A stretch of 59,357 bases of DNA, the filler included, from Sphacelaria rigidula (lineage: Eukaryota), in NCBI GenBank assembly GCA_964200075.2. It is 9 parts of 9 records of this genome, joined end to end, with 100 filler letters (N's around TTAATTAATTAA, not from the genome) between each part and the next. Parts side by side here need not be neighbours in the genome. Positions count along the whole stretch, not along the records: positions 6,608 to 13,114 come from CAXNAA020019669.1; 8 more parts are not named here. One strand, 5' to 3'. Position 1 is the first letter of the stretch. The number at the start of each line of letters is the position of its first letter. The notes under the pieces were generated by a model. The model was given only the letters and a program-made list of their open reading frames with translations. It searched no databases and was not told the origin of the DNA. Below are positions 1 to 59,357 of the stretch, piece after piece. A program made the translations under genes and the position numbers.

Positions 1-405
1 CTAGCACGTTCCGTTTCTCCTTGTTTAGTTCACATTCTGCCACTATATAACTTCTGCTCTCTACTCCTTTGCCACAGGGGCAGTTCTGTCCCTCTACTCC
101 CTCCTCCTTTCGACGACTGGTATATAACTTTCTTCTTTCTGGCAGGTCCAGGTCCCCCACCCAAAATCGCGGTTGCATATTTTTCGCAGCGTCCGTTGGG
201 CCCTGCAAATACGCGTTCATCCCTTTCGCCGCTCTCAAGCACCCGTATATCTCCAGGTGTTCTCCCTCGTCTACTTTGCGTCTGAGCCCTCCTTTTCCCC
301 TTATTTATATCATATCTCTTACTTTTGCCTTGTGCACCGCGTCTTCATCTATGAACAGTATTTCGTCTTGGTTTTTTCTCATCTCCTTCGATACTTGCTC
401 GGCTT
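1..405 (-). mobile_element. Degenerate 3' fragment of non-LTR retrotransposon (LINE family B), ORF2 C-terminal region
   Basis: Colinear nucleotide similarity to 7485-7880. Translates to EHLEIYGCLR...YLQGPTDAAK...VGDLDLPERRK and CPCGKGVESRSYIVAECE (degenerate LINE C-terminal Cys/His knuckle). Contains stops/frameshifts. A G-run (ggaggggggtg, ~408-418) lies at the 5' junction. Confidence 0.8.
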
Positions 406-2482
406 CTGGAGGGGGGTGTTGTGCTGTTCCGTCGTTCATAAGGTCATCCCGCTGGTTGTGTTTTCTGTCCTCGCTGTCATCTTCCAGCGTCATTCGACGT
501 TTCCGCTGGCTTCATGTACCTAACTGCCGTCTCTGCTGTGCTCGTGTTCCTTGTTTTTGCTTCCTTCAGCACCCAATGCATGTTCTGCGCCTGCGACATT
601 CCTCGGTCCAAGTACTCGGCGCACATGCTCAGGTGTAAGAGTCTCCGGAAGACACGAACGGACAGATCGACTCGCAAGCCTGCTGCTCACTCTACGGATG
701 GCATTGCCGCAAGCAGTGCTACTGCCTGGAGGGGTCCAAGGTAACAGTGTGCATGATGACCCTTGGGAAGCCAGTACAAACGAGTCACGCCGCAGGTGGG
801 GGGGGGGGGGGGGGCACAAATTATTTCCAAAGGTTCGAGTTGTGGGGAGCGGCCCTTCACCAAATAAAAAAAACGACGGGTTGGGATTGGATATGTGACA
901 GCACGTCACGATTAGCACTTCCACATATCACATATCATGGCCTACAGTGGAAATATCGCGAACAAATTAAAGGGTGGGTGTCGTGACCTGTGGTCTTGTT
1001 GTGTAGCTTCTTGCCTTGGGGGCTCCTCAATGAGGAACGTCTGGGCCCACGTGTGCAACCCCTACTGCAGCACCGCAGAATGGCTCAAACGCACTTGTGA
1101 AGTTGACGAGAAGCTGAGGCCAAAAGCTGCCCGTGGACGAAATGACAAGACTACTACTAGTGTAATAGTATAATAGTATAATAGCATACTATCATATGAA
1201 CGATCTGCCAAGATTTTGTCGCGACATCGTAGAGAGCACAGAAAAACTCAACGTCTGCAAAATAGTTATCAGTCTTCATGGTGGATTGTTCGCATACAAT
1301 GACCACTTTCCACTCGGAAGCTCTGGAATTCGGTGGATATTGGTCATATAAATATAGCCTTAATCGGGAGTACTCCCCAAATCTGGGTTATCGGGGGAAT
1401 GCAGAACGTGAAAACTCGTTTATCGGGAGGGTACTACTAACCGCATGTTGGTCCAGGAAAATATTTTTTTCGGCTGTAGCGCGATCAATTTGTAGAAAAT
1501 TACTAGAGGAATGGATCGTGAGTGTGAGTATTAAACTCAACAATCGGGATCGCTTTGGTCGAGCGAAACTGTCAGGGCCACAACCTTGGCCTGAATGTTG
1601 ATAGGACCCCCGACATCCGGTTAGCCCGTCCGTCGTTGATAATGGACAAAAGAAACTGCTTTTCTTTCCGAGTTTTTCCCGCTTACTGGTTAAGATATCT
1701 CGATCCCGATTTTGTTGGCATCAAATGTTTATCGTGATGAGTCGTGGTGGCCTAGAAATAATAAACGCGAGACAAATATTTATTATTCCAACCGACAAAA
1801 TCTATGTTTGGACGAATGATGACTACTGTAGTGGAGCCGACGGACGGAAGCAAATATCGGAAGGGGAAGAGACGAACATGAAGAACGGCCCCCAACGACG
1901 TCGCAGGATATATATCATCATCCATGATTAATTAGGTGGCCCCCTCTATGTCATGGACTGAAAATATGTATACGCCCCATAGCGGACGTTGTGTACGGCG
2001 ATAAAAACCCCGAGCCTCGAACAGCCCGACTCATACAAACTCGAGCTCACACACCTTTTTATCAACAAAAAGGTCGTTGCCGCGGTGATACTATGTCATC
2101 CTCTGTGTGGGTCATGAGCAAAGACAGATATCGCACCGTACCGAAAGGTAGACGGCTGTAACCACCTCATGTCACCCCCCCCCCCTCATCCAACCCTGAT
2201 GATGTCGTCGTCGTCGTCGTCGTCGTCGTCCCCCCCTCCTATGTTTTTCTTGATTTCAGCAGCGGCATGATGAACAGAATTGCGACCGGCGAGAGAGTTC
2301 GCTGTCCGCACTGCATGAGACAATTTTCGCAAACTGCAGGCCCGGTGCACATCGCCATTTGTGCTAGGGTGGAGCACCGCCCCGACGCTCCCCGTGCGGT
2401 GTCGGCTTCCAAGGTGAAAACAAGAATGGTGTAAGGGTCGGACAAACAATGATTGGTCTGGAAATTACTTGATTTTAGTATT

Positions 2483-2925
2483 AGTCGACTCGTGATGAAT
2501 CAATCCCTAGGCTTCATTTCAGCGTTGCAACCCAGGTACACGCAGCCCAGGACACGTGGAATGGCGCAAAAGTTGTGTGGATACCCCTCGGACCAGCGGT
2601 CAACTTTTTTCTCCCTTTTGGGCAATCACGCCGAAGGAATCGTCAATTTGGTGATTCTGAGTTGTGATGATTCGTCCTAACTGTGAAATGGTTCGTCTGA
2701 ATGTCACTCTCTTGTAGTGTAATTGATTCGCACCGTACGAATGAGTCCTTGGGCTTTGTTATTCAGCGCTGCATCGCACCCTAGGTTACGTGGAATAGCG
2801 CAACGATTGCGTTCGAGTAGCGACTTTCTTGAACTGCGGTCGTTCTTTTTTGCTCGTCCAATTTCGAGCAATCAGGCCTCAAAATCAACAGATTTGGTGA
2901 TTCCAACCAGCGACGATTCATCCGA
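2483..2925 (+). repeat. Dispersed repeat family R1, two degenerate tandem copies (~2483-2680, ~2740-2925)
   Basis: agtcgactcgtga..caatccctaggc..cagcgttgcaacccaggtacacgcagcccag..gatgattcgtcc recurs at 30587-30783 (+) and ~58990-59150 (-). Confidence 0.8.
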
Positions 2926-3082
2926 TGCTTGGAATCTTTGTCCAGTAACGTGTAACGTGTATTCTCTTCGTCCGTGATTGCCGGTGTTCGTGGTGTTTCA
3001 TGTTTTCTCAGCCGGTCATACTTTTTGGTGATCATCCGTTGTAACGTAGCTCAATCATGCCATGACGTCCCGCAGTCGAGGT

Positions 3083-3120
<38 letters not shown>
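3083..3120. repeat. (GTA)n microsatellite
   Basis: About 12 perfect GTA units. Confidence 0.95.
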
Positions 3121-3121
<1 letters not shown>

Positions 3122-3160
3122 TGACACTAAGAGAGGTGGTGGCTCTCAAGATGACATGGC

Positions 3161-3471
3161 ATGCAACAACGTTTTCGTGAGATTGAGAATAGAGCGCTGA
3201 TTGAGAGTGGAATATGATCACTCGCTTTAAATTAGCCATTTTTTCATTCCGTGTGTGCTTTTTTTTGCCTATAGTACTTGCGTGAGTTCACGGCTTCACG
3301 TCGATATCCTACTCAGGGATATTAAGGGCCTCGGTGGCAAGCTACTACAGAAAGCATATCGAGCCTCGTGGAGGGGCATTTCGGAACTAAAACGATTCAT
3401 GTACTAATTGACCGCTTTGTACTCTCAATCGTATCCTCCACTCTCAATTTCACGAGAACACTGTTATGCAT
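3161..3471. mobile_element. Putative MITE with degenerate ~50-bp terminal inverted repeats
   Basis: Left atgcaacaacgttttcgtgagattgaga.. versus reverse complement of right end atgcataacagtgttctcgtgaaattgaga..; no clear TSD. Confidence 0.55.
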
Positions 3472-6400
3472 ATTACTGACGAAGCGCTAGAGCAGGAAAT
3501 CTTGGGCCTGCGGTCGTAAAGGGTTCGGATTTTTCTCAAGCCCTCCCGATCCTGAACGCTGTCGCCCTCGTTGTCGTCACTTACGATTCTGTCTCCGATG
3601 CAGGGTGCTGGCGCAGTCATTCAACCGCCCTTTTACTGAAGCTTCACGAGCCACGACTTGTAGAAGGATGTTCTTCGAAAAATACGGTCAACTCTGCAGT
3701 TTTTTTCGTTGCACCAGCACACGCGCCGGAGCAGCAACGCTCGTCGTATTTTTCCCGACAGTACTTGGAAATTCGCTGTGCACCAGGCAGTGGACAGGAA
3801 AGTTGTGCGTCAATCGCAGGCAGCACCGTTGAGTAAATTTCTCGCTGGAATCCCGCCAGACTGTGTTGGAGAGCGCCCCCCTCTGTTGTGGAAGCGAGGT
3901 GCGGCTTTGGTGTCTGCCGTTCTGGCTTGCTGTTGTTGCTAAGCCGGAGGCTGCCTTTCGAAATCCTCGGTTTCGGTGAGGAGAGAAGGGGCCTAGCGAA
4001 TCATGGGTAGTAGATAGCTTTAGCTTTAGCGAGACGAGTACTGGCACCATCCATGGTGAAGCTCTACCTTACCCCCCACAAGTTGTGCGTGGCGTCTACC
4101 GACCGCGGAAGGTCATTCCGACACATCCAAGACTTCGCTCCATTTTTTTCTCAGTCCGGTAGCGAGACAGTCCTGAGGTTTCATTAGCTGATTTTGCAAG
4201 CTCGCTGAAAAAAAATCATCATGTAGTATTATTCAAATTTCAAAAGGGACGCTTGTTTTGTTTTTCTCCTATCATAGCATCGACGTCGACCACTGCTTGG
4301 GATTGGGAAAAAAATGATGGCAAATGTGCGTTGAAAAACGCGTTGCTTTCTACTAGGCAAGGTACATTCAGATAGTGCTGTTTTTTTTTTTTTTTCATTT
4401 TGTGGAGGCTCACGAGACGCGTGCTGCCCGCAGCTGCCGCACCGTTCGTCATGCAAGTGGAGGGTATGTGATGTTTCCGTATCGTTCTTGTTGTAGTCCG
4501 TGTATGTCCAGGAGTGTGTGTGTGCTGGGGGAATGATGGTGAGAAGCAGGCGCGTTCTGGTTGTGCCGTGATGGGTGTGCGATTGCGCAGAGCAATGCCG
4601 TACTTGTGATTTTTTTCTCTCACACACTGTTTCGGTGAAGATCATACAGAATGCAGTCTGCACGAGACCGCTGTATACAAAACGTAGTCAATGGGCACCG
4701 TTCAAATCCAGGGGCTGAGTCGGTGTTGATGTTGATTATACAGTGTACAGTAGCTTGGATGACAGGGTGTGATGGTCGTATTCTAGATTATAGGTGAAAC
4801 GTGTTTTTATTCGTGGTTCGGATGCACAGCGACCCTTTTACCGCCTCTGCGTTTTTTTGCTGTGCTGTACAACCATCTCACAACTACATAGTACAGCGAG
4901 GGGTAAGATGCAAACGGTGCCATCTTTCAATATGTGAGTGTTTTACTCTGGGGAACGGCTGCTTTGGCACGCTCTCGGGGGCGGGGGTGAGGATGGGAAG
5001 TGATGGCGTGCATATGCTTGCAGACATTCCATCAACTTCGTGCACCACCATGTTGGGACGATTTTTGGGTGTTGTAAATTGCACAGGGGGTGAATTTGGG
5101 GTTGATAGTGATGGTTCATAGAGAGTGCGTAGAGAAAGGGGGGGGAAGTGGCACGCAGGTTTCTGACTGGCCCAAAAAAACGGGAAATTGAATTGACGTC
5201 ATTTATGTCCCGAAGTTGTCTCCCCGGTCGATAGTGCTTTGGTGTATCTTATAGGGGTACGGCATGTTCCCGGAGAGTAGCCCGCGTCAGCGGTGTTTTT
5301 TGCCACATTGTCCCGTGGAGATATCAGGTTTCTCTTTTCACTAGTTGGGTGGTGGTGGGCGGGGGGTTACGGGACCGACGTCTCGTTCGGAGGTTGCTAC
5401 GTGGATCCTTGTTTCCCACGATGGTGGGCGTCATGAATCTGACTCTCCGTCGTTCTTGCGTACTCATTCGGCACAATACCTTTACCATACGAGATTTTCG
5501 AGTCGGCGAGGTGTTGTTGGTGCCGTGTTGGGGCACACAGTACAGACAGTATATGCGAATGGACGGGTTTTTCGTGACTATGAGTTGGCGACCGGCTTGT
5601 CATCCTTCGTCTCTTCGCACGTGGGCAGTGCGCTTGGTTCCATCTCGGTGAGTGAATGATAGTGAAAGAAAATGTATGATAACACTGTTACTAGTTCTAG
5701 CTGCCCAAGGTACGGCTGGTGGCATTCCAAAAGAGGACGCGAATGGCGGGATGCCTGCACCCATTTATACCGCCATGCACAGCAGTTTGCCGTGCCTTCA
5801 TGTGGGGTATGGTCAAGATGACCTCGACAGGCAGGTCCCGCACGACACGAGCAATAAAAAATTACGGCGATCAGGGAAGCTACAGTATTCACCAGGAATA
5901 GCATATGCACATCTTAATCTTCCGTGTGTTGAATGATGAGATACGCGTGATAACGGACTTATTTTGCGTTTTCTTCCACGGCCGAAGACCTCGTGGGGAG
6001 TAGCAGGGGGAAAAAAGCGAAGCCGCCCCCCCAAGATCAATTTGGAAAGAGTTTTCCCCTGGTTTGCGTGCGAAATGTTGGTGCGATAGAATGTGAATTA
6101 TTTCCGATATAGAGCGAATTTATATGTGCGTGAGAAGGCGATTCCTCGACACACACTTGAGGGAATTTTCCCCGGTCTAGGTGGCGGTCGGTACCCACAT
6201 GTGAACCGTTCACCATTATCGATGGGGGGAAAATCCTATACAGACAGTAGAGCTTGCGGATGGAAGTTCATATGGAGATGAATGTATAGCGTGGTTCTCG
6301 AGCAGCTGAGTTGCAACCCGCGTCCGCGATCCCTTCTTTTTTTTCTTCACTTCGCCGTGCTGTTTAGACTGTTCTTGTACAACCTCCCCACCAGAAGCCA

Positions 6401-6507
6401 CGTGACAGCGGCCGGTCATCGTGTACGTCTCTGTGTGTGTGTTGTGTGTTGTCGTCCCATTTTATTCTGGGCACCAGTCTACACCTTTCGGTGTATGTGG
6501 GTGAACC

Positions 6508-6607
6508 NNNNNNNNNNNNNNNNNNNNNNNNNNNNNNNNNNNNNNNNNNNNTTAATTAATTAANNNNNNNNNNNNNNNNNNNNNNNNNNNNNNNNNNNNN
6601 NNNNNNN
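6508..6607. other. Artificial contig linker N44-TTAATTAATTAA-N44 (also 13115-13214, 19722-19821, 26328-26427, 32934-33033, 39540-39639, 46146-46245, 52752-52851)
   Basis: Eight identical 100-bp spacers with stops in all six frames; intervening contigs are 6506-6507 bp in non-increasing length order. Confidence 0.98.
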
Positions 6608-7123
6608 GGGCTCGGACAGCCTTGAGGAAGCGGAGAAGGCGAACCCATCCCCAACAGGGAATACAAAGGTGAGCAAGGGATGGTGCGTGGGCTGGGATGA
6701 TGCTGAAATGACTGCGGTAGAGTCACAGACATGTCTGTGATGTATGTTTATGCCAACGCGACCCATTGTTCAGTCGACATTCATGTATGGATACTCGCGC
6801 AGTTAATACCCCTAATTGGTCTGAAGGAAAATGGTCAAGGCGCACGTGTCACAGGTTGCGATGTATCCCCCTGCAAGTGATACCCGCAATAAAGATGAAA
6901 TTACGGAGAATGATAATATGTACAACATTCTCCAAGAATGCCCGCCATCTCGGCGATTCGGCGTCGATTTTAGCCAGGAACAAGGGAGGATTAGCGGATG
7001 GTGCCCCCTCTGAGAGACTTGTCGTACTTTTCAAGAGGAATCCCGTGCACTTCTTTAATCTTCCACACGTCTAGTTTGACTTCCGGTCGGACTGGCAATA
7101 CTTCACACGAAGTCATACAACTT

Positions 7124-7175
7124 GGGGTGTACTCATGATCCTGCATGCCATAGTCATATGACCGTTGACCTCGCA
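7124..7175 (-). mobile_element. Family A retroelement, extreme 3' end (~50 nt), flanked by TSD caacttgggg
   Basis: tgtactcatgatcctgcatgccatagtcatatgaccgttgacctcgca matches other family A copies; caacttgggg at 7118-7127 and 7174-7183. Confidence 0.85.
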
Positions 7176-7179
7176 ACTT

Positions 7180-8512
7180 GGGGGGGAGGGCGGGGGTGGG
7201 CGTACTCGTCTGTTGCTTGCCTTAGTCGTTTAACCAATGACCACGCATCCCTTTCGAGACGGAGCACCGTTCCTACTCCTCATGGAGACACCTCCAACAT
7301 TTTGGCGTCCACTATACGTATCTTCCTTACTCTACACACAAGAGGGTTGTGCATATCTTATCCCCTTCCTGTGTCGCCGTCTGTGACCACCATCTATCTC
7401 CTGGTATTGCCATCGCTTCTTCGCTACTGTCTGATGCACCAATGATTTCATGCCACCTTGGTTTACTTCCCACATTTCCCCCTCTAACACGTCCCGTTCC
7501 TCGTTGAATAGTTCACGGTCCGTCACTGTATGAGTTCTACTATATAGTGCTTGACCACAGGGGCAATTCTGTGAATTTACTTTCTCCAGCGATTTCTCTC
7601 TTCGTTTTTCTGGCTGGTCCAGGTTCTCCACCCGAATTGGCAGTTTCAATTTTTTCGCGGAGTTGATTAGGCCATGCAGATACGTTTTCATCTCTACTCC
7701 CTCTCTCAACCGTCCGTATATCTCCAGGTGCTCCTCTTCGTATGCTTTCCGTCTCAGCGCTTCTTCTCCCCTTATTTCTATCATGTTTCTTACTTTTTTC
7801 TTGTACCCCCCGCATTCACCTATGGACACCATCTCGTCTTGGTTCCTCCCTACGTTCTCCCGTACTTTTCGACACCTCTATCCCACCTTATTCCAGCCCG
7901 TCCTTTCGTCACTTTCTTCCATGCAGCCCTATCGACCATGGCTGGCAATCTCGACCTTGGCATGCCCCTTACGCTATTTTGCCATCTCAATTTCTCTATG
8001 TCCCTGTTAGTTTCAAGTGGGTACATTCCCAATTCTGCTCTCATTGCTGTATTACTCGTCGTTTGTGAGCACCGAAGCATTTTCTTCGCTGCTGTCATCG
8101 GTACTGTTCCCAGCTTCTTCATCAACTTTTCATTCCCCTCCTATACTTCTCCATGTTCTAGCATCGGTATAGTCACGTTCATCATAATAAACGTGTTAAT
8201 CTTAGCATCTAGGTGAGAGTCTCTTGGGATCACGTCCATCTTGCCAATCTGTGCCTTACCCTTCTATATTATTGTATCCATGTTTTCATCCCAAGAGCAG
8301 CTTTTGAGATCTCTATGCCAAGGTATGTATCCCAGTGTACGATCGACAGTTCTTCTTCTCTCCACTTTCATTTTAACACTTCTGGGTTTTCGTTCTCTTT
8401 GATACATGCAAGTACCGCGCATTTGTTTACGTCAGTGGTCACTCTCAATTTCCTATTGTACTCTAGTGCCTTCCCTAGTTGTCCCTACACTCCTTCTGGT
8501 GTTTCTGATATC
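7180..8512 (-). mobile_element. 5'-truncated degenerate LINE (family B): RT C-terminal/thumb region to 3' end, followed by a C-rich tract
   Basis: Broken ORFs 7850-8125 (TAAKKMLRCSQTTSNTAMRAELGMYPL) and 7332-7832 (EHLEIYGRLREG..CPCGQALYSRTH) resemble LINE ORF2 C-termini. Ends GAGTACG then CCCACCCCCGCCCTCCCCCCC. Confidence 0.85.
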
Positions 8513-9301
8513 CCCAAATTTGGGGAGCGAAGACAATTGGGTTGTCAGGAACAATACATGTTTGCAACAAGACAGTGGAAAACGTTTTGGGGAGAAATCC
8601 CGTCCTCACGACATTCATAATCGCCCTCCAACCGTCATAATTTCGTGATGACATTACAAAAAACGAAGTCTGAACATCCTTCGAGTTCTTCCAACAATGT
8701 CAGAGAAACCCAAGAGAACGTTTTGATCATTTTCCCCCTTGAGAAGTCGCTGGTCTGATCAAGAAGCGCCTAGCTGGGCATATGAAGTACCAGAAAAACA
8801 CTGTGGAACCTTCCCACAGAGTACAACGTATCTCTCCGACAAGGGACAATCAGACAAGCTCTCTCTTCCGCAGGAAATCGACACCGACCCGCCAGCATAG
8901 GCATTCTTCCGAAAAAGTGTTTTTTTCCAGTCAAAAATCACTACGCAACAAAGCTTGCTCTGCAATATTGCAGTGGGGAGGTGGCAGCGGCATGAGCTAT
9001 AGACAACACGCTTCGAAATGATTTGAGGTCAGGAAGCAGGGAGTATGCTGCCGTTCGAAGAATATCAGACGTTCGGTGAAGCCGAAAGAGTGAGATGCAT
9101 ACAGCAACTCAATGGCCCTCGTTCAACACGGATAGAGAATGACAACTGTGTGTTGGGCACCTTCCTGTAGACTAGTTGGGGCTAACTAATCTACTGCATG
9201 GGCATTCATGCATGAACGTTGACTCAGCAATGGGTTGCATTGGCATAAACGCACAACGCGGACATCCTTACAACCCCGCCGCAGCAATCAGCAGCATCAC
9301 C

Positions 9302-9809
9302 TCACGTCAAGCACTATCCTCCGCTCACCTTTGCACCCCCTGTCGGCGGTGGATTCGTCTTCCACGCCTGGAGGCTGTCCTACCCCTCCCCCGCGTCCAC
9401 CCCCGTTGGTGCTGTTGCTGTTGCTGTTGCTGTTGCTATTGCTGTTGCTATTTCTGTCGTCACTGTCGTTGCTACTGCTGCTGTTCTTGTCAGCATCTCC
9501 CCCTCCGAGCGCTGCTTCGACGGCTGCTGCTGCACGGGGAGGGCTGTCACCGCATGCCCGGTTCCTCGAGCCTGCATTCGCCAGACTGACGGGAGGGCTA
9601 TGGGCTTCACTCGGCGAAGGGTTTCCCCCATTCCTGCGCCCCCGCTTGATGCTGGCGGAGGCGCGTGCAGCGTTGTTCGAACGGTCGGATTTCGGAGTGT
9701 CTGAACCTCGGGCGCGTTTCCCCGTGAACGTTCCTCCCATGGTGGCCATGGTGTCATCTGGGCCGGTGATGCTGGCGATGTCCCGCATTATTTCATCGTT
9801 AGTAGCCAT
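9302..9809 (-). CDS. Possible first coding exon of an unknown low-complexity protein (MATNDEIMRDIASITG...)
   Basis: Inside a 245-codon open frame; gccaaaATGg start context; Ser/Gly/Asn-rich; candidate GT donors near 9300-9306; no recognised domain. Confidence 0.35.
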
Positions 9810-10424
9810 TTTGGCGTGCATGAATACTGAGAGGGACGATCGGAGGCGGGGGATATACGTTGGGGTAACGGTTAAGATAAGTGATGATGCGATGCTAACG
9901 AGTTCGATGGTATTCCAAGATATCACCGTCCGCTCACCGTTAGACAGAAAACACTCAGTTCTTGTTTCTACCGTGAATTCGCCATTCGAGTAGTCGTGTG
10001 TCGGGGTGTCACATCTGGGCCTGCACACGATCAAACCGACATGGTGTAAGGGGCTGCAGATAGTGTACCGGGCAATGCTCCTCTAAAAGCAGCATGGAGG
10101 CGAAATCAATAGCAAAAAGGTGTGTGGATTCAAAAGTAGCTCGAGGGTCCTTCTAAACGACAGTATGTGTGGGTCTCCCTGAATTCCTACTCCCCTCTAC
10201 TGTTTTCGACTAGTTTTCGAAACGTGAAAATGGACTCGACTGTGATTTTCAATGTTTCCTCTCGCCGTGTCTCGCTTGTCTTATGGCACAACTGACGCGA
10301 TTAGGGGAGGGTAAACATAAACTCGACTCTCGCCAGATGCGTCTAGTTAGGCTTTCCCCCCGGACGTGTCTGACTTCCGTTTCCGAGAGGGTGAGGATGC
10401 AAGTAGCCAATAAGATTATGTTTT

Positions 10425-10570
10425 CTTTGGCTGAGTTTGTTGGACGATAGCTGACGCGGTGCGGGAGTGCTGATCTGATTCGCGACACTCAAATGTGAGG
10501 AGGGCGAGTACCGGGGGAGAGATGAGTTGATTCCATGAGACCACAGAGTCGTCCCGAGGAAGGGGAGGGG
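10425..10570 (+). repeat. Dispersed repeat family R2 (also ~13480-13550 +, ~16187-16330 -)
   Basis: ttggctgagtttgtt..gggagtg/ttccgatc..cgcga..caaaatg shared between three sites on two contigs. Confidence 0.65.
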
Positions 10571-13500
10571 TTAAGTGAGAACAACACAAAAACAAAGCAT
10601 CGGCGAAGTGCACTTGCGATGATTTCGGGGTTCCTCGGTTGTCCTGACGTTGCCTCAACCCGTGGCGGTTCAATCGAAATTGTATACAGCGGCCCGAACA
10701 AGGCCCTGTAGAGCAAAAAGAGACTATTGCTGTTGCCTCATGTCCGCAGATTCGCCCTACGCCTCTAGTAAATAGGCCTTGTTTCCACGCTCTTCATCCA
10801 GGGCACGGAACGTATCGTGTAGTTTTAGTGTGACGCTTTGGTATAAATTCGGTGGCGGCAGCAATTTACGCGGCCTGTCACCACAGGAATACTCTTGCTT
10901 CTAACGTAATTGGTGAGCTAAACCAATAGGACCTACGGCAACTAGCACCGCAAGAGAGCTATTCGATCACCATGAGCTCCAGTGCCAACTGGATTGTCTC
11001 TCACCATCTTCACTGAATCGCCCGTGGGTCGAGCCACGCTCCACTACATCCAGATCGTCCTTGCCGAACCTGAGCCTTTCTCCACAGCTGCGGGTTTGCC
11101 TAACCTCCCCGCATATTGCTTTCTCGCGATCTAATTCAGAAGGAGGACGCGAGTGAAAGTGGGTTGGAATAAAGAAATGTGAAAGGAGATGCTCGCGAAG
11201 TAGCAACGTGTCGTCTTGAGCCACTACTGTGCCTTTGATATGGGGTCCGACACTGAAATTTATAGCACAATGAGGGCCGCTGGCGCCGACTGGGAATCGT
11301 TGATCAGCCCACGTTGTTCACGGCGTTTTTGCAAATTGATGCAAGGCTTCCCATGATCCTTCGAAATCTCACACGACATCGAATTCTGCCCAATCAATCC
11401 TCCGACGTCGCTGATTCTCCGGCGTTTGCTCGCCCCTTGCTCTCCGTCCCGTCCCACCTGTGCGGCAGGAGAATGCAATACACGCGAGGTAAAGTGTTTT
11501 GCTGATACCACCCGTGGATAGGTGTTTGGTACCACGATAACGTTGACTACCGCGGCGCAGCGCACAATTACTGAGACAGCTGGACGGCAATCGCAGCGTT
11601 GATGACCCAACAGCTTCGAATCTAAACAGGTGCCGCGTGGTCGCTATGCGCAACATGCACAAGATGCTGAAGTCTTCGCGGGTAATTGGTGGAAAATTGA
11701 ATACGTGAAAGCCATATTTTCGGTTCACCCCTGCCTGGTGCGTGATAATACTACTGTGAACACATAGTCATTACAGTATATCCTGGCCTCGCTATGAAAG
11801 ACCTTTCTCAAGCCACTCGATTTTCAAACCGCTGTTCATTCCTACAGCACACCCTGACTTCTAACAGAGCTGATCACCCCGTAGTTTCCATCCCTCGACA
11901 TAAACACGCGTGAAAATATCCCACAGAGTAGACCAGGTATGACGCAGTCCTTCTACACAGTCAAACAGCCCTATAATCATCCTTACATCCTGGTCGTTGT
12001 CCTCCATGACCATATTTTCATGGACAGCCCACAGCGTCTCCACCTGGGATGGAGGCAGCGATCAGACAGGGCAAACACTCAACGGAGTAGTGCGACGATG
12101 GGGCATCTATCCGACGAGCTACAGCGTGGAAACGAACACTCAGGAAAGTTTCTCTAGCATCCCTGGTATTGCTTGAAACCCCGTGCCGTTTTGGTAACGC
12201 GGTTCCACGGATCATACAACTACGCAGGCAGGGTACGAGAGCAACACTTGACTACGGAGAGGGGATCAACATTGTTCATGGGTCCTGGCGGTTGAATTGA
12301 CACTACCCTCAGTTATTGAATGACCCAGGGAGTAGCAGCGAGACCAAGGCTGGAGGCGCATGACGAATGAGGGCTATGGGCGCTGGTGATGGATGACTCG
12401 AGGAGTATGTTCAACACATAGATAAGTGCTTGGACACACGCATCAAGCGTTGTAAGCCCTGGAGTATATAAATCCGTTTACCGAAGTCTTCATGACAATA
12501 TGCGTGGTGACATTTGTGACGCCGTAGGACGTCACATTAATAACGTTGCCTGCTCCTATTTCACATCTCTTTGATACTACAAAAGTATATGATGCCACGA
12601 ATATGTGTGTTTCCTGGGCATGTTGTATAATGATGAGCGCTCGACTCTAATGGTGAACCCCAGCTTTAGCTACCTACATCGACTACAGTACATTTACACA
12701 CATCTATACAATGTAGCATGTCGTGCTACACACCTGTCGAATTGCGTTCCTCTCATTCTCTCGTAGTCTTCGTTCGTGAGCCTCTTCTGCTTGAGCCGCT
12801 GCCCTCTGCATGGCGGGGTGCAACCCGACTCTGCCATTCAGCATACCAACCGTGTGTTCATATGAGGGAGGGGGGAGGTGCTGTTCGGCGATCTACTTGA
12901 TGTATTACGTGTACAAGAAAATGCAGGCTTTCGAGATAGTCGTGAGAACGTTCAGCCCACAGTTCCGTCGGGTGGTACTTGATGTGTGATCAGTACATGA
13001 GCGTACACCAGTGACAACCTTCCGGTGGACAGTGCCCAAGATTGGGGGAGGGGGGGGGGGGGGGGAGCCGCAGCGGGGCTTAGTTGGGGCTGCGTCGATA
13101 AGTCCCAGTTGAGANNNNNNNNNNNNNNNNNNNNNNNNNNNNNNNNNNNNNNNNNNNNTTAATTAATTAANNNNNNNNNNNNNNNNNNNNNNNNNNNNNN
13201 NNNNNNNNNNNNNNCTCAACTAGTAGAGCAAGTCATTCCCAGGTGTCGAACTCCGCCTAGCTCTCTTTTGGGGCGTAAAACGACATCGAAGCTCCAAAAA
13301 GACACTTGTTCAGATTTTTAATTTTGTCTATTATAAGAAGCGGCCTAAGGCAGGGAAACACAGGTTCGATTCCCGCCATAGGCGTCTTTTATAGCTTGGC
13401 CTTTTGCCTCAAAATTATCAAAATTATCTGATTTTTCCATGGTTGACAGCGTGAGGACGTGAGTAGCAAAAGTAGTCTCTTGGCTGAGTTTGTTAGGTGT

Positions 13501-15171
13501 GATGTGGGAGTTCCGATCCATTCCGCGATATCAAAATGTAGGGCGCGTACGCGAGGAATTAGAAGTGAGAAGAAGAAAAAAAGAGAATCTGAGAACCTCG
13601 CTATTCTTAGGTGGCGAATACACTCTCGGTGTCTCCGGCGGACGCGTAACGCAAGTGTCGTAATCTACCGAACACCGTAGGCTCTGTTTTGGGGGGGGGG
13701 CGGAGGGGGGTTCACCCCAGGCTGTACTGATTCTGCCATTACTCATTGCATGTAGTAGTTTCCTCTCCGTATACTGCAAAAGGGACTATATATCTATCGA
13801 GAGAAAATACTTCAAAAGGGATCGCTAACCTACCTCCGCCCCTGGAGACAAAACGAACAGTTTACACGTCGGACAGCTCATGAGATATTATACCTACAAA
13901 CCCTAATCGAAGAGGACTCTCAGATCCCTTGTCCGAAGACACAAAGCATGCGACAGCAGGGTCCGAGAGGCCGAAGCGCTACCGTTGCGCTACTCCCCGT
14001 GCTTAGCATCCAGGGTTGTAGGGAGCAAATATGGAAGAAGGGGTCAAATGAGCCCGCTCGTGATCCGGATCAGTACACAAATAAAAAGCAACATTGATGT
14101 AGCTCATGACATGTCCGACGAGAAAAACACTTGGAGTAGCTTGGTTGTTCGTGCCATGGGTCATGATAGTTACTATAATAACAGGCCTCTGACATTTCAG
14201 GTGATGTATCCAAAACTTGGCGCTCCAAAACCGTGGTGAAGGATTTTTTTTTGTAACGATCTTGTACCGAAAACGATATATATATATACGTACGTCCGGG
14301 TTCGTGCACCCTTTCTATGATACCACTTGTCTTCGTTGCCCAAATCGTGTGCAGCCACCCATATTCGAACAGAGTGGCTACAATGCGCACCCTGTCAACG
14401 CACGTAGCTTCGATCTTCACCCTACCAACGCACATAGCCTAAACATGCACCCCACCATGAGCGCACTGTAGGGGTCCAAGGCAGAGCTTGGGGTCAATGA
14501 TAGCTATTATCTAGGGTTTGGTTTTGGGTGAGGTTGAGTGCTCGAATAGCTTGGTGCTACCCACGAACATGCAACCACACACAGCGGTGACATTTTGCGT
14601 GGCATTAGCCGATAACGACGGTAAGTGGTGTTGCACAAGGGTGCACGAGAAGGTGCATGCGCACAAAGGTACATGTAGACTTTTCTGGATTCAAGTGAAG
14701 GACGCGGATTTTCTGTTGCGTCGCTTCATCCCTTTGACCGCCAGGGTGGATTATCCGTTGATTTCGCATCCTTTTCGCTTGACGAGTGAACTCAAGACCC
14801 AGATGTCCCACTATGGCGGTCAGGGAGTCTGGCGACCAAAGGGTTGAACAAAAAGCGCAACACACAAAAGCCCCACGGCGAATGTTGTGTTCTGCTGGCA
14901 CTGCACGTGATCACGCTGCTGTCCAAACTTCATACTTGGCGCTGCCGGTTTAGCTGCACCCGTCGCGAGTCCTCGGGGCTGGTGGCATTAAAATCGTCCC
15001 AAGCTCGTCTGCACTCTGCACCGCACAAATGATCAAATTAAACTTTTACTGTTAGTGGTTGATCAGCGCAGCACACTGCGAGAAGATTTCGACGACAATC
15101 CGGGGTAATCGTGCACTAATGGTGATCTCTGTTACATTTTCGAACGGGAAACCGGGCTCTGTGTATGGCAG

Positions 15172-15284
15172 GAGGATGAGCGTCGAACGAAGACCGACGA
15201 GATGAAGAAGCGCGCCATCCACACCGCTGCGAACTACGACGAGTTCAGACACATGGTGTCCTGTGCCCATCTCAAACCTGTCAC
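15172..15284 (+). CDS. CCDC103: CCDC103-like dynein attachment factor, exon with N-terminal domain
   Basis: AG/GT-bounded exon encoding EDERRTKTDEMKKRAIHTAANYDEFRHMVSCAHLKPV, which matches the dynein-attachment N-terminal motif (K.RA...YDEF..V..AHLKP). Phase 2 joins in frame to 18241. Upstream start exon not identified. Confidence 0.85.
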
Positions 15285-18240
15285 GTGAGTGTTGCTAGAT
15301 CCTTCATTGCCGCAGTACATCTCAACCCCGTGACATTTGATAGTCGAAGTCTAGATTACCAACGTCATCCAGCCAGTGCTGGCTATTCGGTCAATAGCTT
15401 GTACGTGCCAGACCGCTCCTTTTTATTATCCGGAAACGTCGCAGAAACCGCCACGCTCATTGCCCGAGAAGAGGGCCACTGATAGGCGAGTTTCGACACC
15501 TCGGAATGACTTTCCTCCACCAATTGGGAGGATTCCGGGGCACCTTCGCACAGTTGAAGTCTTGGCCAGACTATTAATAGAACTTTATGGGATAAACAGT
15601 CAGACTACATCAGGTCGTTTGTTTTTATTAAAAAGAAGAATCTCGTAGGAAAATGACTTTCGGGTCCTATCCGCTAGGTTTACAGCCTGGGCAAGAGGGC
15701 TAGGTAGGCTCTGACACCTCGGAATGACGCGCTCTACTTACTGCTTGAATGAGTGCCTTTCCGAGGCACCGCTGGACTTTCCGGTGGGCGCCCTGGAATT
15801 TTTCGGCCAGAGCAGCGTAATAACTCCTTGGACAAGCGGTCGAAGTTAACAATTTCTCCGATTGCGTTGGAACATTTCCGCACGTTTGGTGTTTTTTTTG
15901 TGTCGTTACCGTAGGCCGCTTCTCATAACCTAGAAAACACCCTGGGGAAAGCCTGGTTTCTTCTAACCTTTTTTCGACCTCGGTTACCGACGAAAACATT
16001 TTGCCAAACCGTAAATTCCAACTGCGGAAGAACTTTTGCGGATTTATCACCAGAATGGGGGCGGAGCGCCCACCCCGGTGATGCTTGCTGCTTGCCATCA
16101 TTTAGTTGGTGTACGAGACAGTGGCTGCTCTACGGTCTACTATGTCCAGAACTGTACCTTTCTTCTTGACTCGTTACCCTTTGGATCCCTCCCCTTACTC
16201 GGGACGAGTCCGTAGTCTCAAGGGATCAACCCATCTCTCACATGGTACACACCTTGCATTTTGGTCTCGCAGATTGGATCGGCACTCCCGCACTCCCGCA
16301 CCGCGTCCATCCTCGTCTAACAAACTCACAGTTGAACAAAAAACTCACAGTCGAACAACAAACTCACAGTCGAACAACAAACTATTTTTGTCCGATACTC
16401 ACGTCCTCACGCTTTCAAGGACGTAAACCCGAAATTGGGAAGATAAAACCCGAACATGTGTACTGTATCTGGCGGGATTCGAACCCGCGTTCTTAACATT
16501 CTCATAAGTGCCACATGCACGTACTGTACCATTCAATACCATTACACCACCGGGGCGCGGCGGCCTCATGTATTTATGTTTGTACTGCACATCTCCGTAC
16601 TCGCATGCACTGTCTGTGCAATTCCCCGACTGTGCGACTGTCCAGCACGTGCTGCGCATTCTACTGCTGTCGTTCTTGCATGTGTACATTTGGTGTACAG
16701 CGATGTACTGCAGCTGTACACACTGTGTACTGTGCCTACTCAGTGGCACTGACTGTATCCTGCTCTTACTGTACCGTGCATCTTGCGTGCGGCGTGTACG
16801 ATGCCCCTTGCTGTCAGTACAACTAGGAACAGAGTACTTTGCGATACTGCAGGTGTTTTTGGTAATCCCCGTTCCTGACGAATTGTGATCGTTTCCGAAA
16901 CAGCCTGCTTATCTTGGCGAGTTGGCGGAAACACATCTCTCGCTGCAATTTTTTTCCCATCTCGGACATTTTTTCTCCCAGAGAAGTACCTATTGAAAAA
17001 GATTTCAGGAAAACTCACTGGAAACACGCCAAACGGTTTTCAGACTGGACTTCTCAGATTAACACACTACACTACAGAAAATCCCTGGTCCGCTCGAGAA
17101 TCAAGCTGTGTGCACCGGGAAGTGCGAAATCGTGATGGAAATTGGATGGTTCTGGTACCGGAAGTGGGTTGACCAAAGTTTATTATGAAATAGAGGTTGT
17201 CGCTGGGGATGCGGAGCAAAGTGGGCTCCGGTGGCGATCTGACACCACGAGTCACGTATGTCCCCCGGCGCGCCAAACACAGTAGCAAATCCCGCTGCGT
17301 GTAACCGTCCAAACATAACACAAACACGCTTCCTTACCATAATACCAATATACCGTAGGTCCCAATAACGTAGACCCTACTGACCCTGTTCACGCGAACA
17401 ACGGAGCCTTCTCGGGTAGTCGAGAAAGTTGTCCCGAGGTTGGTGGTCCCGCTTACCATGCAGCCTATTTTTCGGGCGTATAACTCTACGAAGGGAATAA
17501 AACGGCACTTTTCCGATATATATTCACCGCATTGAAAGCGGATGCACAAAAACTATTTTTCAACCCTGGAAAAGTTTGAGGTGAAGGTACACAACGTTAT
17601 TGGAAGATTCAAATTATATCGGTCAAATTCTTACGCCATGGCGTGGGCATTGGTGGCAAAATTCAGAACTGAGAATAAATCTTGTCATGACCGAAAACCA
17701 GGTGATATACCACATCTTACGAGACATCACAATTTTGCACGATTTGATTTTTTCTGTGAATATTCCGAGTGATCCGCATGGCAATTTTCTTCTGTTTTCA
17801 TGGCTCTGTGCACTAATACTCATCCTTGCATCCCACAAGTCATGGTACATACCGATGATTAGAGTGAACTTTCTCCCACCACGTACCTACACCCTCACTG
17901 GAGCAGCCTACCAAGTCTTGGAGTATATATAGCGTGGACAGTGGCCGTCGTCCTGCTACTCGCAGTGATGGATGTCAGTTTTATTGCCTCATTTTCGGCG
18001 TAGCTGGATGACGGAAGTCGCTGGATAGCGAGTAGTCCTCACATGCCCGAACGAGACCGATAGTGTGTAACCATGTAGGTCTCCGGAACAAGAGAGTTTT
18101 TCTTGTGCAAACTATTTGCGCGCGATTGTCTGCAGTTCGTGTACAACCTCCTTGGCAACAACGTTGCCCCCCACGAATGTTGTCATAATCTCGCAATCAA
18201 CTACTGTTCTTTCCCATCCATCACTGACGATATGAAACAG

Positions 18241-18922
18241 GCGCAAGGAAATGGATATGTTGGCAGATCAGAAGCGAGGTTGGCAAGGACGGTCGGGCGG
18301 GGTAGTGGCAGCTTCAGCCAGAAAATATTCCAGTAGTCGAACCAAGTCATCGTCGAGACGATCTCGTGGATCTGGCGGAACAGAGGGCAGTGATGACACA
18401 CTGGATTCTATTCTCGTAACGCCCACTGATTGTCGCCAGTTTCAGCGAGTTTGGCGACGCCGGTGCGCCACGGATGACGCGCGACGCGATTACCTGCGCT
18501 TCGTTGGAGCCAAGAGATTCGAAGCATTGTTTCGTGTGGAGATGGAGCCGGATTTACTGGGACAAGTGCTCATGACCATTTGCAGTGGATTTCCGTCATT
18601 TTTTTCTGTTGGCAAACCATCCAAGGGAAGCAGCATGGATTCCCAATCCCAAGAATCGGCGGAGGGCAGTGGCCGCTGTGACGAAGGAAACGAGGGCACG
18701 CCACCAGCAACCCAACTTTCTGCGCACCCCGCCATCGAGTGCATGCAGTGGCTCTCTTCGTTCTCTCGGACTGGGCGTTTCAGAATCAACATCAATTTCT
18801 TGGAGAAACGTGAAAAACGCGCGATTGCTGACTTGTTTGAGTGCCTCAGAGCCTTGTTAGTTGGTCATGGCGAGGCCAATGATTCCGCACTTCGCTCCTT
18901 GCAGGAGACGTACTCGCTTTAG
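18241..18922 (+). CDS. CCDC103: CCDC103-like, terminal exon with RPAP3-like C-terminal domain
   Basis: Acceptor aaacag|g, in frame with the 223-aa ORF. PTDCRQFQRVWRR, YLRFVG..FEALFRVEMEPDLLGQVL and FSRTGRFRININFLEKREK resemble the RPAP3_C domain. Stop TAG at 18920-18922. Confidence 0.85.
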
Positions 18923-20758
18923 GTTGAACAATGCCTTTTTCAAGTTCCGCGGTACCGGAAGCGTTCCAGATGCCGCACTCTGTTATTTCTCGACTATACA
19001 GTATGCAAGCTGTACTCGAAACGTACGGCGACGCGTTTAACCCTGAGCTTTGTCGAGGGTGCCCGTCGAGAGCTGATTTGTTGTGAATATAAGGTATACA
19101 TGTCCATAAAGCCCCTGTGCATTACTCCCGTTCAAGATACATGCGGGGAGACTGCGTGCGATGTGGAACTTTCACATCATTCCACAAGAGGACAAATCGG
19201 CCAACATACGTGCTCCTGATCAGTCAACATATTTGTCACTTTTGTGCGTGCAGAGTGTACCGCAGAGAGCAGCCCTTCCCGACGTGGGGCAGTAAGATAA
19301 ACAAGTACCGCTTGAACACGGTCAGCTAACGAATAGCGAGCGAGAGTGCGAAGACCGGGATAAGTATTTCGACAGGTTGTTGATCGTACTTCGAGGTTCG
19401 TATAATAATGATGACGCACAAGAGCGAGGTCAATTAGTGATTGTAAACTGTGATGTAGGTGTGATATACGCACGTGTGGTGGTTGACAGCAGGTCAGCTA
19501 GCAGCAGCACCACCACCACCACTACCACCACCACCAAAATTCTCACCGCATCCAACAGTAAAGTAGTAGCGGCCCGCTACTAAAACAAGAAACAACTTCT
19601 GTTTCGGGCCGTGGGTCACACAGAATATCATATTCTAACCCAAAACAGACAACAGCCGATTTTCGAAAATGGGGTTGAAAAAAAAACGAGGTTCAACTCA
19701 AAAGCCGTGCTTTCCCTGACCNNNNNNNNNNNNNNNNNNNNNNNNNNNNNNNNNNNNNNNNNNNNTTAATTAATTAANNNNNNNNNNNNNNNNNNNNNNN
19801 NNNNNNNNNNNNNNNNNNNNNTCTGCATGCAAGCAGAGGAGGGTAGAAGAGAGGTAGCCGTAACTGAAGTACAACCGTGCCCTCTTCCGCCCCCCCCCCC
19901 CCCCCCCTACTCACCCCTCACCTCTAGACGCCTGGGTTGGCGTCGAGTGGCAACGACGCCGTAAAAAAAAGCCACCAGAACCTAGACGTGACATGTAGAG
20001 ACTGTCACTGGGCATATGCCAGATACCGACGCTAGAAAAAAAACTCCCGAGACCAAGAGCTACATCAGACACGAGATTACCCAAATAGCCATTTGTGTTT
20101 CCCTAGAGTAGATCACAAACCGGGTAGATACATGAAATAACGAAGCAACCCACTTTTCCCCCCTTGCACTACCAGAACTCAGCCCAGACATACACATGAG
20201 GCAACGAAGTAATCCATTTCTTATTATTTTTTCCTTTCTTCCTTTTTTTCTTCTCTTTCTTTTTCCCCCCTACCATATATATATATTTTTTCTGTTATAT
20301 CTTGTTTGCTTACTTCTCCTTTTTTTTTTCTTTGCACTACCAGAGCACAGTCCAGGCATGGACATGCAATATCGAAGCTAATCACTTGTTTTTCTTTACA
20401 CTACCAGAACGCACACCAGATATGGACATTTTAATGTCGAAGTTGATCACTTATTTTTCTTTGCACTACCAGAACACAGCCCGGGCTTAGACATGAAATA
20501 TTTGATGCCGACCACTTATTTTTCTTTGCACTACCAGAACACAGCCTGGACATAGACATGGAATATCGAAGCTGGCCATTTTTCTTATTTGCGATGGGAG
20601 AACACAGCCCAAACATAGACATGAAATATCGAAGCTGACCATTTTTCTTCTTTGGAGTACCAGAACGCAGCTCAAGCACAGGCATGGAACATCGAAGCTA
20701 CCCGTGTTTTGCACTACCAGAACACAACCTGGATATCGACATGAAATATCGAAGCTCA

Positions 20759-21598
20759 CAAGGGTCTGTCGAAAATATATTCCGGGACACGTAGGCCCCA
20801 AGATCGAAACTTTGAGTTTTTGAGCGCGCGGGGGGTGGGGGGGGAGGGGACACCCAGCCTGCTGTTCCCTTGTTTATTGCCGAAGCGTTGGCGGATGCGG
20901 TCGGCTGCCGTGGACACAGATCCTTGGCATGGAGACCGCTGAGATGACGGACAGCTGGCCCCTCCAGGCTCATCACCTACCATGATTACATTCATGGGAT
21001 CATGTTCCGTGTAGTGTGCCTCAACTACCTACCACGGGGGGTGGGGGGGAGGGGACACTCAGCCTGCTGTTCCCTTGTTTATTGCCGAAGCGTTGGCGGA
21101 TGCGGTCGGCTGCCGTGTACACAGATCCTGGCATGGAGACTGCTGAGATGACGGACAGTTGGACCCTCCAGGCTCATCACCTACCATGATTACATTCATG
21201 GGATCATGTTCCGTGTAGTGTGCCTCGACTACCTACCACTAGTAGTGCGGGAAAGTTTGGCGAGGCGTGAGAGAATGTTGCTACTTTGGCTACAGGCTGT
21301 CGCTACCGTGCGGTCGTGTGTTGTACAGAGATGTGTGTGAGCGTTGCCGGCATCCGAGGTCATTTAGACAGGGCGGGCAAGGAGCAGAAGAAAATATACG
21401 ATCTTCGCAAAGCCCGCCAGATTTTTCGGTTTTTGTCAGTGTTGATCGATCTCTTTCAACAATTTCAACAAAAATAAAAAAATAAATCACGAAAAAATAA
21501 CAAAAAAAAGTAAAAAATCATGACAGTTTTCGAAAAATTGGCCTCCGGGAGGAGGGGGGGGCGTGGCGTGTCCGATTTTTTCTCTCGACAGACCCTTG
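20759..21598. mobile_element. Non-autonomous TIR DNA transposon (CAAGGG termini; hAT- or P-like) inserted in the 62-bp array
   Basis: 14-bp perfect TIR caagggtctgtcga / tcgacagacccttg; flanks aagctca and aagctaa (7-8 bp TSD, 1 mismatch); internal ~205-bp tandem duplication. Confidence 0.8.
20830..21239 (+). repeat. Near-identical ~205-bp direct tandem duplication (20830-21035, 21036-21239)
   Basis: Both copies run from a G-run (ggggaggggacac..) to ..actacctaccac with few differences. Confidence 0.95.
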
Positions 21599-23469
21599 AA
21601 GCTAACCATTTTTTTCTTTGTACTACCAGAACACAACCTGAATATAGACACCACACATCTAAGCTAACCACTTTTTCCTCTTCGCACCACCATAACACAG
21701 CCCGTATATAGACAGCACACATCGAAGCTAACCCTTTTTCTCTTTGCACTACCACAACACGGACCGGACATAGACACTACACATCAAAGCTAACCATCCT
21801 TTTTCTTTGCACTACCAGGGAACATCCGACATAGACACGAAATAAAAAGGCTGACCGCCTTTTTCTTTGTATCACCATAACGCAGTCCGGAAATAGGCAC
21901 GAAATATCGAAGCTAACCATTTGTTCTTTTGAATTACCAAAACACGGACCGGGCATAGACTTGAAATGTCGAAGCCGACCACTTCTATTTCCCGAAACCA
22001 AATCGAAAAGCAATCAAGATTCTCGACTATTTCCCCCATATAGTAACAAAGGTGAGGTGTGAAGCAAAGACCATAGCCCAGACATATAAGCAGTGGCGCG
22101 AAGCTTGACCACCTTACGTGCGAATCGAAAATACAGAATATACAACAAGTACAGACGGAATAAGGTTACCTCAACATATTGAATTCACATTGACGTTTAG
22201 ATATCGTGGTGACATACCCAGAGAATTTCACCGAATTCTATTTGGGCGGTCGAAATCTGGTCAGACATTATCTTGAAATTTCCGACATTAGGTGCACAGG
22301 CGTCGAATGAAGGAAATAGGTGGATAAGGCATGGTAAAAACGTCAAGACCTACTGGACGCATGAAACAAACGCTCTGCCAATGACCGACCACATGATCAA
22401 AAAGAAGGATTACCAAGCGGTACGTAGATTTCATGAGATATTGAAGGATAGAAACTGGTACAAAGTGTGGGGGGAACGTTGGTCAAGCTTTCGGCTGCGA
22501 ACATCTACTCGAGAGCATCAGTGGAGAAGCGACACACGTTAAACCGTACATGGAGTGGGAGGAAGTGATGATGTACGGGATATTCCGACGTGTAAGAAAC
22601 ATTTTGTGTCACGGAAGCCGTCCTTGAACCTTATACGATGGTGACAATCTCCCTGGAGGAGAGCAAGGGGGACAGCAGTGGGAGAACAAGGTAAAATATA
22701 CGATCGTGGGACACCTGGATGCTTTACCATGCAGATCGTCTGGTACAAACGGGGGGTACTTGTGTCAAGGGTGTTGGGCTTGGCTTCAGGCTACGAGCCC
22801 GTGTTGGAGGCATTAATTAATGTCGGTGAGCCAGAAAAAGGAATAAAATAGACCAGACCCCCAACGAGTACTAGGATTGGGGTGTCCCAGTACGTTGACT
22901 ACATCCCACTGCAATACTCAGAACAAGAAAGCTGGAGATACTCTCGGAAGAGACCGAGAGAGCAACGGGAAGGAAGGGCGGATGGAGAAGTGAAGAGTAG
23001 ATAGGTAAAGTGTTAGTAGAGCTGGTATTCGGAGTATGATGAGAACAGAGTCAAGGGGGGAATACGATGAAGTAGGACGATACTATTTGACAATAGGAAA
23101 AATAGAACGAGAGGGAGAACACTTCGAAGTCGCGCCAAGACAGAGAGAAAGAGCAAGGAGTGGGAGAGGATAGAGACAAGTGAAGTGTCGGTATGGGTTA
23201 GAAGGGTAGGATGCAGAGTATGTGTAACTAACCAAACAGTAAGTCTAAGACGTAGCCGGCAGGTAGACGGAAGTAAGGGGAAGCAGGAACAACCAAATGG
23301 CTGGAAGGGAAAGGGAAGGGGAACTACCAGCTCAAAGCAAACAGACAAGGACCGAACCGGAAGCGGAATGAAGAAAATCAAGCAAGGGAGAATAGAAGTA
23401 AAGACGACGGAGAGAGAACGCTAGACAAAAGGAAAGTGAGTAAGGAATGATCCGGAAAGGAAGAGAAGT

Positions 23470-26270
23470 TTGAGGATAGGATTGCAGAACTTGTGTGGAT
23501 TCGCCATGAAAGAGCGCAAAAGACTAAAGACAGCCCAACGAATATGTAAGCGCGACCTAGATATAGTGGGGGTCCAAGAGTCATGGGAGAAAGAACGGGC
23601 GGAAATAGGATGCAAAGTTGGAGAGTACGCATGGATAGGTAAAAAGTGGAAGGGGCAGGAACACGAGAAAAGGGATGCAGGGGAAATAGTATTCCTAGTC
23701 AAGGAGTACCTGTGGGACATAATAGAAGTGGTCACCGACACAAAGTTCGACGAGAGAGTATATGGAAAAGGATACCAGGGAAGCGCGGAACGAAGGACTT
23801 TTTCGTAGGGAACATCTACATCCCCTCTGAGTCCAAGAGTACGGTGAGCGATACACAGAGAAAGTTTGGGGAGATAACAGCGGAAGTACAGAAGTACAAA
23901 AGACAGGGAAAAGTATTGTTAGTGGGAGATTCCAATGCAAGGTTTGGAAAGGCAAGCAAGTCAGCGGGATGATAACATTGGACTAAACTGGGAAACGAAG
24001 AAGAATACGAATGGGGTAGACATATCGAAGTTCCTTGAAAAAAACGAGATGAACACGTTGAGCGATAGAGTAAAAAGCCAGATATGCAATGGACTAGACG
24101 GTGCATACAAAATAAATAATAACTCCATTTTTGACTATACAGCGGTGGTATGTGGACGCGGGAAGGAAAAGAAAGTGCACATATGCGCAGAGGACGTGGG
24201 AGCTACAGATTCTTGCCCAATATGGACAGCCAGCAGACGAGAGTTCTAAAAACAGGCGGAGTAGGAAGCTATACAGTCGGAAAATAGATGAACTACAAAT
24301 GAAAGAAAAACAGCAAGAGTTCCAAGAAGAGATGGGCAAAACTGCAGTGAAATATTCCAAGGGCAGGTCGAGTAGAGTATACTCAATACTCAGTATTTTC
24401 GAAGAGTCATAATTTTCGTACTCGAATATTGAGTGGAGTATTTTAGGCCGTACTCGATTGCCTCAAAAATTGAGTAGAGTATGTAGAGGCCGTACTCAAC
24501 CTACTCAAAATTTGAGCAGAGTATTAAGGTCATACCCAAGTGATACTCTATACTCAAGTATTACTGAGAGTACTTACTCAATATTTGAGTAGATGAATGG
24601 AGGCCGTACTCGATCAACTCAAATTTTGAGCAGAGTATTTGAAGCCGTACTCGACCTACTCAGAACTTGAGTAGAGTATTTGAGATCATATTCTATCTAC
24701 TCAAAAATTGAGTAGAGTATTTGAGGTCATACTTAATCTACCCAACTTTTGAGTAGAGTATTTGAGGTCATACTCAACCTACCCGAAAGTTGGGTAGAAT
24801 ATCTGAGGCCGGACCTGATGCATCACCGCTGACTCTCCCATGAAGGAGTCACATGTGCGGCCAGTAGAGTCGCTTATTTTGATAATACCTACCCGACAGT
24901 CCGTCTACTCGATTACTCAATGATGATGAGTAGCGCTTTGTACTGAAAGTGATATCGATGGGGTTAACGGTATCAAGTATGTACTGCCACGGATTGGGGC
25001 AGGTGAGCTGGGGCAGATATGTTCATTCACCTGCACGTTTTATTTTATTTTATGGCTATCATTCACTCATACTCATTGTAGCCCGTGACATACCGCCACT
25101 CATCTAATTGATGGCCATCGTTCGTCCATGTATTCAACATAGTCTGTGAAGTGACGTCTCGAAGTCGCCGACGGTCACGGTTGCTCATCATACCCAAGGG
25201 ATACTCTATACTCAAGTTTTACTGAGAGTGCTTCCTCAAGATTTGAGTAGAGTATTGAAGGTCGCCCTCGATCTACTCAAAATGTGAGTAGAGTATGTGA
25301 GGCCGTACTCGACCTACTCAAAATTTTGAGTAGAGTATTGAGGTCATACCCAAGTGATACTCTGTACCCAAGTATTACTAAGAGTGCTTACTCAATGTTT
25401 GAGTAGAGTATTGGAGGTCGTACCCAATCTACTCAAATATGAGAAGAGCATTTGAGGCCGTACTCGACGTACTCATAATTTGAGTAGAGTAAATACTCGG
25501 GTATTTTACTCGAGTACTCAAAAGTACATACTCTACTCGACCTGCCCTTGAAATATTCCGAGCTGTTGGAAAGCGCAGGTACAATTAACACAGAGATATA
25601 AAATGATCGGGGAGGGGCGCAGCTTATAGAAGGATGGGGGCAATTGGTCAGGACCACAGCACGTGAAGCCATAGGGAACAAAGTAGTCCTATGCAACAGA
25701 GTAGTAAAATGGTGTGGCAAAGAAGTAAGAGAGGCCATGAGAGTAAGGAGATGCCCACGCAAGATGTACATCGGGTAAAACTATGTCAGAGTGGGAGAGT
25801 ATGCTAAAGCTAGAAAGGAGGTTTCAAATATGGTCAAAAATTAAAAAAAAAGGGAATATGGAAAGAGGGAGTTCAAGAATCCAATGGAGCTTTTGATGGG
25901 GGGATGAAGCATATGTGAGTAGGGATACAAGAGACACTGGTGAACAGCTAGGAGATAGATACGGGGATAGCCACACTAAGAGGACAAAACGGTAAAATGG
26001 CTAGTAGCTCGAATACCAAGAGAGAACTACTAGCAGAGCACTACCGGAAACTTGCAACACCAACGACTGGCAGGATTTGGTGGGGAATTCGAGAAATAAA
26101 TCAACGCGTGGGCAGAAGCGCATGTAGAGGCATCCAGGCGGAGAGATAGTGACGCTGAAGAAGTGCAGAGAGAGTTCACGAGAGAGGAAGTGAACGAGTG
26201 TGTAGCTCAACTCAAGAACAGAAAGGCAGCAGGGGCGGATGAAATAGTGAAGGGATTCCTAAAGTACGGG
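23470..26270 (+). mobile_element. Degenerate LINE ORF2: APE endonuclease, linker and start of RT domain (frameshifted, split by a DNA transposon)
   Basis: APE motifs RIGLQNLCG, DLDIVGVQESW, FFVGNIYIP, VLLVGDSNARFG, NTNG, SIFDY; pre-RT motif REFTREEVNECVAQLKNRKAAGADEIVKGFLKYGG at 26163-26270. Confidence 0.9.
24358..25550. mobile_element. Non-autonomous hAT/P-like DNA transposon, 1193 bp
   Basis: 23-bp perfect TIR caagggcaggtcgagtagagtat; perfect 8-bp TSD aaatattc (24350-24357, 25551-25558); subterminal ~41-bp repeats rich in tactc/gagta. Confidence 0.93.
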
Positions 26271-26327
26271 GGGTGTACTCATGACCATGCATGCCATAGT
26301 CATAAGACCATTGACCTCGCATCCCTG
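26268..26327 (-). mobile_element. Family A retroelement 3' end inserted at a GGGGGG inside the LINE (contig end)
   Basis: gggggg-tgtactcatgaccatgcatgccatagtcataagaccattgacctcgcatccctg. Confidence 0.85.
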
Positions 26328-26427
26328 NNNNNNNNNNNNNNNNNNNNNNNNNNNNNNNNNNNNNNNNNNNNTTAATTAATTAANNNNNNNNNNNNNNNNN
26401 NNNNNNNNNNNNNNNNNNNNNNNNNNN

Positions 26428-26581
26428 CCCTTCCCGCAGTTCACCCGCGATGCGACTCGTAGAACACATATAGGCGCTTCGCGCTTGGTGACTGCGAGCC
26501 TGATCCGGCGGAAACTCAGCGTGCTCCGTCCCGGATTTTGAGGGATGCGAAGTGAATGACCTCATGACCACAGCTCCCCCC
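26428..26581 (+). mobile_element. Degenerate family A copy (contig start) upstream of the POR exon
   Basis: gcgcttcgcgcttggtg..gtgctccgtcccggattttgagggatgcg followed by a C-run. Confidence 0.7.
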
Positions 26582-26647
26582 TGTCCGACAAGCACCAACT
26601 AATCCACCCTCGACCTCTGCTGTGTTCCATATTGCCAATCCGCACAG

Positions 26648-26848
26648 GCTTACAAGGACTCGAAGGTGTGTAACGTGCTGATGATGCGTGAGATGGACAA
26701 GCGCTACAAGGACAGCGGCATGATCGTCAGCGCTTTGTTCCCGGGCTGCATCGCCGAGTCGCCGCTGTTCCGGGAGAAGCGAGGCTGGTTCCGTACGCTG
26801 TTCCCGCTTTTCCAAAAGTACATCACAAAGCAGTTCGTCACCACGGAG
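26648..26848 (+). CDS. POR: Light-dependent protochlorophyllide oxidoreductase, penultimate exon
   Basis: cag|...|gtcagt, 201 nt, phase 0. AYKDSKVCNVLMMREMDKRY..SALFPGCIAESPLFREKRGWFRTLFPLFQKYITK contains the LPOR YKDSK catalytic motif and PGCIA. Confidence 0.95.
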
Positions 26849-28360
26849 GTCAGTCAGTTAGCCCTTCTGTCTAGCCTGGTGGCGTGTCGAGCCAATCAGT
26901 CAAATGTCCCTGGTGGAACTCTTGAAAAACATCGTAAACTCCCGTATGCGAGCTTTCGTCACTGGAAAAACGTCACTTGGAGTTGGGTGCACGAATCTGT
27001 CCCATTTGGTATGCTTGAACTCGAGAGTGGCGCACCGCTTTGGTAGGCTGCATCATCAATAGTTGGAGAAAAACAACCATATCTTGCCCAAGAAAACGTC
27101 AATTGTGAATCTCCATTTTGCCATGAACGGTTGCGAAAGCTTCGAAGTGTGAGGGTGTTTTCACTTCCCAATTTTTTCGACGGTATTTTTCGCTGGTCGT
27201 TTCGTGAATCTCTCGGCCGCCAGGGTCGATCGTGCTGTGAATCAGCATCATTTTCACTCCAAAGTCGAAGTCGCACCCATATGATTCAATCCGGCAGTTT
27301 TTACAAACTTTTTTCATTCATTATTGTTACATTTTTCGGTTGTCATCACCGGAACTGGTTTTACTTCTCGTCTTCCCTTGCCGTCACTCGACGTGACTGT
27401 CTCCGTGTTATGTTTTCTGCATGCTGGCGTCGCGTGTTTTGTTTCTTATCGCCCTTCCACGTCTTTTTTTGCCCTACCGTACATGTTCCGACCACGTCGG
27501 GTCGCTCATGGCCGCTCATACTTTATTTTTCACTCGTTTTTCTTACTGCACTTTTGTCTCACTTTAGCGCATGATCCACACGGGTCACCTTCGACTAAGC
27601 AAGCGTTCAGGGCCCTGACCCCCTATCTGGCCAAAGCCCGATTTGACTGTTTGGGTTCAAAATGGGCTATGGTTCACCAACTTTCCTAGCGCAACGGCAG
27701 GTTTTTTCATTTGTCGGACATCCCTTTCGCCACGCGCACGTGGTAACGCGGAACATGAAGGCGCCCTCGTGGTAACCTCTCTGAGTCTCACCGCTGCAAT
27801 AGACCATTTCTCTCGGGGTGCACGGCGTCACGAGATCGAAGCGCTAAAGATACACGATACGCAAACTGGACAGTCGAAAAACGGCCAAATCCTCTGTGTT
27901 GACGAGAGATCGAAGCGTGTTTCTGGCGGGTGCTGTTTCATCCCAGCGTGATAACTCGACACACAGTCATTCCGAGGATATGTACGGAGAGGCTAGGGCA
28001 GGAGGAGCACACAAATGAACGTATAATACTCAGGGACGCCTCTTGTTGGGAGGTTGACGCACTACAGTACACTGAACGAAACCAACTCGAGCCTGCGAAA
28101 AGAAAGGCGAAATCCTATGTTTTGTTGGCGAGAAATGTGCGTGTTGCTGACTTGCGGTGTTGAGTCGCAGCGTGAACTTGTGCGCAATACTGAACGTATG
28201 GTCATGCCTGAGATATGTATGAAAGAGCCGGGACGCTATCTAGGTAAAGATGCTAGTCTTTTGCAACATTGTAGGTTGTCATTGCCTTGATTTTTTCTGC
28301 TTGACCATTTCCTGTATGTCTGCGTGAACAATAACACGAAATTGAACCCGGTGATAACAG

Positions 28361-28546
28361 GAGGCAGGCCGGCGAGTGGCCGAGGTGGTGTCCTCCCCGG
28401 AGTTCGCCTCATCCGGCACGTACTGGCGGTGGAACGGCCAGAACGCGGAAGCCACCGCGAGAGAAAATGTCGTTTCTGATGAAGCCATGGATGAGGCGCG
28501 ATGTGAAAAGCTGTGGGATATCAGCTCGCAACTCGTCGGAATCTAA
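28361..28546 (+). CDS. POR: Light-dependent protochlorophyllide oxidoreductase, last exon
   Basis: Acceptor aacag|; EAGRRVAEVVSSPEFASSGTYWRWNG..ENVVSDEAMDEARCEKLWDISSQLVGI*; in phase with the previous exon across a 1512-bp intron. Confidence 0.95.
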   Translation, partial: EAGRRVAEVVSSPEFASSGTYWRWNGQNAEATARENVVSDEAMDEARCEKLWDISSQLVGI

Positions 28547-30586
28547 ACGAACGAGGGCGAGGAGGCAGCGGCGGGGGGGGGGGGTTGCGTGTCTGGCGTT
28601 TTGTGGTTTCTCACGAGTAGGTGACGAGAACACGGTACGGCACAGGAACGCTCATGTGTTTTTTGCGCCCCTTGTTGTCCACCCGTGCGGTGAGACACGC
28701 GTTCAGGACAGACACAGCTGTGGGGCATCGTCGTTTGGGTCCATTTCGGTCGATCTTGGCGTTTGTCGTTTTTTTATTTCGAGCGCGTTAGTCTCGATGT
28801 TTTCAACAGGCCGTAAGTATGAGATGTTCAGGGAGGCTGCGTGAAGCGCCCGAAATTGAGGTACCCGTCGTCTTTTTCGGGGGTACACGCATTCGTGCTA
28901 GTGTTGATCTTTCTTGGAATACCACTCCCCCTCGTAACGCTCATCCCTTGTGAGCGTTGCATGAGCGGAGTGGCTTGGGCAAAAATGGCATTCGATAGCG
29001 ACAAGTAAGAAGGAGTGCAGACGAAACTGAAGTTGAAATCACACCTTTTTTCCTGTCTCATCGTCATCTCTCCCTTCTCGACCACTGCTCCGGAGAGAAT
29101 ACTCCCCCCACGTCGGAACAATTTTGTGTCATGTTTCCTCCTCGGGGAAGGGGCGCTCCCGTTCGCTCCCCTGTACTCTGAACTCTGTAAATTGACCCAT
29201 TACGATGGGTGAGGTGGCGAGCGGGGGAGGAGGGGACGGGGTCCGATACAAACGTGAAATATCAAACACAAGACTCGTGCGGTACGCTACACTTGGGTAG
29301 GGACGGTTCGGGATGTACGGGTGGCTCTTGACCGGCGACAAACAAGATCTCAATTGAAAAGGAGGAGACGGGTATTTGGGTTGTTTCTTTACCCTCGACA
29401 TGCTTCAAGGGCGTGCACTGGTGTGTTCTGTGTGCTGTTGTTTTTAACCTGGGGAGAGCGTTGTATCACGTTCACTCCCTGTAAATCCTTCGCCTGGTTA
29501 TTCGGTGATGTATTCCAGTCACGCACCAAGGAACCGTTGTCAGGTCAGTTAGTAGTAACCACGGCGCTGTGGTGTAGCCGCACACCATTCGCAGAGGGGC
29601 GGATGTGGATGTCATGAGCGTATGCGTAGGTCAATTGGAATTTCGGATGGTGGATGTTTGTCGTTGTTTGTTCTTGTGCTTTTTTTCATGGGTGTGCGTA
29701 CTCTAGAAGGTAATGATGTGGATTTTACGACTCTCCTCTGCTGCTCGGAAGAGGGGGGACTGCATGGGGGCTGAACCTCGGTGGTGCAGTCGTGGTGAAA
29801 TTTCTTTCCTAGCTCTACTGTATGGGTTCCTTCTGTTGCGTTTTTTTCGGCCGTTCAGGAAAGGAAAGTAACAATCTACAGATGAGGGGTGGTGTGCTCC
29901 GTTATCTCTAGCATCGCTTCTTCTGCTCAAAGTTGCTACTGATGCACCTCGAGCATCATGGTATGTACACTTCTAAATACACTCTTCGACTGTGTTTTTT
30001 TCTCACATTCCTGACCTGGTGACGGAACCATGTTCCACACAGCGAAGTTGTCATTTTGTTACACCTTTCAGATCCGTTCGCGAGAAAGGATGGGTGATGA
30101 AATATCCCGATCTGGCAACGAGGGTCCGCAGGTAAGAGCTGTATATCAAGCAGCAGCCTAGACACCATAGCCCAGGCGTAAGGAGCGGAATGCGAGGACG
30201 GTTGCGGTATGTTCACACATGAAGAAGGCAGTTTTCCCCGCGAATTGCAAGGATGACAAAGATACTCCCTCTGACCGAGAGTATAAGCAACATCTGGATT
30301 TCCGGCAATACAGGCAAAAATTTCCATGATATTGAGAGAAGGGTGCCATTTGGGCGCGGTGGACGTCGGACAACTTGGGCATACGATCACATATCACATA
30401 GGAGAGCGAAAAAAAAATCTGCTCGATGGGGGGGGATGGTGCGTCACCATCCCCTGATCGGGAAAATGGCGGAAATCTGGCGTGATTACACCCAGCGACG
30501 TGACCAACAGACTGCATGCCAAGTTTGATAGGGGTAATCCCAAGGACCGGACAATTAATGATTCGTCTGAAAATTACTTGTATGAT

Positions 30587-30783
30587 GAGTCGACTCGTGA
30601 CGAGTCAATCCCTAGGCTGTATTTCAGCGTTGCAACCCAGGTACACGCAGCCCAGACACGTGGACTGGCGCAAAAGTTGCGTGGATACCCCTTGGGCCAG
30701 CGATCAACTCCCCCCCCCCTTTGGGCAATCAGGCCGAAGCAAGCGTGGATTTGGTGATTCTTGATCGTGATGATTCGTCCTAA
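30587..30783 (+). repeat. Dispersed repeat family R1 copy
   Basis: Colinear with 2483-2680. Confidence 0.85.
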
Positions 30784-30926
30784 CATTGAACTAGTGCACC
30801 AAGTTTCATGGTGGTGCCTTCACCCACTGTCGAGAAATGCACAAGCAAAGTTTACGTACAAAAGCGCAATGATTTTTGTATGCGGGTCAAGTGCGTGCAG
30901 TCACAAATACAGGGCGGACATTCCGG

Positions 30927-30962
<36 letters not shown>

Positions 30963-31980
30963 AAGGATCGGAGCGTAGTGGGATCTGCGGTTTGTGTATC
31001 GGTACGAATGGTTACATATTGCAACGGATCAAGCTGCCGGATTACAGCGAAGCAGGAATCGGATTCAGCGTAGTCGGGAAAATGAGTGGTACCATATAAG
31101 AAGAGGAATAAGAAATGGAGATAGGTGCACGAGGACGTAGTAAAACAACAGTACAGTACAGCCGTTATTCAGCAATACCGCCAAGCAGCGCAGCAGGCGA
31201 TTTCGTTTCCCATCCCTCCCGCGTAGCAGGGGAAGTGGTATCTTGGTAATCATGTAGGATGGCAGAATGCATTTCTTGCAGTTATACGCCTACAAGTGTC
31301 AGAGGTTTTATGGACGTGCGGTGCACAAGGGGCACCAGAATGTAGAAATGTTACTCGAGAGGGAGACAATGTACCGTCTCTATATATCTTCAGTTCGGGA
31401 ATAACAGCAGCATTTCGCACCGTTTCCTTGCATATGCTTGCCGAAGAAATTAAAAATATATATTCCAGATTCACAAGAGGAGCAAAATATTATTTTCGCA
31501 CAAGACTGATTCATATTCTGGTTCCCTAGTTTGGTGCGTGGCAACCGTACGCAACTTTTTTTTTTTTCGAGAGCAAACCCAAACGGATCTATCTACCTGC
31601 AGGGATTCCAAACGTCCATCGTTCGACCTGACTGTTTTTTCAGCTGTACTACATTTTTTTAATTTTGATCGCTTGGGGGTGCGACGGCAAAGGCGTGCAT
31701 AGTGGAACAAGTGCAGAGCAGGTCGCGCATGGTAAGACATATGATATCAACCCGTTCACGGCAAGCATAGGTCATCCCTCTGTTGAATCCGCTTCGATTT
31801 CACTTCAAGTAAGTATCCATGATCCACATAGACAACCCTCGCGGCCAAGGGTTTAACCCTTCGTAGGTGATGGCGCTTTTTACTAGTACATAGTATACAC
31901 ACCCCCTCCCGCCCCCCGCCGCGCCACCCCCTGATTATCATTCAGATGTGATAAGTTCCCGACTTTTGTGTTGTACAGTA

Positions 31981-32150
31981 CACACCCTGGACAATATGTG
32001 GTCAATACTTGCAATACACAAATAAGCGTACAGCATAAAGTATAGGCCTATTGCAAATATTGCCGGCCGACAATAGTCGCAATAGGCCTATACTTTATGC
32101 TGTACGTTTATTTGTATTGCAAGTATTGACCACATATTGTCCAGGGTGTG
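31981..32150. mobile_element. 170-bp foldback MITE with 8-bp TSD
   Basis: ~73-bp arms cacaccctggacaatatgtggtcaatacttgc..ggcctattgc (one substitution, one 2-nt indel); TSD gtacagta at 31973-31980 and 32151-32158. Confidence 0.93.
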
Positions 32151-32193
32151 GTACAGTACCGCGGAGGGGGACGTACTACAGCCCCCCCCCCCC

Positions 32194-32510
32194 TCCATGA
32201 GCCAGTGTAGCCCGTGGCGGTCCCTGGAGGTAGCGACACCAGAAAATGAAGCAAGTCATTCGAGGCTGCTATCCATACGCAAGAAATATTAGCACGCTTC
32301 GGGCCGAACAATCGTAGCAGTATGCAGCCCACCCTTCATTCGGCTCGCCGAACACACCATGGCGGTTCGCGCGTGGTGATTGATCGTGAGCCTGGTTCGG
32401 CGAAAATCCGGTGTGCCCCGTGCCAGCTTTGTAGGGATGCGAGGTCAATGGTCTTATGACTATGGCTTGCATTATCATGAGTACACCCCCCCCCCCCCCC
32501 CCCCCCCCCC
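32194..32510 (+). mobile_element. Family A retroelement (~290 nt) between two C-runs
   Basis: C12 at the 5' side, then ccatgag..gagtaca, then ~C25; colinear with 53163-53447. Confidence 0.88.
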
Positions 32511-32854
32511 AAACCACCACCAGAACAAAAAAAATTCCCCCCCAACAAAACTANNNNNNNNNNCCTGGTTTTTATCCCTCTGGGTTGCAGTATCTTGAGG
32601 CCCCCCCCCCCCCCCCCCTCTCCCGTACATACCACCGCTGATTCCTGATCTTTTCCCCCCGAGAACGTTTACCCAGGCGAGGAGAATCGAGGGGTCGGGT
32701 TGTTGTGAATACCGCTAGCGACATGCGTGCCAATCTGGACCCTTGTGTGTCTCAATTTCAGTGTAGGCATGCTCTTGCCATAACGCAATGACCCGAAAAT
32801 CTCCGCAGCAGGCGTCTAACCTATTTTGACCACCGGTATAGGTCATCATCTGCT

Positions 32855-32933
32855 GAGTTGTTTGGAAGTGGCGATACCAGAAAATAAAGCAACTCATTGT
32901 AAGCTGTCATCCATATGCAAGATAATCAGTACG
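32855..32933 (+). mobile_element. Family A internal fragment at contig end (similar fragments at 46070-46145 + and 52852-52890 -)
   Basis: gcgataccagaaaataaagcaactcattg..gctgtcatcca matches the family A body. Confidence 0.75.
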
Positions 32934-34038
32934 NNNNNNNNNNNNNNNNNNNNNNNNNNNNNNNNNNNNNNNNNNNNTTAATTAATTAANNNNNNNNNNN
33001 NNNNNNNNNNNNNNNNNNNNNNNNNNNNNNNNNGTTTGCGGGTCCACTAAGTTCCTCAGGTTCAGCTCTGATTGTGTTAGACTGTGTGGTGAACCTTTGC
33101 ATGTGCCCCTGTCAACCGGACACGTATGTTCTCCTTCGAGGTGTCCGGAAATTCCCTCTTGAAAAAGGGATTTTGAAAAAGGGGATTATCTCCTTCGTTA
33201 AGAAGTGTCCTAAGAACCCACCTTAGGGCTCGCGTTATTTCAAATTCGTACATTTCTGATAAACTTTTTCAATCTACCAAGTGGTAACATGACCTGTAGA
33301 CGACTTGGCCAGTTCGCTGTTGCGGCAATGACGCATAATGTCAACTGTCCTAAAATGTGTTGTTGTCAACAGTAAGTGTCGATAGACAGTTATGCCAGTC
33401 ACATGTGGCTGACAACGAGCATTCCACTCACATCTCCGGGGCTATCGTTGACAATTCTCCCTTACAGTATTTTGTCCAAGGTACAAGGTACCTGTCATCT
33501 ACACGCGGAAGTGCCTCGAAAGTCTGAACGCGCTTTTGTTCATCAGCGAGAGAACCCAGAATACCCATATCACAACAACATACGAGCTGGGCCAGCCTGA
33601 AAACGGATACGAGCTCTCACGTCCGTATCTCAGCGACTCAGTAGTAGAGCCGTGATCCACATATCTCATCTCGTGAAGAAAGAAAAAAGGGTCTTTACTA
33701 TGCTAGTGAAAGGTCGACTCGTGAAAAACAAATCAGCGTGTCCCACCCTCTTATTTCCATTATGCCTTACAGTAGCAATTTCCCACACAAAAGTTCAACA
33801 CCACAAGTACCAAAATTGGGGTGATAATACTATTCCGAATTTCCGGGTAAAATTCTGGATCGTCCGTTTTCACCTCAGTTTTGATAGTTGGACTTTCAAA
33901 TTTGGTGTGATGCCCGTAGCTCATGACAAGAAGTCACGAGAATCTTTTCGTCCCAATGTAATTGTTTTTAGTATTCCCTCTTCGTTCCCCAAACCGAAAT
34001 TGAAAGTCCAACAGTTGAGGTGAGAAAGGTCCTGATAC

Positions 34039-34961
34039 CTACAGATCCGCTTCTTCTAGGCCGGTCACAGGATATGCCTCAGTCGACGCATTCGCGCTCA
34101 CCCCCGTACTGTTGAGACGTGTCACATCGAACCCCTTGTTCATCAGCGCCAAGAACTGGCGGACACTTGCGCGCTCGGCCAGGTCAAAAGGAGAAGCAGC
34201 GTCGATCGGGAAGGCTTTTACGTATTCCAACGCTAGGTAGCGGCCGTGGTCCGCTTTCCAGAGTTGCGTCTGCCGCAAAGCTTCGAAGTCGTCAACAACA
34301 CCATTAGCCCTACAGTGCACATGAACAGCGAACATGAACAGCACTCATGAAGAGGACACATTAAGAGGACACACGAATATGAACGGCACAAACATGAACA
34401 AAAACATGAACGGCATACACATAGATCTCAACAAAGACAAGGAAAATCACTCTCACGCTACACATACCGGACTCACTTCTCTTGTTGTAGAGCTGTGCGC
34501 GAACTGGTCACACCGTGGGTGTTTTGGAGGTGCTGTGTGGCACAAGAGGTTTGCTTGCTGCTGATGCGGAGCTTGGTTTCGGCAGTGCGACACGTGTCAT
34601 CGGCCATACAGATCCACAGCTGTTGTCGTTCCAACACCTTGTTCTTGTTTTTTGCGTCCCTCTTCCACTCGCGCTCTGGTTTGGTATCGAGTCTCACTCC
34701 CCAGAAGTGGAGAATGCTGGGCTTGCCGGTCGGCGCCGGCGCATGGTAAAGGCCTTCAGCAGGAACGAAATTGGTGACGGCCGCTCGGACGGCCTCGGGC
34801 ACATCCTCGGGGAAATTGCGAGTGGGTCCAGCCACTGATGCTGCCGGTGGGCCGCGGCGACTCGTGAAGATCGGCGCTAGTGCAGAACCTGCCGGAGAAC
34901 CTTCACCAGTAGGTGCACCAGCAGGTGCAGCAGTATTTTGCTGCGTACCGTCTTCACTCAT
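34039..34961 (-). pseudogene. Truncated hAT-like transposase: BED zinc finger exon (34961-34477), 167-bp intron, second exon (from 34309)
   Basis: Exon 1 HFWG..WICMADDTC..SKQTSCATQHLQNTHGV is BED-like. Donor AA|gtgagt and acceptor ctgtag|G splice in frame. Exon 2 IDAASPFDLAERASVRQFLALMN resembles the hAT PF..VE..F..L..LN segment. No DDE domain follows. Confidence 0.65.
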
Positions 34962-35169
34962 GGAGAGCCGTGTGGTGTACTGTTGTCGTGGTGCGGGTGT
35001 GTGTCAAACCAGAACAAAAAACCGTTCCGAATCTGTATATTGTAGATGATGACATCTTGTTGAGAAAAGTTTTCCCGAAGAACATCACATATGATTTTGC
35101 CCGCATGTTCAACTGCGGCCTCCGCCTCAATAGAGGCTACGGCACTCTGTACCGTGGACAACAGAGCAT

Positions 35170-35576
35170 ATCCATCGATAGGTTTTGTATACCACCACGA
35201 GAGATTCTGGGATGATCTATCGATAGCCATTGCCGCCATCACTATAATTGAAAAGCCATCTGTCGATAGCCACTGCTGTCATATTCGAAACACAGTCCAT
35301 CGATAGCTGTTGCCGTCACCCACAGATAGATAGATTTATTCGGTCATCCGTCTGCCGCGATAGCCATTGCCGTCATCAATAGACTTGGGGCAAAATCTAT
35401 CGATATGTTCGGTCCGCGGCGGCAATAGATACTTATGAAGGGCCACAGCAGACAGCTGCCTGGGCAAAAATGTTGGAAAGCACTCAATCGATAGGCATTA
35501 CCGGTGACAAACAATAAATGGAGTAAGCTGTCCATCGATAATAGCCGTTACCCACGACAATGGTGAGCTGTCACTA
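35170..35576 (-). repeat. Subterminal ATCGATAG(C/G)CA-type motif cluster and candidate hAT 5' terminus TAGTG at 35576
   Basis: About 8 variant copies of (at)cgatagcc(a/g)ttgccg upstream of the transposase ATG; minus strand begins TAGTG (YARNG). Confidence 0.55.
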
Positions 35577-36040
35577 ACAGCCGATCATCGAAATTGAGGA
35601 TGAAGCTGTTCAGTGAGAATGAGAACCCGGAGGATTAAAATCTTCGTATTCACCCCACATCTTGGAAATATGGTTCCATTTTTTCACCTACTGGTAGCTA
35701 TTGACAACTACTACACGTCATACAATTTTGGATTCCGACAACCGAAATGTTTGGGTACTACAGTAGTAGTAGTAGGTGAAAAAACAATTTCGGAGAATTT
35801 CGGCGATCCGATCGGATCACCTAAATTCTCTCAAGTTCTTTCTTCGCCTTGGACCCCGAAATTTCGGTGGTCGAAATCCAAATTCGTAGGGCGTCCAGAA
35901 GTTGCCGATAGCTACCAGCAGGTGGGTGAAGGAATGGAAGAACCATATTTCGAAGATTTAGTGTGGAAACGAAGATTTTGATTTTCCGGGCTCTCAACCT
36001 CAATGAAAAGCTCCATCCTCAATTTCGATGATCGGCTGTT
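35576..36040. mobile_element. ~465-bp palindromic foldback element
   Basis: 27-bp perfect ends aacagccgatcatcgaaattgaggatg; arms stay alignable to the centre palindrome gatccgatcggatc (~35804-35817). Confidence 0.85.
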
Positions 36041-36899
36041 CATTGCCGCTGATTCTATTTTTTTTGCTCTCACCACTCGCTGCTGCTTTTCTCCGAACAG
36101 CTGTGGTAGCTGTATATTTGATTCATTTTTCTAAAGTAAAATGAACAAAAATCGACCACTCGTCACCTGAAAATTGCCTTGTAAAATGTGGTTAAAGTAA
36201 ACGCATATATATTCTGTTCTAGTTCGGTCAAATCGCCTCAAAAGAAGCCCCTTTAGCGGGGTCCCTGACCACCCAAGAGGGGGATAGTGGTGGCGGCTCC
36301 GCCGTGACCGTGCGGCCTAGCCGCGGACAATAAGTATTGAAAGGATACACTATACCGGTTGCTGATGCCGACGGGAGGAAATGTACGGACTGACTGCGCC
36401 CGCTCCCAAAAAGTAGATAACGTCACATCACGAGGGTTGTGCCTGCCACAACGGAGGCTGTGACGATGTTTCTGTGAGGGTCGTCGTGGGAAGCATAAAA
36501 GGGAAAGGAGAGATAACCACGAGCAAGTGAGCAGTTCTGTATACCGAATCGCGGGCGAAAATGTCCGGTATTAGGGCCGATGCTTTGCCGGTTCAAACTC
36601 TGGATACACCAAAGTCTGACGCTTGCAATGATTGCGCTGGACGCCAGCGATGTCACCAGCACGTGTTCTCATGGTCAAGGCTTGGAGAACCTGAACGGAG
36701 GAGAAGCGAGTTCTCATCGGAGGAGGTTTTGATTTGCGCCACTTTTGCACGGGTTAGTCTTCTTTTTTACCGTGAAGGAGGAGCGAAATGTTGGTGCCCA
36801 ACGGTCTGCTTCGAAGCCGGTCCGTCGCGTGGCAGGTATTGCAGCTGCCAATATAATAACATGTCTCAACTCCGAAACGCCACATCTCTAATTGGCACA

Positions 36900-37900
36900 A
36901 AAACGCCGAGTGTGGGGCCTGTGCATACGATGCCTCATGTGCACAGGGGACACAAGAAATGTGTCTCCAGTGATTGAAAATCGAGGGATCGAAGATGTTG
37001 CGGAACCGGTCGCTGTAACCGCTCCCATTTAATGGGTTTATCGCCTGATATTTGCACTCTTCCTGCTGCGCCTGCTGCCGCGCGACAGTAGTGGGCATGG
37101 ATAAAGCATTCGCCATGGGGATATGTCACAACATATATCTTGCCTAATCCATCAGTCGTGGGGGACATCACCACGCTGTAACGAGCGTCTCCAGGCACTC
37201 TACAGACGCACTTAATGTTCGCGACGCATGATGAACGATGCTAACACTACCATTACTTGGGCTATCGTGGCGCATGCTACCGGGTGAAGGTAGAAACGAC
37301 CGCATGGGCAGCTCGTGCAGGAGTTTGGTGGGCCCGTCACGTCCACCTCCGCCAATTGCTGAGTTCCCACTTGAGAAGGAGCCGAACCCGGCCGAATCGC
37401 GGTAGAAGAGGGAGGCGGGGCCGCCATGGGGCGTTCGCCCGAGGCCTGGGGTTATCCTGGTAATGTGAGCGAGTTCAAGCCGTCACCATGCGGTATAACC
37501 GGCAACGATACCACCCAAAGTTCGTGGATGCCAATCTTAGCTGACGGTACATGCCCACGCACTCGCCGACAGTCTTCAGCACACGGGGGAGATGGCGCTG
37601 GATAGCTGGCGTGTTCCCTTTGGGGGCAGGACGGCAAAGGCCATCTGGCTCAGCAGGTGAACGGCATGAGCAGGAGGGTCCCGTGCAGTTGCCGAAGACG
37701 CGCAAGCACAAATCTCTCCCGCGGAGAAGGGGACTTGTGGGTCTACAAAGACATGGGCCATGCCGTACTAGGTGTGCCCGGGCAGCTCCGTTCACTCCGG
37801 TGAATATTTGTCCTGCGCCTGCCACCGACGGCCGCGGTTAACATCAGGGATCACAGCACACCGCACAATAGTGAAGAATATGCCACAAGTTCCGGACAGG
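36900..37900 (-). pseudogene. Possible decayed Cys-cluster (KDZ/CxC-type) transposase
   Basis: Broken frames give EICACASS..HAVH, SCTSCPCGRFYLH and HLRSLDFQSLETHFLCPLC..IVCTGPTLG; many stops; recognised by eye only. Confidence 0.3.
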
Positions 37901-39408
37901 ATCGAGATGCCCACTTCGCACGTATTTAGTAGGCGTAGTTGTGCTGAAACGAGACCTTTTCTGATGGCACAGCTTAGGGTAGTCTCACATACTGAGCGTG
38001 GCACTCAACCTCCGTGCGAATTTCTGTTGGATGAACGCTGGGCTGGTATCCTTGTAGAACAATTCCTGGGAGATACGGGATATTGGTGCCGTACCTGTGG
38101 GGCGAGTGGTGCGCCGGGGTTTGTGTGAAACCTGGATACACAAGTAAAAAGTTCGCCGTGCAGTTAGTATACCGATGCCGAAGCGAACTGCCTGTAGAAG
38201 TCACCAGAAGTCGTTTCGGCAGATTTTACACCGAGGGATTGACGCCTTTCACCGAGGAAGTCATGAGAATTTGCAACTCGTGCAAATATTTTGCACATAT
38301 ATTGACCCGCCATCTCTGCCGCCTGGTGGTGGCCGGGCATTCTTGCGGCCGACTAGAGGGAACGCGCCGGGCGTTCCTTTCACCTGTGTTGTGGCCGACA
38401 CGAGCCCCGCACCGTGATATATATATTACTTCACCGCCTCGTTCTAAGACGCCAGACGCACCACTGAGCTGAACAGCGCTGACCATTCAGCTTAGTGATA
38501 TCTGTGCCATCTTAACAACTGCTTGTCCCGGGATCCGATTATCCACGCAACGAATGCATGACCCATGTTTTTTCACGCGTGTTTCCCAGCGCCGGAGCAC
38601 ACGCCGGTTGCCGTGCGAATGAATCGCGATGTTTCGCTGACATTCCCGTCTACCTCCAAATTACCGCCGTAACGCATCCTTAGGCCATTGGAACAGAGTC
38701 GCACTTTCATCTTCATCGGCATGAGCAGTTGCTGGTCGGTCTTTTTGAGAGCCAACAAGGACGAGAGGAGGCCAACCGAATACGTGTGCTTAAACGAGAC
38801 GCCAACAAAACCAACACAATAGTGACGATGGCTCAGAGGAGGACGGGGGATAAAAAGGGGAGTAAGTGAAGAAATGTTGAAAGTGAGGATATCAATGCAG
38901 CCGAGGAGGGCAGAAAGGAGATGACAAAATGTGTACCAGGAATGTACCGGACTGAACCTGGAGGAGGTGGCAGGGATCTCCACCGCTGCCATGTCCGTCT
39001 TTTTCTTACTATTCAATCCCTGCCTCTCATTGCACCCGACATCGAGGTGGTGTGTTGTTATGAGGTGTTTTCCCTGTCATGTCTGGTGTATTCGAACATA
39101 TGCATGTCTCTTTAGAGGTACAAGGGTAGAACCATGCGATGATCATTGTTATGGTTAATGATCTCCGGTTCTTGAGTTTGGTCCCATTTCTGTTTGGCCT
39201 CGCGTATTGAGTGGGAATATTGGGCTCTGCCTCCAGTAATCCGGATGGTCGTTTGCGGCCCCGGAACTAATGAGGTTCGCAGTGATTATTTTTATTTTAC
39301 TCTGTGTCCGGTCTATGTGTTTTTTTCTGGATCCTATTCACTTTTTTTTCATTTCGCTGTACCTTTTGTTGGGTAGTTAGCCTGTGACCACGGGAGGCGT
39401 TCGTATCA

Positions 39409-39539
39409 GAGTGGTGCTACGGTAGGGGTGCACAAATATTTTCTGAGGTTAGAATTGTTAGGAGCCCTTTATCGCATCCAAAACACGACTTATGAAAATA
39501 TGTGAGAGTACGCCCGGATTACGATTCCAATGTGCTAGG
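39409..39539 (+). mobile_element. Partial copy of the MITE at 57477-57733 (cut by contig end)
   Basis: gctacggtaggggtgcac..tttctgaggttagaattgttaggagccc shared. Confidence 0.85.
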
Positions 39540-39639
39540 NNNNNNNNNNNNNNNNNNNNNNNNNNNNNNNNNNNNNNNNNNNNTTAATTAATTAANNNNN
39601 NNNNNNNNNNNNNNNNNNNNNNNNNNNNNNNNNNNNNNN

Positions 39640-39887
39640 ACGGTGCTTCGCGCTTGGTGGTTTGAGTGCAAGCCTGGTCCGGCGAAAACCCTCCATGCTC
39701 CGTCCCGGCATTGCAGGGATGCGAGGTCAGTCGTCTTATGACTATGGCATGCACGATCATGAGTACACCTCCCCTCCCGCCCCTGCCCCCCTCCGGTGCT
39801 CGTCCCGGAAGAAGGAGATGCGTGGTCAATGGTCAAACGATTATCAAGGTAAACAGCAAATGAGTACGCCCCCCCCCGCCCCCCTCC
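39640..39887 (+). mobile_element. Family A 3' part followed by a ~75-nt family B 3' end inserted in its C-rich tail
   Basis: A ends gagtaca at ~39767; B (ggtgctcgtccc..gagtacg) is flanked by gcccccctcc at 39785-39794 and 39878-39887. Confidence 0.85.
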
Positions 39888-40514
39888 CAACAAACGAAAA
39901 AAGCAACAGCTACAGTAGGCGAAGCAGACACAAACTTTCCCACGGCGTAGCGAGGGATTTCGAGATACATTGCACATATCCCGCAGATAGATGCATAACT
40001 CCGCCGAGTGCCCGAACACGTCAAACCAGACATAAACAATAATAGTATACACTATATTATCATTTCTCGGAAATGTCCGAAAAAGCAGCATTTACACGAG
40101 CTGGCCTAGAAACGGATTCAAGATTTCAAGGCAATATATATATATATATATATACTCCGGAGTATATATGTGGGGCATATCTCTTTACTCGTACATGGTG
40201 AGAGTTCAGCGATGACATATAGTCTATATACCCTCCTGAACAACACGCAGCCCGCACACGAGCAATAACGTAATTAGGAAACATGTACGGTTATTGCGCG
40301 ACACATTTTAAAATTCGGCTGACTTGGTTTAAAACCTGTTGTGATTAACAGAAGTACTTACTTCTTTGAGAAGGGGGCGGCGACTATTACCATATACATA
40401 CGCGGCCAAATACGTTCATACGGAGTATTTGATACAGGCTGGTTCACGAAAAAAAAGAAAGTACACTCATCGGCAAAACTTCACGCCGTTTTAAGGATTT
40501 ACCCCCTGAATTCT

Positions 40515-40850
40515 TGCACAGGTCTTAACGCAACTGTGCAAGGACGAGTTTTTTTTCTACTTCTTGACTTTTATCACCGTTTTTCCGGGGTCCCAGTTTT
40601 GTCGGGAAAACTTCGATCCAGTGGGATCCCCGTAAAACGATAAAAAAATAAATAAATAACAAAACCTCGTTCATGCAAAGTTGCGTAATGACCCATAGCA
40701 CACTTGTACAAAATTTCAGGTCCAAACTCCTGAAAACGGCGTAAAGTTTTTCGCGTTTGTGCGATGAACCTTGCCGTGCCACGGTGAAACGGCAAACTAG
40801 TAGATAGTAGATTTTAGTTTGAAAATGGCGTTTTCGGACCCTTTCCGACG

Positions 40851-40887
<37 letters not shown>

Positions 40888-41310
40888 CTTCACAAAAAAA
40901 TCCGTTCCGTTATCTGCGCGGTACATTTGTACTGGGCATCTGATGCGGGCACCTTCCGTGGTCACAGGCTAACAATAGGCGTGGAACATGAAAGTTCAAG
41001 CACCAGTTAATCGAGTTTGGGCACGAAACTCTGTGGGTTTCTTCCTTGGGTTTTGCGTTGGTAGAGCGTTCGCGAAAAAAATGAAAAAAAGACTGTTATG
41101 CCGGTTTTCGGGGGTGTCAGAATGGATGACTTCGAAAAAACGACTTGGATCCCGTCGGACCCCGGAAAATCGGTAAAAAAATCAAGAATTAGAAGCTCGT
41201 CGATCGAAACTTGCGGAATGATTCATAGCATGTTTGTGCAAAGTTTCAGGGTCTATCTCCTACCTACCTAATAAATGTGAAGATTTGCGCGTTTGTGCGA
41301 GGATGTGAGC
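40515..41310. repeat. Complex repeat with inverted and direct degenerate segments; contains (TTG)n at ~40850-40886
   Basis: gacgag..ttcttga..ttttccggggtcc (40520-40572) is inverted at ~41155-41200; catagca..tgt(a/g)caaa.tttcagg..cgcgtttgtgcga is direct at ~40694 and ~41224. Confidence 0.6.
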
Positions 41311-42308
41311 TTAAAACGTGCAAACTCCTAACTACTTGGTTTGAGTGTAAACACATCTTTTAGGGTGAATTTTACGTCAAGGCAGGAACAACTGTATGAG
41401 ATTTCCGAGTTTCTCCACCAAATCTTGTACATATGTTCCTGGGACCATCCTGCGACGCATCATGCCATTATTTTTTCTTGAGTAATTCTGTACCGCCTCT
41501 CGGGGGTCTTTGTACTGGGACCGCCGGAAGCCGGTAGAGAGCGGATAAACTTTGAACCCTTGCCAAGAACACAGTTTTTTCATTTGGAGCATCAATATCT
41601 ATGGAACTGCCAAGTTTGAGGATGATCTGAGCTCTTCTACAAGAACAGATACAAGGGAAATCGTCACCAGCCTCCGTAGTAAATCTTTTCTGCGTGTCAT
41701 GAGTGGAAATAGGATAGATCAAACTCCACATCACCGAAACATTACGGTTTCGGGTATAATTCGACCCCGTTGGAATCGTTTTCAAATCTGTTTCTCCCGT
41801 TAGATTCTTGAGGTGATGACGGTCAACACGATTTAAAGCATGTGAAAATTCGATGGGAATTGGGCCTGGAATTCGTATTTTCAATTTCGGAACAGTTTGA
41901 AAGGCGCTGATTGGTCGAGACACATTTTTGTCCATAGCGCCACTGCTATAGCCTTGAAAAAATCCGACTATGTCACCCTCTTCGTCTGTTCATTACAGTC
42001 GGTATGATATCATGTATGCGGTTATTGGGTGCGTATTGCAGAAGGCATTTACTGATGACATAATTTGGGGGGTTTTCCGTGAACCAGCCTGTATTTGCTT
42101 GTTGTAATATTACGAGTACTGTATGCAGCTGCATAATGAATTTAATTATTTTTTCTACTTTTTTATTTCAAAGCAAAAGGTATGTGTACCTCCTCCAGTC
42201 CAGACTGGAGCCGTCAAGAGTTCGCCAACAGACCGATCACACCAAGATCACACAACTCACACTCTGTATTGCACTGGACGTGTGTTGTGCAAGTTCCAGG
42301 GTGTAACC

Positions 42309-42403
42309 ATGCCGAACGTGATGGCAGGAGATATTGGTGGTACGTCGTCAAGGTTCATGCTATATGAGGTGTCTGTGCACGAGCAGTTACACCAGGGAAC
42401 AAG
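42309..42403 (+). CDS. Glucokinase-like protein, first coding exon
   Basis: MPNVMAGDIGGTSSRFMLYEV carries the sugar-kinase DIGGT phosphate motif; accATG context; donor ag|gtaaag; downstream exons not found in this contig. Confidence 0.7.
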
Positions 42404-45400
42404 GTAAAGTACGTTCCTGGTTTTTCGCTTGAATATCCTACGCGTGATACGGTACAATCAGCAGAACATACCACCATGCCGCGGGCATGCGCCTCACAAC
42501 GCTACAGGCCACGTCCCGCGAAGTTGTATTGCGGCAGAATATCATGAAACCGATACCTCTATATTGTTCATGGAGACACTAGGTTTGTGTGGGTGATATG
42601 CTGGCCTGCCGGACGACATCTGTTCCACCATTTTGCCGAGAGACCCCACAACCTTCCAGCCTATACTATACTGAGTTTTTGCATGTTTTCCTTGCTGTAC
42701 TTGTAGTACCAAACTCCCCGACCAATAGAAATCGGCACCCGTCAACCATTTTCTGCCGGGGCAACAAGGTGGAGGACTACGTGGACAGTGCGCACTGTGG
42801 GTGTGGCGCGCGAGAGTATCAACTGCATCCGCACGGCAGCATCGATTTTCATCATTCGAAGTGCCAATACTTGTCTAGTCCGCAAGGTCGTCGTCCCTGT
42901 GCCACTGTCTGTTGGCGATCGCATCTATCCGACCCAACCCGAACCATATCCACTTGCTCGCATTATCTAGTGTCACGTTCTCCACCACCCCTCAGAATAC
43001 GAGACACGATGACGTCGCAGGATTCGATAAAGCATATAATCACAGTCATACTGGGGCAAAGTATGGGGAATCTTCATATCTACCTTGCTCAAAACCTCTG
43101 ACTCTAGTGTGCCCACCACATCGCATGGACAGACGAGGCATATTTCGCAAAATCTGGCACAGCAGCGATACAGGCTGGTTCAGGATGGATGCCCAAAATT
43201 TCAAGGTTGTGTTCTGCAGGGGACGGTTTCCTGTATACCCGGCGTATTTTCCCGGGTATTTACCGTGTCCGACTGGTCTGGGACTTCTGTAAGACTTTGA
43301 TACCGGTACCCGACAGTTAGGCTTTTGACTTATTTTTATGCGTGCATATATAATTTCGCACACTATACTACGAGTTTTTGCGCACAACCTTCTGCGTTTT
43401 TTTAAAACACACGTTTACGGAGATTTCAGCATAACAAAGGCGTTGAAGCTCAGCTTGACGCATAACTTGGCGAATGTAGTACTCCGACGGGATATAATGC
43501 ACCCTATGCCCAGCAGCTAGTAGCTGCCCACGGGTGCTTCATGTGGCGTGGCTCGTCGAGTTGTGGCGCTTGTGTTCGTAGTTTATTTATTTTTTAGCTT
43601 TGTTGCGGGTCTGATGACGGTTTTTGTGCTGTATGTGACCTACTTCATGTTCATGTGAAATTAATAAAAGAATAAATGTGTCATATTTCATATCAGACGT
43701 GGGGGCGGTGGGCCATAGGTACGGGATTATTTTCATAAATAGTACAGACACTAATTATAAGTTATTTGATTAATAATTTTGACCGGTCCCTTTACGTTTC
43801 ATAGTACACTTAGTACCAACTTGATTTGAGTGTAGGTTCCGCAACACATGGTTTTGGCGACATTTTGGTGCCCGCGGCCGCAGTACAGCACCGTGCGGAG
43901 GCAGGATGATATCCAAGACGATGGCAGTCTCGCAAGCGGTGCTTTGTCTATTGGTATACTGTGTGGTGTACCCAACGTTCGCTTTGAGTGTCGCCGTGCC
44001 CGCGGTATGGTTGCGGTGGCCGGAGTTGGTGTTGCAGTCTCTATTTGCGCGTAGGTTGCTGCTGCATCTGCACGGCCTTCGATACGGGGCACGATTTCAA
44101 GACGGCTCCACCGTCGTCGTTCTGCGGTGTTTCATGTTGCTCGGACGGAACATTAACCGATAAAAAGCCTCCACACGCATCAATGTATCAGTGCTGGTGG
44201 CCCCTTTTTGTAGGCTGCCGTGCTGTTGTTCTGGATGGCTCGCGTTGATCGATGCCGTACAGACATGCATGACAGCCACGGTGCCAACTGGTTGGCCAGC
44301 GCTGGCGGATCTTCTTGCGATACAGATACAGTCGGTATCGCGACAGAAAGTTGTTGCGGTACAACGCTGGACACAACCAAGCGCTCTACACACGGGATAT
44401 CAGATAGCTAACGCAATAATATATCCCTCTTGTCTGTACAATCCCGTGTGCTAGAACGCCGCTTCCTTTCTAAGGTGTACGCTTCGCTTCCTTTGACTTG
44501 GTGCCATCTCGGTCTGTATCAAAATATTATCGATGCTGACTGCTCTTTTTTTTCTTTCAGCTCTCCTCCTTCTGCTGTCCTGGGCTGTAGCAGGCCAACG
44601 GAGGAAATTGAAGCCCAAAACAAGCACGGATAACAATTAACCGAAGAGTGCAATCTTGTTGACCCCTCTGCGGCAGAAAGAGTTCGAGTACCGCAGGTAT
44701 CCAGCGAAAATCCCGACAAAAATCATGGAAAACAACGAAAAAATCGATGATTTCAGTTTAATTATTTCGTAATGACCCGTACCTATGAACTCGGTACCGA
44801 CGTAGGTTTTTGCTTTTTATGCGCTTTTTTTTTTTTTCCATGCTGGCAGGTACGTTCCATAAGGGGTACTGCCAGGAACCGCCTCAAAGCAGAACGCGAA
44901 AAAGGCGAATAAGTTGCGCATACTTAACCAAAATACGTGGTCATTAAAACCCAGGCCGTTATCGACATCCACGGCAAAGAGTACGAGCTGCCACCGGAAT
45001 TTCATCGAGGCCGTCGACAATTTTGTAGTGCGAAGTGCTTCCAGAGAGCGGGCAGCCGTAAAAGCTCCTTCACGTACACTCCCAGAATGTACGTGAAACC
45101 GACAGATGTTGACGATCCCGTGCACATGTACTGCTGAGAGTGTGTGTAGCCTTTCTCTGTCGACCCCGTGAAGCCGTTCAGAGTGTTCGCGAACTGCCAT
45201 CTGTAGTTCGCCACTATGGTGACGTAGGTCCCACCACAGGGGTGATGATACCGAGGTTGTGTCCTGTAGAGTACGATGTTCTGTACACCCGGGGTACTTT
45301 GGGGTTTTTACCGTGCCCGACAGGTCTTTGACTTCTGTGAGACTTTCACACGTCGGACGAGTCATTACTCGTCGAAATCGAGTGCACTCGTTAATGTTTT

Positions 45401-45408
45401 TCGAACAC

Positions 45409-45565
45409 ACCACGAGCAGTGACTCGAGTACTCGCCCTGTTAGTTTTTCCCACCACGAGCAATGACTCGAATACTCGCCCTAATAATTTTTGCCGCCACG
45501 AGCAATGACTCGAGTGCTTGCTCTATTATATCATTTGTTTCCACCACGAGCAGCCGAACGAGTGC
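45409..45565 (+). repeat. ~43-bp degenerate tandem repeat, 3-4 units
   Basis: ccacgagca(a/g)tgactcga(g/a)tactcgccct repeated. Confidence 0.8.
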
Positions 45566-48267
45566 GAGTGCGAGTGCCACGATTCATACTCATGCTCGTC
45601 CGACGTGTACATTCTTGCTGTACTGTTACCGGCTGTGGGTTTTGTGCTTGTACAGTACTCCGCACCACCGCAGGCTCCCTGCATTCGCTAGTGAAGCTCC
45701 GCCCATGTGATGAGAGATACAATGTTACGCGTAGGAATGAGGGCCGATTTTGGGACCTAAGTTCCTGGAAAGTGCAAGCTGAACGCTACATGCGTCAGAA
45801 TTGGTCCGTAATCCGACGAATCATAATCTATGAAAAATACATGCGTCACCTACAAATGACGATCTGGCTCATATGAAATGAACTATATTTCTGACAACAT
45901 TTATTTAAGCCTGGGAGTGGTCGGTGTTGAGGGGTTACTGTTCCTCCGGGTAACTCGCTCCACATCAGCGGGTGAAAACTCTTGTTGCACTAGCTAGTCT
46001 CCTGCTTCTGTCTGTACCACTCGGGAAGCACACGCCCCCTAGGTGCCACCTATTGCATATACGTGGCATCCATGAGACAGTGTAAAAGCTGTGGCTTTCT
46101 CTGGACGTGGTGAAACCGCAGAATAAAGCAACTCATTGTTGGCTGNNNNNNNNNNNNNNNNNNNNNNNNNNNNNNNNNNNNNNNNNNNNTTAATTAATTA
46201 ANNNNNNNNNNNNNNNNNNNNNNNNNNNNNNNNNNNNNNNNNNNNGAGAGGAGCCTAGCCCACTTTTCCGATTCGCTTGGGTCAGAGATTTCGAGAGCGG
46301 CCTCTGGACAAAAATACGAGAAAAACATATATTGCACAGTTTGCAGGTATTTGCAGTGCTACTCTCGGTGGGGTGATACAAAGTTTCCAAGCACGTGTGG
46401 TGGCGATTTTCCCTGTTTGGGGGTCAAAAACCTTGTCAAATGTCCTAAAAGTGGGAAATACAAACAAAATACGAACCTGAAGACAGGCGCTGAAATTCTG
46501 ATACGACATTTTTGTTATCAATCCGCGCAATCCTGTGAGGGGTGTCACGGGGAAAAAAAAAAGCAGGAAGTTAGAGCGGGTCGAAGTTTCAGGAAAAACA
46601 GGGAAAATGCTATAACTTCTTGAAAAAATGATGAAAAACGATGACAACGCTCCGGCACATACGGGCACTCGTGTCAACCACATCCTTGTAAAGTTTCAGC
46701 TAAAAATACGTAAAATTGGGCTTGGCATCGCACTTTTTGTGTGACCCCGGTGGTCAAACTGACACAACAACCTCAAATTACGAAGGTCATGAGTTCGAAT
46801 CCCGACACGACAATAACGGTTTTGTGCACACTAATCGTGCATAATCTCTCGTACCTCTGGGTTGCACAGGGTCTCTATATTTTGGTGACGATCTTACTTT
46901 TGGGGGGGGTATAGCGCAGTTTCAAGTAGTACTTCTCCCTCGTGCGGTTATATACAACAGCTGGCTCGGAGGTTCTCTCTTATTATGGAGCTTCTGACGA
47001 GCTTGATGCCATCTTGCAGCACGACCAGTGTGCTCTTGCCTGGGCATGTCGGGTGTGCGTGTGCCTATGTGGCGCAACGGTCTATCGTAATTCCACCGTA
47101 TTTTCTGAAACGAAACGCCTCCAGACACGTTGTCACGCAATGGCGAGAGACGTACCCGGTACTCAATGCAGTACAACAACATCATCGCCAAAACTGCGCC
47201 AATCGAGCAGCGGCGGTGCCGTGTGTTACCAGGTTAGTCTGCAAGCCACAGCGATATGCTCAAGTCGCGCTGATTTGGGAAACTTGAGCAGTTGTAGTGC
47301 AGAGAGAGAATGTGGGAGTTACTGCCGGTCCAGGACATGTACTTTCTGGGCCGAGTGGTGGCCTAGATAAGGCACGGTTTGAAAAGATCCTAGATCAGGT
47401 ATAACCTGGCCGAAAATTTGGCCGGGAAAGGGGACGTGGTTTCAGAAGGTAAAGACGTTCCTGTGCGCATGCCCATATCTCGCCAGTAACTGTTTTTATA
47501 TTTCGAGAACGGGGTCCCGAAGAGCCCTCCGACTGTTGTGCGCGAAAAATTCGAGGTGAAATCGGTCGAGATTGTGTGTGTTTGCTGTTCTCGCGTTTCT
47601 GGTCATTTTTCGTACGTTTCTTGGGCATAACACGAGGATGTTTAGCTTTTCAAGGCTAATGTTGCTCTTTATTTTTTGTTGGCGAGAACTTGCGCATCTT
47701 CTTTCATAGGAAGGATCAGCGACCGAACTGCGTGGTACGGTGGGCAACTGAGTTGCGTGCACGCTCAAAAACAGTGCAGGCAGTACAAAGCTGCACGTTG
47801 CTCAAGTCCTTTCACGTCGCATCGTAAGCAGAGAGAGCTGATAGTCCTGGGCTGTCTGCACCGCACGTTGCCCGCTTCTCGTTTACATCTTCCTGTACGA
47901 AACACGCACACACGCACGCGAGACACTGCTTGCAAGCAGCGCAGATAGTACACACTGTCTGTACGTACTGTAAACGAGGGACCATGTATAGTTTCACGAA
48001 TTTCAGTCTTTTTTCGACCGAAAGCTTGAAAATCCGCTTGAATCCAACTCGAGAAAAATATGCAAATTTCGCTCGAATCGATTCCACCGCTCCATTTTTT
48101 CGATCGATAAAAAGTGTCATGGACCATTTTTTATGGCAGTCACAAAAACGCATCTGTACGCAGATCGGGGGAACTTAAATCGGGAAACGCCTTCTAAGGC
48201 CGTTCTTGGACCATATTTTATGGCAGTCACTACTCTCGATTTTTTCGAGCATCGGGGGTGAAAACTG

Positions 48268-48342
48268 GTCGCCCCGGTGGCTCAGTTGGTAACCTCGAAA
48301 CCCTCTGACGTTTGGGCCGTGGGTTCAAATCTCGGAGCGATC
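48268..48342 (+). other. tRNA-derived Pol III-like head (pseudo-tRNA/SINE); related sequence at 46742-46811
   Basis: A-box TGGCTCAGTTGG (48278) and B-box GGTTCAAATC (48322) at tRNA-like spacing, but D- and T-stems do not pair. Confidence 0.5.
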
Positions 48343-48804
48343 TGGGATTTTTTATCACACCATGCCCAACAGTGGAGAGTGACTGTCGTGGGTACACAAC
48401 ATTCGACTTGATGGTCGACGAGGGAAAGTCCCCAAAAAAGTCCGAAACCTAGCGACCACAAAGTCGTACCCGACCTGCTGGTTGACCCGCAGACCCGGAA
48501 GATTCGAGGATGCAAACGGGGCGCGAAAGCTTGTGTGCCGGAGCTCACAAACATTTAACGAACATGTGTGAAAAATCTTGCGGGCACGCACACGCCCGAA
48601 CGGTATAATCTGATGACGCCACGTCGAACCTCAGCTGGTCGCGGGATCTGCATTTTGCGGATCGGGGACAAAGATCACCGACCCGATTCCGGATTGAAGG
48701 AAGAACACCTCCGAATCCGATGACGTAGACTGAACAATCGGATGTCTTCCTCCGACCCCCCCACACACAACGACATTCCGGCGCTGTAGACACGACCCAC
48801 CAAG

Positions 48805-50160
48805 CAACTCGTGACAGCACAGACCGTGCCTCCCAGCACAGACCGTGCCTCCCAGCACAGACCGTGCCTCCCAGCACAGACCGTGGCTGCCAGCGTCAGC
48901 TGCTGGAGCAGCTTCGCACGAGGTCTGACAAGCGGATAAGAAGTGTTGACGCCGTACCCTGCGGCGATGGTAATGTATTATGCTGCACTGCGGTGCTGGA
49001 TGCATCATCATAACTAACGGTAGTCTACTATCCCACTCTGCTGTCGCTGTACTTGCAGGGTGATGTATGACAGTGCACTTATGAACTCTTGTCGCATACT
49101 GTGCACTGTTCTCGCAATACCGACTGTGCCATCATGTATTACCAGACGGCATTATTTTTTACTGTGATGGTGGAGTGCACTGCATTTTACCCCAGGGTAC
49201 CACGGTTCGACGCTGCTCTTGCAGGATGATCCACTGCCTGCCTGTTCTTCGGCTTCACTGTGATATCACACCCCTCCGGAAAATGACCCTCCGTCCACAG
49301 AACTATCTAATCAAATGTGTGAAGCCATAACATACTGGGGGTATACACGGATCTGAGTTTCGTGAATCTGAGTCTTCCCGGATTTGACGGATTCGGGATT
49401 GGTCCGCATGAAATATGATCTTGACAGTCACCAATCTCGATTTTGATGCAGATCGAGGCAAAAAAGTCGGGGAACGCATTTCATGAACCCCGATCTGGGC
49501 TAAATCGGGAGAGCAAAAATCTGTGTGTCACGATGTCGTTCCCGCGATTTTTTGCATTTTTACGAAAAGTCGCAGGAAAGCTGAGGTCCCCCCGATTTTG
49601 ATAATGTGACGTACGTTCATTACTGTGCAATGGTCGGGTACGAGGTGTTTGATATTTTTGCAACCGCACCAGAAGACAGCCTCGTGACAGCGCAGGGCGT
49701 GCCTGCCCGCCCCAGCTGCTTGTGCAGCTTCGCACGGGCTTTGACAAGGGATACATGAGTGTTGACGCCGTACCCTGCGGCGATGGTAATATATGATGCT
49801 GCACTGCGCTGCCATATGTATCACCATAACGAGCGGTACTGCACTATCCTAGTCTGTTGTCGCTGTGCTTGCAGGGTGATGTATGGCACTGCACCACTGG
49901 ACTCTTCTCGGCCACTGTTCACTGTTTTCGCAATACCGACTGTGCCATCATGTTTTACCAAACGGCATTGTTATATACTGTACAGTAATAATGGAGTGTC
50001 CTGCACTGTGTTGCCCAGGGTACCACGGTACGACCCTGTACTCGACGGATTATTCACCGCCTGCTTGCTCTTCGGCTTCATGCACGAGTACGCGATACCA
50101 CACTCATGCAGAAAATGATTGTTTGTGTACAGAACTACATCACAAATCTGTGATACCATA
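48805..50160 (+). repeat. Two diverged ~500-bp direct repeats (48805-49330, 49680-50160); the first has a 19-bp x3.7 microarray at 48815-48885
   Basis: ctcgtgacagc..gtgttgacgccgtaccctgcggcgatggtaat..cccagggtaccacgg..caaat in both; unit cagcacagaccgtgcctcc. Confidence 0.9.
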
Positions 50161-51244
50161 AAACGTTCCCCCCGATTTCGAGTTCGCAAATATTAATCCC
50201 CACGATATAAATCGGGGTCCCCACAAAATCGAAATTCGTTGCCATAAAAGTCGGTCTTAAAATTCGGTCAACACTCAAATCAAGTGATTTCAACCATGAG
50301 TAGGTTGTAGTCTAACCGGGGTAAACTCTATCGCCCATCTGCGCACTCTCGAGGGCTAACCCTTACTCATTTTTCAGGTGAATATGCAGCAGATCATCCT
50401 GGTGGTGAAATATTGAACGGTTAGGTGGAATGTCTTCTACAGTGATGGGCGTGAATGAGGGCTTTAGCCACCAAAAATGCGCGGCCAGGCTTATAAAACG
50501 AATAGCGCGGATGAATAATGGACATGTCATCAGCTGTCTCGAGCTGTTTGAATGCTTATAGTAGGACACACCCGCCGTCCCCTATTAACCCTCGAACAGC
50601 GAGCGCCGCCTCGGAACAGTTTCACAGGCTGACAGTCCGGAGACATTGGCGAGTGTTCCAGTGGCCGCGGGAGGGGGGCGTGGTTTTTGAGGGGGGGGGG
50701 GGGGGGGGTCTGTTCGTAAAGCTGACGAAAAGCTCATCAAGTCAACCATATGTGCCTGGAAGTTCCCCCCGGAAGATTCTAAGGCAGGAGCGAGGCCCGA
50801 GAGACGCGGAATGACCATTCTGACCGATCACGGCCGTCAACAGAGGTATCTCAATCTCGGCTTTCCGGTGTCCTAGTATGATGTTTGGCTGTTCCCTTCC
50901 CGGAACATATTTCAGGATATATCTGGAAAAACGTGCAGTTACCTCAAACTTGAACCCTGCATTACTTTCACTCGAAAAATGAATGTGAACTACACCATCC
51001 CGTCGTACAAGCTGAGTACACTGTTAGCTATGCTAATCGTGCCCAAACGTATAGGGTGTTTTTTGGGAAAGTAAGAAGGATCTTCCCGATGGAATATCGT
51101 GCAAACCGATGACATGCGAATGATCCTCCTCGTCGGTCGGAAAGTAAGCGCCGTGCTGTACCCATGACACGCGCACCTCCCTGCTGCATTGCATCGCCCG
51201 CACGGTCCGTTCATCCGTCTTCACGCCAAATTTGTGACAACGCA

Positions 51245-51850
51245 ACGCGGATGACCCACCCTGCGGGTGTCTGTATGGTTCGAGACAAGGCCGATCTGGA
51301 ACGCACGGTACAGCAGTACTATGCTGTATAGAACAGTACGGCCTTGTCTTCTATTTCCCTCTCGTTGCGTTCGTTCCGTTTGTTCATGGATATCACCGAG
51401 GATCAGATTACACCAAACTCTTGAACCCTTCGACAGCGTCACCTCTTCCTGCCTTCAGCTGCAAAACTAATCCTTGAACTACCACTTGGGTGGGCTATCT
51501 AAGTCTTGCATTCATTTTTGAAGCAAATATTGCGGCCATGAAACACGCATGACCCATCCTGACGGTGGTCGTTGTCTGTATAGATGGACAAAGCAGGAAT
51601 ACACAGTACAGCACAGCATAACGCAGTACAGTGCAGCGCAGTACAGGGCAGTGTTATCTTCTCTGTGCCCCCGCTGCATTCCTTCCTTCGTCTATGGGTA
51701 TTACCACGTATCAGATTGCTCCTTTGGCGAGCGTCACCTCTTCCTCACGCCAGCTGTAAAAGTGACGCTTCATTGCCAGGGTGGGCGATCGGCATGTGTT
51801 TATTTTTCAAGTCAAAATATCAGGAGGTGGTCACCTCTTCCTACAACCGG
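51245..51850 (+). repeat. Two degenerate ~300-bp direct copies
   Basis: atgaccca(c/t)cctg..tgtctgtat..atcagatt..agcgtcacctcttcct..cagctg at ~51250-51465 and ~51548-51757. Confidence 0.65.
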
Positions 51851-52611
51851 CCCCTAAAGTTGAACCCTTCGACTCCAATTGAGTCATCTGGATTTCGCAT
51901 TATTTTTTCGAGTCAAAAGTATGTGGAGTCAACATATGACTGACCCTGGGGTGAGTGGCACTTGTCCGTGTATTCCAGAGGGGTACAAGCTCAAGTCGCA
52001 ACGGACGGAGGCTTGAGAGACGGTACGGCGAACATGGCAGTACTAATCTTCTCAACACAACAGACGAAGAGAAGAGTATAATTCAGTCACCATGATGTCC
52101 GTTTCAGTGCACGCCATGTTCCTTGCCTTGTGTTCCCTTTACGGCTGTGTACACAAGTGGCAGCACCTTTCTCAACAGAATATATCGGGGTGCATTACAT
52201 TTGGACATGCGCACGCACCGAAACATAGTTCCTCCGATTCAGATCTATCCGCCGAGGTTTCCCCCCGAACCAATTATGTCTGTGATTATTTTTCACTTTC
52301 ATTAATTGGGAACCGCGCGTTGCTGGGGACACTCCGTCGAAGAATGGATTTTGCTCCCGCGGTTCTCGAGCTTCATTTTTTCATATCATGCGACATGCAG
52401 TACACACGTGCAATGTGGGGTCCCATCATCATATTACGCGACTGTTTGCGCATGATAATAGCAACTGCCAACCTCAAACCAGGACGGCACATTATTTATT
52501 ACTGATTGTGGCTACTCGCAACTCAAAACGGGAGAGTAGTACCCTCATCTCACCCCTCAGCCTCACCTATATCGCGCTTCCTTCCAACCTGAGGAGGGAG
52601 AGGGAGGGGGC

Positions 52612-52751
52612 GGGAGGTGTACTCATGAGCATGCATGCTATAGTCACAAGACAATTGACCCCTACAATGCCGGGATGGAGCACGCCGGGTTTTCGCCGGA
52701 CCAGGCTTGCACTTAAACCACCAACCTCGAAGCGCCGTGGTGTGTTCGGCG
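52612..52751 (-). mobile_element. Family A 3' part next to a G-rich tract (contig end)
   Basis: gggagggggcgggagg-tgtactcatgagcatgcatgc..ggagcacgccgggttttcgccggaccagg. Confidence 0.85.
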
Positions 52752-53090
52752 NNNNNNNNNNNNNNNNNNNNNNNNNNNNNNNNNNNNNNNNNNNNTTAAT
52801 TAATTAANNNNNNNNNNNNNNNNNNNNNNNNNNNNNNNNNNNNNNNNNNNNACTTCCAGAGACAGCCACAGCTTTTACACTGCCTCATGGGTGTCTAACC
52901 AGGTCTCGTAGGGGTATGGGGGGAAGGTTTGATGACTAGGGATTGGTCTCGTAGTCAGGGTAGGGGCACCAGTGGAATAGGGAGCTGAGTCAGCCCTGGG
53001 CTAGGAGAGCGTGTTTTGCCAAATCCAGATCGAACAAGCTGAGTGATTTTGTTCACAAGTCAGAAACGCCTACTCATGGATATCGGGTGG

Positions 53091-53460
53091 GATGGGAGGG
53101 GGGCGTGTACTCATGATCATGCATGCCATAGTCATAAGACCATTGATGGGAGGGGGGGGGGGGGTACTCATGATCATGCATGCCATAGTCATGAGACCGT
53201 TGGCCTCGCATCCCTACAAAGCCGGGACGGAGCACGCCGGGTTTTCGCCGGACCAGGCTTGCACTCAATCACCAAGCGCCGTGGTGTGTTCGGCGAGTCG
53301 CATGAAGGGTGAGCTGCATCCTGCTAATATTGTTCGGCCCGAAGACTACTGATTATCTCGCATTTGGATGACAGCCAACAATGAGTTGCTTAATTCTGTG
53401 GTATCGCAACTTCCAGAGACAGCCACAGCTTTTACACTGCCTCATGGGAGGGGGGGGGGG
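53091..53460 (-). mobile_element. Two stacked family A insertions (~53105-53146 and ~53163-53447) at one target
   Basis: Target atgggagggggg occurs three times (53092-53103, 53146-53157, 53444-53455) and separates the two copies. Confidence 0.9.
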
Positions 53461-56400
53461 AGGGACAAGAGCAAAAAAGGGACGCTCGTGCTCTCTGCTG
53501 TATCAAAACGTACCACGTAAGCTTCACGTACATATATTGCACATTTTCACCTTTGAGGCGTCGAGGGGTGGTGCTTCAAATCCGCGCTCCCTGCTGCCTC
53601 CCGTACTTGACTCCCGGCTCCGGCACACCTCCTCTTTATGAGACACGCCCCCACCGTCGGGTTCTTGCAACGGCAGGCATGCGTGCAAATCGAGATGGTT
53701 GACCGCAAGCCAATGGTTGTGTGTTATGGAGAGGGACAACCCCTCGACGAGAGTGCGTGCTCCTCGGCCAGAGCCGGCAGTACCCCGAGTTCCGCGGGAC
53801 TCGGCCGCGCCTTGGTATTCGTTAACGATGACGGCGGCTAGGCCTTGCACGGCAGCTTCCATGTGAACAACCTGCTTGTGTCAGATGTCGCGCGTTGAGT
53901 GAAAGAACACGGGCGGGAATATGAATGCCACAGTACAGAAGGCGAAATTTCTGAAAAAAGGGTAAATTTCGTGTACGACGTGGCTTGGATTAACGCCCTT
54001 TTTTCACCCTGAAATTGAATACTTTTCACACGACTATTTATACCGACGTGGTCAGTATACATGGCTCCTCAGCAGGCGAACGGACACATTGCACCGTCGG
54101 CTCCGTCCGAGGATCATCTGCGCTGTGGCCGATGTCGGACGCAGCACAGCTAGGATAGATTGGTTATGCACATACCGATACACGCGTATGAATTAGCAGT
54201 GCTGGGGCCTGTTCATATTTGCAGCGCGGTCGTAATGCAAAGAACGGCACAACAAAAAGCGTGTGTATCGCACCATCGGCTGGGTGCGTACACACCTTTG
54301 GGACGGCAAGCCGTTGCCAGCGGTAGTATATTCCTCGTTCTCCTTCCAGCAGCAAGACATCGCTCTTCTGGGACATCGGAAACTCCACGAGAGCCAAGTG
54401 GGGTTGCGTTACCCACACACGCACATCAATGCTGCGCGGCAGTGCCGCCAAGGGATCGGCGTCTGCTGCCGCAGCCGTCTGTCGTCGATGCGAAAAAAAT
54501 CGAACAGCACAAGCGATATGTCAGCTATAAAAAAACATGCTCCATCTCGCTGCAAAGTCCAATCTGCAGTGCCGCAACTGACCTGCAACAGCTCCATCCC
54601 AACCTCCAACCTCCATCAACCCCACATTAAATCTCCAGATGACGGGGAGGACTATAGCTCACGACTCCACCCACTTCTCCCTTGCGACACTTGGTGGGAA
54701 TCACGCAGTTGGAAGAAACACGTACAGTGTACCCTTAGACCACCCGTGGTACACTTACCTCTCCGGCACCAACATTAGGTAGATTAGTGTCTGGGTTGGT
54801 CGGATCCAGCGCGCCGAGGTACCCGTAGAACGGACACCCGTATGCCTGAGCTCGGCGCAACGCAATATAAGAGGGGTGGGGTATAGAATTCGATAAGCTG
54901 CTGGCATGTACCTTAGAAACAGTTGTAAGTGATGAGCAAAAAGAAGAATTTCAGTTGCGCGGATAGGCCGACCATAGCTGTGTCGATACTTCGCGACGAA
55001 GGCAACGGTGAGAGAGCATGTGCACTGTAGTGGGTGACTTCGCCACCATGATCTGGTTCCAGGTGCTTTGCAAGAGAGCGCACCGAGGTGCAGTTTCACC
55101 TGAAGGAATGGAAGCGTGCGCACAGCTACCATGTTGCGTCATTTCGAAGAGTCTGCCAGTACGTGACGCCTGTGCAACGGTTGGTTTTGCGTACCGTGCT
55201 TACCTCTGACACGTGGTAGTAGGAAAATATGTCAACCAGAAGCCACACCACCGACATCTCTTTCGCCATGGCATCCACACCGTCCACGCCCACGTTTACG
55301 CAGATCCACTTGTCTGCCGAAGTCATGATCAGCGACACCTGTTTCCGCCCCCACACACATCCCGAGCAACGCCCCCAAAGGCGAGCCAACAGGCGAAACA
55401 AACAAAGGTTCTAGTGATACATCTGGACATCAAAGAGTGGTCTTTACAACTGGGTGGACAGGTAGATCTTACGCCGGATGGCAACGCCCAAAACACCTAC
55501 GCTCCCTATATGAAAACAACGCGTATCTCCGAATCAGAGCTCCTTCTACTATATACTGGAATCACATCGTATCCGATGTTCCGTATTACATCCATCCCTT
55601 GGCGTGATTACTCGGTAGTCACTGCAAGTGCTCACCTGCACAGGGAGCGGAAGCGGCATTCCCACCTCTCCCCCAGGCCGGTAGTACCCGAACGCATCGT
55701 CCACAAAACTCTGTTTGCAGGTGGCGGGCAACGCGTTCGCGAACTCCGGGTGTTGCGAAGCGTTTCGCTGTCTTGTCCTCTGTGTTCCACCTGTCTCCTC
55801 CCGATGTACTCTTCTGGCCGTCTCGGCATTGGAGCCCGAGAATGGGCCGGATGCCGTTTCCGGCAAAGGTCTGTCAGACGTTTTGGATCATGCGTAACGT
55901 CCACAGCAGTGTTTCTTTCATTGGTTCACAAACTGGGGGACGCGTTGGAGTATGACGCAAGCACAAAACACCGACTGACTTTCTCCAACTCCGAGCAGTG
56001 GCTTCACAGCTCAAAATTGATCAATTCCGCATTTGATCAACGTTGGATTAAAATGTTTACGGTTTGCGTCCAATACATGTCAAGGATGAATTGTGCGGTC
56101 AGTCACGCGCCGCGCTCCGATCGTCAAGCCGACGCATGAAGACAACTTTCGGCGGATTTTACTCAAACTCCAACCAGCAGTGTTCTGTTTCGGCTGCCCG
56201 GGGCGTGACGTCATGACTTGGAAGAAACAAAATTCGATCAAAGTCGAGGGCTTCGGGGAGTGCTGGTCCACCGTTCGATGTTAAAGTGGTATACATACAC
56301 CGGGGGAGAGATGGATTGATGCCCGAAGACTGCGGACTGATCCTTACGAAGGCCCCAAAAGTACAACGGGAAACATCGCATGCGTATGTGTTACGCATGG

Positions 56401-57476
56401 GAGTTCGGTACGTATCCGGCGCCACAAGTTACGTAGGATTTCACACCCAAGCCAGCAAACAGGTACTTTGCCTTCCCAGCCCTGCGACCGCCCTCATCGT
56501 TACGACGTGGAGCGTAAAACCCTCAGAGAACGCACCTGGGTACGAACGTTTTTCAAACGCGGTTATCTCGATAGATACGGTGATGTGCCACTCAACAGAT
56601 GCCTACACGACCTACCAACGACGCAACTTCCTGGAGGAAGACAGTGTCGGCCCCCTGGCACGCCCTTGGGTCCAGACGATGGGCACCGTTATTATCCACA
56701 CCTGAGAGGCCCCGCATGAAAAACCACGGGATATCGCGTCCGCAGCGGTTGCCTTGTATCCAACACCGCTACATCGCCCGTCGCAACGGAAAGCCGCAGG
56801 ACACCCAACCCGCCAGTAATGGACATGGTAGAGTTCACCAGTCGGATGCACGCCACGGGAATGCGAGCTCGCGGGTCCTGTTCGAGAGCGTTCCCGTTGG
56901 TAGCAAGAAGGCGGCGTCGTGGGCAGCACAGATTCATCAGGCGAGATGTTCGAACTTCCGCGGAGCAAAGTATGAGTGCTGCTGCAAACTAGCTTCGGGG
57001 TGGGCGTCTTACGCCTCAGGTCCGTCTCTTGGCGACGCACTTTGCAAGAATTTTGACAAGTGACGAGTGTCTCACCTCGAAGTAATTTCATTCTCTTGAG
57101 TCAACGCTCTTGTCTCTCTCGACGTTTTTTTATGAGGTACACAAGGACATATCGACGGCGTGACTCGCACGGCGAAGCCCGAAGAAAATTTCGCGGTGAG
57201 ACACATCCTCCACGATGATCACCCTCGGGGCTCTGTAACGAGCAAAAGTGGAGGAATGGCGCAAAACACTTACCTTCCAGTAATCCTCCATTGTTGCCTC
57301 TGTGCCTGGTTTATGCGGTGTCTGGGCCATCCACATACTAGCAGATCGTTCCGGGAAGTATCTGCCGCCAGTGGTTAACGGATGGTATGTATTAAACGTC
57401 GACGAGGGTAAACGCGAGAACAGAGTGGTACAGTAAAATATTGTCGGCGGGAATACTAACGCCCATATGATCCTGT

Positions 57477-57733
57477 GAGTGATGCTACGGTAGGGGTACA
57501 AAAATAATTTCTGAGGTTAGAATTGTTAGGAGCCCCTCATCTCATCCAAAACGCGACTCATGGAAATGTGCGAGAGTACGCCAGGATTACTATTCCAGTG
57601 TGCTGGGGATATAACGAATAAATCTGCAAATGGAGATGCCCTGGCCCATATACTTGTGCGTCTAGAATCGTGAGGAGCTCCTGAACCAGACAAAATTTCG
57701 CGAAAAAAGTGCACCCCTACCGTAGCATTGCTC
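57477..57733. mobile_element. ~257-bp MITE
   Basis: TIR gagtgatgctacggtaggggtaca versus reverse complement gagcaatgctacggtaggggtgca; second copy at 39409. Confidence 0.8.
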
Positions 57734-58499
57734 TACAATGCCTCCATACCATTGAAAAGGAACAACACTGGACTATGTCGTGGATACACAAAATTCAAAA
57801 TTTGACTTAACGCTAAGACAGCGACCCCCCCGCTCGAAGACTGAGTAAGACTATCCACTTTTTGTATTCAGAATCATTCCTTTGACACAAACCAAAACGC
57901 CTTTTCTACGGCGGAAGGGTCCGCGGGTGCATATAAGGCACATAGTTGTGAGAGTCATCACACAGGCGCCTGCACACAGTGCAGTAGTGCTGTGGGATCT
58001 GAAGAGCTGATATTATTGCATTACGCTGCATAACTGTGCACAACAGCAGTCTGTAGTGTTTTGTGCCGCAGCTCCACGTACCGTCTACAGCGTCCTAGAT
58101 CTTACAGTGTTGCACGTGTTGAGGGTACGCAACGTGCGTGTGTGGTTTTGCACCATGACTGCCGCTGCGAACACGCTTACAGCACGTGCCGCGCTCATCG
58201 GCGCAGCTTCACTTGGGCTAATGTTACCGAGAATGCTCACTGGGCAACATGATCCGCCGGCATTGAGTCCAGCACGTGTCGCGGTCATCGGCGCAATATC
58301 AATTGGGCGATTGGTACAGAGAATTCTCACTATGCAACACGATCCGCTGGCATTGAGTCACGGGCCGTACATTGTCCTACCCGCCGGCCGAGACCGAGAT
58401 CTTCAGGACAAATGAAAGCTCATTCGCCGACCGTCGTGCGTGGTGTCAACTATTTGAAGAGAGCAACCAGGAATGTGTAAACCCACGTTCCAGAGGTCC

Positions 58500-58581
58500 G
58501 GTATCTTAGACTCGAGGTTCCCGGTATATTCGAACGTGAAATTACTATGAAATATACCAGGAACCTCGAGTTTAAGACACC
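58500..58581. repeat. Short hairpin with ~31-bp arms
   Basis: ggtatcttagactcgaggttcccggtatatt ... aatataccaggaacctcgagtttaagacacc (3 differences). Confidence 0.85.
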
Positions 58582-58989
58582 TCTTCTAATTCCGAATCAT
58601 TTCGACATCCTTCATTTCCCGAAAGGATTTCTCCATCCACCCTGACGTTCATAACCTCCGAGTAGAGGGGGGAATATCGGAATAGCGGATGGTGCTTTCA
58701 CTTTCAAGACCAAAATATCGCCGTATCGCGACCGGAGCGTGCATTAGCACCTTCAGTTTATAATTACTGCGATTGTTATGCAGGTTCTCACGACCCATCC
58801 TCACCAATACCTGCTCCTCCAGATTTTCAAACCCCCTGTTCTCTGTTACCGATACTGCTGAAATAGAACGGGGTGGTCTCCCCGACGCTAATTTGCTCGA
58901 ATCTGCTTTTCGCTATGAACGTTTGATTGAGTGCAAATATGCAATTATTTCTGCGGGCAAGATGGCTGACACCATCACCATCGTTTATC

Positions 58990-59150
58990 ACGGTTCGGAC
59001 GAATCATCGCCAGTTCGAATCACCGAATCCACGCTTTTTGCAGGCCTGATTGCTCGAAAGAGAGAAAAATCTTGACCGCTAGTCCAAAAGGTCTCCATGC
59101 AAATTTCGCGTCATTCCACATGCCTGGGCAGTACGTATTCCGTGGTCCGT
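58990..59150 (-). repeat. Dispersed repeat family R1 copy (inverted)
   Basis: Reverse complement gives gcccaggcatgtggaatgacgcgaaa..agcggtcaag..ttcgagcaatcaggcct..gatgattcgtcc. Confidence 0.7.
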
Positions 59151-59357
59151 GGCGAAGGATAGGTAGTTTTATCTGTTGTATTATTTGAGAGTGCCTAGAC
59201 TGAGTTGGTCCTATGACTGATCAGATGTTGAGAGAGAGCGCTCATGGCAGCTCGGTAGCTGCCGTGAGCGGGATACTGTAGTCACACACACTCGACTACC
59301 AGTACCCGCACGTCCGCATCAATCTATCCGCACGTGTGCATGTTCACTCAGTGTACC

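Follow-up and report, generated by a model that had tools for sequence, protein, structure and literature searches.

C-rich 3' tails and target sites suggest integration at C/G-runs by a LINE and its non-autonomous partner in Sphacelaria rigidula

How does a retroelement integrate if its copies run out into C-rich tracts and never into poly(A)? This question is raised by two repeat families, A and B, in a stretch of 59,357 nucleotides of Sphacelaria rigidula DNA (assembly GCA_964200075.2; hereafter the window), for which the initial annotation had proposed non-LTR retroelements that insert into C/G-runs by an oligo(C)/oligo(G) analogue of L1 priming. The window consists of nine ~6.5-kb pieces of non-contiguous DNA joined by N44-TTAATTAATTAA-N44 spacers and, because of this composition, several copies are cut at piece ends. 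The copies, their tails, and their target-site duplications (TSDs) are as follows, with LINE residues numbered according to the intact relative P0003.

1..403, minus strand, LINE fragment (P0003 residues 1136-1269), cut by the window start
7118..7127, minus strand, 3' copy of the A7 TSD, CCCCAAGTTG in element sense, read directly; 5' copy at 7174-7183
7128..7173, minus strand, family A copy A7, 46 nt, 5'-truncated, nested at the end of the B7 tail
7180..7200, minus strand, C-rich tail of B7, CCCACCCCCGCCCTCCCCCCC, with its last four C inside the TSD of the nested A7
7201..8511, minus strand, family B copy B7, 5'-truncated and decayed 3' part of a LINE (tblastn, three-frame translation, 3' end)
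22971..26273, plus strand, second LINE copy, frameshifted (P0003 residues 2-702 by tblastn)
26268..26273, plus strand, G6 run, two Gly codons (...KYGG) in the LINE frame, adjoining the antisense A26 3' end
26274..26327, minus strand, family A 3' end A26, cut by a piece end
26436..26568, plus strand, family A fragment, 3' end diverged or deleted
32194..32485, plus strand, full-length family A copy A32
32572..32618, plus strand, diverged A-like 3' end followed by C18 (repeat family D16)
39640..39767, plus strand, family A 3' part A39, cut by a piece start, with a 27-nt C-rich tail at 39768-39794
39795..39868, plus strand, family B copy B39, 74 nt, 5'-truncated, nested in the A39 tail, with its own C9 tail at 39869-39877
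39878..39887, plus strand, 3' copy of the B39 TSD, GCCCCCCTCC, read directly; 5' copy at 39785-39794
46070..46145, plus strand, family A 5' part starting with TCCATGAGACAG, cut by a piece end
52618..52751, minus strand, family A 3' part A52, cut by a piece end, with a 27-nt C-rich tail at 52591-52617
52852..52891, minus strand, family A 5' part starting with CCCATGAGGCAG, cut by a piece start
53092..53103, minus strand, third copy of the A53/A53s TSD, CCCCCCTCCCAT, read directly; other copies at 53146-53157 and 53444-53455
53106..53145, minus strand, family A copy A53s, 40 nt, 5'-truncated, matching the family consensus at every position
53164..53448, minus strand, full-length family A copy A53 with a GAGTAC terminus followed by C6

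Judged by protein homology, family B represents the 3' portion of a single-ORF LINE with an APE-type endonuclease and a reverse transcriptase (RT). B7 matches residues 922-1360 of P0003 (tblastn) and terminates in ...GACGAGTACG; in P0003 (1360 aa), an Exo_endo_phos domain (170-392) lies N-terminal to an RVT_1 domain (740-989), and the closest solved structures of this RT in the PDB are L1 ORF2p and R2. P0003, P0016, and P0001 end in ...KASNK, and B7 reads ...KASNRRVRPPP directly into its tail. The second LINE copy is split by a 41-nt tandem array (24403-25493) and terminates at the G6 run, the insertion point of A26. In addition to an ORF for endonuclease and RT, we found variable 5' truncation, a constant 3' end (copies with the common terminus measure 40, 46, 74, ~290, and ~1310 nt), and TSDs, all of which characterize APE-type LINEs, so that the original assignment to non-LTR retroelements holds. 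The nearest named relatives of the LINE are Ectocarpus proteins. Specifically, P0013, P0015, and P0017 (terminus ...GAPSRKGRVVNGQK) are homologous, a decayed window copy is 60-64% identical to Ectocarpus proteins over 96 aa, and P0003 is 59% identical to P0021 over 74% of the query and 78% identical to P0018 over 21% of the query. Matches in the protein searches with the window LINE and P0003 carried no clade labels; based on the homology to Ectocarpus proteins and on common tail features, the LINE most probably belongs to the RTE-X clade, and the trait set of curated Ectocarpus RTE-X elements (single EN-RT ORF, (C)n 3' end, and C-rich TSD) recurs here. Pfam searches with 17 long window ORFs gave no domain on the decayed RT pieces; the sole match among these ORFs was RPAP3_C at 18236-18922.

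The last ~75 nt of the ~290-nt family A align with B7, B39, and two metagenomic loci (L001 and L002), and the body of family A has no LINE match outside this common 3' end. Four copies open with YCCATGAGNCAG. With a common 3' end, a defined 5' end, and no coding capacity, family A is by its sequence a LINE-dependent non-autonomous element. Strict SINE status, which calls for a head derived from tRNA, 5S, or 7SL RNA and a Pol III promoter, is not assigned because an Rfam search with all A copies (E up to 1) returned no family and ARAGORN found no tRNA; a tmRNA match at 16461-16546 is weak (19 bits, with a gathering score of 47), lies outside the A copies, and was judged to be due to chance. Folding of the common 3' end gave a hairpin of 9 pairs, one of them compensatory in the alignment, and no significant or covarying structure, with single-sequence z-scores of -0.45, +0.13, and -1.09. 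A short form of family A of ~100 nt is present in contigs from sequencing runs.

The 3' ends share a terminus and what follows it. Eight of the nine ends named in the initial annotation read GAGTAC(A/G), at 7128-7134, 7201-7207, 26274-26280, 52618-52624, and 53106-53112 on the minus strand and at 32479-32485, 39761-39767, and 39862-39868 on the plus strand; the single exception (53164-53169, minus strand) reads GAGTAC and not, as first reported, GAGTA. As originally described, all nine enter a C-rich tract, which is 4 to 27 nt long, with tail lengths by copy of 0-4, 2, 6, 6, 9, 13-25, 21, 27, and 27 nt. The 10 nt after GAGTAC[AG] contain 4, 8, 7, 10, 8, 9, 8, and 8 C at the eight family sites (mean 7.75) compared with an average of 2.56 and a maximum of 5 at the other 27 matches in the window; the probability of at least 8 C in random 10-mers is P=0.0027. 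GAGTACR itself occurs 35 times in the window against 11.6 expected, an excess that is not entirely due to families A and B, 8 matches being located in the unrelated 41-nt tandem array (24417-25474).

Outside the window, a scan of marine metagenomes identified the two independent loci L001 and L002, both with 3' ends that enter a C-rich tract, and a scan of a genome collection identified one locus, L003, without a 3' end; the only match of an 18-nt motif among viral contigs was inside an unrelated coding region and judged to be due to chance. An A-rich tract or poly(A) follows none of the 11 3' ends (nine in the window and two metagenomic), a pattern that does not fit poly(A)-dependent retroposition of the L1 type. 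Between 18,851 and 76,164 contigs per sequencing run (X1, X3, X4, and X5, from two studies) map on an A copy. The consensus of loose ends just beyond the 3' end of the A copy is a run of at least 13 G on the plus strand in X1, X3, and X5; G-runs are seen in X1, X3, and X4 at the loose ends "behind" 53259 as well. G-runs thus lie outside the 3' end of many further copies, which is a hint that this arrangement is genome-wide.

Are these C tracts merely tails, or do they also mark the target? If they were only the elements' own 3' tails, comparable to the microsatellite tails of RTE, CR1, and L2, integration would be random with respect to C/G-runs and the TSDs would be misread tail. Where tail and TSD both consist of C, the boundary between them is indeed ambiguous (in A7, 0-4 nt could be tail and 6-10 nt TSD), and no C-run lies directly upstream of two A 5' ends (46070 and 52891, with 3' ends beyond the window) among the four that can be seen. 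However, CCCCAAGTTG and GCCCCCCTCC (10 nt each) and the three copies of CCCCCCTCCCAT (12 nt each) contain, on either side of the insert, unique letters in addition to the C-run. A duplication that opens with a C-run is present in five of the six copies of which both ends can be seen (A7, B39, A53, A53s, and A32), and chance is unlikely for the TSDs because letters other than C occur in three of them (AAGTTG; a leading G with T; TCCCAT). Of the five duplications, that of A32 consists of C alone, up to 12 nt, between C12 immediately upstream (32182-32193) and C25 immediately downstream (32486-32510), and that of A53 may be shorter because its last 4-5 nt (CCCAT) overlap the conserved 5' start of the element. 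Moreover, all three nested 5'-truncated copies lie in the C-tails of older copies, yet the window contains just 26 C or G runs of at least 7 nt in ~58 kb.

A pre-existing target adjoins A26. The G6 run next to it is coding sequence of another LINE, in which it encodes a conserved Gly-Gly (the intact relative P0003 reads KYGGEG at this position), and therefore the run predates the insertion. Ectocarpus curators have also recorded C-rich TSDs in their table entries. Together, these observations make it unlikely that the C tracts are tails only, and they bear out the two earlier claims that TSDs containing the C/G-run are found where both flanks survive, at 10-12 nt in our direct reading, and that integration is at C/G-runs. 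For the long B copy, the TSD suggested near 8512-8527 proved to be a degenerate match and nothing better (CCCCAAATTTG versus CCCCAAGTTG). It also counts against targeting that 8 of the 13 C/G-runs of at least 10 nt in the window have no recognizable A or B copy as a neighbour. Among contigs of X1, X3, X4, and X5 aligned to 52852-54400, none spans an unoccupied site; the contigs end inside the repeat, breaking in this family because its copies are so abundant.

We consider it likely that the C-tailed LINE and its partner A integrate by target-primed reverse transcription (TPRT) at C/G-runs. In this scheme, the LINE would have almost no 3' UTR, its stop codon being the TGA within the terminal TGAGTAC(G), and therefore the sequence recognized by the RT would be the end of the coding region; family A would borrow the LINE machinery via the common ~75-nt 3' end. 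An oligo(C) tract encoded downstream of GAGTAC(A/G) would form the end of the RNA. A first nick in the bottom strand of a C/G-run would leave an oligo(G) 3'-OH, which would prime cDNA synthesis once paired with this RNA end. A second nick 10-12 nt downstream would explain why the TSD opens with the C-run, and the TSDs have the geometry expected if the oligo(C)/oligo(G) analogue of L1 priming put forward initially is correct. The base-pairing between tail and nick and the order of the nicks are inferred; the endonuclease may itself prefer G/C-runs, as opposed to a requirement for annealing alone. Finally, each insertion would add a C-run, so that old tails would become targets and nested and tandem copies would arise.

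Nested and tandem copies could also have been generated in a single event by template switching of the RT onto a C-rich RNA end, or later by unequal recombination. Many contig joints "go back" (e.g., from 53259 to 53105), contig joints show tandem arrays of the ~100-nt short form with G-rich letters in between, and an Ectocarpus element, RTEX-N1, "can be present in tandem" according to its curation entry (PMC12477816). Because template switching yields no such duplications, the exact 10-12 nt duplication, non-C letters included, that each nested copy in the window possesses counts against it, and the three-fold TSD at 53092-53455 is what would be expected from one site re-used with the same two nick positions. 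We therefore regard an origin by template switching or recombination as improbable and retain sequential TPRT at C/G-runs as the preferred explanation.

The wide spread of tail lengths among copies would be in line with an untemplated C tract, which either the RT or a nucleotidyl transferase of the cell could add, whether to the RNA or as reverse transcription starts. Slippage or a variable pairing register accounts for this spread equally well, however, and the C tract is in the DNA of every copy, such that read-through transcripts would contain it. We find untemplated addition very unlikely; it is in any case a variant of the TPRT model and compatible with targeting of C/G-runs. Lastly, although C/G homopolymers are error-prone and an N10 gap (32554-32563) adjoins such runs, an assembly or sequencing artefact is scarcely credible given that two unrelated metagenome contigs have the same terminus and C tract, that contigs of four runs from two studies agree, and that the curated Ectocarpus library agrees in its entries.

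The initial suggestion that this is an undescribed case does not stand. In the Ectocarpus TE library, RTEX-1_Ec32 is annotated as "(C)n 3'" and RTEX-2_Ec32 as "(C)n termini/TSD", and the TSD is entered as "C-rich" for RTEX-1, RTEX-2, RTEX-N1, and RTEX-N2 (PMC12477816, Supplementary Material 3). RTEX-N1 and RTEX-N2 are described there as abundant, non-autonomous elements that have 60-100 nt of LINE 3' end in common and a 5' part of unknown origin; in these entries, tail and TSD are curation notes only, without a mechanism (PMC12477816). The combination of C tail and C-rich TSD is, therefore, already known from Ectocarpus, and the window families are new representatives and not a new type of element. 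Judged by curation notes and protein homology, the two systems are alike in having a single EN-RT ORF, a C tail, a C-rich TSD, and abundant partners that share the 3' end and can lie in tandem, while the genome and families differ from the Ec32 elements and the Ectocarpus partners are 604-607 nt and 188 nt long versus ~290 nt for family A and ~100 nt for its short form. A literature search for poly-C or oligo-C tails of non-LTR elements found nothing relevant among the papers listed, and no paper found in the literature searches states or tests an oligo(C)/oligo(G) mechanism, the sole record being two columns of the Ectocarpus curation table; a Chlorella paper names the RTE-X clade and a Saccharina paper names RTEX-1, both leaving the tails undescribed.

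Mammalian L1, with Alu and B1, combines an APE-type endonuclease and an RT with a homopolymer tail and TSDs that open with the tail homopolymer; new L1 and Alu copies are often found in old tails, are 5'-truncated, and show microhomology at 5' junctions. The window LINE resembles L1 in its APE and RT, homopolymer tail, homopolymer-first TSDs, tail-nested insertions, 5' truncation, and 5'-junction microhomology. In contrast to L1, its homopolymer is C instead of A, the C tract is presumably encoded in DNA whereas the L1 tail derives from polyadenylation, and there is one ORF and no separate ORF1; moreover, partner A is of the "stringent" type, with ~75 nt of specific LINE 3' sequence, whereas poly(A) is all that Alu has in common with L1. 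Waldo, Mino, Kibi, and Koshi are insect APE-type LINEs of the R1 clade that insert into di- or trinucleotide or ACAY repeats in a fixed register. They and the window LINE both enter simple repeats; the window LINE belongs to another clade and targets C/G homopolymers whose length varies. In the eel elements UnaL2 and UnaSINE1, the tail is a simple repeat, the 3' end and the short repeat form the unit of recognition and priming, and the SINE copies the LINE 3' end. Ectocarpus RTE-1 and RTE-2 are listed with (CAA)n tails (PMC12477816). With UnaL2 and these Ectocarpus elements, the window LINE shares partners that copy the LINE 3' end, and its own 3' end and short repeat would likewise serve together for recognition and priming; it differs in that the repeat unit is a single C and in that the TSDs show the tail homopolymer to be a preferred target as well.

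We lean slightly towards a broader reading in which the RTE-X LINEs of brown algae use oligo(C) and oligo(G) throughout as L1 uses poly(A) and oligo(T), with an endonuclease that nicks after G-runs, no 3' UTR, priming by an encoded C-tract, and self-seeding targets. If so, self-seeding could be the reason why tandem arrays form, why the partner has reached a very high copy number, and why long C/G homopolymers are in excess in these genomes; among runs of at least 10 nt in the window, C/G-runs outnumber A/T-runs by 13 to 5. The logic of L1, namely pairing between a homopolymer tail and the nicked target, would then not be confined to A/T, which is useful when considering how the specificity of LINE endonucleases co-evolves with RNA 3' ends. 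Integration at C/G-runs would also account for repeat clusters and tandem arrays and for some of the poly(C)/poly(G) load at which assemblies of brown-alga genomes break. For annotators who delimit copies, TGAGTAC[AG] followed by C-runs provides a clean terminus.

Read in the sense of the element, eight of the nine 3' ends named for families A and B end in GAGTAC(A/G) and one in GAGTAC; as the initial annotation had claimed, a C-rich tract follows the terminus at all nine and poly(A) at none. The tails comprise C4, C6, C6, C9, and C13-25; one that opens with CG before turning C-rich; and three impure tracts, of 21, 27, and 27 nt. As a control, we used all 35 matches to GAGTAC(A/G) in the window and found that the number of C in the 10 nt after the motif averaged 7.75 at the eight family sites versus 2.56, with a maximum of 5, at the 27 others; in random 10-mers, at least eight C occur with P=0.0027. 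Much of the excess of the motif arises because eight of the 35 matches, none from either family, lie in an unrelated 41-nt tandem array. The fold of the 3' end shared by A and B was not significant.

Family B derives from a LINE with a single reading frame, which was traced with P0003 (1360 aa), a full-length relative containing an Exo_endo_phos endonuclease (residues 170-392) and an RVT_1 domain (residues 740-989), the nearest solved structures to its RT being L1 ORF2p and R2.

LINE copies in the window (tblastn with P0003)
7201-8511, minus strand: long B copy, residues 922-1360
1-403: LINE fragment, residues 1136-1269
22971-26273, plus strand: second LINE copy with several frameshifts, residues 2-702, ~44% identity

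The long B copy is a decayed reading frame, the best piece of which matched 20 of 65 candidate proteins with E no higher than 0.001, including metagenome proteins (~72% identity) and four from Ectocarpus (60-64%). Judged by this homology and by its tail, the LINE probably belongs to RTE-X. The second copy extends as far as the ORF's N-terminus (P0003 residue 2); between residues ~462 and ~460 it is broken by a 1.1-kb tandem array (24403-25493), with a GTACTC motif and a palindrome (CTACTCAAAATTTGAGTAG-like) in every 41-nt unit. The region upstream of the start codon of this LINE copy (19890-22970) holds C18 (19890-19907), tandem repeats of 64 nt (20099-21976), and repeats of ~205 nt that open with G-rich tracts (20831-21251); it may be a long 5' UTR of repeated monomers with C18 as the 5' boundary or TSD.

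The related proteins P0003, P0016, and P0001 end in ...TKASNK, the frame of the window B copy reads ...TKASNRRVRPPP and stays open through the terminus into the tail, and the DNA of the metagenome locus L001 reads AACAAATGAGTACG followed by a C tract. The TGA within the terminal TGAGTACG is thus the stop codon, which leaves the LINE practically without a 3' UTR. The two marine-metagenome contigs that reach the LINE 3' end encode protein 98% identical to P0001 and end in ...AAATGAGTACG and ...AAATGACTACG, followed by CCTCCCCCCCTCCTCCC... and C11GC5A..., respectively. We note that the LINE was also found in records labeled as bacterial MAGs (Parasphingorhabdus sp. and Reichenbachiella sp.), for which the likeliest explanation is mis-binned algal DNA.

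Family A, about 290 nt long, is a non-coding element in its own right; alignment with the LINE 3' end is confined to its last ~75 nt, and four copies share the 5' start YCCATGAGNCAGTGT. Because its head gave no Rfam match and is not tRNA-like, we refer to it as a LINE-dependent non-autonomous element rather than a strict SINE. Its termini, a start YCCATGAG (32194-32204, 53438-53448, 46070-46080, and 52881-52891) and an end CATGAGTACA, both contain the hexamer CATGAG, which could favor junction microhomology or tandem formation.

Both ends are in view for six copies, and in five the flanking duplication begins with a C-run; direct reading places three sets of TSDs exactly where the initial annotation had located them.

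TSDs of individual copies
A7 (family A): CCCCAAGTTG
B39 (74-nt copy of family B): GCCCCCCTCC
A53 and the 40-nt A53s (family A): CCCCCCTCCCAT
A32 (family A): pure C-run of up to 12 nt, with C12 upstream and C25 downstream

The sixth, the old long B copy, has only a degenerate match. The boundary between tail and TSD cannot be placed where both consist of C, and in A53 the conserved 5' start of the element overlaps the final 4-5 nt of the TSD, possibly by junction microhomology. Each of the three nested, 5'-truncated copies is set in the tail of an older copy, in a window with only 26 runs of at least 7 C or G, and the triple TSD at 53092-53455 is the pattern expected of two successive insertions using the same two nick positions. 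For two family A 5' ends there is no C-run directly upstream; their 3' ends fall off the pieces. A26, an antisense copy, terminates against a G6 run in the LINE copy that it interrupts. Because this run encodes the Gly-Gly of ...AAGADEIVKGFLKYGG, where an intact relative has KYGGEG, it belonged to the target before A26 inserted. We conclude that the C-rich tract is both tail and target and not one alone.

Target-primed reverse transcription places the start of the 3' TSD copy at the first nick, on the bottom strand. When a TSD opens with C(n), the primer must have ended in G(n)-3'OH, to which the C(n) end of an RNA could anneal. This is the geometry of L1, with C/G in place of A/T, and the oligo(C)/oligo(G) priming suggested in the initial annotation is a sensible reading. 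The targeting of C/G-runs may reflect an endonuclease that prefers them, as that annotation proposed, or a need for annealing alone. As far as our literature searches reach, no published test of such a C-tail mechanism was found.

To look beyond the window, we aligned contigs of four sequencing runs (X1, X3, X4, and X5) to 52852-54400; piece 9 is present in runs labeled 'organism A' and 'algae metagenome'. The depth of the unique flanks was about 27, 25, and 14 in X1, X3, and X4, while 18,851 to 76,164 contigs per run fell on the A copy, with a summed depth in the millions that does not equal copy number; this load and depth mark the family as extremely abundant. Immediately beyond the 3' end (53148 and 53152), the loose ends have a consensus of at least 13 G on the plus strand in X1, X3, and X5. 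Likewise, loose ends 5' of 53259 have G-runs in X1, X3, and X4, and many joints, with intervening G-rich letters, lead from 53259 back to about 53105-53158; together these indicate an abundant, often tandem ~100-nt short form of family A preceded by C-runs. It starts near CTGGTCCGGCGAAAAC and was seen in contigs of all four runs (53164-53259); the window holds no complete example. No contig of the four runs bridged an empty site over 52852-54400, as contigs break in the repeat.

The observation of the initial annotation is real, but its suggestion that such a case might be undescribed does not stand, since Ectocarpus elements of the same kind are already catalogued with this tail and C-rich TSDs (Genome Biology 2025, PMC12477816). 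This mobilome paper curates RTE-X LINEs and their partners, and entries in its Supplementary Material 3 record RTEX-1_Ec32 as 'single EN-RT ORF; (C)n 3'', RTEX-2_Ec32 as '(C)n termini/TSD', and the TSD as 'C-rich' for RTEX-1, RTEX-2, RTEX-N1, and RTEX-N2; the same table gives (CAA)n for RTE elements and (CA)n for CRE. The non-autonomous partners are described there with an unknown 5' head, 60-100 nt of shared 3' end, and as 'can be present in tandem'. The main text is silent on C tails ('C-rich' and 'homopolymer' occur 0 times). Compared through these table entries, the window families are alike in tail and C-rich TSDs. The Ectocarpus proteins matched here are of the same LINE type as that of the window: P0017 ends in ...GAPSRKGRVVNGQK, and P0016, ending in ...KASNK, is by visual comparison of the printed sequences much like P0013, P0015, and P0017. 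A Saccharina paper names an RTEX-1 element and a Chlorella paper names RTE-X in centromeres, both without describing tails, and among the papers listed in our literature search on non-LTR elements with poly-C or oligo-C tails, none was relevant. What the window adds is families from another brown alga (or close relative), together with some detail: the stop codon inside the terminus, one G-run target predating insertion, one site used twice, and the extreme abundance.

The window is not one genomic stretch but nine pieces of ~6,506 nt each, joined by N44-TTAATTAATTAA-N44 spacers (6508-6607, 13115-13214, 19722-19821, 26328-26427, 32934-33033, 39540-39639, 46146-46245, and 52752-52851). Piece ends cut several element copies (five of the 16 internal ends lie in family A), distances between pieces are meaningless, and features cannot be read across joins. 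The sole host-gene signal among 17 long ORFs scanned was the following, which identifies the DNA as eukaryotic.

18236-18922, plus strand: ORF with an RPAP3_C domain (E 5e-14)

Just upstream of A32, an inverted repeat (31973-32160) with ~160-nt arms of 91% identity could represent a foldback or MITE-like element. Across the window, long homopolymers of C or G are overrepresented (runs of at least 10 nt: C 6, G 7, A 1, and T 4), and eight of these 13 C/G runs (798, 2175, 13050, 13691, 19890, 28573, 30710, and 50691) adjoin no recognizable A or B copy and could be free-standing targets or tails left by other families.
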